A stretch of DNA of 58,535 bases, counting the filler, from Sphacelaria rigidula (taxonomy: Eukaryota): assembly GCA_964200075.2 (NCBI GenBank). It is 4 parts of 4 records of this genome, joined end to end, with 100 filler letters (N's around TTAATTAATTAA, not from the genome) between each part and the next. Parts side by side here need not be neighbours in the genome. Positions count along the whole stretch, not along the records: positions 1 to 14,561 come from CAXNAA020002180.1; 3 more parts are not named here. One strand, 5' to 3'. The notes below the pieces were generated by a model. It had not been told where the DNA came from. It ran no database searches and worked only from the letters and a program-made list of their open reading frames with translations. Position numbers and translations under genes: made by a program. Within the stretch, counting starts at the first letter, position 1. The number at the start of each line of letters is the position of its first letter. This document shows positions 1-58,535 of the stretch, in pieces.

Positions 1-1183
1 CAGTTATCCTTGTGGAAACGTTTCTGACACCTCTAGCTTAAAATACCAAAGAACTAAAGGATCGATAGGCCATGCAAGGAAAAAAACAAAATCCGGGATA
101 CTCCAATGTGAAATATTCGAAAAAACAAATGAAACAAAACTGGACGTATCTCCTTTGTCGACGAAGAAGGCGGCGTGAAGCGTGTGTTTGTATGCTACTC
201 CCCAGTCCATACTGTTGGATTAACTCGTGTCCGTAGTGCTGTCCTTTCGACACGCTGACTACCGTTCAGCGAACGGTACTTGTAGTATGCAGAGGTTGCA
301 TCGTGGTTGATTAAACCATTTGCTTCTGCAGCTTGGAATAAAACCAGTGAGACAAATGATTGATTGGGTTCTTCATCTGGCCAAGAAAAACAAAACGCAC
401 AGTCTCTTCTCAAAGCAGAGAACTGATGGTAGTGAAGGAGAGTGATTGTAAAGGGCGATGAGAACCACCGCTTACAAGTATCTCAATCGTGAACAAAAAA
501 CAAAGCACCGCACGTACGTGAGGCTAGAACGCGTCCATGACACCTACGTGTTGGTTTGCCAGCTCACAGACTAGATTCTCACTCAACTTGCGACACTCAC
601 AAACAATGACAGCACACTGTCATATCCTACGAGCTTCCGTGGCAAGTCTGACAAAATATCTCACTTAAGGATCCATATAAAAGGTACTTGTAACCGGGGT
701 TATTACTAGGGTTAGGATATTTTGGAACAGAACCTAATGTGCCGCTAATGTGCTACAGAGGCAAAGCCAACACAGAAACGGACAGCTTGATTACTGGCTG
801 TTTAGGTTTCCAATACACACCTCATCCCTCGAAATCTGGTGTGCACAAGCTACCGTGTATTCTTAATCGTCGATTGTATTTCCCAAAATCACCGGTCAGT
901 TCGATGTTAACACGTGGTTGATGCGGACTGTGCGCAGATTCACAGCACTTCACCGTATAGTCGTTTCAGCATCCTTATATGTGTACAAAATGCACCCTAC
1001 GCAGAATTCCGGAACTTGCCCCGAGCAGTGCCACGATAGGGGTTGCACTTTTTGTTTCTGGGCCTCGTTTTTGCAGGAGCCCAAATATATGGGGCTTCCT
1101 GTGCAACCCACATCTCCGGGGACAGGACATGAAAATGCGCACAGTGGCTTTTCCGTGAATCGGCATCATTTTCAGTGTGACAC

Positions 1184-1390
1184 TGAAAATTGGTACGGAC
1201 AATCAATCGAGCATAAGAAACACTTATGCCGGGTCCCGCAGATTTTGTTTGGTGATATAACAGCATTTTACTGGAGCTTGAAAACTGATTATTGCCCTCA
1301 ACTCATGGAAACAAAAAATGGGACCCGGCATAATTTTGTTTTATGCCCTATTAATTGTCCATACCAATTTTTCAGGGTCCAACTCGAAGT
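1184..1390. repeat. Imperfect inverted repeat belonging to a dispersed DNA-transposon-like family
   Basis: TTATGCCGGGTCCC (~1223) is the reverse complement of GGGACCCGGCATAA (~1320); the right arm (TTATGCCCTA...GTCCATACCAA.TTTCAGGG.CCAACTC) recurs at ~44068-44112 and partly at ~2343-2370. Confidence 0.6.
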
Positions 1391-2069
1391 AAAATATTGC
1401 CAGTTCGCTTTTCAACACCCGGGCCGGTGGAAATTCGGAACAATATTTTGCAGGCCGTTTACCGGCCCACGTTTATTGTCTGTGTATTAAAACTTTGTGC
1501 AGGACCTCGGTAGGTCCTGATAAACCGCAAAAAACGGATCAGGTTGGTTCTGATTTATTTTTTTCGCTTGTTTAGGGCGTTCTAGTGTGGCGACGACCAC
1601 TTTTTTCGAGACCGCCCGAACCTCTCCCAACAAACAAAAATTGAAGGCTCACTTTCATTTTTTCCAGCATACCTCTGTGGTTCCCCAAAATAAGTTTCAA
1701 CTCACAATTCTAAAAATTGAGCTAAACAAATGAGATACGGCCTAGGATCAATGTTCTTTCGCCTCAAAATTTCCCTAAATACACGAGAAAAAAGTGAAGA
1801 AAATAATGAAAAAAAGGGAAAAGCTGGTGAGAAATTTCAGTATGCACTACAAGGTGGGCCAGCCAACAGTGCGTGGTTTTCTCGCTCAGGCGACGCACGG
1901 CGCGATATCAGGAATTGGACGCTGAAATTTTGACACCAAGGTTTCATGACCAAAATGTAGATCACGTGAGCAGCTACGAAAAAACAAAAGTAAGTATGAG
2001 GATCTGAAATTCCAGCTCAAGAGCCGTCGAATTGGGCCGTGGGTGCAACATTTTGCGGGAACGCCCCTG

Positions 2070-2140
2070 CACCCGTATAATTCAAGATAGGGGGAGACTC
2101 CAATTATGAAGGTCATGAGTTCGAATCCCGATCGACTCTC
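2070..2140 (+). mobile_element. Possible degenerate tRNA-derived SINE head or pseudo-tRNA
   Basis: B-box-like GAGTTCGAATCCC at 2117-2129 with a weak A-box upstream; no convincing cloverleaf. Confidence 0.25.
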
Positions 2141-3587
2141 TTTTATTACGTCCATCGTTGAGGTCATATATTGTGCAGTACATTTTATTTATTTATTTTC
2201 ATTCAGCGGCGGTGCCGTGTGTCACCAGGTTGGTCTGCACGTCACGGTGATATGCTTACATCAGGTTCATTCGGGGAACTAGGGAAGCTGTGGTGTGAGT
2301 AACTTTGGGCCGCTTTTAAGCTGGCCTAGCTCGTAGCGGTTCTCCATACCAAATTTCATGGCACAACTCTCAAAAAACTGAGACGCGATATCCAGATTTA
2401 GGGTATCTAGTGCCTCCGCTCGTAATACTTTCACTCAAGTATGGAACATTATGTGCGCCATATCTCGGAATAGACTGCGTACTAGGTGAAGTTGAGGGTA
2501 TCTATCGTCTCCCCGTGCTCCAGGGAAGGTCCCCACCAAAACTCGGCATCATCCGCTGAATGTATGGTTCGGGGTTTCATATAGATTTTAGTTTGAACAC
2601 TATCTCCGCACGGTATAACAATTACTTGACATGGGGTTTAATCAACGAGAAAATACTCGTCCGGACTTTTGAACAGATTTGCACCTTCCCCCTGGTTAGA
2701 CAATTAACGCGATATGCGGATCACGGCCCAACTCGTCTGTGTCAATGAGATATCGCTCTGAGAGCTCAAATCCGTTTGTAGGCTGGCCCAGCTCGTCGCG
2801 ACAAGGAATACGCGGGTTTTTTTGCACACGTCTTGAAACGAAAGGGGTGCGGTCCAAAAAGGGTGCTATCGAAGAACAATAGTGAGATCGAATGCACCGG
2901 ATGCGAATCTGCTCCAATCAAGGTACGGTAGGGTTTTGAGGATAAAACCTCCCTTCCGCACGGCCGATGGAGACAATATTTCTTTCCTGGTGTTGTTGGG
3001 CGAAAGGGTGCCGTGCATATTTCCAGTTGATGTTCCTGAAAAACTCCACGCAAAGAGTTTGTTTTTGGCGTGATTCACCAATTGCGCGTGATCGAAAAAA
3101 TCAGGAATAGCTTGAGGCAGAATACGCGTAGTTATACCTGCTCTCACCGGGTGTACTTCGGATTCGATCAGCACTCTCGCACCGCGTCAACTTTCGCCCC
3201 CAAAAAACGTTTTTGCTCATGTCCTAAGGTTTCCAACGTTGGTATGACGTCGAAGACCTTTGATGCTACATAAAGTCGCTTGCTCAAACTAGGGAGTATG
3301 TTTTTCTCGCCTTGAACATTTTCATATTTCAGGTGTCATGTCCTTGCGATAGCGTGCCATTTCTGTTGGAATGACGTTCACACAAACCGTTGCAGCGAAA
3401 TACGCCTAAAGCATTTCGGTAACGGAAGATTTTTCAATCATGAGCGTTCGATGCTGTGAGCTAGAGAGGCGTCCTCAAAATAATTTCTCCTCGGTTGGCA
3501 AAAAACAATTCCCAGCTATATATTTGTATGAGAATAGATTCCGAAGTACTTTGAGCTTTGACAGCCGAAACTACTGAGTATTCCAGA

Positions 3588-3830
3588 GTGATTGGTTGTC
3601 GCACACTGTCTGATCCCCCAGTAATTCAGCCGTGGTCACCAGATAGACATATCCGAATGATACGGAACGGAGCCAATCGATAGAGAAAAAAAAAGAATGA
3701 AAACACGAAGACGATGCCAACGTAGGGAACTGAGACGAAAACAAAAACAGCACTATCAAAAACGAAGCAAAACCGAAAAAAAAAGGAAAAAGAGAAAATA
3801 GCAAGGGGGAAAAAAAAGGAACAACTCATG
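3588..3830 (-). repeat. Dispersed repeat family C, copy 1
   Basis: Core CTGA(T/C)CCCCCAG..AT(T/C)CAGCCGTGGTC followed by an A-rich tract; also found at ~17700-17945, ~41390-41610 and ~53565-53635. Confidence 0.7.
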
Positions 3831-5367
3831 TGAAAATAGTAAAATGACCTTAGATGACCTGAAGTATCGACTGCCGAATATAGAGAGTATCCCAGAGTAG
3901 CTGGAGTACCAGCGACGAAACTCACTCGTACATGTACTCTTCTATATCCCTGGCATCGTTTAAAGCAGTCGTTTGCTCGCCAACCATCAGGACCGATGCA
4001 ACAAGTGTTAGCTTGAATTCGTCGGAGAAGCACAAGGGACCTACCGAAAGCTGGAGGTACTACGGAGACTTGAAGACGGAGGGGAAATCTCTTTCATCAT
4101 ATATTAGTATGTGCCTCTCCAAAGGACCTTTCTTACTGTGAAGATCGTAGCAACGTGACCTGGAGGAAATGTGGGACCGATCAGCGAAGGAGTACATGAT
4201 ACAACGCAAGAGTTCACCGAAACAATATACTCAATACATTCTTCGACTATCCATCTCCTTGATGCCTGAAAGCTACGAGCTGGGCCAGCCTCAAGTATCA
4301 CACTTCTCTAGCAGACGATAACGCTTACAGCTTCCCGAACCAACCTGATATGCGTTTATTACTGTGAAATGCCGACCAACCCGTTGGTGCGCGCTCTGCC
4401 GCGAGAAAAGAGACAAATTAACACAAAGTAACTCAACGTATGTGACCTCACCGACGACAAACCATTCTGCCAACATATATGTACATGTATCATTGCATCT
4501 TTTTTCCTAGTTGTGCCGAGTTTGCCCTGGCGGCAAGACATTGTTTCCCGCGCTTGTTTATTCAGTACATTAGGAAGGCTCAGCGGCACATCGCCGTTCA
4601 GGTTTGGGTGTCATCTGATACGTGTGACGCGTCTTCTCGCCACCGGAAGTCGGTCAAACTGGCCCTTTTTCGCGGGGTGTCGATTCCAAACCACAAAAGC
4701 CTTTTCGAGATCATGGAAAACTTGAAACAGGAACCCGAACCATAAAAGCCCATTGAAGATCACGGAGAACTTGAAACATCATTACCTTTGGCGGGGTGGT
4801 TTTTCCCCGTGTTTCTCTTTGTAGCGTTCTCGTTCATTTGGCAGCACGAACACACCGGTTATGCCGCCAATGTCACGAGAACATGGGAGCAAACCAGTTG
4901 AAACAATAAAATATTGCCTCAGCCTTAGTCAGCAGCAAACACAAGATCGTGCGATGGGCCGTTGGCGAGTTGAACAAGGCACAGCAGCATGGCAGCACAG
5001 GAATGGTTTGACGCAAAAAACAATTACCCTGTTCCGAAAAAAAGGCCCGGTAATGTGGAAGCCACAGTCATGTACAAAGAACATGCTAAGAGTGTTCCAC
5101 GCATTCCAATCTTTCGGGAGTACCTCGCGCTGTCATGTCCTTGTGGCACGAGAGCTACTTCGCACTCTGGTACCATGGAAATACCACACATGTCCTACGC
5201 CGGCGATTTCGCCGTCGGCCTTCGTCCGAAATTACCATATTTCTGAACGACGTACGATACCACATGCGATGTTGTGTACAGCCACGATCACTACTGTACA
5301 TTGAGATACAACAGCGTCTCTTCACCATACATTTCCGACTTTCTTCACCCCCAGGACGCCAGTACTA

Positions 5368-5438
5368 GTCAATGGTCAAATGACTAAGGCAAGCAACAAA
5401 TGAGTACGCCCCCCCCCCCCCCCCCCCCCCCCCCCCCC
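5368..5438 (+). mobile_element. Extremely 5'-truncated non-LTR retroelement (family A) with a C30 tail and TSD
   Basis: GTCAATGGTCAAATGACTAAGGCAAGCAACAAATGAGTACG plus C30; flanked by CCCCCAGGACGCC(A/G)GTAC at 5348-5365 and 5434-5451. Confidence 0.85.
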
Positions 5439-6169
5439 AGGACGCCGGTACCAACCTCCCGAAGGGGACCTGTGCACATACATATGATCTCAACTCCGCA
5501 ATCTGTCGGGATCGGACTTGCGGTCGTCAGCCCTTGTGGGCGTCTCATACGCCAGTTATACACAGGGATGCTACAGTGTCAGCCAAAAATGAACGACCCA
5601 TTTCGAAGATTTTTGAACAAACGTTTACACGTACATTCTACACTTCAGAGTACGCGAAAATGTGTTGAAATAGCGAAAGACATGCATTTTTGTCATAATA
5701 ATATTTGTTTTGTCAGAATCTTACACCGACTCTACTTTGCTCTTTACGTTCGTCCTCCTCGACTACTGCAATGATTTTCTGCGTCTTGATACAAACCTTG
5801 TGTCCATATTTCAGATCCTAACGCTTGCAAACGGGCCGCGCAGACGTAGTCAAGCGCCTACAAAAGCTTCGGACTGGCTCAGCTCTTAGAGGTGAACGTA
5901 CCATTCAAGGTACGCTTGAGGCGCCTGACGGGGAAAACTCTGGTTCGTGGGAACCACGACGCGTAGAACGATGAACAGAGTATCTGGAGAAAGACAATTT
6001 AATCCTCTATTACCCAAGCTTTTCAAAAATGAAAAATAATCAAACCACGTTGCAGGGGTAGATGTGGAGTATTGCTCTATTGATGTAAAAATGCGGCCAA
6101 AACACCCTCTGTTTCAATTACGGTACACTTTACGCAGCAGTTGATTTCTCGCGACCTTAGACGACCAGA

Positions 6170-7020
6170 CCTTCTCCTTCGGTACAAATGTTTATTAGAT
6201 TAGTGCGGTCCGTTTTCAAATTAAAAAAACAATATTTTAATCCGGGGATAAAGATCGCCTATCCCCTGTTTTTCGGAACAAATTTCGCCATTAAGTCGGT
6301 GTTTGGCGACGCCGTACTCGACGAAAACTAATGTATTTTTTTTTTCCTTTTTCAACCCATCGAAATACGTTTTGATAGTAATCTCCCAAAATTTCGTGCT
6401 CATCGGTTGTGATTAAGGTATTCTATTACGCACGTTGAGTGGTGCCCCCCAATCATTCATTTTTCACCAGAAATCGATAATGACCACGAAAATGGAACAC
6501 CTGGGACATTTCAGGCCTCCTCTTTTGGTACAAATGTGTATGACACTAGTGCAGTCCATTTTGCAAAAAGAAAAAAGCCTGGGATGAAAATGGCCTATCC
6601 CCTAGTTTTCGGAACAAATTTCGCCATTAATTCTGTGTGTGGCAACGCCGTACTCGACGAAAACTTCTTTTTATTTCCTGCTTTATTAACCCATCGAGAA
6701 ACGTTTTGACAGTAATCTCACAAAATCTGGTGTTCATGCCTTACGATTAAGGTACTATGACGCACGTTGAGTGATGCCCTCTAATCACCAGAAATCGACA
6801 ATGCTGCGAAAATGGAACACCTAGAGCCAGGACGTTCCAGATATTTTCCTCCAGCACAAACCTTTGCGCATCGTAATGCATCACAATGCCCCACAATGCA
6901 TCACTTTCTGGCACCAAAGAGGGAAAAGAGGCAATTCGGGGAATAAATTGGCCTATCCCCGGATTTTCGGAACAAAGTTGAGCATTCTTCTCCGTGTTTG
7001 GCAACGCCGAACTCAACGAA
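6170..7020 (+). repeat. Diverged tandem repeat, ~345-bp unit, about 2.5 copies
   Basis: GCCTATCCCC...TTTTCGGAACAAA...TGGC(G/A)ACGCCG.ACTC.ACGAA recurs at ~6256, ~6592 and ~6951. Confidence 0.75.
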
Positions 7021-7407
7021 CACGTTCGCAGAGCTCTAAGCTTTCTGTTTGTTCAGAGCTACCCAACAAAGTGGGACTAGTTTCGACAAAATTGTCGCAA
7101 AAAATTGGTGTTCGATGGATGTGACCGAGTTGCAATGAAACACGTTTGCTGCCCTCCCCCCCTCCCCCCCACAAAATTCTCGCCAAAATCGACAATGACT
7201 ACGAGAACGGCAGACGTGGCTCGCAGACAGCAGTGAGCACGAGACAGAGCAAGCAAGCCAAGCAGCGAAAACTTCGCCTAATCTTTCTCGGCGATGACCT
7301 TCCACGCCCTGGTCCCTTGCGGAGTAACACCTACGGCGAAGATATCCACGAGTGGCGGGTGTAAGGGGCGGGGGGTTGGGAGGGGGTGGGGGGCACGGTA
7401 CAGAGTA

Positions 7408-7706
7408 AACAACGTTTTCGTGAGATTGAGAGTAGAATGCTCATTGAGAGCGGCTTTGATCATTCGCTTTAACTCAGCCAATTTTTCATTCCGTGTGTGC
7501 TTTTCTTTGTCTCTATCACTAGCGTGTGCTTACAGCTACACGTCGAATCCTACTCAGGGATATCAAGGGCCTCAGTGGCGAGCTACTAAATAAAGCATAT
7601 CGGGCCTCACGGAGGTGCATTTCGGAACTGAAACTATTCAGTAACTGATTGACTGCTCTTCAGTCTCGATCGTATCCTCTACTCTCAATCTCACGAAAAC
7701 ATTGTT
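7408..7706. mobile_element. MITE with ~29-bp TIRs and 4-bp TSD (AGTA)
   Basis: AACAACGTTTTCGTGAGATTGAGAGTAGA pairs with TCTACTCTCAATCTCACGAAAACATTGTT; AGTA at 7404-7407 and 7707-7710. Confidence 0.85.
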
Positions 7707-8079
7707 AGTAGTGCGTCGAGTATCGGGTGGTACGCACAGTACTGGCACAATCTCTAAACGCGGTACTTGCAACACCTCTACAGGCAGCATAGGCCAGACC
7801 CTTTATGAAGAGTAAGTGTAATCAACAGAACACGCCGAGACAGCAATGAGTAGGCAAACGCCAAGTGCTTCGTCGGCGAAGAATGCGGCGAAAAGCATAC
7901 CAAATCAAACGCAGCACGACTGAGAGCAGACAAACACCACGCCACAGCAACAGCCCCTGGCTCTAGCTCCAGACACATGCGGTGGATCACATAAACGGAA
8001 CGGCTCTTGACAGACAGTAACGCACCTATCTCATCCGTGTTCCATCTGTGGTCAGTTGCTCACTTTTGCTTGTGCACGT

Positions 8080-8535
8080 AGTCCTCACAGGCCGCATAAA
8101 ACTCCGGAATGTGATCTTCGTCGGCCGCACCACCCTGTCAGCCTTGTAGATACGGTTGCTGCGCTCACCTGGCCGCGGGTGCCTCCGAAGGAATAAGCCG
8201 AGCCATTTTCGACCTTAGCCTACTGTCGGGTCCTATGGCACCGGTCGGTTGTCGCTCCAGAGTGCCATAGCCGCCTGTTTCAGGCCATCTCTATCCAGGC
8301 CCGTGACGAACTGCGGCAAATTTTCAGCATATTATCTTCGATGGAATTTTCTTCCCACCTCGACAGTACAGTACCTGGACCAACCCTGCCAGCAATGCCC
8401 ACGCTACCACTGACATGCTTCTGCAGCGAACCAACGAAGCTTTCAAAAGTCTTTGCAGTAGCATGGAAGGTCATGCCACCGCTGCGTACCGCTTCTACGG
8501 CCTCTGTTGCACGTTCTGGGTTTACTCTCTGCATG
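8080..8535 (-). pseudogene. pogo/Tigger-type transposase N-terminal remnant (psq HTH + CENP-B HTH)
   Basis: AVEAVRSGGMTFHATAKTF...SLQKHVSG...GPGTVLSRWEENSI resembles a psq HTH; downstream GRKWLGLFLRRHP matches the CENP-B HTH motif; stops and frameshifts lie between them; no DDE domain seen. Confidence 0.75.
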
Positions 8536-9114
8536 CTTAGCAACCCATCGACCAAAAAGCCGATTTCGAAAAAAGACACACACGCCCTTATTCACAGTGC
8601 TGTGGGATGGTGGTTTCTCATACAAAAGTCACGTGCAGTAGCTCAAAAGAAGCGTCGTGCTCTTGTGCACACGCAGAAAAAAACAGAATGGAAAAACGGT
8701 TAATATTTCGCGGAGTTATGGACGATTAAAACAAAGAGTACCTTAATTGCTACTGTACCGAAATTGGTACGTCTACTCTACGGATGTTCTGTTTTTCCTG
8801 GAACAAGAACACTCATGCACAAGACGATACCGAAACATTCACCACTCTCATGATTCACCGGTTCGTTGGTTGTTCGGTTGTTCGGCTGGTTGTTCGGTTG
8901 TTCGGTTGGTTTATTCTACGGTAGAAGATCATCATTCACATCCGCTACGAATACAATCGTCGTCACAAGATGGACTGCCGAAGGTAAGGTGCAGGGACAC
9001 TTGCCGAAGAAACTGCACGAAGGGTGAATGTGACAAGAGCACACCCTGGACAATACAATATGTTTCCAATATATATTAGTCGATCATATTGGAAGTTGCG
9101 ATATATTGCTGGTG

Positions 9115-9388
9115 TAATATATATTGGTACCCTTAGACTGCACATGTATTGCGCGCCCAATATATATTCATGTCGTGGGACTGCATACATATTGCCCGCC
9201 CAAAATATATTGGTACTATTGGGATGAACACATATTGTCCCATCAACATATATTGGGGCAGCGTGGGCGACAACATATTGCACAACCAATATATATATAT
9301 TAGGGTCGCATTGATGAGAACATATTGACCGGTCAACATATATTGGGTCTGCGTGGGTGACAATGTATTGGCCGGTCAATATATATTA
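9115..9388 (+). repeat. Phased array 1: CAAYATATATTG-N18/19-RTATTG-N6, 43-bp period, 7 motifs
   Basis: Motif starts at 9115, 9158, 9201, 9244, 9287, 9334, 9377. Confidence 0.85.
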
Positions 9389-9779
9389 GATATTGTAAGT
9401 ATCGTGTACGCTCTAGGAGAGATGCAGACGCGATGGATGCCGGAGCCCGTGAAGATTGGGAAAAGCTTTAAAGGGAGCCGCAGAAGTTCGCGTGCATTAC
9501 TGCGGAAAGTTGTCGAATGCGTTTGATACATATATGTGTGTGTATACCGGTTAGAAAATATGGTGACAGAAGAGGCGACGCGGTATATATATATATATGC
9601 CTCCTGATAACTATCTGGTGAACGGTGCGGGACGCCCATTCCCTTTCCAGCATGTAATATAAACCTCTTGGCTAAACATCACGATGACAGAAAACGCGGG
9701 TCGATATGCGCCTTTTGGTACCCCCGTGGTCACCGGGGCTGTGTTGCTTATACCCTGGACAATATAATATGTTCCAATA

Positions 9780-10110
9780 TGATACCAATACTTTGTATTA
9801 GAGCCAGCGCAAATATTGTCCTTTAAATATATGTTGTGTAGAGATGTCCTCGGAGATATTGAAGCAACAACATATATTGCTCGTGTCATGATCATGAAGT
9901 TGCTCCGAGAATAAAACATCCAATATATATTGTGCATGCCGGCCGTGTATGTATTGAAGTGTCAATATGTATATATTGAGTCGAGGCGATGCGTAGCATA
10001 TTGTTATCATAATATATATATTGAACGCAAACCAAGCAGAAGTATTGTTTTTCCAATATATATTGCGCACGCTGATCGGATAGCTATTGTGCAGCCAATG
10101 AATATTGAAC
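9780..10110 (+). repeat. Phased array 2 (more degenerate), ~43-bp period
   Basis: Motif starts at about 9824, 9867, 9921, 9963, 10010, 10053, 10096, downstream of the internal TIR copy. Confidence 0.7.
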
Positions 10111-10207
10111 ACGCTTGCGGAGGAATACACTGAGCATTTTCGGCATGTAAAATACGTCGTTGAGTGGCGACCGCGAACAAAGAACTGTCCACAATACTAA
10201 TTCCAAT

Positions 10208-10580
10208 GTGTGCTGTGTGTGTTGTTGTGTTGTCGTTTCATTTTTTCTGGGCGCCAGTCTACCCCTGTCGGGATATGTGGGCGCATCAGCCGGGGACACA
10301 CAGGAGGAAGGTCAACACAGGAGCTTTTCCTCTTTTCTTTGTTTTTAAAACCCTCCCTTCCTTCTGCGGTGCTTGCCTTTTTATTTTTTATCGCGAGAGG
10401 GGATCGGCCGTCCCGTTCCCTCGTCGACCGTCAAGTCGAATTTGTGTACCCACGACATAGTCGCTCTCCACTGTTGGGCATGGTGCAAGAAAAAATGCCA
10501 GATCGCTCCGGGAACCGAACCCCACAACTCAACCGTCAGAAGTTCACGAGGTTACCAACTGAGCCACCGGGGCGACCGGC
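10208..10580 (-). mobile_element. tRNA-derived SINE inserted in the TIR element
   Basis: Minus-strand head GCCGGTCGCCCCGGTGGCTCAGTTGG (A box) and GGTTCGGTTCC (B-box-like); CA/CAA-rich tail at ~10208-10232; ATTCCAAT on both flanks (10200-10207 and 10584-10591). Confidence 0.75.
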
Positions 10581-10679
10581 TTCATTCCAATACACTTTCC
10601 AATCTATATGTTGAAAATCAATATATTTTGCTACATCAACATGCATTGTGACCGTCGGTTCCCTCGTGCATTGTCCACC

Positions 10680-11029
10680 CAATATATATTGGCTGCATTG
10701 ACGCACGACATATCGGGGCGGCAATATATATTGGCGCGTCGGGTGTCGACTATATTGAATCGTCAATATATATTGACCTCGGGTGGCAGCAAATATAGTA
10801 CTCGACAAATATATATTGGTGCCTTCTCGCACCAACATATTACTCGGCCAATATATATTGAGGTGGCGCGTGTCGTGATATATTGTTCGGTCGATATATA
10901 TTGCATGTCGCGAGCCTTGATATATTGATGGCACAATATATATTGACCCTCTCTCGTGTCATCATATTGCTCGCCCAATATATATTGACCACCCGACGCC
11001 TCGATATATTGAGCGGGCGATATGTATTA
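10680..11029 (+). repeat. Phased array 3: 9 motifs at 42-43-bp period with mutually different GC-rich spacers
   Basis: Motif starts at 10680, 10722, 10764, 10807, 10849, 10892, 10934, 10976, 11018. Confidence 0.9.
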
Positions 11030-11293
11030 CATATTGTATTGTCCAGGGTGTGAATACTTTCGGTTCGAACCCACGGCCTCGTCTATGTTCAAGTTCGGAC
11101 AGGTTTTTGTGGTGGTATTGTGCTTTGGCATGTTTTCCGCTGCACAGAGACCCCGCTATTGTACTGCGGTAGCGCTTCATTCGCCTTCGATCCCTCCTGC
11201 AATAGTGTACAGGATGTTCCGTTCGCTAGGACTCTCTTGCAAGTGGTGCTGCAGTTGTTACGGTCAGCGTATATGTAGCGTCGTCTGAGTTGA

Positions 11294-11873
11294 ATGGAGG
11301 CAGCCTCTTTTTCTCCGGAGTGTGCACCCCCAACAAAAGCTCCGATCATTCTGCAAAGCGTGCCAACTGGCTTTCACACATTGCTCACGGCAGACTTCCC
11401 GCCGTTTTGGATTTGTGCTACCGTGAACAGTGAGTCTTCGCAAGAAGCACCACGCGAAGGACCTGACGGCCGACGTCGCAAAAGAGAGGTGCATCACCAA
11501 GCGCTGCTCCGAGCCGCCACATCACGGTACACAGGGCTACTCGGCGGAGTTCTGCTCCTAACATGCGACGGCGAGAGTGGTGAATGTGAAGAACAAGTGC
11601 GTTGACGAGGGCTGCTCCTTCAGACAGTCTCAAAGAGTAGCTGGGGGCAAGGAGGCGGAGTTCTGCTGTAAGCACGCCAGGGCGGGGATGGTAAACGTTG
11701 TGAACGAAAGTGCGGAAAAAAGGGTTGCTCAAAGCATTGTTCTTTTGGTGTAGTGGAAAGCAAGAATGCCGTTTGAGCACTCTAGGGCGAGAATGGTCAA
11801 TGTGGTCAACAAGAGGTGCGAAGACAAACGCTGCTTCAAACAGCCGTCTCAAGGAGTAGCTTGAAGCAAGAAG
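11294..11873 (+). pseudogene. Decayed 5' part of the EsV-1-7 repeat gene (probable original ATG plus ~4 broken repeats)
   Basis: GCGGAGTTCTGC (AEFC) and ATGGT.AAYGT (MVNV) units persist but are interrupted by frameshifts and stops (TAA ~11559, TGA 11862). Confidence 0.75.
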
Positions 11874-14522
11874 GTGGAGTTCTGCTTTGAGCGTACCAGG
11901 GCGGGAATGGCGGATGTTGCGAACAAGAGGTGCGGCGACGAGAGCTGCTCGAAGCATCCGTCTTTTGGTCTGGTAGGTAGCAAGAAGGCCGAGTTCTGCT
12001 CTGACCACGCCAGGTCGGGGATGGTTAATGTGGCGAGCAAGAGGTGCAGCGACGAGGGCTGCCTCACTCAGGCGTATTTTGGTCTAGTAGGAAGCAAGAA
12101 GGCCGAGTTCTGCTTTGAGCATGCCAGGACGGGGATGGCGAATGTTGTGCACAAGAAGTTTGGCCACGAGAGCTGCCCCAAACAGCCGTCTTTTGGTGTA
12201 GTGGGAAGCAAGAAAACGGAGTTTTGCTGTAAGCATGCCGGGGCCGGGATGGTAGACGTGAGAAGCAACAAGTGCGGCTACGAGGGCTGCTTCACGGAGC
12301 CGTCGCATGGTGTTGTGGGAAGCAAGAAGGCGGAGTTGTGCTCCAAACATGCCATGGCGGGGATGGTAAATGTGTTAAAAAAGGGGTGCGGCTACGAGGG
12401 CTGCTCGAAACATCCGTCCTTCGGTATAGCGGGAAGCAAGAAAGCGGAGTTTTGCTGTGAGCATGCCATGGCCGGGATGGTGGACGTGAGAAGCAAGAAG
12501 TGCGGCTACGAGGGCTGCTCCACGAAGCCGTCTTTCGGTTTAGTGGGAAGCAAGAACGGGGAGTTCTGCTCCAAGCACGCCATGGCGGGGATGGTGAGTG
12601 TGCGCAACAAGAAGTGCGGCTACGAGGGCTGCTCGACACAGGCGTCTCATGGATTGGTGGGCAGCAAGAAGGCGGAATTCTGCTTCGAGCATGCCAGGAC
12701 GGGAATGGTGAATGTTGGGAACAAGAAGTGCGGCTTCGAGGGCTGCTCCCTTCAGGCGTCTTTTGGTGTAAAGGGAAGCGAGAGAGCGGAGTTCTGCTCC
12801 AAGCATGCCAGGCCGGGGATGGTGGACGTGGGAAGCAAAAAGTGCGGCTACGAGGGCTGCTCCACGAAGCCATCTTATGGTGTGGTGGGAGACAAGAAAG
12901 CGGAGTTCTGCTTCAAGCATGCCATGGCGGGGATGGTGAATATCCGAGTTGGTATATGCGGCTACGAGGGCTGCTCCACGAAGCCAGCTTATGGTGTAGT
13001 GGGAAACAAGAAGGCGGAGTTCTGCTGCAAGCACGCCATTGCGGGAATGGTGGATGTTCGAGTTGGTACGTGCGGCTACCAGGGCTGCTCAAAACACCCG
13101 TCTATCGGTTCAGCGGGAAGCAAGAATGCGGAGTTCTGCTCCAAGCATGCCAGGTCAGGGATGGTTGATGTTGTGAACAAGAACTACAGCAACGAAGGAT
13201 GCTCCACGAAAGCGTCTTTTGGTGTAGCGGGAAGCAAGAAAGCGGAGTTCTGCTCCAAGCATGCCATGGCGGGAATGGTGAATTTGGTGAGCAAGAAGTG
13301 CGGCCACGATGGCTGCTCGACTCACGCGTCGTTTGGTGTAGTAGGAGGCAAGAAGGCGGAGTTCTGCTCCAAGCATGCCATGGCAGGGATGGTGAATGTC
13401 CGCGTTGGTATGTGCGGCCAAGACGGCTGCTCAAAGTATCCGTCTTTCGGTGTAGCGGGAAGCAAGAAGGCGGAGTTCTGCTTCAAGCATGCCATAGCGG
13501 GGATGGTGAATGTTCGAGTTAGTATGTGCGGCTATGAGGACTGCTCGACTCAGGCGTATTTTGGTGTGGTGGGAAGAAAGAAGGCGGAGTTTTGCTCCAA
13601 GCATGCCATGGCTGGGATGGTAAATGTCCGAGCTATCATGTGCGGCTATGAGAGCTGCTCAAAGCGTCCGTCTTTTGGTGCAGCCGGAAGCAAGGCGAAG
13701 TTCTGCTCCAAGCATGTCATGGCGGGGATGATGAATGTCCAAGTTGGTACGTGCGGCTACAAGGGCTGCTCTACTCGGCCGTCTTTTAGTGTTGTGGGAA
13801 GCAAGAAGGCGGAGTTCTGCTGCAAGCATGCCATTGCGGGGATGGTGGACGTGAAAAACAAGAAGAGCGGCTGGGAGGGCTGTTCTACTCAGGCATCTTA
13901 TGGAGTAGCTGGAAGCAAGGCGGAGTTCTGCTTCGAGCATTCCAGGGCGGAAATGATGAATGTTGTGAGCAAGACGTGCAGCTATGACGGCTGCTCTACT
14001 AAGGCGTTATATCGTTTAGTGGGAAGCAACAAGGCGGATGCCTGCTCCAAGCATGCCAGGGCAGAAATGTTGGATGTGGTGAACAAGAACTACAGCAACG
14101 AGGGATGCTCCAGCAGGTGGTCGTACGGTGTCGCGGGCAGCGCAAAGGCAGAGTTCTGCTCTGAGCATGCCACGGCGGTAATGGTGAATATGGGGAGCAA
14201 AACGTGCGGTGCAGTGGGGTGCTCCAAATGGGTTATCCACAAGAAGCACACCGTTGGTGAGGCGACGGTTTGCCGAGAACACGCTAGTGCACGCAACACA
14301 GCTGCGGTGTCTGATACCGCGAAGCTCAACACTGGGGAGGGCGCCCCCGGCCGTGGCCCGACGGAGGCCAGTGGAGAACGCGTTGCTGATGTACGAGGAA
14401 CAAAACGCACGCGCGCGGCATTCTCGGGCCCTGTTGCAAACGACTTTGGTGCTCGCCGCAATGCCGATGCCGGTCCCAGGCAGGGTGTAAGAATGCCGTT
14501 AACAACAAATTGTGAGAATTGA
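11874..14522 (+). CDS. EsV-1-7 cysteine-rich repeat protein, ~21 tandem 38-aa repeats, intronless ORF
   Basis: 882-codon ORF of GMVNVxxKKCGYEGCSxxPSFGVVGSKKAEFCSKHA units (C-x4-C-x16-C-x2-H), the EsV-1-7 motif of phaeoviruses and brown algae; first in-frame ATG at 11907; low-complexity basic C-terminus. May be part of a pseudogene. Confidence 0.9.
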   Translation: MEFCFERTRAGMADVANKRCGDESCSKHPSFGLVGSKKAEFCSDHARSGMVNVASKRCSDEGCLTQAYFGLVGSKKAEFCFEHARTGMANVVHKKFGHESCPKQPSFGVVGSKKTEFCCKHAGAGMVDVRSNKCGYEGCFTEPSHGVVGSKKAELCSKHAMAGMVNVLKKGCGYEGCSKHPSFGIAGSKKAEFCCEHAMAGMVDVRSKKCGYEGCSTKPSFGLVGSKNGEFCSKHAMAGMVSVRNKKCGYEGCSTQASHGLVGSKKAEFCFEHARTGMVNVGNKKCGFEGCSLQASFGVKGSERAEFCSKHARPGMVDVGSKKCGYEGCSTKPSYGVVGDKKAEFCFKHAMAGMVNIRVGICGYEGCSTKPAYGVVGNKKAEFCCKHAIAGMVDVRVGTCGYQGCSKHPSIGSAGSKNAEFCSKHARSGMVDVVNKNYSNEGCSTKASFGVAGSKKAEFCSKHAMAGMVNLVSKKCGHDGCSTHASFGVVGGKKAEFCSKHAMAGMVNVRVGMCGQDGCSKYPSFGVAGSKKAEFCFKHAIAGMVNVRVSMCGYEDCSTQAYFGVVGRKKAEFCSKHAMAGMVNVRAIMCGYESCSKRPSFGAAGSKAKFCSKHVMAGMMNVQVGTCGYKGCSTRPSFSVVGSKKAEFCCKHAIAGMVDVKNKKSGWEGCSTQASYGVAGSKAEFCFEHSRAEMMNVVSKTCSYDGCSTKALYRLVGSNKADACSKHARAEMLDVVNKNYSNEGCSSRWSYGVAGSAKAEFCSEHATAVMVNMGSKTCGAVGCSKWVIHKKHTVGEATVCREHASARNTAAVSDTAKLNTGEGAPGRGPTEASGERVADVRGTKRTRAAFSGPVANDFGARRNADAGPRQGVRMPLTTNCEN

Positions 14523-14561
14523 GGTTTAACTTCGAGATGAGGCTCAAGCCTAAAACAGTGC

Positions 14562-14661
14562 NNNNNNNNNNNNNNNNNNNNNNNNNNNNNNNNNNNNNNN
14601 NNNNNTTAATTAATTAANNNNNNNNNNNNNNNNNNNNNNNNNNNNNNNNNNNNNNNNNNNN
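14562..14661. other. Artificial contig linker (N44-TTAATTAATTAA-N44)
   Basis: Identical 100-nt spacer occurs three times; the 12-mer gives stops in all six frames. Confidence 0.97.
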
Positions 14662-17600
14662 TTTTTGCTGTTCTTCAACTCGCTCTATCTTCCGTTTTTT
14701 TTTTTTTTTTTTTTCCCTCTGCACCCCTCACAGGGTTGCGTAGATTGATGATGAAAATGTCGTGTCAAAATTTCAGCGCCTAACTCTTCGAATTGCCAAA
14801 AGCATCTCCACTCTTCGTTTCAAAATCACTGATGGCCGGCCCAGCTCGTACTATGAAAGTAAATCCGTACCTATGAGCCCGCCGCTACATTTAACATATC
14901 TCACCCTTTTCTCCTTTTGTTTTTCACCAGGTGCATACAAGGTACACTTTTGTGCCCATTACTAGAACGCACAGTACTGACAGAAAGTAGTGCAACGTAT
15001 ACACAAGGGTCTGTCGAAAAAAGAATTCTGGACACGTAAGCCCCAAGATCGAAAATTTGAGTTTTTGAAGGACGGGAGGGGGGGGGGTTGCACTCAATAT
15101 ATCGCGAGCAGAGGCACTAAAGGCACCAAATCTGGATTTCGCGCCTCACTTTTGAGAGTTGCGCTTCGAAACTCAGCATGAAGTATCGCAAGGGCAAAAT
15201 AAAACAAAACGTCCGGGACCTTGGGATTTTTTGTTCATTCAAGAGTTCAGCACAGGATGGTGAAAAATGGATGTAATGGTTTCCTTTAACTAAGTTCCTC
15301 AGCTTGGTTTTTAGAGTTGAGCTTTGAAATTTGGCATATAGAATCGCACGGGAACACTGAAAACAAAACAAAACTGGGCCTTGTTTTTTTTTCTTCGTGA
15401 GTTGAGGAAGTTTTCGTGAAAATGGTCCTTGTTGGTCGAGCCCGGGATTATCCCACGCGATAGCTATCCTGGGGATGAAACAACAGCACGCTTCGAGCAA
15501 AAGAACGCCGTGGTTGAGTGCGCGGCGTGATAGTGGTGCAACCGGCTTCTTGCGAGGGTAGCAGTAAGGTCGTAAATTCACGCGAACGTCCTCAGGTGTG
15601 TGGTACCGCCGCTGTGGATGAGGTATGCCGATTTCTCTCGCAAGCCGCACACGGGAAGATACTCCTCTTGTGCATCGAAGCAGCAGGCGCTCCGCAGCTA
15701 CCGGAAGCAGGCATCACTCCAGGATCGACGGAGTCGGCTACGGCCATGCTCTTCCCGATTAGCCCTCAGCACGAAGAAGAGGCTGTGTCGCGCGGTCGTT
15801 GCCTGGCTCGGTCGGGTTACCCGGTCGCATCCAAGGGTTGATGGATGAGGGATGGAAAATGAATGTGCCCCTGTGACACGCAGTATACTGTATGACGGGC
15901 GTTGACAACACGAGAGCTTAGGCCACTTCTTCTCATGTCTCCGGAGAAAAAATCCTGTTGAAATCTGCCTTTTGGGCCCTTCTCCGTTTTACGCCCTAAA
16001 CGAGGACCAGGCGGATGTTGACACCTTGGCACGACTTGCTCCGCTCGTCGAGACTGTTCCAGGGCACCTTTGCGTTTTCCGATGGTTGCAGTTATTTCAT
16101 CACCAAACTTGCATTTTCAGTAGCAAACGGTCGAGTTTTGAAAGAAAAGGAGGAAAAGCCGCCAGATTTTTAATCAATTGACCGCTTGTTATATTGAAAG
16201 CGCAATCTTGGCCAACGAAAAAATTGCGGCCACCGGAAAACGCAACGGTGCCCTGGAATGGTCTTGACGAGTAGAGCAAGTCATTGTACGGTGTCAACAT
16301 CCGCCTAGCCCTCACACGGAGGCGTAAAACCACGCAGGAGTACCAAAAAGGCAGTTTTCAGTGAGACATGTATTTTTCAACGCATAATAGGTGGCCTTAC
16401 GACACGGAAAAATCCAAGAGACAATTTTTCACAGTGAGCGATGAACGGAGAATGGCCAACGTGGAGGGAGCGAGCATGAAAAGTCATCCCGGGAGCTTTT
16501 AATAGGTGGTGAACAAGAGTCAACCGCGCTTGTCGTATATACCCTGTACGTTGTGTACAATAGGAGCCAGGAACGCTCAACACCTCGACATGAAGGCAAT
16601 TACGGAGGCAAAGGAACACAGACGAACCGCAGGCATCGGAAATAATTAATGGCAGCGCCTGTTTAAGACAACCACCTACCCGTTGACATGGAGCGGTGCA
16701 CGAAGCGAGTCATATCGGTTGCCATGGTGACCGATATCCTAGCTGCGATGATAGGGTACCCCTGCATGTACAGCGCCGTCAGTTGGGGATCCTCAGAACG
16801 GTAGCTGTGCTCTCTGTTTTTATACCCCCTGTTATAATTTTGCCTTTTTCGGTTGGTGCTCTGAAGAACCGTCCAGCGCGCACCTGCCAATCAGCAGTCG
16901 CGCGTTCAACCGTTCCATTGACTTCCTGCCAAACTAAGCATGAGAAAACGAAAAAAAACAATTGCCAGACAAATGTATCTGTATTCGATCGATGTCGATA
17001 AGCCGACGTACGTCCGCGCACTTGCCTGCAGTTTGTCCTTTTTCCCGACCTTGTATCCTTACCTCGAAACCTCACGTCCACGATAAATTCTTACTCAGAA
17101 ACCCCCCTGGCACGGTGTTCCGCCTACTTCGAGCATAGAAATGGCATCACGTTTGAGCATTCTTCGCGGTAAACTAGGCAGCGCATGAAATGAAGTGGGG
17201 TGCGGCTGGCTTGCATCAACTATTCACAGACATGCCTACATGCTGGAGTCGATTTTTCCACAGTACTTCCAGCTATTTCAAGGTGCCTTCATGGCCGTCT
17301 CTAACTGCGCGCCAGCCATGGCCACAGGGACACACGGCACTGCTAAGGGCAGCCTTAATGATGCAGAGAACAAGCCCCAGTGGAAAACTGACACTGAGCA
17401 GGACAAAACGGGTTCATGGGATGGCTCTGCGAGCTGCTCATGGGCTTTCAGGTCGTGCCTCGACCCAAATTTTTGCGAAGCGGTTTCTGAGCCAAGTCCG
17501 TTCATTTTGTGTGTTTTGGAGAGGTCTGGGCCCACACAAGAGAATTATCGAAGGACCGAACGGAAGTTTGACCGCGTGAAGTACTGCAGGACCTAGTTTA

Positions 17601-17689
17601 TGTGACAACGGCAATGAATTAGAGGACATTTGACCGGCTCATGATGTATGAGTGTGTTTGGTTTCTGCTCAAGACCTTCGCCACAGAAG

Positions 17690-17945
17690 TCATTTCTACT
17701 TTTTTTTTCTTCTTATTTTCTCTTTGTTGTTGTTTTTTCTTCTCCTTTTTCTTTTTCTTTTCATTTCTCTTCTTTTTTCTGTCTTCTCTCTCCGTTCTTT
17801 TTTCTGTATTTTTTTTTTCTTCGTTTTTCTTCAGCGAGTGTTTCGGTTTTGTTTTGTCTCCGGCACGTCCATCATCCGACCACGGCCGGATCCCTGGGAG
17901 GGGTCAGTTCAAGTACGACAATCAATCGAACGAGAAAACAAAATC
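17690..17945 (+). repeat. Dispersed repeat family C, copy 2
   Basis: T-rich tract, then GACCACGGCCGGATCCCTGGGAGGGGTCAGTTCAAGTACGACAATCAATC. Confidence 0.75.
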
Positions 17946-19215
17946 GAATCGTGCTAATGTTTTTTCATGTACGTACGGCCGCTCTTGCCACCATCCATGG
18001 AGCGCCCAAGCACCGGCGCATTTTAATCTGACGATAGTGCTTCCTCAGCGACGCAGAAGCTTTTACGGTTCGGACGAATCATCACGGGTTCGAACGACCA
18101 AATCCACAATTTCTCCGGCCTGATTGCCCAAAAGGGAGAGAAACGTTGACCGCTGGTCCAAGGGGTATCCACGCAACTTTTGCGCCATTCCACGTGTCTG
18201 GGCTGCGTGTACCNNNNNNNNNNAGCCTAGGGATTGATTCGTGCGATTCGAATCAACTACACTAAAACCAAGGAGTTTCCGGACGAATCATTGCTTTGTC
18301 CGACCCTTGAAAGCTTTCCTACCCTCGAGATACATTCAGCCCCACCGCTACCACACCCCGCGTGGGGAACAAGCTGAAGGCCGGCAATATGGTTAGGGAA
18401 TTTTGAAACAGCCGTATCTAGCAAAGATGCCACGCTTTGTGGTGGAGTCTCCTCGGTCTAGAGGCACTCGGCGCGCAGACAGCCAGGGCTGTCGAGAACC
18501 ATCGCCCGGATGGGTAGGGTGACTCGGGTGCAGAATCGAGCTGTGGGACATTGAAGAGAGGTTTGCTTGACGAGGAAGACCCTACCTAGTTGAGGACGAG
18601 GGTACTTTCAAGTTCGAGACTACCTGGGTGCGGGGGATATCCCCACCTTGGTGCCTACCCGGACATCGGACCACCTTGATGACTACTCAGTCTTTGGGGC
18701 TGCGTTCGCAGTGGAGGCAAAGCGCTGTACGAAACTAGAAATAGCGAAGTGCATGGTCCAGGTTCCTACCTGTCTCCTGAGGACGAAAAAAAAAGAAAAA
18801 GACAAGGTTCTACTTGGGGTTGTTCCTGGCAGCGTTTTCCGCTCAGCAATATGTTGGATTCGAGATCTTCAGACACTTTCTAGGAAAGTCCTCCCCCCCA
18901 AAAACCAGCCCGAAAGTGTTTAGAAAAAAATGGTCATACAGCGCCTGATGCTTGGGTTCAGGCTGCATGAAGCGCCTCATAAGGGCGAGAACCATCCCAA
19001 GCGTTGGAATCCCTAGCTGCTCGTTGTGCCGACTTTTTCAGATTCGATTTACGTCAAGGTTTTGCCTCCCCAAACCAGGCACTCTTTTGGGGAGGGCTAG
19101 CGTAGAAAGTGTCTTAACCAATTTGGGTATCAACCGAATCAAGAGAGCGTCAGTTGTGACCGTCCCTGTCATCTGCATGCATTTCACGTTATGCTCTCGG
19201 GCTTGATTCGCGCAG

Positions 19216-19389
19216 GCGGTGTGGCCTTCGTTTCTGGTGTCCCCAAGAACGGCGAGTATCATCGGCGCACCGGCTCAATTTGGACAGCCGCTTGTTGGAA
19301 CGGACAAAGGCCCCCAGCTGCTGCGAGATGCGGGGTTACATAAGAGCCTCATGGCACTTGGCTGGCGGGTGGAAGAGATGGGCGATGTG
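19216..19389 (+). CDS. Arginase, N-terminal internal exon (rest of gene not found in this contig)
   Basis: CAG|...|GTAAGG, 174 nt, phase 0/0; RTASIIGAPAQFGQPLVGTDKGPQLLRDAGL...VEEMGDV matches the arginase motif IIGAPFSxGQPxxGVxxGPxxLRxAGL...DYGDL. Confidence 0.85.
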
Positions 19390-19599
19390 GTAAGGATATG
19401 AGATAGGCTGCCGTGTTGAACTGAAAATACAGTTGGCCGAAATCTCTCTGTGATCGCTATTGAAGCCCGAAAATGCCATTTTCGGAAGGAATGATTTTCC
19501 CTGTTTCTACTTCTACGACATAACATGTGAAGAATGCTGAATATGAACTCTCTTTATCCTAAACAAGGTGGGAACCTAGAAGGTAGAGTTGGGAGAATG

Positions 19600-20010
19600 G
19601 GGAGGGGGGGGGTGCGTACTCATTTGTTGCTTGCCTTCGTCGTTCGACCGTTGACCACGCATTCCTTTCGAGACGGAGTGGGGCGGGGGGGGCATTCATG
19701 ATCTTGCATGCTGTCGTTATATAACCATTGGCCTCGCATCCCTACAAAGCCGGGATGGAGCACGCCGGGTTTCGCTGAACCAGGCTCGCTATCAATGACC
19801 AAGCGCGAAGCGCCGTGATGTGTTCGGCGAGTCTCATGAAGGGTGAGCTGCATCCTGCTAAAATTGTTCGGCCCGAAGCGTGCTGGTTATCTTGCATATG
19901 GATGGCAGCCTACAGTGAATTGCTGTTTATTTTCTGGTATCGCCACTTCCAGAGGCAGCCACGGCTTATACACTGTCTCATGGGTGTCTCACGATTTATA
20001 CACTACGTGG
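19600..20010 (-). mobile_element. Family B retroelement followed in tandem by a short family A 3' end, both with C-rich tails
   Basis: 19690-20010 aligns with 36370-36690 (reverse complement); 19615-19680 matches the family A terminus. Confidence 0.8.
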
Positions 20011-20700
20011 TATGGCTATCCTAAGGCTGTGAACTGGGCCAGTTTGTACTGTCAACTCAACTGGAACTGGAGTTGGAGTGGAACTGGCGACGAGGGCGCC
20101 AGTTTATCCAGTTCATTTGAGATTTTCCATTACCGGCAAATTTCATACCAATTTTGGTATGATTTTATAACAAAGATGCTCACACAATTACATACGATTT
20201 GACTGTACAATTGAGGCTTGCACTTAACAGTTGCAGAGGAATATGGGGTATCAATGGAGACAGAGGGCGCTTCAAAGGCGTCGACGGAAATTGTCTGCGT
20301 CATTGACCCATGGAGCAGCGGTGCGCAGCTTCATCCCTCGTCTCCCGTGTTCCGGTCTACTTGTATAGCATAGCTCGGGTGTTCTGTGGTAGTATCATAG
20401 CACATGAAGAACGGGCTTGCCCTGGGCCAATCACTAGCTGACTACTTCAGGTGTTCACTAGCTGACTTGTTGAGGTGTATTCTGCTTTTTCTGGTCCCGT
20501 GTGCTTCGTTGGTACCTCGTGGTTCTGCAGTTTTCCGTTTTTGTCGGCCGTAGCGTGTTGGTCGATACTGGTCCGTCGAATAAAAAAAATGAGAAAGGGA
20601 AAAGGTGTTGTGACTGATATGCGGTGAGATGCTCGGTGCGGAACTGCGAACGTCACTTGCCAGTTACCAATCGCATAATCAAGAGCGTTTTGAACATGAT

Positions 20701-20910
20701 GAAGGGCAGGTCGGATAGGGTTTACCCGATATTGTTGGTATTTTGAAACGTGGAGGTGTGACTCATGCTCACAGCAGCAGCCAGCCCGGCGCTGTTGTTC
20801 CCGTTTCTAGAGCTCATACATACAAGTCGCTGTGATTGACCTAAAAAGGTGATGTGCGACTTTTCAAAATACCGAAGTATCGGGTATACCCCACCCGACC
20901 TGCTGCCCTT
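20701..20910. mobile_element. Mutator-like MITE (~210 bp) with 9-11-bp TSD
   Basis: Imperfect ~30-bp TIR (AAGGGCAGGTCGG...TACCCGAT); GAACATGAT duplicated at 20692-20700 and 20911-20919. Confidence 0.75.
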
Positions 20911-21519
20911 GAACATGATACAGCACATGCTCACTGCCTCTCTAAGTGATGATATAGCGGATATATGTCAAGGTTTGTCTTCTCATTGCATGGCATCCGA
21001 TAACAAGAATAACAAGCGGTAACCCGCGACCACAACATGCAAAATATACCATGGCTTGCTATTCAACTATTTTACATGCGTGTTTGTCGGGCCGGACGCG
21101 TAAAATAATTTTGCGCTCTTATCCCCCTACGTGCTGCCAGCCTTGGCTTTCTTTCTCCCATCCTCCGCTCCTCACGGAGAGTCTCCGCTGCTGCATGCTA
21201 CAGAGGAATGATTTTCGAATTTCTCACCGCTTTGAATGGGATTCCAATGTCATCCAAGACTCTTTGCTCCTCAATAATGTGATGGGTCACATTTTTTACA
21301 AGTTCCCACATTTTTGAAGGCGGAACAAGCCCAACACCGCATTTCTTCTTGCCTCCGGCGGCGCTCCCGCGAGGACCCCTCACCAGCCGGGGGGGGGCAT
21401 TGGGGCTTGCGACTTCGCCGCTCGCCTCCGATGTTTTCCCAGTTAATCGGCGAAGTCAATTGACTAGAAAAACATAGATGTAATGGCCGCACCAGCGACC
21501 AGTCCACAGCCCTAGATTA

Positions 21520-21650
21520 TCCCCTTTGCGCGGAATTGAGGTTCCCCCACCCCGCACAATATCTAGCCCGACCACCATCATGGTTGCCGCAAAAAACGCA
21601 AGCGCGCGCAAAACCCCCCCGATAACCCTGGTCGCCTAGCTTAGGCATCG
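21520..21650 (-). repeat. Dispersed repeat, reverse complement of 36215-36345
   Basis: Shared GACCACCATCATGGTTGCCGCAAAAAA, CCCCTTTGCGCG and CCTGGT.GCCTAGCTTA; a family B fragment is adjacent at ~21700-21755. Confidence 0.75.
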
Positions 21651-24312
21651 AGTGGCGTGTTTTGCAGCGTCACTGCCAAACGATGCCACCTCCATAGGGG
21701 GTCCGTCCTTACAAAGCCGCGACGGAGCACGCCAGGTTGTCGCCGGATCAGGCTAGTCGGTGGGGAAAGAGAGGGAAAGAGAAAATCTCTCGTTCCAAGG
21801 CAAGCTTTCCTACTTCGTCCGGACAGCTTGTGTCACGTCGACTGTGAACCCTTTCAACACCCCTGCTTCATGTTTCGAGGTATTATATTATACTGCACGG
21901 TGGTGTATTGTACTGTTATGGGTGCGCCTGACCCCCCACAATGGGCAAAAAAAGTGTCACCGACCGAAAGCACGAACGGACCGGAGATCTCGTTCATCCC
22001 CTGATTACACACGCCGCAAAATCCCCCAAAGTACTTGTGATTTGACTGGGGTTTTCACTTGACGATTTCCCATTTTCGCCGTCCCGGACTACGAACCACG
22101 GCGTGCTTCGGCTACTCACCGGCGTGTATTAGTCCAAGCTACAATCTGACAGGATTGTGGAACCAAAGGAGGTATAGTGATCGAGAAAGCCGCAAAAACC
22201 CCATGTTTTTTTCACTCAATTTGTTCTAAACCTCGGCTCCCGATGAGATTAAAAAATATGACTAGTCAAGTTGTAGCTGTCGTCTTGGCGCAGATGATGC
22301 AAAAAAGCGCATCTCAATCGATGGCCTTGGAGATGAGTAATCGGGGTAAGCGTTTGGGCTGTGAGCGCAAACAAGCGCCTCCGACCCTCGCCGGTTTCCC
22401 CGACATGTTGAAACATCAACCGTGTCAAACGGCCTCAGAATAGCAGTCTTACGCCAAAAGAGAAAAACAAGGGAAAAATTCGGAAGAGAACCCGACATCT
22501 TTTCGCCCCAATACGCACGCACACACCGCGCAACCCCAGATTCAGCAAGATGAGGTTGTTGTCCATAGTCTACATGACATGTGGTCGAAGTTTCAGCACG
22601 TAAAAGCACTAACAGCGCTTGCACGGCAGTGTCTCCTGAAGTGAGCACCTCTACAGGCGATACCAAGATAGGTACCGCGTAGAATGCCATCATCCAGAGT
22701 GTGCACAATACGGATCAATGTGTTCGTTTGCCGGGGCAGGGGCCACCCAGCAGGAAGTGAGCGTATCTGCGTGTCAACTTATGCACCCACTGACGTCTCA
22801 CGCAGTCTGGGCCGAGGGGACTGCGTTTTGAGGGCGTATCGATGGCATTGCCCAAAATCCCTATTTTGCTTCGTGCAAGTAGCGCACCACGTAAAACGTG
22901 CTGCCGCTCCGGGGATATGCTGTCTGTGTTGTGGTCTACTTCTGCGCCAAGTTTCAGGTTTGTTAGAACAGACACGGCCGAGGAATCCACAAGCAAAATG
23001 ACCCTTGATTTGTACTGAAAATACAGACTTGAACCCTGTTAAACCGTCGAAAGATACATGAGGTGCGTATGATTTTTGTATGCGGGAATCTTGGCAGTTG
23101 ACTTGCTTCTTTTTTTTCGGCGTAAGACTGATAGATTACACCCGTGGATGACTCTTAATAGTGCAGATGGTTGATTCATCGGATGTGTGGAATCTTCGAC
23201 CGAACCCCTAGAAGCTTCTGTGTCTGCGAGACATTTACCCCCGTCTGTGCATCGCTCGTGATGGTGGCAAGAGTAGCGCTCGTTCTCCTGCACCCGGTGC
23301 CATCACCACTCCACCATCGATAGCGTAGCTTAGTATCTAATCTCACGTGGCGGCAAGTATGGGCAAACTCTGAACTGAAGGAGAAAAAAAAGTCATAAAG
23401 CAAGCTGGCGTTAAAGCAGAGAGAGCAGTCTACGCGATGGCAACACACTCCAACAGCCGCCATAAACACGATAATGAGTCGCACGAACGAAACCAAGAAT
23501 CATCTTCGCGACCTTGTAGCAGCGAAGCGAACAAATGACAACACTAACCTTAACCCTGACCACAACGGAGGCATACCGAGAATCCTCGGGCAAGGCGGGT
23601 GCAACGTGTGCCCTGGACGAAGTGTGCGTTGACAAAAACGCGTTGTGGGTGCGCTAGGAGGATGCTAGGAGCACAGCCCCTATGAAAGGTCCGAATTTCG
23701 GTGTACACACTGAAATCAGTATGGACCAACTCACCCTCCCGAATGGTCAACGATACTGCGTCAAGACGACACAAAAGACAGCATAAAGTCGTCGGTCCAC
23801 TTTCACTGAAGCCACATGGCACCGAAGTCCCATTCATGTCTTTCAGTGCACCCACCCGTCCTAAGATACGCGTCTGTTGCATCGGCACTGGTGGGTGACA
23901 TGCGGCGGTTTGTTTTCATTCCCTCTTGGACCACAATATCTTTAGAATCCGATTAATATCATGCATACTCATGACATGAAAAGCCATGCCCACGGAACAA
24001 CGAACACACTTGCACAAGACGAGTTATTCATCCGCTAAAATTGTGGAACGATGGGATCCGATAAATCAAGCTCCTCAGCACATGACGAGGAGGTCGACCA
24101 ACATCGGCCCAGCCCACATCACACACGCAGCGAATGTACTCCAGTCGTCTGTGTAAGGGCCGTCCTCGTTGAAGTTCATCAGTACATATGGCTCTGTCGC
24201 ATGTTAAGCACATGTTGTTGGCCCAATTTCGATCCGCGTTCCCAAAAATAAATGATTCAGCGTTCTGGTTTCAGTTACCGGCGTTTGGCTACAAGTGTCC
24301 ATGGTTGATTTT

Positions 24313-24590
24313 TGTAGAGTAGTCCACCTCCAGTACACGTACGTGCAGGTTCATGATGATATACAAGTGGAACAATCTGCTGTAGGCGTTTTCTATTGGT
24401 TGACGGACTTGCGGGTCTGGTCGGCAGACTATGTGGATTTGAACATCACATGCTTCACGCATGTGTTTACTTCCGATAACGAAGGCTGTGTTTATGAGAA
24501 ACAACTGTCTTGAAGTCTCCAGGACCTGGTGAGGGAGGAAGCCCTTGGAGCAATCTTGTGACCTTGTTCTGAGTCCAGGAGGGCTCTATA
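24313..24590 (+). repeat. 5' LTR (278 bp)
   Basis: TGTAGAG...CTCTATA; about 12 substitutions and one 2-bp indel versus 28595-28874 (manual count). Confidence 0.92.
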
Positions 24591-24762
24591 ATAAACGTTT
24601 ATTAAGAGGAACCCGCTGGTTTCTAGAAGAGGTTTTTCAGCTGTTGACAGCTGCGGAAAAATTATATCAAAATTTGAACACAGCAGTGTGCACACTGTAA
24701 CGTGAGGGAGCTCGCTGGCAACGAAGAGACGGCTAGGTTGGCTGGAACTGTTACGTGCAGCT

Positions 24763-26466
24763 ATGGCAATGCGCAAGAAAGTGGGTGATGGCGATGCAGG
24801 CGAAGAGGTGAAGTTTAAGTTTACTGAGCTTATGCCTGCAGGATCGCTGAAAGCCCCAGAGTACGGACGGCACTTTAGCGAAAATGCGTCCCGACGTTTT
24901 TATCAGAAATACGTCGAGTATGAAGAGGCGGTCAAAATGAACAACAAAGGACGTAGCATGCAGGCCGTCTTATTGACTGTTTCTGAACTGGTGCCGAGGC
25001 ACATCCGTGCGTGTTTGTCACGCGAAATTTTTGACGGATCCGTGCTTGACGAAGATGATCTCAAGGAGGCACTAGGCCGACACGCGAAATGTTGGGAGGA
25101 TGAAGAGATTGATCCTTCAGTTGCTGTTGCTGGTGTGCGGAAAGCGTTGGCTGCCCGCAACGAGCAAACTGCAATGGGAAGAATAGAAGGGCAGTGGGGT
25201 GCCCTGGAGGAACTTTTTGCGGAGAATACTAGCGCTGAGCGTGCGTTCTGCGATGATGCAGATTTCAAACCAGGACCCGCTCAGATCATAACTCGGGAAA
25301 TCTTGAATGGACTGACCCCCCCCGAATTCAAAACTAAAGTCCTCAACATGTTGAACATGAAAGGGGGGTGGAAGGAGGACCCTGGGCTTGTGTTTAACAC
25401 GGCTCGGGAAGCAGCGGAGGCATGGAAGACGGTGGAAGCGGCGGATAAGCAGCGCCATCAGCAGCCGCAGCTGAAACAAAGGAGTGGCAACGGGACTTCC
25501 GGAAGCAAGCGCCAACCAAATGGTGGAAAAACGGCGAGCGGTGGAAATGGGACTACCAGTTCCGGAAAAACCCGCAAATCAGGCCCAAGCTATTCAGGTT
25601 GTTTCTCATGTGGAGACAAAGGCCACTTCGTGAAGGGTTGTAAGCAGCAAAGCCAAGCTGCTGCTCCACAACATACTACAGGTGGGCAGTCGAAGGCCGG
25701 CGACACGCAGCAGCAACAACAGCAGCTGTCGCATGGCCCTGGACAGGTGCCTCGCGGAGGGGGCACGAGTCCCGCCCCTACAAGGGCTGTCTTCTCAGCC
25801 GATGGACAAAGTGCTCTCAGCGGGGGGGCGACGTTGCCACCAGAACCGGTCGTTTCTACTGGTGGCGTGCAGCAGACCATCTCATCGCACTCTTTCCCGG
25901 GTTCGAACTCTGCGACGGTGCCAGCATGGAGATCGCTTAAAGCGGGTGAGGTGTCAGGGTTTCAATCTGAGGATCTGCAAGTAGATCACAAGGAAAGGTG
26001 GTATCTTGCCGACTTGTCTGTCCCGAGTGCAGGGGCAAAGGGTGTTTGTCCGGTCAAGGCTATTTTAGATTCAGGATCTGGACTTACGACCATGTCAGTG
26101 GATGTAGCGGCGAAATTACAAGCTATGGTTCCAGATGTTCGAGTGGTCACACCGATGGTTGATGAACAGCTGGTGACACTGGCTAACGGCAATGTTGAGC
26201 GCGTGAAGCAGAAAACTTGCCCTGTCCGAACCGCTTTACACACCAGCTGGGGACCGGTTGTGCTGGACCCATGTTCATATGTAGTCATGCCGGGTACAGA
26301 TGATGTGATCATCATGGGAAGCCCTACGCTGGAGACGCTGGGCATTGACGTGTTCAGTAGCTTAGGTGCCTGTGCACGTGCAAGAAACACTTCGGTGCGA
26401 GGTGTAAACACGCCTGATTTTACGGACTGTCAGCGTGTCAGTACCGCGGTTGACGCTTTACAGTAA
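24763..26466 (+). CDS. gag: Retrotransposon Gag + aspartic protease
   Basis: 567-aa ORF with CCHC knuckle CFSCGDKGHFVKGC and protease motif AILDSGSG. Confidence 0.88.
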   Translation: MAMRKKVGDGDAGEEVKFKFTELMPAGSLKAPEYGRHFSENASRRFYQKYVEYEEAVKMNNKGRSMQAVLLTVSELVPRHIRACLSREIFDGSVLDEDDLKEALGRHAKCWEDEEIDPSVAVAGVRKALAARNEQTAMGRIEGQWGALEELFAENTSAERAFCDDADFKPGPAQIITREILNGLTPPEFKTKVLNMLNMKGGWKEDPGLVFNTAREAAEAWKTVEAADKQRHQQPQLKQRSGNGTSGSKRQPNGGKTASGGNGTTSSGKTRKSGPSYSGCFSCGDKGHFVKGCKQQSQAAAPQHTTGGQSKAGDTQQQQQQLSHGPGQVPRGGGTSPAPTRAVFSADGQSALSGGATLPPEPVVSTGGVQQTISSHSFPGSNSATVPAWRSLKAGEVSGFQSEDLQVDHKERWYLADLSVPSAGAKGVCPVKAILDSGSGLTTMSVDVAAKLQAMVPDVRVVTPMVDEQLVTLANGNVERVKQKTCPVRTALHTSWGPVVLDPCSYVVMPGTDDVIIMGSPTLETLGIDVFSSLGACARARNTSVRGVNTPDFTDCQRVSTAVDALQ

Positions 26467-27500
26467 CCAGGAGGTCGGGCGGAGCCCGTTTATTCCTCAG
26501 TCGAGCGGTTGTTGTCGAGAAGTCCGGCGATGAGCATATCCCCGGAACAAGAGCTTGCTGAGCTGATGTTGCGCCGGAGGAGGCAGTAAAAGCCACCGCG
26601 GATAACGGCATATCGGAGAGCAACGTGAGCCAGATTCGTGAGCCTATACGGAACAGAGCGAGCGTTTTAAGGCGAGTGCTGCATGGTTATCCGCCTGCTC
26701 GCGTCGAGCCCTGGAGGGTGAAATTCACACCTGTTGCTGTGGAGGCAAAGGCTCGGCCGAGGGCGTACTTTCCGGTCAGGATGGCGTGGTTGGCACGCTG
26801 CATCGCAACATTGGTGGCGCTCGGGCTCGTGTACTGCAGTTTGCAGGTAGAGTGAGCGAGAGCGGCGATTGCAACGCCCGAGAAGTCCCGTTTTCGCTGG
26901 ATGAGTGCATACAAGGCGGGGGAGGAAGTTTCCTGTCAACACAAGGAGGTGATGCATGGTGCTCGCCCACGGAAGGTTTTCCATTTCAGTTTTCTCAGTG
27001 TTGGCGAGGGTAGTCCGCTGGGAGATAATGGCTGAGACAAAGGAGATCGGTTCAAGTACATATTGGTAAGGATGGATGACCCGGGCGACTTCGTGCGGTT
27101 GGAGCCCAAGGAGTCTTGTACGGCGGCAATGACGGTGAAGCATCTGTTGACATGGTGCAAAGCGCTGGGGCCGCAGGAGGGATGGGTCAGCGATACGGTA
27201 TCGCAATATGAGGATCGTGTGGTGAGAGTGCTCAAGAAGGCGCTGATGGATCGCAGATTCGTGGTGGCCAACTCGCGGTTGTCACATCGTGAATGTGAGC
27301 GAATGGTGCGTGACATTGTTCGTACCTTGAAGGTCATAATGCAGAGAGAAAGACGCGATGCCAACGCCTGGGTGGGTTTGGTGCTTGCGGTGCAGTGAGC
27401 ATTGCACACTGGTTTTCGGGACAGCTGTGAGAACTGTAGCTGCATCTATGATGCGAGGAGCGACTGTTGGAGTGGAAATGCTACTCTACGATGTGGACGA
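26467..27500 (+). pseudogene. pol: Degenerate pol: start of RT region and integrase core fragments
   Basis: PPARVEPWRVK...ARPRAY...LVALGLVY (pre-RT segment), then WVSDT...FVVANS...CERMVRDIVRTLK...WVGLVLAVQ*ALHT (integrase-like); many stops; no YxDD or RNase H. Confidence 0.75.
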
Positions 27501-28594
27501 GATTGTAGCCAGAGAGCTGCTGTTCTTCAGGAGGAGCGCAGGAGAGTTACAAGGCAGGCATTGCCTGAGGTGCTCGATGTTGCGGTGAGCGCCGGGTTGG
27601 GTGATGTTAAGGAGCAAGTACTAGTGGAATTGCTTGTTGAGAATGAGGAAGCACATTGTGACTTGTATACCTGAATCGTTTTGTGGACGATTGTAAGTAG
27701 TGGTGGTGGTGTGGTTCCTGGGCCTGTCTGTTGTGTTGCGCTGGTTGGCGCGCATGATACATGGTGGTTTCTGCAAAGAAGCTGCTCAGTGAAGTATGAG
27801 CATGCAGGTGTGACTGATGTTCATGGTGTCTGATGAAGAGTCAGAGTGAGGCAGTTTTCAATACACTGCTGTGTGCTGAATGAAATAAATCTCGGATATC
27901 ATTGTTCGCGCAAAAAGTGGAATCATCTTTGTGCGGTTTGCAGAAACTGACTGTAGGAGATGGTGATTGCTGCTGCTGGCGTGAAAATGAGCGGAAACTA
28001 CGAAATGCGTAGGCTTGTATGTGAACAAGTATAACGTGCGTATTTCCAGAGGTTGACGATAAAAGAAATTGTGCGCGAGTACAGTGATCTTTTATTGTGG
28101 TACATCTTTTATAGCTTGTCATATGTTTGGATAAGCGCATAGATGGTGTTTCACATCTGAAAAACGGAGAATGTGGATGTTGTGCCCATTTTTCTGGAAG
28201 GAGCACCGCATATTTGTTCTGAGCTGCGTCAGTTGGAACTGAGTCAAACGGTGCGGGCACGGTTGTAGGCAAAGTACGGTATCAAGCTTTGAGTGCATGG
28301 TATGCTCGAATGCTACAGTTTGAAACGGTATTATCCTTGGCGCGTTTGCTTTATGTGAGCATGCCACGACTCGAAATTGCCGTTGAATGAGTTACTGACT
28401 TCACTATATTCGATTGAAACGCTGTGTTCAAGTGTTGTTCAGCGTTTTGCGAATGATCATTTTCTTTGTGAACATGACATAGCATGGTCATGTGTCACCA
28501 ACAGGCGGACAAAGGTAGCATGAACGTGTTTGTCGGTGTCTACTGTATGTCAAACTCGCTTTCTACTTCGAGTAGTGCGGAGTTTTGGGGGTGC

Positions 28595-28874
28595 CGTAGA
28601 GTAGTCCACCTCCAGTACACGTACGTGCAGGTTCATGATGATATACAAGTGGAACAATCTGCTGTAGGCGTTTTCTATTGGTTGACGGACTTGCGGGTCT
28701 GATCGGCAAACTATGGGAATTTGAACATCACATGCTTCACGCATGTGGTTACTTCCGATAACGAAGGCTGTGTGTTTATGAATAACAACTGTCTTGAAGT
28801 CTCCAGGCCCTAGTGAGGGAGGAAGCCCTCGGAGCAATCTTGTGACCTTGTTCTGAGTCCAGGAAGGCTCTATA
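28595..28874 (+). repeat. 3' LTR (280 bp)
   Basis: Direct repeat of 24313-24590. Confidence 0.92.
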
Positions 28875-29067
28875 TACCGCACCCGCTCGCAACCGAACAT
28901 ACCGCAATATGCACCCGTTGCTGGTGACAATCGATCGGTCTTGTCGCCGAAATACTGTACTGCATGACTTTTCAATTCTGATCGTGCACATATCTTGTCC
29001 ACGTATACTTCCCCCAAGCATGTGGCGGAGAAGCATGACCATTAACCAGGTGGTATCAAATGTGTCT

Positions 29068-29220
29068 ATTAGGGATGCGAGGTCACTGGTTGTATGACTA
29101 TGGCATGCGTGATCATGAGTACACTTCCCCCCCCCCCCTCCCCTGTGCTCCGTCTCGAAAGGGATGCGTGGTCAATGGTCAAATGACTAAGGCAAGCAAC
29201 AAATGAGTACGCCCCCCTCC
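29068..29220 (+). mobile_element. Family B-type 3' end with C-tail, followed by a family A 3' end with C-tail
   Basis: GGGATGCGAGGTCACTGG...GATCATGAGTACACTT-Cn, then GCTCCGTCTCGAAAGGGATGCGTGGTCAATGG...ATGAGTACG-Cn. Confidence 0.8.
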
Positions 29221-29320
29221 NNNNNNNNNNNNNNNNNNNNNNNNNNNNNNNNNNNNNNNNNNNNTTAATTAATTAANNNNNNNNNNNNNNNNNNNNNNNN
29301 NNNNNNNNNNNNNNNNNNNN
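29221..29320. other. Artificial contig linker
   Basis: Same 100-nt spacer. Confidence 0.97.
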
Positions 29321-29508
29321 CTTAGAGGACCGCGCCGTAGTTCAAAATACCTCAGGATCGACGTTTTCCAAAACCAATCGGGTCAGTCCCTGCAGGTTCC
29401 ACGCCCCTGACCCTAACCCCAACACTAACCCTAACCCTAACCCTAACCATAGGGGTGTTCAAAAGCCGATGCGGTCCTCTAAGCACGCGGTCCTCTCACG
29501 CATTACAG
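29321..29508. mobile_element. Tc1/mariner-type MITE with internal (CCCTAA)n, truncated by contig start
   Basis: Ends in GCGGTCCTCTAAGCACGCGGTCCTCTCACGCATTACAG|TA; inverted copy at 30642-30854. Confidence 0.8.
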
Positions 29509-29884
29509 TAGGGATGCACCTTATCTTTACACTATTTCACCTGTGTGTGCGATCACTTATGAAAGCATATCGTTTTGATAAACGGCCTCGTCGAGGGGGG
29601 TGGTACAGATGTTTCTTTCCGGTTTTTACCTCTGGACTTCATGTGCGGATGGCACCTCTACACGGACTCTGCGATACTTTGTGTGGTCGTACAAAAATCG
29701 ATGTACCGACACATTTTTCCGCACATAAATGCAGACATACCCGGGTGATGGGTTCAAAACACGTGCGGTTTGATATTGTGCGAAAGCGGCTATACTATAC
29801 TGATGAAGTTTGCAGCATATGTGGTGTCTGCGATGAAGAAAATACATGCCGTTCGAATTTTGCGTGTTTCCTGTCCCATGCCAG

Positions 29885-29975
29885 GGATGGGAGGTTCGAG
29901 GATTCCATCTGGGGCATTGCCACGGGAGGCAATCAGCCGTACGAGGACTTGGCATTCACTCCAAACGCCACGAAT
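29885..29975 (+). CDS. Exon, propeller/REJ gene
   Basis: CAG|..|GTGAGC; DGRFEDSIWGIATGGNQPYEDLAFTPNATN joins the next exon in phase 0. Confidence 0.7.
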
Positions 29976-30323
29976 GTGAGCGAGATCTCAACCCCACGCA
30001 CAAATGTCATCGATGGAGTAATCGTAGCCACGTGGCTGTGGGTTTTGTATGTGGAAATCGGTTGCTATGCCTCTACACGCCCCGGAGAACATCTACTCGC
30101 ACTACACGAAATATTTCGAAGGTTCCATTTAATTGGCAAGAAATGATTCCTACCGCTTCTCCCTTCGCACAACGCGTTCGCGCCAGCTTTTGTTCCTAGT
30201 CTATGTCGTTCGGAGTGTACGGCATTTACCTCTCCTGTCGGTACGGCTAACAAGTCTGAATCGGAGTGTGTGATCTCGACTTGCATTGTTCCGTACCGAC
30301 CCCGCCGTCACTGCGTTGGGCAG

Positions 30324-30542
30324 CTGCTGGTAACAGCGCCTTCAGTATCGATATCGGGCACGGTCAACGCGTTCACGGTGACCAACTATGATATCAACAA
30401 CGTCACGGGCGAGCTTTCTGTCGTATCCGAAGATTACAGCACGACTTATGCACCATCGACCTGGAGCACCATCTTGGCTGCCCGCATACGGGCGAGCCGT
30501 GATGGTCAGCATGCATACATTGCGTACCCCCAAGAGGATAAG
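30324..30542 (+). CDS. Exon, propeller/REJ gene
   Basis: CAG|..|GTAACC; LLVTAPS...YDINNVTGELSVV...RASRDGQHAYIAYPQEDK (lactonase-like propeller blade). Confidence 0.75.
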
Positions 30543-30641
30543 GTAACCTCCGTATGCCAGGGGCGTTTTTACGAGGCTTAGCTCATCATCAGTTCTGATT
30601 TTGAAGGTGTGCATGACAACGCTTTGCACTGCACTATGCTA

Positions 30642-30854
30642 GTGCAATGCGTGAGAGGACCGCGTGCTTAGGGGACCGCATCATAGTTCAAACACCCCTA
30701 TGGTTGAGGTGAGGGTTAGGGTTAGTATTGACGGTGGGGTCAGGGGCGTGATCCCTCCAGGGACTGGCCCGATTAGTATCGAAAAACGTCGATCCTGAGG
30801 TGTTTTGAACTACGATGCTGTGCCCTAAGCATGTGGTCCTCTCACGCGTTACAC
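30642..30854. mobile_element. Complete Tc1/mariner-type MITE with TA TSD and internal TTAGGG-like repeats
   Basis: TA|GTGCAATGCGTGAGAGGACCGCGTGCTTAGG ... CCTAAGCATGTGGTCCTCTCACGCGTTACAC|TA. Confidence 0.85.
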
Positions 30855-30993
30855 TAGTTAACGCGAAACCTAAACTCACCGAGAGGCGGCTCACACTGCG
30901 TCCTGTATTGAGAACTCAAAATTTCTCCCAGGCTGGGTCAATGAAACCGTCGCGACTAAGCACCGTTGCTGCGTTACTTCCACTTTAGAACAG

Positions 30994-31130
30994 ATTCAAC
31001 ACTGCTGCTGTGTCACCAATGCAACGACTACCGTTCCTGTGCGCCCTCGGTACCTCGTTACTGACCCCTGGCAATGGAATCGCTACCGCCAGGACGTCGT
31101 CACCTACAGCCTCACGGCGAATGATTGGGT
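30994..31130 (+). CDS. Possible exon, propeller/REJ gene
   Basis: CAG|..|GTAAGT; open frame IQHCCCVTNATTTVPVRPRYLVTDPW... Confidence 0.45.
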
Positions 31131-32062
31131 GTAAGTGTATCCCGACTGTTTTTATGCGTATTATTTGTATCCGTTGTGTGGTGCAGCTGAAGTGAAGTAT
31201 AGACGTCGAGCGCGTATTGGGGATACTTCGTCACCGTCTTGGCGTTTTCGTCACCGTCTTTGCGACCCGTAGAGGTGTCGAATGATATGCTGTTTCTGTT
31301 TATAGTTCCTACCGTTACTTCGTCGATTCCGTGACTTCTATTGGACAATCGCGCAGGGCTGTATCTGTGGCGAATCGCCTGTACCACGATAGCTCACATG
31401 ATGAGGAGAAACAGGCTATGCTGTACCTAGGAGTCTCCAGTGACGACAGTATTGTGGTGAGATACAGGAATTCGTTTCTTCTCTAGGCGTGAACGAACCA
31501 CCGGTGGTTTCAATTTGCTCAACGTTCCGATTCATTTCTCAACTCTGAGCGCCATCACACAAGTCGCAGCATTTGTTTGATGACTTGACAAATGTGGGTT
31601 GCAAACTATGAAAAGTAGGTAGATCTATTACTGAAGTGCTACAAAGAATTCAAGACTGCAATATTCCACACATTAATACCTGCTGCTATGACCTGCCAAC
31701 CAGCAGTCGTTGCTCCCCGTCTGGCACGTGTATGGTGGATGCAGCACATCGAAGCTTGGATGCACTGCATATCGTAGCAATGGCGAACAAAAACGTTTTG
31801 CCCGGCCTGCATGTGCTATGAAACATAGACCAAACTTCAGCCGGTAGCTACTCCATAGTCAATCACGTATCCTACTCCCGGTGTAATTGCTACGACGATC
31901 ATGTGGAACAGCGTCACTTGACGGCATCGACATATTTTCCCTTGATACACCTTGCACATACAACGATATCATGTTCTCCGTGCCCGTCGTGCAACGAAAT
32001 ATACCGTCGGCGCAAAATGTTCATTGACGACCGTTTAATTTTCGATCCCATCTTGTTGTCAG

Positions 32063-32212
32063 GTTCTTGTGACTCCCTACAGCATCGAACGGTACGATCG
32101 CGATACCACCACGGGGCTCCTTACGGGGAAGGGCGTGGCTTTGAAATATAAAGGCAATTGGGGTACGAGCGTCATCGACGTGGCCATGGCTGATTCTTCA
32201 GGCGACTATATT
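32063..32212 (+). CDS. Exon, propeller/REJ gene
   Basis: CAG|..|GTGAGC; SIERYDRDTTTGLLT...DVAMADSSGDYI. Confidence 0.75.
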
Positions 32213-32238
32213 GTGAGCTCATCTACGCATGCCTTCGA

Positions 32239-32489
32239 GAGTCATCCTACGATAGGGGGGGGGTATTTGATTGCACGAAAAAAGAGGCTCATAGATGTGT
32301 CAGACGACTTGCCACACTCGCGGTGCGCTTGTATTTGGTTACAAACGGTTTCAAGCAGTATGAATGAGCGATATATATCTAAAACAAGTTCGTTCGAGCA
32401 ACCGTTGCTGATTTCAACGACGGGTTGACGTGGAATTTTGTGCAAGAAGTGGCCCGAAATACCTCCCCCCCCATACCGTAGGATGACTC
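32239..32489. mobile_element. Intronic MITE with ~30-bp TIRs
   Basis: GAGTCATCCTACG...G8TATTT and its inverse at 32458-32489; another terminus at 43811-43878. Confidence 0.8.
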
Positions 32490-32953
32490 GACTTGTTCGT
32501 ATATCTGGGTAAAACCCCCGATGTACATTGGACGCTCTCAGTGCGGAACGTTCACAAGCATGGGTGCAAAGTTCCACCAGAATATCCGGCCTATGAGTGA
32601 CGCGTCGGATAACTTTGAGTGTGAAATGAGCGGAGGTAATAAGAAAATGCCGTAGATGGAAGAGAAACGATGCTTGTCATCAACAGTTGCCTTAGTTGCC
32701 GGGTGCCGTGTTTCATTATGATGTGTGTTTTACTATTGTGGACGACGTATAGAATGACTGAATTTGCCCCAAATCCAGGAAACAGCCTCTGGAAAATATC
32801 AACATCGGGCAGTGAAGAGCTGGTCGGGCAAGGGCCGACGCGAATCCGTTGGGTTTAGGTGGCCTTTTTCGGTGTGATTGCTCTCCACCCTGGGCGCCGC
32901 TCTCCTCGCTTTGCTCTTAACATTTCCGCATTATCCTCACTGAATCCGTGCAG

Positions 32954-33088
32954 GTATTTACGTGGGATCAAATTCTACATGTTTGTCGAGTTGGTCGAGT
33001 CGATGGGAATGATGACTACGACTCGTATAGTCACTCCACCTTATCCGGAGATGGCCTGGCCGTCACTTTTGCTCGGGATGATTCCACG
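32954..33088 (+). CDS. Exon, propeller/REJ gene
   Basis: CAG|..|GTGAGA; VFTWDQ...GDGLAVTFARDDST. Confidence 0.7.
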
Positions 33089-33715
33089 GTGAGAGAAGAC
33101 ATTTGGCGGGTACGGATGAAAGGTTATTTTCACACTCACCGCCCGAGAAAAAACCAGCCACGCCAAAAAATGCAGAAGATTGCGCTCTATTGTCTAGTGC
33201 TAGTATGAGACCATTTCATTTGGGGACACTGTTTCGTTTCAAACCGCGACCTTGTGCCCTTCGAGGACTATTTTTCGCGAAAAACGATGACCAAGTAGGA
33301 ACTATAATTTCGCAATGACTTGCTCCGCGGTTTGAAGGGGATTGGGTGCACTTTGGCGATTTTCATGTGCGGATTTGACTCGGGATCGCAGAACAAAAAC
33401 GTAAGAAACCCGGCGTATACACATTACCCAGAGTCGAAGCCGCACAATGGAATCCGTCAGAGCGTTCGGAATCCCCCCGAGATAGCAAGGGAAGTCCTTC
33501 CGAGGTGGCATCATCCACCTCGCCGTGTGTTCACGCGGAAATCGCAAAAGAAGGACCGACAGGTAAGCTTTTGATCGACAACCAATGCCTCCACAGAGAC
33601 CGTTTGAAGGTCGAAAGCCCTCGTGAAACTTGGTCCTGCGGGACCGCTCGATGGTTTCGATACCCTCCTTTCGTCCTTCTGCGCCGATAATACCGTGACA
33701 CGTGTTGCTGAATAG

Positions 33716-33853
33716 GTCTACGTCGCGGACACCTTGGGTGTAATATATTGGTGTCCATACGATCCTACGGATGACCTCGAACTGAAACTGGGGTCAACGA
33801 ACTTCATTGTGGTGACCGATGTAGCACACCTTGCTGTGCATCCTAATGGTACG
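33716..33853 (+). CDS. Exon, propeller/REJ gene
   Basis: TAG|..|GTGAGT; VYVADTLGVIYW...HLAVHPNGT. Confidence 0.75.
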
Positions 33854-34016
33854 GTGAGTGGAGCACGTAAACGGAAACAAGAACTGACAGGAATGGCAAG
33901 CACGGTAGGCTTGATTGTGACGACAGAAAAAGCGGCTGTGGTTTGCTGTTCACTCTGACCTTGTCAGGCCCCCATCCCGCGCTTTGTGCTATCGTATTTA
34001 TTCGTGGGGAAACCAG

Positions 34017-34084
34017 TACCTATTCGCGGTGGATACCACTGGAGGTATCACGTCCTTCATACGAGACACGACCACCGGCGATCT
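34017..34084 (+). CDS. Exon, propeller/REJ gene
   Basis: CAG|..|GTAAGT; YLFAVDTTGGITSFIRDTTTGDL, phase-2 end matches the next exon. Confidence 0.75.
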
Positions 34085-34118
34085 GTAAGTGACAGGCTAC
34101 GATTCGCATGATAATACG

Positions 34119-34155
<37 letters not shown>

Positions 34156-34973
34156 ACAAGTGCCCCACGAGCCCACCCCTCCCCGCACGCGGCGGCNNNN
34201 NNNNNNGTATGGGAGGGAGAGGGGGGCGCCGCCCCTCCCGAGAACAGCCGTTGATGTGGCCCCCCCCCCCCCCCCCCCTGCCCACTCCCCGTGAAGTAGG
34301 TCGGCACCAAAAATTCGGCGCTGCAAGCGGCGGGTGCACTTAAACCACCGGATCTTACACAGGTTCCCAAACGATGCATGTTCAGGCGCTCCCTTTGTAG
34401 CGTAAATCTGGCTATCCTGCAACGTTGTGAACAGCGGATGAGAGACCAAAAGTGCCGTTTCGATGGAAGGAGTTTTACTGGGTTCTTACGCATAGATTTT
34501 ACCCAACGCAATATCGCACATATCAGCGGTAGATAGCAGTAGGATATATACCAGCTGGAGGTCACCGATGGTGTTTCTTGCACTTTCCAAGAAATTGCTC
34601 GGGTGTTTGTCCCAAACCAATTGGGTGCACTTGTTCGTCAATCTCCACATTTCTCTATATTTTTTCGGCCACATGAACGCCAATCCCAGACGATTGACTT
34701 CCTCTGCGTCTAACAAAGTATGCGAGCCCGACAGCCACTTAATGCCAAACCAGCGCAGCCTCCGCCGAAACAGTATCCCACAAGGCTAACTCCCTCCCGA
34801 TACCAAACGATCGGTTGGGTCGTCCAGCGGATATCGGTCCGCCAAACACTGACGTGATCCGCATGCCTAATTATAAACTCCCAAATGCTTGCCAAGACGC
34901 TCGGAAGTGAGATCACTCCTCACGGTCAACTGTGCTCAACGTTTATCCGTGCACGTCTTGTCAAATTGGGCAG

Positions 34974-35055
34974 GACGATCGACTGCTATTCCATCGATGA
35001 GAGTGTGTTCGTCAGCGGTCCGATAGCGATTGATCCGGCTGGGGATTACTTGTAC
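34974..35055 (+). CDS. Exon, propeller/REJ gene
   Basis: CAG|..|GTGAGT; TIDCYSIDESVFVSGPIAIDPAGDYLY. Confidence 0.75.
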
Positions 35056-35700
35056 GTGAGTACGCGGAAACGGATTTTGGGGCAGCTGGACAAAATCCAG
35101 GGACGATATTGTGTGGGGTCCAAAGCCAGGGTTTAAGTTGTATCAGTAGAGACCGCCTTCATATCTCATCGTTTCGTGTAGACTTGGCACCACACTCACG
35201 CAGAGCATTGAATCGATTCAGCGAGTAACACGACATGCCTTTAATTCCTCCGGCGCAACTTCCACCACATCACAGCACGCTAGCCCAGGATTACACGACG
35301 AACGTTCCTCCAGTTGTCACATGATCGCATGCGTTTGGCTTGCGCAGGTCACAGCTGTCGCTGCACTTAGTGATGACATCGTCTTCACATTCATCAGAGC
35401 CGTACAATATACCATGAACATTTCGACGCCGCGATCTCCGCGTTTGTTTGCATGCACCCATTCGCGTAAACTAGGTATCTGCAAGAAGCGCGGGCTCACG
35501 CACAATGGATGACGGTCCGATGCCAGAATTACTACCAAGCATCACAACAAAGTAGATACAGCAGTGCAACACAGTAGACACAGTAGGGGCACTGCTCACC
35601 GCTGCCACCGCAGTTCGTCCGTTTGCATGCGCGTTCGCCCCGCGTAGTAGCTTACAACATCCTCTTGCCCTCAAATATACACACGTCGTCAACCATGCAG

Positions 35701-35772
35701 GCGAGTGCTCAGTACACCGATAATACGTCTAGCATCGAGAGTGGCTCCATGGGAATACGAGTGTACCAAACG
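35701..35772 (+). CDS. Exon, propeller/REJ gene
   Basis: CAG|..|GTAAGC; ASAQYTDNTSSIESGSMGIRVYQT. Confidence 0.65.
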
Positions 35773-36030
35773 GTAAGCGACATCAAATGTTCAAATTGGG
35801 CACCCTCCAAGCAATGCATTCGTTTATAATGACCGAGTACTTGCGATCTTGAATGCTGCCGGTCTCCCTGCTGTGGTACTCTCCCGCATCGCAAATATTC
35901 CCCGTTCGACATAGATGTCGCACTATCAACCTCCTGTAGCTAAGAGTTCAATAGTGATGATCAAGCTATCTCAACTCCGCCACACACTTTCGCTTGATGC
36001 CCGCACTATCTCTTTGTTTCCTCCCGCCAG

Positions 36031-36088
36031 AATCCAAGCCTCACGCCCTCGCCGACGCCTTCGCCGACCACGCCGAATCAAGCGCCAG
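36031..36088 (+). CDS. Exon, Pro/Thr linker
   Basis: Polypyrimidine tract and CAG|..|GTATCA; NPSLTPSPTPSPTTPNQAP, phase-1 end matches 37197. Confidence 0.7.
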
Positions 36089-36214
36089 GTATCATAGACA
36101 TGAAGTGTAGGACTTCGAGGTGTATCCTTTCCTATTTGGTCGTATTTTCACCCCTCGCCTTCTTTTGAGGGTTGGCGTCGGTTAGCAACGATACTATAGA
36201 ACAAGCCACCCAGT

Positions 36215-36700
36215 GCGTAAGCTAGGCAACCAGGTTAACTTTTTTCGTTTGAGCCCTTTCTTGCATTTTTTGCGGCAACCATGATGGTGGTCAAGCTAGA
36301 TTATATTGTGGGGGGGTGGAGAACCCCAACTGCGCGCAAAGGGGGTGATCGCAATTTAATTTAAAACGTAGTGTTTATGTGGTAAACATCCATGGGGCAG
36401 TGTGTAACCCGTGGCTATCTGGAAGTGGCAATATCAAATAAGGAAGCAACTCATTCAAGACTGTCATCCGCATGCAAGATAGCTAGTACGCTCCGGGCCG
36501 AGCAACATTAGCAGGATGTAATTCACCCTTCGTGAGATTTCCCGAACACATCACGGCGCGTCGCGCTTGGCGATTGATTGCTAGCCTGGTCCGGCGAAAC
36601 CCCGGCGTGCTCCGTCCCGGCTTTGTAGGGATGCAAGGTCAACGGTGTAATGACTACGTCATGCAAGATCATGAGAACATCCCCTCCCCCACCCCCCCTC
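36215..36700 (+). mobile_element. Intronic repeat block ending in a family B retroelement with C-rich tail
   Basis: 36215-36345 is the reverse complement of 21520-21650; 36370-36690 is the reverse complement of 19690-20010. Confidence 0.75.
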
Positions 36701-37196
36701 ACCGTCCTCTCCCTTTCCCTCCCCTCGGGATCAATCCATGGTCTCAAGTCGTCAATCCACCCACCTTTCTCCCGATACCTGCCGGACAGTATTATCGAGC
36801 CGTAAAAAGGATCGGATCTCCCCTAACCCCTAGACTTTGACCGAATTTTAACTTGATACACACGTCCTCACACCTTTAACGGCGCGAAGCTGACCCTAGA
36901 CGAAAAAGATCATGGTGTTGTATCTGTGGGTATCCAAGCACATGAAGGTCGCCCGAACTGGCCGTTGGTGTACCAATTTGACCACCATGATGCAAATTTT
37001 GTTGTCGAATCATTCACCCTTGGAATGGTCAAATTAGTTCTCTAAGAAATGAACACTAGGTGAAGGTCGTGGAGCGCGTTTTCGACTTCCCCACCTTTGT
37101 AGCGTGGTATGCTCATTACCTCCTGTACTACCGGTGGATGTTTTTGTCCGACACCATGCCATCTTGTGACCGTGAACGATACCCTCTTTCTGACAG

Positions 37197-37486
37197 TGTT
37201 TTCAAGACCGGCCACAACTGCTCCCACGCCTGGGCCCACGCCGGGTCCCACGCCGGGTCCCACGCCGGGTCCCACACCGGGTCCCACGCTGGGTCCCACG
37301 CCGGGTCCCACGCCGGGTCCCACGCCGGGTCCCACGCCGGGTCCCACACCGGGTCCCACGCCAGGTCCCACACCGGGTCCCACGCCAGGTCCCACGCCGG
37401 GTCCCGCGCCTGCTTCAACTCCAGTCTCGGAGCCTTCTTCGTCCGGCGTTACCGCAACAGCGTCAGCCGTCTTAGTAGCAGCTCAG
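37197..37486 (+). CDS. Exon encoding the (PTPG)15 stalk
   Basis: CAG|..|GTGAGA; 15 copies of a 12-bp CCCACGCCGGGT unit at 37223-37402. Confidence 0.8.
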
Positions 37487-37835
37487 GTGAGATGTATGTG
37501 TCGTTTGTTTCTTGCATTTCGAACATTACATGTTGTGAAGGGTGCTTGTAGTAGCATCAGCTTATTGTATCATCAGTTGGAAGCGCAACTTCACGTGTAG
37601 GCCGACTTGACTGTTCATAACCTCGCTTTCAGAGGCACATGAAGAGGGAAGTGCCACCGCCGTAGCGAGATGGAGGCGGCGCCTGCCCTCGCTCAGAAAT
37701 ACATACTGGCTGCCTGTCCCTATGTGTATAACGAAAGCTGCTGTACGGCACGACCTTGAATACGTCGGTACGCCTGGAGCCAACCCCGTTGACTCCGCTA
37801 AAGCTTAAGCACGTACCATGTCGTACACACAACAG

Positions 37836-38099
37836 ACCGTGGGGTATTGCAGTCAAGTCACCCTTGACGGACGGACATCTTTCAGCGACGACTCGACACC
37901 GTTGTCCGTCGTGTGGGAAGTATCAGCCGAAGACGGTGCAACTGGAGACGCGCTATTAGATGCCAACGCAGCTCTCGCTCCATTCAACGAGTCTCTTATC
38001 GCGACGTTCAATTCTACCGCGCTGGAGGTGGGTGTAACGTTCACGTTTTCGCTGACGGTGGAGAATAGCTGGGGTTCTACAGACACGGCATCGACGTCG
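37836..38099 (+). CDS. Exon, REJ/PKD-like domain (3' boundary uncertain)
   Basis: TVGYCSQVTLDGRTS...VVWEV...LEVGVTFTFSLTVENSWGSTDTASTSV. Confidence 0.8.
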
Positions 38100-38850
38100 G
38101 TCGTTCGAAGGCGAGGATAGTAGCTTGCATCTGGGCAGGATAGGTAGCATCGGTTGACTACGCAGAACACGGTGTTGACGTTGCTGGTGCGAGCATGGAC
38201 GCGTAGACAAGATCTCGTGATTCTGCTTGTGTGTATGCACTCGCGAGCAAAGCGCTGCAGTAGGACGTACCATATCCGTCGTGTCAAATACGATGTTGGC
38301 GTGAGAAAGACATCAGTTCTAAGTGCACCGGTGACCACCAGTGTAGCTAGAAATAGTCAACTAATGGATTACGTGCGACTCGTTTATGAGAGGAAGCCCA
38401 TGACCAGACGTGGGCACAGAACATCTTTCGGTTCATCTCTGAAACAACCTTCCCCGATATTTCATGCTGTCACAGCAACGAGGATGTACCTACGGTATCG
38501 ATCTTAGGCTCTTCGGTCAAAAACGTCAGCAGAGGCAGGCCGACCACCATCAGGATGGCCGCGACACTGCCAGCTTGCGGCGAGTATACGATAATGTTGC
38601 TTACCGACGGCTGGTGTCACTTCCGTCGCTTCACGATTAACATAGCTGGAAGGCATGTACGTAGTACAACTACCCCACTGTGTGCACCGTTGTTGGAGGC
38701 ATCTTACGTAGAGAAGTCAAGATGGTTCTATATACGTAGCAAGACGCGTGAAAACGACACTGTTGACTCACTTATTTTGCTTCCTTCCCGTATCGCCTCC
38801 GCCGGAGGGTGGTCTTTCGCACGTGCCACTTCGCGTTTTTATTTCAACAG

Positions 38851-38930
38851 CACCATACACAACGTTGACCTACACCTGGGAAGAAGCCCCTGGGTTCGGA
38901 TATTCTGAGCTCGGCGCCGAAGCATTTGAG
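38851..38930 (+). CDS. Exon, REJ region
   Basis: TTTCAACAG|..|GTACGA; PYTTLTYTWEEAPGFGYSELGAEAFE. Confidence 0.6.
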
Positions 38931-38983
38931 GTACGAAATTATATACTGGCATCGTCCTCCCAGTGCAGCGCCACATTAAGGGG

Positions 38984-39055
38984 GGACGTTCTTGTAGGGT
39001 AGCTCGACCGGGGAGATCGTCTTTCGAAGAGTAACGGAGGTATACAACGGCAGGT
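38984..39055 (+). pseudogene. Degenerate organellar/bacterial-type LSU (23S-like) rRNA fragment, probable NUMT/NUPT
   Basis: GGGTAGCTCGACCGGGGAGATCGTCTTTCGAAGAGTAACGGAGGTATACAACGG resembles the conserved domain V segment GGGTAGTTTGACTGGGGCGGTCGCCTCCTAAAGAGTAACGGAGG. Confidence 0.6.
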
Positions 39056-40149
39056 CAATCAAGTTTCCTAGCCTCAATGATCAGGTGCTCAGTCGATGAA
39101 ATGAAAGCCAGACCGATCGCTTCAAAGAACAAAATATTTAGCATAGAAATTAAGAAATTTCGATGGATATTGGACTGTCGAAAGCACACGAACAGGGACG
39201 TTCAACCTTACATGTGCCGTCAAAAGGAACGAAGTGATAGACAGTTTGGTCCGCATTCACTCGCAAGGCACCCGAACAAGCTATATAGTAGCAAATAAAA
39301 CGATCGTGTGCCATGAAACAAAACAGCTATACCCTCTTCAATGCACTTTGGAGAATGTAAAAGGCGTTCTAAACTTTGAAGGACGATAAACATTAAACCG
39401 ACGTGTGGAGACGTATACCGAGCACGGTCTCTGGTATTCTCACCAAAACTGCACGTTCTGTTGGCTAAAGCGCCCTTTTTTTCAGCAAACCAAGGTATTA
39501 TCGACGATACCAGATTAAATTTACTGGAACTGAAGTATGAGACGTTGAATGAAGAATATGATACCTGCTTTAAAGTATTAGAGGGAGAAAAATCATCTTT
39601 TTCCCTCACGTTATCGTTTCCACACAAATACGACGAGGATCGAACGCGCACCTCGTGAGTCACGACGTACAGATGGATACCCTAGCTTACCCGAGCTATG
39701 TCATAATTGTTTTCCCCACACAGGGTCCCCGTGGTCTGTGCGAGCATTACAGCACTTTTTGGGTTTGTTTCAACACCAATGTGATGGTGATGATGTGAGG
39801 GGGTGATAACACGACTTTCATCCAATTTAGGGCTCAAGGCGGCACGATGAAATCAACTACTCGCGGCTAGGCTAAGTACTCGCGGCTAGGACAGTAGAAC
39901 CAAACACTTGCGTCTGCAAAGTGAAGACAAGCACATCAGCGGAGCCACCACCCGATGGAATCAAGTCCTAACAGATGACTACTCCGCGTTGAGTTCAGTC
40001 CTGCTTCATGACGCTGCACTTCTGTGAGTCAAGCGCTTTCACGAAAAGCCGCCGGAGGCACGGTGTACGTTGACATGTCAGATGCACTGCGGTTGCATGT
40101 CGTCGGATTAACGCCGCTGCGGTTGTGTGGGAGGGGCTACGTTGTCGTG

Positions 40150-40985
40150 TAACTGCTATGTGGGATCAGCATCCATCGGAGCATCCCATCTGAGACACGA
40201 ACTCCATCCATCTGGGACGTTCATCCCGTCCTGGGATGTCTCGCACATTCGTCCACCTCGGACACGGGTTTCCATCTATGACCTTCCTCGGACCCCTTTC
40301 ATGCGTCAGAGACTCCAATCTGAGACGCTGATCTCCATCTGGGAGGTGGATTGCCATCCAGCACATGAACACCCGCCTACGACATCCATCTGAGAAGTTC
40401 CTGGGGAATACCCATGTGGGACTCGTTGGGAATCCATCCGGGAGGTTCATCTAAGTGAAGAATCTACCGCGGACGCCCATGTGAAGCACAAAAGACCACC
40501 TGTAATATGCTGTACACCTTCAGACACCAGCCCACGACGTTCAACTCACTCGTGTAGCCCACCGCAATTCAACCCCAATGGCAGGCCGAGCTCTGAACCA
40601 AATCGTTGTACCACCTGTGCGCCGATAGCCAAATATTTGAGTCGACGCGCGGCGGTAGAGCATCGTGTAGTATACCGTGGCAGGGAAACGTCTTGGGTAG
40701 CGTGAGCTGGTTGCGCGTCGTGCTGTGTACGCAAATACAGACGTTCCAAGTGGGCGTCTCAGATATATTTTACGTCCCAGCTGGACGCTGCGGATGGATG
40801 CGGACATGCCACGTGGACCTTTTAGGTGGGATCTCCAAGATGGACGTCAGCGTCCCGCATGAATATATCCCAGGGGGGTTGAGGTGCAAGTCAGGGGTCC
40901 TAGAAGCGTGTTCTTGTCCCAGATGTAGTTGAAACCCCAGACTATGTCGCAGATATATCTACTTGCCCCAGATGGAGGTCGCACA
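40150..40985. mobile_element. Degenerate element with inverted subterminal motif clusters
   Basis: CATCCATCTG(G/A)GA-like motif about 6 times at 40170-40450, and its inverse (CCCAG(A/C)TG(G/T)A) several times at 40755-40980. Confidence 0.45.
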
Positions 40986-41143
40986 ATGAATGAAGCCCAA
41001 AGGTTGCCTGTAAACCTACCACATTGCCATTTTGTGATACCCTGCTGACGCGACGAACAGAGGCTGGCCACCAGCGACCCCACCAAAATAGTGATCCCTG
41101 CTTATACTCTGGGCTACCCCGGTTCAGCCTATCGTTTTCGCAG

Positions 41144-41192
41144 CAGTGCTACCTTGCAAGAGACGGCGATCAACTCGTCAGCGTTGGTACAG
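41144..41192 (+). CDS. Exon, REJ region (5' boundary uncertain)
   Basis: DGDQLVSVGT|GTAAG, phase-1 end matches 42167. Confidence 0.55.
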
Positions 41193-41389
41193 GTAAGAGG
41201 GGGGAGTTTTTTTATCGTGAATGAACTTATGCTGTGATGATTTTCAAAGTTGGGAAACGCAGATGATCGCACGGAAATAAAGATACCATTTCATTTGCGT
41301 CGACAGGAAGTCTCATGGAGATTCACTTTTCGTTGATCGAGTTCAAGCTTGCTCGTGTTGGAGACCTCTCTTCGGCATTTCAAGAGCTG

Positions 41390-41610
41390 CTTGATTGGTT
41401 TTCACTGATTCTCGCACTTTAACTGAGCCCCCAGGGATCCAGCCGTGGTCACATGATAGACGTACCCAAGACAAAACAAAAATGGAACACGCGCTGAAGA
41501 AAATGAAGAAACAAGAAGCGTAGAACAGAGCAACATACACAGTAGACCTAGACGTGAAAAAAGAAGAGAAGGGAAAAAAAAGGAAAAGAAAGGAATGAAG
41601 GAAACTAAAA
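41390..41610 (-). repeat. Dispersed repeat family C, copy 3
   Basis: AACTGAGCCCCCAGGGATCCAGCCGTGGTC plus GACAAAACAAAA..AACAC.CGCTGAAGAAAA shared with 17820-17910. Confidence 0.75.
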
Positions 41611-42166
41611 GAATGGCTTGTCTCTGCCACGTGGCTTCGGCATACAAGGTCTTGCGCAAAACCATACCCATACCCAGTCGTAGAAAACGAAAGGCATTGG
41701 AGCTGCTCAAGCGAAAAAGCAAAATTTGTACAGTGTAGATTCCATCGATCTCGCCTTTAATAATTTGTGAAAATATGCTTGAACAGGTGGCAGTCGAGCA
41801 AGGCGTCCTCCGAGCATTCATAGGAGGTGGAAGCTTCCGCCAGCACACAGCAGGTATACTCTCGGATAGCACACCCTTCTCGTGCCAATTGTTTTTGTAG
41901 CGTTACGCATCGATCGAAATATTGACGACTCCCAGATGAAACGTACGCAGAGAACTATTGGCTAGTGGAAGAACCGACCATTATGTTAGCCCCACCTCGT
42001 CGTTTTGTATCTTATTACTCTTGGTGACTATACTGTATTGTATGCAGACGGTGTGATGAGCTTATATATTTTGCGATGCACACCGTGAGAAAGCATACCC
42101 TTGGCAAATACCCGCAGCGAATGATGCCTTCCTCGCAAAACACGCGGTACACGTGGTGTTCCGCAG

Positions 42167-42233
42167 GCGTGGACCTCGTGCTGGACGGCAGCCAATCGGT
42201 GGACGAGGACGACATTGCTGAACTATCATTGAG
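42167..42233 (+). CDS. Exon, REJ domain
   Basis: CAG|..|GTGCGA; GVDLVLDGSQSVDEDDIAELSL (LxLDGSxSxDxD motif). Confidence 0.8.
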
Positions 42234-42376
42234 GTGCGACGCGCGTGTCGTCGCTTGTGACTACACAACAGCGTTTGGTTGGGGATCCGTGACACATCAT
42301 TTTCTCTCTGAGGGTCGCCTTTGTGCCGTTTTCACCGCGAAAACTAAGTGTTGTACTCATGGAACGCGGCGGGCAG

Positions 42377-42482
42377 GTACACCTGGGCATGCGTGAGCAA
42401 CTGCTCCTCGATCTCCAACACTAGTACGTCCGACGATGGGCAGACATTTACTGTCGCTGGGGAGAGCTTAGTTTCTGGCCTG
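42377..42482 (+). CDS. Exon, REJ domain
   Basis: CAG|..|GTGAGT; RYTWACVSNC...TFTVAGESLVSGL, phase compatible. Confidence 0.75.
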
Positions 42483-43878
42483 GTGAGTTCTGCTCAGCGT
42501 CGCATGCATTGCTGACGCCTCTGCGTTGAACTGAAACCGCGAAGATGACATAATATACGAACGTCCATCTACGCTCGTCGGAGGTGACTGTCGCTGCACT
42601 TCCCCGGGCACGACTGTACATCACCCATGGACCGGTGTAGTCGAGATGTCTTTTTGTGGACTGTCGCGCACGTTCGTGTTTGCGTATGTATGAGGAACTC
42701 CGCTATTCATTCGGTACGGTCCCGAACATCCTCGCCGCCGTGACTGAGCCCTCACACGTGCCGGTAGAGGGGGGTGTGAGTTCAACAACCCCTTGCGAGC
42801 CGTGCACGTGGTATTGCATTGTGCGTTTGGTTGCAGGTGTACGAGTTTGCACTGAATGTCAGCACGGAAAATTCCAGCGAAGTGTATGGTAATTACCGGT
42901 CGGACATCGCGACCACCGCTGTTAAGGTGGGAAGAGTCGTTCGCAGGCCTAGACTTTGTCAAAATTATTGCGTCTGGTGAAATGAGCCGTGTACTTGAAA
43001 TCTGTGTCGAAAGTAATTAGCAGTGATACCAGTCTCGACCGTCAGACTTGGTACTGGATGCACCTCGTGAACACAGTTTCAGTTCGAATGCCAAAATATT
43101 AGAGGGGTAGCGCGATCGATATGTACCGGCTTCAAGTATAACCTTACACTGATATTCATGCCGACTTAGAGTTCACACGTTGAAGTTCATTCATTGAACG
43201 GATATGACAGGTTACCTCATATGAAGCACCGCGAGTAATTCTCACGCCGAAAGAGGAAGATGCCAAGCATAACCCTACAAAACAACTGGTTATCTACGGT
43301 GAAGTTTCCGAGCAGTCAGCTTCCTACGACCGCCTTTGGACGCAGGTGAGACCGGTGGACCATCGACAGTACCCACCTGTTGCTCGCCAGCTTCTGCCAT
43401 GCGCTTGAGTGATGTAACGCCTGATGTGCTAGCCGTATCGGTTTTACACGAACCGACAATCAACTGCTGACAGGATACAGATGGAAAGCGACGACATGAG
43501 AGACGATGGCGACGGTTTCGTCTGAACGGCCCACGTGCGTGCTCATATTCTTCGTGTATTACTGCTAGCTCTGCATCGCCCATCGACAGAACCCTTCCAT
43601 GTTGCTTGTACACGGTCTACAACTACCCAGGTGGACGGTGACTTGCGGACGGCTGAACAAGACTGGACCACGTTCTTCTCCACGGTCCAAACTGGGTAAC
43701 GTACCATCTTCAACTGCACCCTCGTTAGTTTCAAAATATACCGAATAATGAGAATTCATGACACAATCCTCCGTTCCATAACGCTGGACAGGTGTTGAGG
43801 TTTTCCAATGGAGTCATCCTACGATAGGGGGGGGGGGTATTTTGGGCCATTTGTTGCTCGAAATTTGGAGTCAGATCG

Positions 43879-43978
43879 NNNNNNNNNNNNNNNNNNNNNN
43901 NNNNNNNNNNNNNNNNNNNNNNTTAATTAATTAANNNNNNNNNNNNNNNNNNNNNNNNNNNNNNNNNNNNNNNNNNNN
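43879..43978. other. Artificial contig linker
   Basis: Same 100-nt spacer. Confidence 0.97.
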
Positions 43979-44183
43979 GGGCAATAATCGGTTTTCAGGT
44001 ATCACCAAAATACCCTTAACTCATGAAAAAAAAAAAAAACTCTTTTGGTACTTCAGTAATTTTTTTCTTATGCCCTACGCACTGTCCATACCAAATTTCA
44101 GGGCCCAACTCTAAATGTATAAAAGAGCATGGGCCTGCAAACTTCAAATCCGCCTCTAGGCTGGCCCAGCTCGTAAGGGTTAA
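43979..44183. mobile_element. piggyBac-like terminus
   Basis: Ends in GGCTGGCCCAGCTCGTAAGGG|TTAA; the same GCTGGCCCAGCTCGT core occurs at ~2320, ~2782, ~4275 (inverted) and ~14835. Confidence 0.55.
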
Positions 44184-45323
44184 GGATGACAACCGTTTAC
44201 TGCTCATGAATATATGAACATTTGTTCCGCACTCTTGAACGCAAATCTTCGTACGGCTACGGTATTGGTGCATGTATCATCGTAGAGCTTTCATGTACAG
44301 CAGATATCAGAGCGTCGACAGATAAATACGTCGGATAAATACGTGGAGGTGCATCCGCACCTTCTATCATATACCACTACGTGAAGTCAGGGGCACCCTA
44401 GCACAGCTAGTACAGTTCAATCGTAGCTCTTCCCCAAACGTCACGTACAACGCCTGGAGGATGGGCAAGTCGTCACTGGCTACATGCTGGTTTACCCACT
44501 GTTATCTGAACCTAACTGCGTTTTCCCCCATACTGCTACTGACGAGCTACTGACTGTGGTACTGCCTGTTTTGTCGAATGTTTTATTGTGGTCAGATATC
44601 AGGTATCGTCCGAATTGGAAGTAACGTACATCACGAAGAGGAGCAGCATGAAGAACATCATAGACGAGGTTCAATTCCTGTGAGTACTGCAACATGCGCA
44701 CGACACCCAATACACGTCGAACCCACCTTGGCTGATCGCCCAGCTGTATCCACCCTGCCCTCATCGTCCGAACCCACGGCCTGATACCTTTTCCCGAGTC
44801 CAGCAAGTGGAAGAACACTGTTGGACACAGACTTCCCCGCTACAAAACCTACTGAACCATTACCGCTACCTTCTGCCGATCCACGCACCCCATTGACGAC
44901 CGAATTATCGCGGTTCGTCATGACCGGCACCAGTCCCTAGCACCCTCTCACAGCCCACGCGCCTAGCCACCTCTGAGTTTTACCCCGTGGAACAAAACAA
45001 GTGTTCCGAAATAGGTTCCAGGCGTCATCAAATTGAACCGAATCGGTTCAAATTTGGTTCTCAACAGATGCCACACGAAGATTTCAGCCAGCCAGAAATC
45101 TTACAACAGACACTTCGAAAAAGCCGGCTCCTCGCTCGTGCGCTGCCTCCTTGTGTGATGAGTAGAGAGAATGATAGGTACAAATGATGGCATATCACGA
45201 TAAATTTATCATCTGCTCATGAGGCTACAGCCAGGCAACGAGTGAAGACAGATAAGTTACGGGAGTACACGACGAGCAGGGCAACCTTGGAGCGTGCACC
45301 GTATGGGCCAGGCTGGCTGATCG

Positions 45324-45392
45324 ATGCTGACGAAGCCGGCCTTCGAGGACATCACCGTCACAGTGTTTAAAGAAGGAGATCGCTCCGTGCAG
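45324..45392 (+). CDS. Probable first exon of an uncharacterised gene (DCX/KHA-like N-terminus)
   Basis: ATG after an in-frame stop; MLTKPAFEDITVTVFKEGDRSVQ|GTCAGT, phase 0, joins plausibly to 54092. Confidence 0.5.
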
Positions 45393-45827
45393 GTCAGTGC
45401 ACTGGATGCGAGTCTGGCTCCAGCCTCTTTCTCTTTAATCGCCGTCTAGGCGGTTTGCTGCGTACATTCAGTACCATACAGTACCTGCACATGTAGGTGA
45501 CTGCGAGATGAAGTGCACAACTGACTTTTGCACAGCAAACAGGCCGCCTTTCGCACACTCACTGCTCGTTGCGATCTAATCGAGTGTCTCGCACAGTCTG
45601 TGTAGAGGAGTACGATTCTCTTGTACTGTACTGCACTGCACTACACTGTACAGCACTGTCTGAACCACTGTGATGTGCCGCATACTGTGCTGTTGTCGGG
45701 GCCCAAACTACTGTAACTGTATATTGCCTAATAAGCTCTTATCGGGGGCGCCTCACCTGCTACAGTAAATACGGGTTGTCACACGTTGCGGACGGATGGG
45801 TCTTTTTGAGGATGAGCCTTGAACTAC

Positions 45828-46065
45828 CGATTCTGAATACTGGGGTTGGAAACTAAAATGGAGTTCAAGCGGTATATCTTTTTTGCAGGAATGGCGCGAA
45901 ACAGTTACACCAAGGTGAACCCCCCCCCCCCCCCCTCAAATCTGCAGCAGTTGAGCAGTTGTGGCTAGGTGCACCGAAGGAATGCGGTGTACACGCGTGT
46001 CGATGACGATACCACCGGAGGAGTAACGGCAGAGAGGAAGCTCTTTTGTAAAGGACTCTCAAGAG
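45828..46065 (+). repeat. Repeat family E end, inverted relative to 47298-47520
   Basis: GGAGTTCAAGCGG...TGCAGGAATGGCGCGAAACA...GTGTACACGCGTGTCGATGACGATA pairs with the reverse complement at 47298-47520. Confidence 0.8.
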
Positions 46066-46649
46066 CTGCGGGGAGGGTGGCTTTCCCGCTCCCCCGACAT
46101 GTATTAAAGACACGGCGACAGAGCATTTGCAAGCTCATGTAACACTGACGGGGGCACAGCGAGTTTCTCCTGATAAAAAACGCGTGTTTCCACCTGCAAA
46201 CCGTTTCAGGTGTATTGCTTTCTATTTAAAACGGGAACCTCTTCATTTTACTTCGGTTCAATACTGCTTGCTTTATGCCAATCCCAGCATAGTTTGGTAT
46301 TACTGTTCAACAGTATCTTCGCACGTTTGACTGAACCCAAAGCGGCCACTTTCCCGCAGCTCTTGAGAGTCCTTTGCATTGTGTGGAATGAGTTGGAAAA
46401 AAATATAACTGTTCAATTTTGACAACCATTGTCAATTTCGGCGTTGATACGAGTACGGTGACTGTACAGACGACATTCAGTACAGACAATAGAGCAACGA
46501 AAGCTAGCTATGATCGGATTTGTCTGGCGTACTGCCGACAGCGTTGCTTGGAAGCCACAAGACCTTTGCGGTCGACGGTTGATGGCATGGGTCTCAAATG
46601 CAACGACAAGTGGTTGATCATAGAGCACTCTTGTTCCTCGTGAAACATA

Positions 46650-47520
46650 TCTCGCTTGTAATGAATAACCTCTTCACATGAGAACTCTCGAAAGCTACCG
46701 CAACACACGCAGCGGGTGGGTGGGTGCTCCAGGTTGCAACATGGAGGCACCCTCATGCGCCACGCCAGCAACGATTAGGTCACCACCATGGGTATCTTTT
46801 TGCACTCCGCATGACAAGAAAGTATCCACAAGTGCTTGATCTCTCATACATCCCCCCAACAAGCGTGTGGCACGCTCTTGTCGCCGCGCACGCACAGGTT
46901 GCAGGTACACATGTCGGGTGAAATCAACGATGAATAACACCCCCCAAGTTGCGGTTGGATCTGTTATTGCCACAGCATCGTCCTTGCTGACATGTGTGTG
47001 ACAGAGAACAGTAGGGGTGACGGGGACATCGCGCTGTTTTTCAACGACGTATTCTACAGCGCACAGAGGCGCGTCCTGTCCAAAAAGAGAGGCAGAGAGG
47101 AATCGATCTTTGCATTGGTAAGCTCCACAAACAAAAAGAGACGACACCTTGGCACCTCGATGTTTTTTCGGGGGCTGTGCAGCAACAACCTGCCTACCGG
47201 AACATGGGATATTGGGTAAATGCTGGTAACATGCATGATGCCAGTCTCTCGAGCGATTGGGTATCGCCAAGCGAGGACACGCAAAGGATACGGGCGAGGA
47301 GCTTTCTCTCTGTCGTTGCTTCTCTCTGTGGTGATATCGTCATCGACACGTGTGTACACCGCATTCGTTCGGTGCACCTGGCTACAACTGCTTAAGTGCT
47401 GCAGATTTTGGGGGGGAAGATGGTTCCCTTTGGTGTAATTGTTTCGCGCCATTCCTGCAAAAAGGGTATGCCGCTTGAACTCCGTTTTAATTTTCAACCC
47501 CAATATTTAGAATCGGCTGT
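46650..47520 (-). repeat. Repeat family E, long copy
   Basis: Collinear similarity with 50830-51400 (GTGTCGATGACGAT, ACCAATGCAAAGA, CTGTGCGCT, TTGCTG..GGCGTGGC). Confidence 0.65.
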
Positions 47521-47569
47521 TCTTGGGAACGTTTATAAGCATCGAAGTATTCCACACCCCGGACATATC

Positions 47570-48005
47570 AGCTCCCCGTAGCTTAAGTTAGCTCCTGTCG
47601 AGAGTAGCTCACGGATGACCTAAACGATCTACATGAGCTACACGTGTTGTTCCCGCGAGGAGCCATATAAGGAGCTGCATGAGCGAGTTTATCTGTCTTC
47701 GTATACAAGGCGCTATCGGGAGCTGAATGAGCTACATGTTTTTCAATGAGGAGCCACACGGAGCTACATGAGCTACTGCAGCTTATCTGCCCCCGTCAGG
47801 AGCTACAGGGAACTAGACCTATGTTTTTCCCGTGAGGAACTATAGGGAGTAACATGGGCTAGCTCATCTGTACCTGTAAGGAGCAATAGGGACCTACATC
47901 AGCTATGAATGTCTTCCCCGGCCTAAGCTATAGGGAGTGACATGAGCTGAACATGTTCTCCCCGGCTTGGACTATACACCATAGATGAGCTACAACAGCT
48001 CATGA
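47570..48005 (+). repeat. Degenerate GAGCTA-rich minisatellite (~40-48-bp units)
   Basis: Units resembling GAGGAGCTATAGGGAGCTACATGAGCTA alternate with ATGTTTTTCCC or GCTTATCTG linkers. Confidence 0.75.
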
Positions 48006-49467
48006 TCGTCCGGAGTTTACATGGTGACAAATACAAGTACAAGGTTTTCGGCGGCTTCCGCCGCCACGCTCAGTAGATCGATTCCGAGATACTTGATATA
48101 TACATGAAAGAAGGTCGCTCCTCGGTCGATCTCTCTAGAGCTAACACGATAGAAAAGTAGACCATTCCTCGTCTAACCCCTAAAACATGGCAGGAATGAA
48201 ACCACAACCGCCCGTGTCATGGAGCTCCATCTTTTGATTGCATCTTCACCAAACTAAGCATTCAACACCCGTGCGGAGGTCCGTAGTGCTCCTACCGCGA
48301 GGCACTTCCGCGGTAGTCCAGGCCAAAGTCTCACGGGTCCAGTTCTGACTCAATTCAAGGAATGAACCTATTCCGACCATAGAACACGATGCGTTCGTGT
48401 GCTCAAGTGCATCGCTATTCGTGTGTAACACCCCAAAACGCTAAATACGGCTTGTGTGATCATGTCTGGAACAGGGGATGCGTTCATGAAATCCCCGGGA
48501 AGATAATTATATCTTAACTCTCTATTTTACTGTTTCAGTATCTCGAAAACATACCTACGTCATATAAACGTGTTGACATTCGCATAGTGCGGTACAGGCT
48601 ATAACGGTGAACATCACCCCTAAATTCACGGTTGATATCACCCCCGGTGACCACTGTTTTCTCGTCCCCTGCAACACCCTACAACTCCGCCCAAATGCGA
48701 TATATGCTCAATCGAAGGAATATGTGTTTTGTGGGAGCGAGAGAAATTCTCATTACTCAAATGAATGAAATTGAATTCACATGGGCCATCGTCCGTTTGA
48801 GGTGACGAACTCTGGACACAACCTGAAAGAGTCAGTGCTTGGAACACCTTTGCCGGTGACACCGAACATTGAAGTGATTGTCAACTGTTATGCTGAGAGC
48901 TTGGTATGCAAACAAATTAGCATCAGGCCAGTTTCTTGCTGAAGTGCAGGTAGTACGATCGTGGAACGGCTGCACAGCCCGAGTACCGTACTGTAGCACT
49001 GCGAGGATTCGCATCGTACTGCACTGTAGTACTGTGGAAATCAAACGGCTGCAAAACCGTAGTATTGTACTCAAATAGTAGTGTGAGGATTCCCAACGGG
49101 GCACTGTATCGACGCCACCCGTTGCAATGCCGCACACATTTAATTTACATCGACGCAGCGATTTCATCACTCGTATGCTGGGGCAGCGGGCGCCGCGGGA
49201 GCGGGAAGCATAATACCCGCCCACATACTCCGCGAATGCGGCTACATGATCGGGGCTGACGCCGGGTTCTATGCAGACTGTTTGACAGCTCCACCCTAAA
49301 CCCGACTTCACCAACAATGTTGTTAATATACCTTGCGTCTCCTGTCAAATTTTGGGCGCTCAGCCCTTTGACTCCGAGCCTCCCCTCGGAATAGTTCGCC
49401 GGTTGACAGTCCAGGGACATCCAGGGGTTTCCAGAGGGTGGGGGGGAGTTCACGAAAAAAGGTGTTT

Positions 49468-50335
49468 CGTCGTGTGAAGAAGCAGCTGTTCTGAACCCCG
49501 AATGTGGCACAGGTCACCGAAGGTCACCTGCGGGGATTTCGTGGTCAAAGGGACGACGAGTTTTCCTCATGTACTCACTCGAAAATCCCGAAAGCGTGGC
49601 GTGGATTTCTGCGGATGTCCCGCGTGACGAAAAGTAATGCTGCTGTGTTTGGATTGTTGGTAACCTTTTGACCGCTGCAGTGTATGATCTGAGTCTCGCA
49701 ATCATTCTTCGAGTGAGGACGGTGCCGATTCAGAAGATAGATTTCCTACCCTGGCCTCCGAACTTGAACCCAAAAAGAGCGATACATACAGCAACTGTCG
49801 GCACAAGTCCAAATCCCGACCTTCATACAGGATTTTACTCGGTTTTCATAACATCCGGGTCACGGTGGATGCAGGGGCACTTTTGCGCGCGCTGTTCGTG
49901 AAAATACGTGTTTAGTCGTTTGACAAAACAGCTGTTACGAACTCCGAAGGTGGCACAGGCCATCGGAGGTTACCGGGGGGGGGTCGCGGTCGAGGGTTAA
50001 CGAGTTTTTTTTGTAATGATATATTGATTTGAAAATTCTGAAAACGTGGCCCAGATTATCGCGGATGTGCCGTACTATGCAAGGTGGTGCTTCTGTGTTC
50101 GGATTGCTGGCAACCCTTTAACCGCTACGGTGGGTGATCTGGGTCTCGCATTTAATCTTCGAGGAAAGATGGTGCCAATTCCGCAAATAGATTATCGCCC
50201 CTGGCCTGACGATTTGACCCTAAAAAGAGAGGTAACTACCTTGATTGCCGGCACAAGCCCGAATGCAGATGACCATACCGGATTTTCCCCGGTTTTCATG
50301 ATTCGCGGTTCACGGTGGATGCAGGGGAACCTTTG
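49468..50335 (+). repeat. Diverged tandem duplication, ~445-bp unit x2
   Basis: CAGCTGTT...GTGGCACAGG at ~49482 and ~49929; GGTCACGGTGGATGCAGGGG-like ends at ~49858 and ~50308. Confidence 0.8.
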
Positions 50336-50829
50336 TGTGCCGGAGCATGAGAACTCTTGTACAGCAATGCACTTTTACTCAAGCGCCCAGAGCAGCGCAT
50401 CTTTTGACTACGTAAAACACGGTCGCTTCCCGAGAGCTGGGTCTATTTTTTCGCCGGGGTTATAATCAGGACTAGCGTCAGAGTACAATACAATTGGGTC
50501 AGCCCCTGTAGAAGACTCGGATGTTTGTTTTCGCACTTGGGACAGCAGCAAAAAGGTCTAGGAGTAAATAATGTCTACACTTTCACCATGTTATAACTCT
50601 GTGGATGATAAGCTCTGAGAGCTCCAAAAATGACTAAATTCCAGACCGCCGCGATTTGGGCGCGAATATCATTCGTTGTTTGGTGCGCAAAATAAAAAGC
50701 AGAGTCTCCTGGAAAATGGGGTCCAACATTGAAACGGGGTTCAAACCTCCTTCTGAAATTTCGCATTCTCGCCCAAATTGTTTCACAGACGCAAGGGACT
50801 TCGGATATGTTTTTCTGTGAAAAGCTAAG

Positions 50830-51400
50830 CAGATGTAGTTGGATGCACCCCGTTTGTGCGACGTACACTTGTGTCGATGACGATGACACCGGAGGAGCAA
50901 TGGCGGAGAGTAAGCTCCTTGCCCGTTCCTGTTTGGTGACATCAAGCTACCACCACATGCCCACTTTACCAGCCCCGTCATCGGCACACCACCTGCAGGC
51001 GGTTTGTTGTACAGCCCCCCCCCCAAAAGATGCGGCTTGGCTTGCCGCATCTCGACTGATGTATTCGTGTCCTATCCGTGGTGCTGACCAATGCAAAGAA
51101 CGGTTCCCGTCTGTGCGCTACAGAACATGTCGTCGCCAACAGGGTGATGTTTCCTGTCAACGCTATCCCCACACCATACACACGCGTCAGTCACGAATGA
51201 CCGTTCCACGAAGATGCAATCGCGTGTCGGGGGGTGTTGTTGTTGATTTGCCGGACGCTTGACACAAGGACAACAGTCGTACACATCCGAACTGGGTGGA
51301 TGTAGAGATTAAACGCTCATACACACTTCCTTGGCACGAGTCGATCAAGATACCTCGGGCGGCGACTCAGTTGCTGCTGGCGTGGCCCATATGGGGACTA
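50830..51400 (+). repeat. Repeat family E, diverged copy
   Basis: Collinear similarity with the reverse complement of 46650-47400. Confidence 0.6.
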
Positions 51401-53159
51401 GCGTACTGTAATCTGTGGGCTGCAGATGATGCGATGTACGGTTGGTGCGCTCGGGGAACGATGTTTCGTCAAATTTCCGACTCGGCTGAGGCCATCACAA
51501 GCTTTTGCCTGACGCGAGATATGGTTCCACAGGGAGCAAGGGCCTTCTCGTAGAAAATGAACTACGTACCATTTGATTTGTGACCCACGTCTTCGAGTGT
51601 TGACCGAACATGTCTTGTCTGCGATAGGTTGAGCTAGTTTTCAAGGAGCGCGCGAGTAGCTGAAAGACGCCCAGACAATTCATTGCCACTGACTGTAGGA
51701 AACTGGTGGTGTGAAACAACACACGTAAGAAACGTTTCTGCCATTCGAACGAATTCGATACCCTCAAAATGACTGTCAAAAGCGAAGAGAGTGCCCTTTC
51801 TCCGGCTCCAGGCCGATGGGAAAAAGCGATGCCACTCTTTTTTCAAGCCCCCGCAAGGGTCTGCCGGGAGAAGAAATCTGGACACGTAGCCCCCCCCCCC
51901 TCCCGGAGGGAATTTTTTCGATTTTCTCGATTATTTTTTGTGATTTTTTTGTTAATTGTTGTTGAAACGTTTCGATGAAGAAACTCAGACAAGAATCGGA
52001 AAGTCTGGTGGGCTTTGCGGCGCTCGTATATTTGCTTCTGCTCTTTGCTCGCTCTATCCCGATGACCTCGGATGCCAGCCACACTTACACACATGTTTGC
52101 ACACGAGCGCACGGTAGCAACAGCCTGTAGCCGAAATAGCGACATTATCTCACGCCTTGCCAAACTTGCCCGGGCTGCTGGGAGGTACTCGAGGCATTCG
52201 ACGCGGAACATGATCCCATAAATGTAATCATGGTGAGATGAGCTGCAGAAGATACGCTTGGGGGAGGCGGCGTGTCCGCCGTCTCACCAAGAATCGGTAA
52301 GGACAAACAATTTTTTATGAATCCAATATCATATATGTTGACCTCTAAAGCGTTTCCCAGCACCGAATTTTCTATTCCGAGTACGGACGGGTGCACCTCA
52401 GTTAAGTTCTGTACTCATCGCTAAAAAACAATTCTACAGACGTCTGACAGAAAGAGTGACATCGTTTTTCTTCCATCTGAGCGGAGCGGAAGAGGCTGAT
52501 GACCCGTCTGGGGTGTGAAATATTCTGAAGTAAAAATGCGAACGCACTGTGAGCAATGCCGCGGTGGGGTTCACATTTTTTTTTAAGGCTCTTTGCTGTA
52601 GGAGTATCTCGATGACAAATACCTGGGCCTTAGTGTGCAGCCTCGGAACGCTTTTGAACTGAAAAGTCAACCCCACCGTGGCTTTACTCTTCTACGGCCG
52701 TGATGTGTGGCCTCTCTCATCCTAAGTAGTACCCACCCGCAATTTGTAAAATCCTGTGTGGACAGAGGATTCCGAAGAATGGAAACGACCTCATCCACAA
52801 ATGGTAAAATCCCGTGTTACTTAGGCGTAGAGCTCGGTAGTGTGTAAAGGTGCACGCTTTTTTTACAGGGCTACAGGGGAAAAATATAACGCCAAGCATG
52901 CGCTAAACACAAAACAGTCCACAAGTATTGCAGGAAACCCACGAAAAGCACAGTATAGTACGGTACACGTGAGCTAGAACGTGAGCACAGTAGTACAGCG
53001 TACGACTGTATAGCTTAGTAATTTACAAAACATCGTTTGCCTGAGCGAGAACATATCATTATCATTGTTCAACTGCAGTAGGACCTAGATCACTCTGTGT
53101 TACACTTGGAGGATCTCGAGGAAATAATTTGAACAAAAATATGAATCTCAAGCTCAAAA

Positions 53160-53465
53160 CGGTGCTTTCCCTGAACTAAAAGTAGCTTTGCACAATAACT
53201 TTTCGCCGGCCTAATGCCTCTCGATCGCGTGGAAATTATTTCTGTGCCTTTCAGTACCTTTGTAAACCCACAGCGGTAATTAAAAGCATCAAGTTCCCGG
53301 AAGTTCATGACCCCCAAATCAGGGTAGAGTGACACTTTTCGCTCAGCATGGGGGGCTTACATAGTCGGCAGAAGGTGCCGAAACAGGTTCCACGCGATCG
53401 AGGGGCATTAGGCCGACAAAAAAGTCATTCGGCACAATTACTCTTAGTGTAGGGAAATCACTTTT
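53160..53465. repeat. Imperfect inverted repeat (~75-bp arms), MITE-like
   Basis: GGCCTAATGCCTCTCGATCGCGTGGAA pairs with TTCCACGCGATCGAGGGGCATTAGGCC. Confidence 0.7.
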
Positions 53466-53564
53466 TCTGGGTTGACACTCATTTTTTTTTTTCATCCTCA
53501 TTTCTCAGGATCCTCTATGACTTCTTGTTCTTTGACCTTGACTACGGTTCTTCATTCTCCGGCC

Positions 53565-53635
53565 ATTTGATTGATTGATTGATTGCCGTACTCTAACTGA
53601 CCCCCCAGGGATCCAGCCGTGGTCCCATGATATAT
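53565..53635 (-). repeat. Dispersed repeat family C, copy 4 (core plus (AATC)n tail)
   Basis: (TTGA)4 TTGCCGTACTCTAACTGACCCCCCAGGGATCCAGCCGTGGTC. Confidence 0.75.
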
Positions 53636-54091
53636 GTGTGACTATAGTGGGAGGGGCAGCGGAAGAGAGGGGTACGTCGCCACTTCGTGTCATGTGCGTC
53701 CATCTTCTGAAACCCTTCCGCACGCACTTCCAGTCTTCGTCGTACTTCATTGGCAGCTCGTAATATGATCAAAGAGATGTGGTTTTGTAGCGGGATAACA
53801 GTGGGTGTGGCCCGAAGCAAAGTAAGTTCAGCCTTCATCCCTTCCCCAGCTCAGCAATACGTTCATATCTACCGACTCATTGCACATACATAGAGATTGC
53901 AACTGGCTTGCTACTTGACCTTAGCACACAGAGTGGGGATGAGAAAACAGCGTGAACGCGTTCACGATGCAGCCAACAGTGGCTTCATTTGCTCTCTGTA
54001 CCGTCTGCGAGTGCCCCGCCCCATCCCAATTCTCTGCGTTCGTGGCGTCGTCGCTCGACGTGTTGATATTTGTTCTGCGCCCGAGCAACAG

Positions 54092-54277
54092 AAACACGTG
54101 CCGGTGCGGATCCACTTTTCTCACGCGCAATCGGGATGGATTCCATTTCTGCATCAAGTGGCGCGGGAGTTGGATTTGGAAGACATCGACGGGGTGTATG
54201 AGGACTTCGCAGGGGCACCCGTGGTGCGCATAGCCAGTCTCGTGGATGGCGGCCTCTACTTTGCGAGGCCCACTGAG
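54092..54277 (+). CDS. Exon, uncharacterised protein with DCX/KHA (ubiquitin-fold)-like pattern
   Basis: CAG|..|GTACTG, phase 0/0; WIPFLHQVARELDLEDIDGVYEDFAGAPVVRIASLVDGGLYFA. Confidence 0.65.
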
Positions 54278-54520
54278 GTACTGTGAGCCCAACACAAAGA
54301 CTGAGGCGGCGATAGCCCCACCCAGAGAAGTGGTTTAGCTCGAGGATGCAACGTGTAAATACATGTAAATCGGAATGACGAAAGCCGAGCACACCCAGCA
54401 GCTGAGAACTCCCCCGCGTGAAATCGTTTCCGCCAAAACCGCCCGTATTTCGCGCTTTATGCAGCCTGGAACCAGCTATCGTGCACTGTATGATCATTTT
54501 CTTCGTGGCAGTCTTGGGGC

Positions 54521-54955
54521 CGGTTTGGGGGGTGTACTCATGACCATGCGTGCCATCGTCGGTTTGGGGGTGGGGGGGGCGGGGGGGGGCGTACTCATTT
54601 GTTGCTTGCCTTAGTCGTTTGACCATTGACCACGCATCCCTTTCGGCACCGTTCCTACTCCTAATATAGACACCTCCAACATTCTGGCGCTCATTACGTT
54701 TCTTCCATACATTACACGAAAACCATTTACATATCTTATCCCCGTCCTGTTTCGCCGTCTCNNNNNNNNNGTCCCGCATTTTCCCCTCTAGCACGTCCCG
54801 TTCCTCCTTGCACAGTTCACATTCTGCCACTATTTGACTTCTGCTCTCTATTACTTTGCCACAGAGGCAGTTCTGTCCATCTACTTCCCCGTCCTTTCGA
54901 CGACTGGTATATCTCTTTCTTTTTTCTGGCAGGTCTAGGTTCCCCACCCGAAATC
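54521..54955 (-). mobile_element. 5'-truncated LINE (family A; C-terminal Cys-rich ORF2 segment) with C-tail, plus a 27-nt family B tip with its own TSD
   Basis: RFRVGNLDLPEKRKRY...CLCGKVIESRSQIVAECELCKEERDVL...NVWKKRNER resembles the post-RT C-terminal zinc-knuckle region; CGGTTTGGGGG duplicated at 54521-54531 and 54560-54570. Confidence 0.85.
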
Positions 54956-55618
54956 GGGGGGGGGCGGGGAGGGGTTGCGGCATCACTCATAATGTCCTTG
55001 CTGGAGGAGAATGAATATGTCAAGGTGACGCCTTGAGCTGTCTACCGCTTCCAAGCTCGCCTTTTGAGTCCACAGCAGTGACCGGAGTGATGTACACTGT
55101 TTACGCGATGCCATGGTGTACCGCTGGATGAATATATACAAGGACGAGTTGTAGTTGTCACTTTTTCCAACAGTGATGCGAGTGTGAGCGTTAGGCTTGA
55201 CTTTTGTATGCATCGGCGTGTTTTCAATTAGATGTCTATAGATCCCCAATGCAGCCTTGGCCTGCCAATACGAGGGCCTTCAGGTCTTCGCAGGAATTCC
55301 GATAAAGAAACAATCATCCACAGCGTTGTGAACATAGTTCGCGAACCCTTTTCGGTATGTCGCAGGTGTCGAAATCTGAATGAATAGCTTGCGCGAAAAC
55401 AGCGGAAGATAAAACCGACCTCGAGACGGCATAGCAATGGTGTCTTCCTTGAACAAAGAAGTGGAAGCCAAACGAGTTTTGGAGTAGAAATCGACGAACG
55501 TGCGTCAAAGACCCCTCTCCCCGATTCGCTGTGAACGGTGCGATTATAAGCAAGCCTTCAACCGTACCGCTAAAACCAAAATATTTTCTTCATCTACTAA
55601 TACTGCTCCTCGAGACAG

Positions 55619-55771
55619 GAGTGTGCTTTACTCAGGAGCCTTGTGCGAGAAGAGCCGGAACGATATCCTGCCTGGCCCAGCATCGAGAAATCACTTGAGG
55701 CCAAGCGAGAGTTGGAGAGGTCATCCTTGTACTACAGGAGTCTACCAGTGCCTGCATCGACAGAAGGCGAG
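55619..55771 (+). CDS. Exon, same uncharacterised gene
   Basis: CAG|..|GTAAAA, phase 0/0; ECALLRSLVREEPERYPAWPSIEKSLEAKRELERS... Confidence 0.6.
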
Positions 55772-57365
55772 GTAAAACTAAACGCGCGCTCACCAATCGT
55801 TTCACGGTACGATGCACGTAGGGACTCTGTCGTGACTCGTGTGGCGTGTGTAATGAAACGCGAACACGTACCACCACGAATAGGGGCTTGCCCGTTTTCT
55901 TGTTCGAGTACCAAGACCCCTTGCTGTATCCTTCGCGCCAAATGTAGAGCTCGTTTTGCGCTTTGAGATGTCGCCAAGATGATACCATGACCCTGAAGAA
56001 ATCCTGTTTTTATGCCATCCAATCGAACCCCCAAGCGGAATTGCTTGTTGCCGCCAATACCCCTGATGTGAGGGCACTAAAGCTCCGTTTTTATGGATCT
56101 CTTAGTTATCGGCGTGTTTGGCGATCGATGGAGAGATGCGAAGCGTTGAATATCTAATACACAGGGAGTGTGCAATCGTACAACCGCGCCCAAAAATGAG
56201 CTCGATGTATGCAATTACAATCACGTGGCCGAGGATCGCACCATACATCGGCTGTACTTCATGCTACTGGAAATAGGCTGTGCAAGAAACCGCACCAGGG
56301 ATAGCACAAGGCGCTGACAGCGACGGGGAAACGGACTGGAAGATGCGGGTAAAGCAGGGCTTCAAGTGTAGGGTCTTCCGCACACCAAATTGCAAGCCTG
56401 ATGAGGTGGGTAGTGCTCGATAAGATAATATTGTGATATGTAGAAACAGTGTTGGTGGATACTACTCGATAAAAAAGAATTGATTTGTAGAAGTGCTGCA
56501 CCCTCGTAGGTGACAAAGGGAACGAGGTAACAATTTCCCTCAGACTTCACCCTTTGAACGGCTTTGTGCGTCAGCAGTGGTCCATACTTTCTCAGGAATT
56601 AGTGCGAGACCATCTATCTGTCTTCGACGAAATGCTCCTCGCCGGGGTCAGGATGAACTCAACAACGGGTCGACGGCGATTTGCCGACGATGATGACAAT
56701 ATTTTTTGGAACAAAGTGTGGCTTTAGGGCACGATGATGGAACGTTACCCGACATCGACCGATACACCCTTAATGTAGGGTGTGCGTATTGTTGTGAAAG
56801 ATAAGATTCGTCGTCATGCAAAACCGCGTCATTCTCCAAGGGTTCCGAGAGGGAACATGGAAGTGGCGTTTTCGATTGTCATTCTCCATACAGATGGTTT
56901 GTTCTACCCCTTGCCGGCGCGACGTAGGTGAGGATCTTCGAAACAAGAGGAACACTTGGCCATATACATCTGCCGATCAAATGACATGAAGAGCAGAGAT
57001 AAACGTTTTTCGGACATAAGATAGTAGTCATATCGCCAGTCCTGAAAAACGAACTGAGACGTGTCCTGTATGTGCTCCCCTGAAGAGGCCTGAAAGTGTT
57101 CACGTTCGATCGAATAGCCGTTTTATACCGGACCCGTGTTCATTCACACCACGTTCTCAGGTGATGGGATTGCTTGAAATGCGGGCGGTGATAACGGTGT
57201 CCTCAGACTGGGGGAATCTATTGGCCTCACATCCCCTCAGGGGTAAAGACGGAAAGCAGGCCAACGTACTACGGATGATCGATCCTCAAGAAGGATTTGT
57301 ACAGCGGTAAGATGCTTCGCTCTGTAGGGGGTTGATTCTTAAAGCCCGCGCGAATTGGGGGGGTG

Positions 57366-57464
57366 GGTACTCACGATCTTGCACGCCGTGATCGCAAGAC
57401 TGTTGACCTCGCGTCCGTACAAAGCCAGGACGGAGCACGCTGGGGTTTCGCCCCGACCAGGCGA
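57366..57464 (-). mobile_element. Family B retroelement 3' end with 16-bp TSD
   Basis: Matches 36590-36680; GCG(A/G)ATTGGGGGGGTG at 57350-57365 and 57465-57480. Confidence 0.8.
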
Positions 57465-57910
57465 GCGGATTGGGGGGGTGTGCGTGTAAAATGTGAAATA
57501 AATAACATCGATGAGAGCGTGTCCGTCGCTTAATGTCGCCCGTTGTTGGAGTTGGTGGTCGAGACATTCTACTTTCTCAGGAAAGCCGGCAAGGGATCGA
57601 AAGAGGTACGCGTGAACGTCTGGGTTGCCATATAGAAGGACCCTCTGTTACGACTGTTTGTCAGCAGTCCCGGGCGTATGTATCCAATCGCCATCCGTTT
57701 TTTGTCTGCGTTCTACAGTACAGACTTTCCGGCGTAAGTTGGGAAGCACATATCGCAGTTTATGACAGATTATAGCTGTGCGTGTTGATCATGATGGTGG
57801 GTACCGAAAACGTCCGACGTATCTTGGCACCAAGTTGTCGTATGCTCTGTTACTCATCTCGACGCGCGTGTTGATTACGGTGAACGAACCTAATGTACTG
57901 AGCGATTCAG

Positions 57911-58020
57911 GAGGCCTTTGGAAGAGATGCCGGAAACCGAAGGCGCAGCAGCGGGGGGGGGAGCTGCAGCATCAGCGGCCTTCACCATTGACGAAAGGAT
58001 GAAGATCATTCGTACCACCT
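57911..58020 (+). CDS. Probable further exon of the uncharacterised gene
   Basis: TTCAG|..|GTGAGT; RPLEEMPETEGAAAGGGAAASAAFTIDERMKIIRTT. Confidence 0.5.
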
Positions 58021-58535
58021 GTGAGTTCAGCAGCATCTCCACTCTCACAGTTGCACCATCAAAATATCTTCTTGTTGGAGACAATGCGTTCAAAGCACGA
58101 GATATTTTACATGCACAATACGAACAGGAGATTCTGGAAATGGCGGGTAGCATTACATGGGAATGATATTTTTTCCGAAAGTGTTTGGAATTGTAGGAAC
58201 TGGTACACCCCGCGAAGGCATAAAAGCGACGAGTACCACTTCCTCACAACTTTTCGATGGTCTTCGGATTTGTGGGAATTGCAGGCACCTTAGAGAGCAC
58301 TGGAGCATGAAAAAACAAGGTGCCTTCGAGGGATACAATTTCCCGCGATTCCGAACACCATCGCTAAGCTTTCGTTCCCACGAAAAAAGTTCGGTCCCAC
58401 CTTTTGGAATCCCTTGCGTGACTGCTGCCGAGATACCCCCCCCTCCCCGCCCCCCCGAACCAGTGCCCCTCACCTCTAGACTCTTGGGTTGGCGTCGAGT
58501 GGCAACGACGCTGTAAAACAAAGCCACCAAAACCT

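Follow-up and report, generated by a model that had tools for sequence, protein, structure and literature searches.

Homopolymeric C tails and C-run landing sites in a LINE and its short partner from the brown alga Sphacelaria rigidula

The tail of L1 comes from polyadenylation, and L1 primes reverse transcription by pairing its poly(A) with a run of T. Where a LINE tail is not poly(A), the known cases are repeats of two to seven nucleotides, and a very short 3' UTR is typical of RTE. The microsatellite-targeting LINEs of the R1 clade (Waldo, Mino, Kibi and Koshi) insert at simple repeats of the same kind as those at their own 3' ends; these repeats are di- to tetranucleotides, and the elements are strictly site-specific.

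Ohshima's review, in the text available, treats non-A simple-repeat tails as the norm for RTE-X, and its Table 3 gives (CA)n, (CAA)n, (CCAT)n, (ACAATG)n and (CTTGTAA)n for green-algal RTEX elements and (TTG)n for plant RTE, with no (C)n tail in that table (PMC3747384). In Ectocarpus, RTE-X LINEs are the most abundant LINE group, with seven families and 16,418 copies, LINE-type elements form the most abundant single families, and RTEX-N1_Ec32 is an abundant non-autonomous element of about 600 bp with a 5' part of unknown origin and a 3' end shared with autonomous LINEs (PMC12477816). The main text of the Ectocarpus paper is silent on tails, 3' UTR length and target sites. The elements from S. 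rigidula described below are unusual in having a homopolymeric C tail 5 nt past the stop codon, together with insertions at C-runs.

The window, by which we mean the whole stretch of DNA analysed (58,535 nt, GC about 50%), is not a single locus. Four pieces of about 14.56 kb each are joined by N44-TTAATTAATTAA-N44 linkers at 14562-14661, 29221-29320 and 43879-43978, and features crossing a linker are cut artificially. A search with the 35-nt terminus of the first repeat family, family A, allowing up to three mismatches, found four matches, with none expected from 100 shuffles of the stretch. All four copies, ending at 5408(+), 19615(-), 29211(+) and 54590(-), finish in AAATGAGTACG and pass immediately into a C-run or C-rich tail:

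5366..5408 (+): copy E1, 5'-truncated, about 41-43 nt, with the last codons of the LINE ORF, the stop TGA and GTACG
5409..5438 (+): tail of E1, pure C30, the last five C possibly belonging to the target-site duplication (TSD)
19615..19678 (-): copy of 64 nt, within the C-rich tail of a family B copy
19614-19599 (-): tail of the 64-nt copy, C-rich, CACCCCCCCCCTCCCC
29145..29211 (+): copy of about 67 nt, within the tail of the family B copy 29073..29123
29212-29220 (+): tail of the 67-nt copy, CCCCCCTCC, cut by the joint between parts, not by biology
54971-54990 (-): C-rich tract preceding the longest copy
54590..54970 (-): longest copy, about 380 nt, with coding sequence for the C-terminal Cys-rich region of the LINE ORF
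54589-54561 (-): tail of the 380-nt copy, C9-G-C8-A-C5, its end being the 5' TSD of a nested family B fragment

An earlier note on this DNA had described family A as ending in a C-run and not in poly(A), as variably 5'-truncated, and as encoding a LINE-like Cys-rich C-terminus in its longest copy. These descriptions hold: the C-run end is found in 4/4 copies in the stretch and 5/5 external copies, the lengths (about 41-43, 64, 67 and about 380 nt) share one common 3' end, and the 380-nt copy, which is interrupted by a 7-nt deletion and an N9 gap, codes for a LINE C-terminus (best protein matches at E 4e-38). The position 29146, given there as a copy end, marks that copy's start instead, the end being 29211. 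The closest protein matches of family A and its LINE are from Sphacelaria and Ectocarpus, and a tblastn search of the stretch with 127 LINE proteins found no LINE coding sequence besides the family A copies.

Beyond the stretch, we queried public contig collections with 20 nt of the terminus that include no tail C. This gave six loci (L001-L006). Homology extends over 351 to about 5,000 nt in five of them (L001, L002, L003, L005 and L006); L004 hits the terminus pattern but is a chance match, unrelated to the LINE. The five homologous copies come from unrelated marine metagenome and MAG contigs, and in every one a C-run directly follows the end motif (C8, C10, CCTC7..., C9TC9... and C13). E1 is 100% identical to the 3' end of L006. 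Beyond the C-run, the flanks are mutually unrelated in 4/4 copies in the stretch and 5/5 external copies. The A-run that would mark an L1-clade element follows the end motif in 0/9 copies, and no conserved downstream sequence or poly(A) was found after the C-run across these nine copies from at least five independent assemblies, so the C-run is not a fixed internal segment. Viral contigs gave no matches to the terminus pattern and no relatives by protein. Two bacterial MAGs, G001 (L005 and L008-L010) and G002 (L006), include contigs carrying this eukaryotic LINE and therefore contain contaminating DNA of the algal host; searching both by pattern gave one further match, the doubtful L012 (10 nt).

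The stretch itself holds only the last 380 nt of the LINE, and its coding capacity is seen in the external near-full-length copy L006:116-4261(-), which has an open frame of 1382 aa. The protein of the external copy (P0007) matches Exo_endo_phos at 193-415 (E 8e-11), Exo_endo_phos_2 (E 1e-7) and RVT_1 at 763-1012 (E 7e-32), placing the endonuclease domain N-terminal to the reverse transcriptase (RT). The best solved relatives of this RT are the L1 ORF2p and R2 RTs, and it has 68% identity to an Ectocarpus protein; the homologues retrieved bear no clade names. L001 and L002 have frames similar to that of L006. All three frames, along with the proteins P0001 and P0005, end in ...NGQMTKASNK, followed by the TGA of AAATGAGTACG; this TGA is thus the stop codon of the ORF, and the 3' UTR consists only of GTACG (5 nt) and (C)n. 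For annotation, this means that the 3' terminus of the element lies 5 nt past the stop codon. Two other proteins, P0002 (...SEYSPPTP) and P0003 (...NEHAPLP), read through the tail in another frame as a proline-rich peptide, and P0003 has a second truncated A copy after the tail. The assignment of these repeats to the non-LTR retroelements, proposed from the stretch alone, is therefore borne out by the near-full-length L006, with its APE-type endonuclease and LINE-type RT. Variable 5' truncation, variable-length TSDs, a common 3' end and the absence of terminal repeats are likewise as found in APE-type LINEs. Judging from these frames, family A is the 3' end of an apparently autonomous APE-type LINE with a single long ORF and a C-terminal Cys/His motif.

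The second family, B, is represented by the following copies:

19693..20008 (-): about 316 nt, judged full length against 36366-36679; followed by the tail C8GC4 (19680-19692)
29073..29123 (+): truncated, about 51 nt, ending in CATGAGTACA; C-rich tail at 29124-29144
36366..36679 (+): about 314 nt; decayed C-rich tail from 36680 to about 36730
54533..54559 (-): fragment of 27 nt, inserted where the tail of the 380-nt A copy ends
57366..57464 (-): truncated, about 100 nt

The two long copies, 20008-19693 (-) and 36366-36679 (+), have the same 5' start and 79% identity over 335 columns, so B is a discrete element of about 320 nt. It showed no LINE coding similarity by tblastn with the 127 LINE proteins. 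Its terminus is CATGAGTACA plus a C-run, with GTACA where A has GTACG, and its last 75 nt or so are a diverged copy of the last 75 nt of the LINE, which are coding in A; the 3' ends of B are 76-78% identical to the last 65 nt of the LINE. A and B were previously listed as separate families, and two families they are, but not independent ones, as the last 75 nt or so are common to both. B resembles a SINE in sharing its 3' end with a partner LINE. A Pol III-type head (tRNA, 5S, 7SL or snRNA derived) was not recognized: Rfam gave no match for the head of B at E up to 1 (36300-36720), and no tRNA was found in the stretch. It may be that family B has a diverged Pol III-type head. As read from their 3' ends, A and B have the classic relation of a LINE and its LINE-tailed non-autonomous passenger. 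An RNAalifold comparison of ten A and B 3' modules gave a weak consensus fold (-6.8 kcal/mol, with a compensatory change in 1/12 pairs), and recognition of a structured 3' module is therefore unsupported. A further repeat family, containing TTGCGGCAACCATGATGGTGGTC, lies at 21540-21780 (-) and 36200-36345 (+), beside B-related sequence at both places; at 21706-21756 B is represented by its middle part alone.

The likeness to the Ectocarpus elements extends to the brown-algal host, the frequent 5' truncation and the short partner sharing the LINE 3' end, while the partner lengths differ (about 600 bp for RTEX-N1_Ec32 vs about 320 nt for family B; PMC12477816, main text). A and B probably correspond to the Ectocarpus RTE-X LINEs and RTEX-N1, matched by description and not by sequence (PMC12477816). 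In the available text of Ohshima's review, RTE and RTE-X elements likewise combine an APE endonuclease and RT with non-poly(A) repeat tails, and their SINE-like partners have about 80-100 nt in common with the 3' end of the LINE, with recognition called 'stringent', much as B shares the end of its LINE (PMC3747384). A non-poly(A) simple-repeat tail and a LINE-tailed non-autonomous partner, both RTE-X features, are present here (cf. PMC3747384, PMC12477816), and the LINE probably belongs to the RTE-X clade. It differs from the RTE and RTE-X elements so described in that the repeat unit is the single base C, the last 75 nt are coding and the UTR is 5 nt (PMC3747384). In the literature we found no description of (C)n or C-rich tails on non-LTR elements, although bracketed spellings of 'poly(C)' could escape such a search. 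The suggestion that the behaviour had not been described thus stands in part: the families are very probably already curated as Ectocarpus RTE-X and RTEX-N1, and non-A tails are known, but the homopolymeric C tail and the landing in C-tracts seem undescribed within the literature searched (PMC12477816, PMC3747384, as far as the available text of each goes).

We recomputed the TSDs from coordinates, using 395 random window pairs at similar spacing as the null. The longest match had a median of 7 in the null, reaching at least 13 in 7/395 pairs and at least 16 in 5/395, and the high values came from tandem repeats. Three insertions have resolved TSDs:

5348-5365 / 5434-5451 (+): TSD of E1, 18 nt with one mismatch (17/18), C5 + AGGACGCCAGTAC
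54570-54560 / 54531-54521 (-): TSD of the 27-nt B fragment, 11/11, CCCCCAAACCG
57480-57465 / 57365-57350 (-): TSD of the ~100-nt B copy, 16 nt with one mismatch, CACCCCCCCAAT(C/T)CGC

The claim that these three TSDs begin with a C-run on the element strand is confirmed at recomputed lengths of 18, 11 and 16 nt; the runs are C5, C5 and CAC7, and the preceding base is A in all three (n=3). In each TSD one copy directly borders the start of the element and the other its tail, and the three insertions are young and short. Clear C-initiated TSDs were not found for L005, the two long B copies, L009 and L010, all of them old or nested. The target of E1 had C5 and the insertion carries C30, so the run cannot come from the target alone and is a feature of the element. 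The B copies 57366-57464 and 54533-54559 have 0-1 nt of tail past the TSD, and these two of the three therefore need no C tail on the RNA. Tail length spans 0-1 nt to C30 among the A and B copies.

Apart from the insertions with clean TSDs, most copies sit in the C-rich tails of earlier copies. There are nested B-tail-A-tail arrays at 19599-20008 and 29073-29220, and a stack at 54990-54521 (-) consists of a C-rich tract, the 380-nt A, its tail and the 27-nt B. In L002 the LINE tail adjoins TATCGTAGGATG, a motif that also follows the own C-run of another repeat (three copies in the stretch), so this LINE landed in a pre-existing C-run. Among the 53 C-runs of at least 6 on both strands, 9 are preceded by TAC(N0-2), vs a background of 4.1%.

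C-runs occur in other repeats as well. One of these, at 32240-32490 and 43812-43850 and also in L002 and L009, has a C-run (C8-C11) and then TATCGTAGGATGACTC; its copies at 32255 and 32465 point towards each other, as terminal inverted repeats do, and in L002 it is the LINE tail that precedes the TATCGTAGGATGACTC motif. Within 45821-47522 there are inverted repeats of about 200 nt with 85-90% complementarity, about 1.3-1.5 kb apart, each with a C16/G7 run; they look like a TIR element, and therefore not every C-run is a LINE tail. One more C-tailed sequence deserves listing:

34100..34155 (+): possible third C-tailed family, ending in GATAATACG, then pure C37 at 34119-34155

Neither a 5' limit nor a TSD was found for this element, and it showed no LINE coding similarity by tblastn. 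A C19 run at 34260-34278, 100 nt past the C37 run, lies beside an N10 gap.

The remaining features of the stretch are of other kinds. At 11865-14522 (+) an 885-aa open frame encodes EsV-1-7 cysteine-rich repeats (Pfam PF19114, E 2.5e-290), about 20 in number and recurring every 114 nt; such repeats are typical of brown algae and their phaeoviruses, and together with the closest protein matches of the LINE they mark the host as a brown alga or a near relative of one. At 37176-37463 a 12-nt unit (CCACGCCGGGTC-like) is repeated in tandem about 20 times. Direct repeats of about 290 nt, 94-95% identical, at 24314-24590 and 28596-28874, enclose a 586-aa gag/aspartic-protease-like frame with weak Pfam matches (24706-26466), and 24314-28874 is probably an LTR retrotransposon with an interior too short for a full pol.

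How might the C tail take part in integration? On balance we think it probable that a LINE and its passenger carry a homopolymeric C tail whose pairing with a G-run at the nick would prime target-primed reverse transcription. The endonuclease would cut the bottom strand directly after a G-run, on its 3' side (5'-GGGGG^T), as the three TSDs suggest (n=3), and the nicked G-run would then pair with C residues at the 3' end of the template and prime cDNA synthesis. The shared 3' module of about 75 nt may be what the RT recognises, in which case the mobilisation of B would be explained. The C-run itself is probably copied from the genomic tail of the donor, and probably not added after transcription, and it would be lengthened and shortened by slippage, as in other LINEs with simple-repeat tails. 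Tail length would vary because the position at which the primer pairs on the C tract varies and because of slippage; the C tails of old copies would be the longest C-tracts available, so that new copies stack tail-to-head.

A different route to the same ends would start from an RNA without a C tail, with an RT or terminal-transferase activity adding untemplated G at the nick before engaging ...GUACG, the C-run at the target then reflecting the specificity of the endonuclease alone. Such a route would suit the extreme variability of tail length, from 0-1 nt to C30/C37, and the fact that the stop codon is followed by neither a 3' UTR nor an evident termination signal. Template jumping and extension without a template have been documented in a non-LTR RT (PMC8857657). 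Long single-base additions, however, are not described in the available text of that study (PMC8857657), the interruptions in the tails of older copies look like decayed inherited runs, and the presence of the same base in target and added run is more simply explained by pairing. We consider this route unlikely.

It is a good deal less than likely, too, that the 3' C-run is target DNA and no tail at all, the element having a strict specificity for C-tracts like that of the microsatellite-specific LINEs; we would give this about the credence due to an outside chance. The 3' C-run does equal the TSD's own run in 2/3 resolved insertions, and copies are nested in C-rich tails and in the C-run of another repeat, but the insertion at 5348-5451, with a C5 target and a C30 copy, contradicts this reading, and external copies carry C8-C13 beside unrelated flanks. 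That the C-run lies inside the element, or is an artefact of assembly or sequencing, as the breaking of short-read contigs at the C30 run and the ending of one copy at a joint between parts might suggest, is extremely improbable, given the same end in nine copies from at least five independent assemblies, each with different flanks, the TSDs in three cases, and the lack of conserved downstream sequence or poly(A).

Returning to priming by a C tail, the likeness to L1 and Alu is considerable: the tail is a homopolymer, the TSD begins with the base of the tail, as the nicked strand ends in a complementary run, new copies often land in old tails, and there is a non-autonomous passenger. The tail base is A in those elements and C here, and recognition by L1 is 'relaxed' (tail only), whereas the shared 75-nt module suggests stringent recognition in the present case. 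Compared with Waldo, Mino, Kibi and Koshi, short C5-C7 runs in otherwise unrelated sites suffice as targets. The earlier note had put forward a G/C mirror of L1, and this is upheld to the extent that the C-initiated TSDs show the geometry expected of G-run priming on a C tail (n=3); from the sequences at hand, a mechanistic mirror of L1 is plausible. We are more tentative about the full form of the idea, which we regard as possible but rather doubtful: that in brown algae the template RNA would end in homopolymeric C and the endonuclease would cut 5'-G(n)^T, making a true G/C mirror of L1 that seeds the genome with C/G homopolymers. In its boldest version, a cellular or element-encoded activity may add the C tract to the RNA post-transcriptionally. 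We know of no C-tailing comparable to the polyadenylation of L1, and of no precedent for a C-tailing pathway on RNA.

The LINE and its partner are very abundant, with at least 10 copies in the 58 kb sampled. When contigs of four public runs were aligned to 4900-5900, the C-run at 5399-5448 was masked as a repeat and was spanned by no contig, and no contig joint corresponding to an empty site appeared. Summed contig word depth in run X1 was 2.2 million over 5376-5409, the last 34 nt of the element, vs 61 for unique flank; a run whose label names a different organism likewise gave high depth at the element end, and these values are a rough indicator, not a copy number. The region just upstream of the insertion at 5366 (4920-5340) is itself a high-copy repeat, with depth in the tens of thousands and many variant positions in three runs.

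In practical terms, the LINE and its partner break short-read assemblies where their C-runs are long. Homopolymer runs of at least 10 in the stretch number 9 for C/G vs 5 for A/T. In this genome C/G and A/T homopolymers are unusually close to parity, and the elements, being extremely abundant, probably shape that balance. If the proposed mechanism is true, a pure C tail with C-initiated TSDs would mean that the logic of L1 is not tied to A or to polyadenylation, and these elements would offer a natural system for separating tail pairing from endonuclease specificity.

What the first reader, a model, noticed from the sequence alone, without database searches (positions are those of the whole stretch)
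9040..11052. TIR element with three precisely phased motif/variable-spacer arrays (42-43-bp period)
Seen: about 23 units of palindromic CAATATATATTG + 18-19 nt GC-rich variable spacer + ATATTG half-site + 6 variable nt. In array 3 the intervals are 42,42,43,42,43,42,42,42 while the spacers are mutually unalike (e.g. GCGCGTCGGGTGTCGACT, GTGCCTTCTCGCACCAAC, CATGTCGCGAGCCTTGAT, ACCCTCTCTCGTGTCATC). Motif and spacing are therefore conserved while spacer sequence is free, and 42 bp is four helical turns. The arrays at both ends point the same way although the 23-bp TIRs are inverted. Established: CACTA, hAT and other transposons carry subterminal transposase-binding repeats. Inference: a phased protein-loading or DNA-bending scaffold; less likely, a processed repeat-spacer RNA array.
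Basis: partly seen in the sequence, partly recalled or inferred. Interest (0 to 1): 0.72.

Follow-up and report, generated by a model that had tools for sequence, protein, structure and literature searches.

The report
Defective transposon with phased binding-site arrays
This is a worn, non-coding copy of a very abundant cut-and-paste transposon in a brown-alga-like genome, and its regularly spaced AT-rich palindromes are most likely docking sites for the transposase, a known kind of structure in a family not yet described.

Summary
Perfect 24-bp inverted repeats sit at 9040-9063 and 11029-11052. Of 24 near-matches to CAATATATATTG in the 58.5-kb window, 23 lie between them. Gaps between cores are 30 or 31 nt in 19 of 22 cases, while the spacers are no more alike than random sequence.

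- A second, degraded left terminus at 9749-9772 heads the middle array.
- 10208-10583 is a nested tRNA-like SINE flanked by an 8-bp duplication.
- The element is a high-copy family. Public-run contigs stop matching at the inverted repeats and carry the same spacers at 85-95% identity. Their majority letters restore the motif where this copy has lost it.

So the spacers differ between units but are fixed within the family; they do not turn over.

Best reading (0.7): a non-autonomous, inactive DNA transposon whose subterminal arrays are transposase or accessory-protein binding sites, selected for motif and spacing. Binding itself is inferred, not shown.

The superfamily is open. CACAC termini and structured subtermini fit brown-algal EnSpm/CACTA best, with hAT second. 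No target-site duplication and no autonomous copy could be found.

A repeat-spacer RNA array is not supported. This is a new member of a known kind, of moderate-to-low interest.

The parts
9040..9063 (+). Left terminal inverted repeat (CACAC terminus); its inner part carries CAATA-CAATAT, the array half-site
   Evidence: Perfect 24-bp complement of 11029-11052 (I1). Contigs of other copies start matching at 9039/9040 (records 11 and 26).
9064..9400 (+). Array 1: 8 cores (9067, 9115, 9158, 9201, 9244, 9287, 9334, 9377); 6 of its 7 inter-core gaps are 31 nt and the first is 36 nt
   Evidence: The two-unit block 9223-9296 is repeated at 9313-9386 with 80% identity (D4).
9401..9748 (+). Internal filler with no motif; includes (TA)7 at 9584-9598; also multi-copy
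   Evidence: Summed depth is 11,000-92,000 against 50-80 in the flank (table 2). No Pfam hit on the long stop-to-stop frames I submitted across the element.
9749..9772 (+). Second, degraded left-type terminus (TATA in place of CACA, T in place of C at 9765), internal to the element
   Evidence: (D11, I4). The majority letter at 9765 in other copies is C, as in the outer repeat. The 3 listed contigs that reach it all bridge it (records 2, 12, 18).
9773..10107 (+). Array 2: 7 cores (9825, 9868, 9921, 9963, 10010, 10054, 10096), looser, with TA slippage in two cores and one 41-nt gap
   Evidence: Only the terminus and about 12 further nt align with array 1.
10108..10207 (+). Internal sequence up to the SINE insertion point; 10200-10207 is ATTCCAAT, the first copy of the SINE's target-site duplication
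   Evidence: Joint 10199->10584 with 8 shared letters in all 4 runs (table 5).
10208..10583 (-). Nested SINE, not part of the transposon family: tRNA-like head, T-run, (CA)n-like tail
   Evidence: Other copies skip it (table 5). Summed depth is 0.8-1.7 million (table 2). ARAGORN calls a tRNA-like fold only at a relaxed threshold and none at default. Rfam gives no match.
10584..11028 (+). Second copy of the SINE duplication (10584-10591), then array 3: 10 cores (10619, 10680, 10722, 10764, 10807, 10849, 10892, 10934, 10976, 11018); of its 9 inter-core gaps, 6 are 30 nt, 2 are 31 nt and the first is 49 nt
   Evidence: An organism-B contig covers 10584-10985 with 19 differences and 0 gaps (record 15).
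11029..11052 (-). Right terminal inverted repeat
   Evidence: I1. A contig of another copy matches up to 11052 and then runs on unlike (record 21).

Best explanation
9040-11052 is an old, immobile, non-autonomous copy of a class II (cut-and-paste, TIR) DNA transposon family that is very abundant in this brown-alga-like genome.

Each end carries 340-440 bp of subterminal repeats. The unit is [CAATAT|ATATTG palindrome]-N18/19-[ATATTG half-site]-N6.

Proposed mechanism (inferred):
- The transposase, or a TNPA-like accessory protein made by an autonomous relative elsewhere, recognises the CAATAT half-site. That half-site also sits in the inner part of the TIR.
- The protein loads cooperatively as dimers on the palindromes, plus a further subunit on each half-site. 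This brings the CACAC tips together for cleavage.
- Lineages that transpose keep the motif and the 30/31-nt gap, while the G+C-rich filler drifts to randomness.
- All arrays read the same way, so the two ends differ when read inward from their tips. On the left the extra half-site lies 18 nt inside each palindrome; on the right it lies 6 nt inside. This would let the machinery tell left from right.

The arrays grew by occasional tandem duplication of units. After its last move this copy took in a SINE and lost several motif letters.
For: Shown:
- Perfect 24-bp TIRs.
- 23 of 24 near-consensus cores in the window lie inside the element.
- About 30,000 contigs per run were laid on the 8600-11500 stretch (most of them probably on the SINE). 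Summed depth inside the element is 20,000-110,000, against 50-80 in the flank at 8794-8987. Similarity stops at 9039/9040 and 11052. The tool warns that summed depth is not a copy number.
- The family also occurs under a second organism label (X10, 68 contigs).
- No Pfam family on the 4 long stop-to-stop ORFs I submitted from inside the element, and no transposase among the 43 tested from the window.
- Cores are 93% conserved, spacers are at random identity, and 19 of 22 gaps are 30-31 nt.
- Of 14 listed majority-letter differences inside arrays and termini, 10 turn this copy's deviant letter back into the motif or the TIR: 9169, 9204, 9247, 9765, 9825, 10100, 10101, 10644, 10714, 11019. The other 4 are in spacers (9224, 9840, 10007, 10035). 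Only the best-supported 40 of 373 rows were shown (table 3).
- The half-site CAATAT lies inside the TIR.
- A two-unit duplication at 80% identity shows that arrays grow by tandem duplication (D4).
- Gap lengths cluster by array: 31 nt in 6 of 7 gaps of array 1, 30 nt in 6 of 9 gaps of array 3.

From papers (passages read):
- Ac transposase binds multiple subterminal AAACGG hexamers cooperatively, and these are needed for excision (PMC3260210).
- TNPA binds En/Spm subterminal repeats, which are cis-determinants. CACTA subtermini are asymmetric and have AT-rich and GC-rich portions (PMC2613891).
Against: - No binding protein, autonomous copy or transposase was found. The window has none, and no genome is held.
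- There is no target-site duplication at either the L/R or the L'/R boundaries. At the exact outer boundaries the 2-nt flanks are AG and AA.
- The spacers are saturated relative to each other. If the units share ancestry, that needs either a very long-lived lineage or pressure against spacer similarity.
- The period is 43.0 bp in array 1 and 42.3 bp in array 3, so strict helical phasing across a whole array is not shown.
- The evidence on other copies comes from one tool call on assembled contigs. I saw tables, not sequences.
Confidence: 0.7

Rival explanations
1. Hitch-hiking minisatellite. The arrays are a 42-43-bp tandem repeat that expanded inside a short TIR element and was split by later insertions. 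It has no role in transposition, and the period is simply inherited from the duplicated unit.
For: - All three arrays have the same orientation, as pieces of one former array would.
- Gap lengths cluster by array.
- A recent two-unit duplication exists (D4).
- TRF scores the arrays as 42-43-bp tandem repeats with 65-72% matches.
Against: - A neutral minisatellite decays evenly. Here cores are 93% conserved while spacers are at random identity (0.275 against 0.265) and still 61% G+C, so AT-ward mutation cannot explain the contrast.
- Lengths stay at 30-31 nt in 19 of 22 gaps despite saturated substitution.
- The half-site recurs inside the TIR.
- The family's majority letters restore the motif.
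Confidence: 0.12
2. RNA or structure-level role. Read-through transcripts of the arrays fold into long hairpins through the self-complementary cores and feed small-RNA silencing of the family, or the palindromes extrude as cruciforms. The arrays persist for that reason.
For: Array 3 folds far better than shuffles: -134.2 against -100.7 kcal/mol, z = -6.5, 0 of 100 shuffles as good.
Against: - Any set of identical 12-nt palindromes gives this result, so the score is a by-product of the motif.
- The stems are A/U-only.
- Silencing of a transposon would not select for keeping motif and spacing in the transposon's own lineage.
- No Rfam family reaches its threshold (the best two hits have E = 0.38 and 0.9).
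Confidence: 0.07
3. Adaptive repeat-spacer array (CRISPR-like) whose spacers are acquired and processed.
For: Only the outward look of conserved repeats alternating with unlike spacers of fixed length.
Against: - The spacers are identical by descent across hundreds of copies and in a second organism label.
- The array sits between transposon TIRs in a eukaryotic genome.
- Three scans of the viral and prokaryote collections, two with the TIR and one with a two-core unit pattern, found nothing.
Confidence: 0.01

Closest known systems
EnSpm/CACTA (CMC) elements, especially the brown-algal families curated for Ectocarpus (EnSpm-1/2 and EnSpm-N1 to N3_Ec32; PMC12477816, supplementary file 1, read) and En/Spm and Tgm of plants (PMC2613891, passages)
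   Same: - CAC-type termini: the Ectocarpus families have CACCC, CACAG, CACTG or CACCG with 20-25-bp TIRs; here CACAC with 24 bp.
- Asymmetric, highly structured subterminal repeats with AT-rich and GC-rich portions.
- 'Complex palindromes in subtermini' (EnSpm-N1_Ec32).
- Tandemly repeated ends (EnSpm-2_Ec32), comparable to the doubled left terminus here.
- Nested non-LTR insertions fixed in copies.
   Different: - The 2-bp (Ectocarpus) or 3-bp (plants) target duplication is not seen here (AG and AA).
- The plant motifs are 12-17 bp in mixed orientation and irregular spacing. Here there is a strict 42-43-bp unit with three half-sites, all arrays in one orientation.
- No matching transposase is known.
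hAT elements: Ac/Ds of maize (PMC3260210, passages) and hAT-2_Ec32 / hAT-2_ESi of Ectocarpus (PMC12477816, supplementary file 1)
   Same: - Short TIRs plus multiple subterminal short repeats within a few hundred bp of each end. These bind transposase cooperatively and are needed for excision.
- Non-autonomous derivatives with unrelated filler.
- hAT-2_Ec32 has the same CACAC-GTGTG termini and a 21-bp TIR, and its single copy also lacks a visible duplication.
   Different: - No 8-bp duplication.
- The Ac hexamers are irregularly spaced and in both orientations.
- I could not obtain the hAT-2 sequence to compare beyond the five terminal letters.
Short TIR elements with internal tandem repeats, and Foldback elements (recalled, not read here)
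   Same: Short TIR elements largely made of tandem repeats.
   Different: Foldback arrays are inverted at the two ends and their units are homogeneous. Here the arrays are direct and the units share only the motif.
Earlier scan finding e1-2578110: a Mutator-like end repeat array in a rotifer
   Same: A conserved short core with drifting spacers next to a transposon end, read as transposase landing pads.
   Different: Different genome, motif, period and superfamily. I did not check it here.

Membership tests
Class II TIR (cut-and-paste) DNA transposon, non-autonomous | Terminal inverted repeats | tested here: met
   Perfect 24-bp pair at 9040-9063 and 11029-11052.
Class II TIR (cut-and-paste) DNA transposon, non-autonomous | Many dispersed copies whose similarity ends at the TIRs | tested here: met
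   The depth step falls at the TIRs. Contigs start at 9039/9040 and end at 11052, then run on unlike. Only tables were seen, not sequences.
Class II TIR (cut-and-paste) DNA transposon, non-autonomous | Target-site duplication flanking the copy | tested here: not met
   no direct repeat of 2-11 nt at the exact boundaries of either L/R or L'/R. This could reflect decay of a 2-nt duplication (AG and AA) or recombination between copies. It needs other copies to settle.
Class II TIR (cut-and-paste) DNA transposon, non-autonomous | No transposase gene of its own | tested here: met
   No Pfam match on the 4 long stop-to-stop ORFs I submitted from inside the element.
EnSpm/CACTA (CMC) superfamily | CAC(TA)-type termini | tested here: inconclusive
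   The terminus is CACAC. Curated brown-algal EnSpm families show CACCC, CACAG, CACTG and CACCG, but hAT-2_Ec32 shows CACAC as well.
EnSpm/CACTA (CMC) superfamily | 2-3-bp target-site duplication | tested here: not met
   AG and AA, or GAG and AAT.
EnSpm/CACTA (CMC) superfamily | Reiterated, asymmetric subterminal repeats | tested here: met
   compared with the PMC2613891 passages.
EnSpm/CACTA (CMC) superfamily | Autonomous partner encoding a CMC-type DDE transposase | not testable with these tools
   No genome is held. Scans of three collections found no relatives.
hAT superfamily | 8-bp target-site duplication | tested here: not met
   GACAAGAG and AATACTTT match at 2 of 8 positions.
hAT superfamily | hAT transposase in an autonomous partner | not testable with these tools
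   Same reason as for the EnSpm partner.
Foldback elements | Long inverted termini built of tandem repeats in opposite orientation | tested here: not met
   The arrays at both ends are direct. Only 24-37 nt are inverted.
CRISPR-like repeat-spacer array | Spacers that differ between individuals or copies and are acquired | tested here: not met
   Spacers are shared at 85-95% identity by other copies and by a second organism label (table 8).

The most novel reading that the evidence does not exclude
The arrays are a length-locked molecular ruler: a protein filament of the transposase or an accessory factor assembles on three half-sites per 42-43 bp across 350-450 bp at each end. Spacer sequence is not merely free but is kept dissimilar, which would protect the array from slippage and recombination. 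The same-sense arrays at oppositely oriented termini encode left/right end identity. Among eukaryotic TIR elements this would be an unusually regular end architecture, closer to the ordered multi-site ends of Tn7 or Mu than to Ac or En/Spm, and it would give a clean system for studying spacing rules of transpososome assembly in brown algae.
Probability: 0.2. Interest if true: 0.5.

Novelty: new member of a known kind. Interest (0 to 1): 0.3.

Why it matters
Brown-algal transposons are little studied, and the one curated library I could read (Ectocarpus, PMC12477816) leaves 51 DNA families unclassified.

This family shows an unusually clear separation of selected parts (a 12-nt palindrome, a 6-nt half-site and a 30/31-nt gap) from unselected filler. 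It effectively hands over the binding motif and spacing rule of an unknown transposase or accessory protein.

That makes three things easy:
- finding the autonomous partner;
- classifying the family;
- designing binding and excision assays.

Practically, the family and its nested SINE are abundant enough to matter for repeat masking and annotation near genes. This copy lies about 0.8 kb upstream of a 20-repeat EsV-1-7 open reading frame.

Tried and rejected
- **Whole genome of the window:** none is held. I could not collect copies, find an autonomous element or read target-site duplications.
- **Metagenome contigs, 19-nt terminus:** 9 loci (L001-L009), all chance hits in unrelated, mostly coding-looking DNA. 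All 9 have 0 AATATATATT cores, and the 8-nt core ends occur once in one locus (L009) and nowhere in the other eight.
- **Viral contigs:** the two-core unit pattern and the terminus gave 0 hits each.
- **Genome contigs:** the unit pattern and the 21-nt terminus gave 0 hits each.
- **Rfam on 8500-11600:** only two sub-threshold hits, E = 0.38 and 0.9.
- **ARAGORN at default settings:** 0 tRNA genes in the window.
- **Pfam:** on 4 and then 43 long ORFs, only EsV-1-7 and a weak aspartyl protease.
- **Shared sub-motif in spacers:** not significant.
- **Target-site duplication with boundaries shifted by up to 3 nt:** nothing convincing.
- **Papers:**
  - No paper holds CAATATATATTG.
  - 12 papers hold a 12-mer from the terminus; the 10 listed are unrelated biomedical titles.
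  - The five supplementary files of PMC12477816 held as text contain neither the terminus nor the motif and no 'subterminal'. The consensus library itself is not among the files I could see, so a match there cannot be excluded.
  - The search for 'subterminal repeats' + 'transposon' + 'brown alga' listed one paper holding all three terms, an unrelated plant genome paper.
- **Sequencing runs:** no RNA holder is listed. One run guessed to be RNA (X6) has contigs on the element, but it may be DNA, so nothing is concluded about expression.
- **Earlier scan notes:** none for this genome or these sequences.
Full report
**1. What is in the sequence**

The window looks eukaryotic and brown-alga-like.
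- It has few long ORFs.
- A 20-repeat EsV-1-7 cysteine-motif ORF lies at 11874-14522 (Pfam E = 4.9e-289). Passages of PMC12477816 describe this domain as expanded in brown algae and otherwise known mostly from giant viruses.
- The public runs that hold the region are labelled with a coded organism or 'algae metagenome'.
- No whole genome is held.

Termini. A perfect 24-bp inverted repeat closes 9040-11052 (I1). The 20-nt terminus occurs three times in the window, against none in each of 100 shuffles. The third copy, at 9753-9772, points the same way as the left end.

Core motif and spacing.
- Of 24 sites within two mismatches of CAATATATATTG in 58.5 kb, 23 lie inside the element.
- Adding one core with a 4-nt slippage insert (9963) and one 3-mismatch core (11018) gives 8 + 7 + 10 cores in three arrays.
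- The unit is palindrome, 18-19 nt, ATATTG, 6 nt. The half-site is exact at its expected place in 17 of 23 units.
- Core-to-core gaps are 30 or 31 nt in 19 of 22 cases, and 36, 41 and 49 nt in the rest.
- Every other length change is TA slippage inside a core.

Spacers.
- They are 61% G+C.
- Ungapped, they are as unlike as random sequence: 0.275 identity against 0.265 expected. Cores are 93% conserved.
- Allowing small shifts leaves a faint excess (0.388 against 0.366; 0 of 500 shuffles reach it). One pair at 81% contributes most of it. That pair belongs to a two-unit duplication, 9223-9296 and 9313-9386, at 80% identity.
- No sub-motif is shared by the spacers beyond chance.

**2.

I laid contigs of four public runs on 8600-11500.

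(a) The element is a high-copy family.
- About 30,000 contigs per run were laid for the two runs X1 and X3.
- Summed word depth is 20,000-110,000 across 9040-11052. It is 50-80 in the flank at 8794-8987 and 200-640 beyond 11122.
- The tool warns that summed depth is not a copy number, so 'hundreds to about a thousand copies' is only my rough inference.
- Matches of other copies begin at 9039/9040 (records 11, 26) and end at 11052 (record 21), which fixes the ends at the TIRs.

(b) 10208-10583 is a nested SINE on the minus strand.
- Contigs in all four runs join 10199 to 10584 with 8 shared letters.
- The window shows the duplication ATTCCAAT at 10200-10207 and 10584-10591.
- Its summed depth is 0.8-1.7 million.
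- It has a tRNA-like head seen only at a relaxed ARAGORN threshold (none at default; no Rfam hit), an internal run of T, and a (CA)n-like tail.

(c) The spacers are fixed family sequence.
- Contigs cover the arrays at 85-95% identity with few gaps.
- Record 15, from a second organism label, covers 10584-10985 with 19 differences and 0 gaps.
- Record 27 covers 9170-9359 with 12 differences.
- Only 36-38 of about 30,000 laid contigs per run (X1, X3) fit two places, so these matches are in register.

(d) The family consensus has better motifs than this copy.
- Of 14 listed majority-letter differences lying in arrays or termini, 10 restore the motif or the TIR: 9169, 9204, 9247, 9765, 9825, 10100, 10101, 10644, 10714, 11019.
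- The other 4 are in spacers.
- Only 40 of 373 rows were printed, so this is not an unbiased sample.

(e) The second left terminus is internal to the family.
- The three listed contigs that reach 9749 all bridge it (records 2, 12, 18).
- It has three changes from the outer TIR, while the outer pair is perfect.
- Arrays 1 and 2 are not recent duplicates of each other. Only the terminus and about 12 further nt align.

**3. Explanation**

The element carries no coding capacity: the long ORFs I submitted from inside it have no Pfam match. It is therefore a non-autonomous TIR transposon. It is now inactive, with a SINE inside it, eroded motifs and no recognisable target-site duplication.

The strong contrast between conserved cores and gap lengths on one side and random spacers on the other cannot come from neutral decay of a minisatellite. 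It cannot come from AT-ward mutation either, because the spacers remain G+C-rich. Selection in a transposon lineage acts on the cis-requirements for transposition.

The half-site also lies in the inner part of the TIR (CAATA-CAATAT). This is the usual bipartite layout, with a cleavage-proximal tip and an inner binding site.

By analogy I infer that the arrays are cooperative binding sites for the family's transposase or an accessory protein.
- Ac transposase binds subterminal hexamers cooperatively, and they are required for excision (PMC3260210, passages).
- TNPA binds the En/Spm subterminal repeats, which are cis-determinants and are asymmetric between the ends (PMC2613891, passages).

The arrays run in the same sense at both ends. 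Read inward from their tips, the ends therefore differ: the half-site lies 18 nt behind each palindrome on the left and 6 nt behind it on the right. This is a plausible basis for left/right identity.

Arrays grow by unit duplication. This is shown by the 80% two-unit repeat and by gap lengths clustering by array: 31 nt in 6 of 7 gaps of array 1, 30 nt in 6 of 9 gaps of array 3.

'Four helical turns' holds only roughly, since the periods are 43.0 and 42.3 bp.

Binding, cooperativity and end discrimination are all inferred, not shown.

**4. Rivals**

- A functionless internal minisatellite fits the common orientation. It does not fit the motif/spacer contrast or the length lock.
- An RNA or cruciform role rests on a fold score (z = -6.5) that any set of identical palindromes would give.
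- A CRISPR-like array is contradicted by the fixed spacers.

**5. Comparison with known families**

The curated Ectocarpus library notes (PMC12477816, supplementary file 1) list two relevant groups.
- EnSpm families have CACCC, CACAG, CACTG or CACCG termini, 20-25-bp TIRs, 2-bp duplications, 'complex palindromes in subtermini' and tandemly repeated ends.
- hAT-2_Ec32 has CACAC-GTGTG termini, a 21-bp TIR and no visible duplication in its single copy.

The present element shares features with both. Here the 2-nt flanks are AG and AA, and the 8-nt flanks match at 2 of 8 positions. Neither membership test is met, and the transposase test cannot be run.

My split is EnSpm-like about 0.4, hAT about 0.25 and other about 0.35.

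I found no paper or supplement holding the motif or the terminus. The library's consensus sequences were not among the files I could read.

An earlier scan note (e1-2578110) describes an analogous binding-site array at a Mutator-like end in a rotifer. I did not test it.

**6. Verdict**

The structure is real, clean and statistically unambiguous. The kind is ordinary: subterminal repeat arrays of a non-autonomous DNA transposon.

The family appears undescribed, and its regularity is above average. That makes it a convenient handle on an unknown brown-algal transposase.

Interest 0.3; novelty: new member of a known kind.

Noticed in passing
window 10208-10583 (minus strand), duplication at 10200-10207 and 10584-10591: A 376-bp SINE nested in the transposon. 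It has a tRNA-like head (A- and B-box-like; ARAGORN calls tRNA-Gln-like only at a relaxed threshold), an internal T6 run, a (CA)n-like tail and an 8-bp target duplication ATTCCAAT. Its summed contig depth is 10-30 times that of the transposon, so it is probably among the most abundant repeats of this genome. [quoted passage not shown]
   Followed up: partly
window 11874-14522 (+): An 882-aa ORF made of 20 EsV-1-7 cysteine-rich motifs (Pfam PF19114, E = 4.9e-289), seen at DNA level as a 114/228-bp tandem repeat. The transposon lies about 0.8 kb upstream of it.
   Followed up: partly
window 8600-8793: Another high-copy repeat (summed depth 30,000-79,000 in X1 and X3) that ends near 8793. About 250 bp of low-copy DNA separates it from the transposon (table 2).
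   Followed up: no
window 11053 joined to 9541 in another copy: One X1 contig joins the right end (11053), through 10 other letters, to position 9541 of the internal filler (table 5c). Another (X3) joins 9203 to 9834, that is, array 1 to array 2. These suggest head-to-tail or recombined copies elsewhere in the genome. They remain unexplained.
   Followed up: no
window 9900-10015: Other copies skip 69 or 114 nt after 9900, or carry other letters there (tables 5, 5c). This is where array 2 has its one 41-nt gap and lacks a half-site. The place is variable within the family.
   Followed up: no
window 24706-26463 (+): A 586-aa open frame with a weak retroviral-type aspartyl protease match (PF13650, E about 5e-4, below the curated cut-off). 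It is probably a retroelement remnant.
   Followed up: no
window 14562-14661, 29221-29320, 43879-43978; also 18214, 34197, 54762: Runs of N come as pairs of 44 N separated by 12 bases, recurring every 14,658-14,659 bases, plus three short runs of 9-10 N. The regular spacing suggests masking or an assembly or preparation artefact rather than biology.
   Followed up: no
window 8859-8911: A short tandem repeat of CGGTTGTT / 20-nt units just upstream of the element.
   Followed up: no
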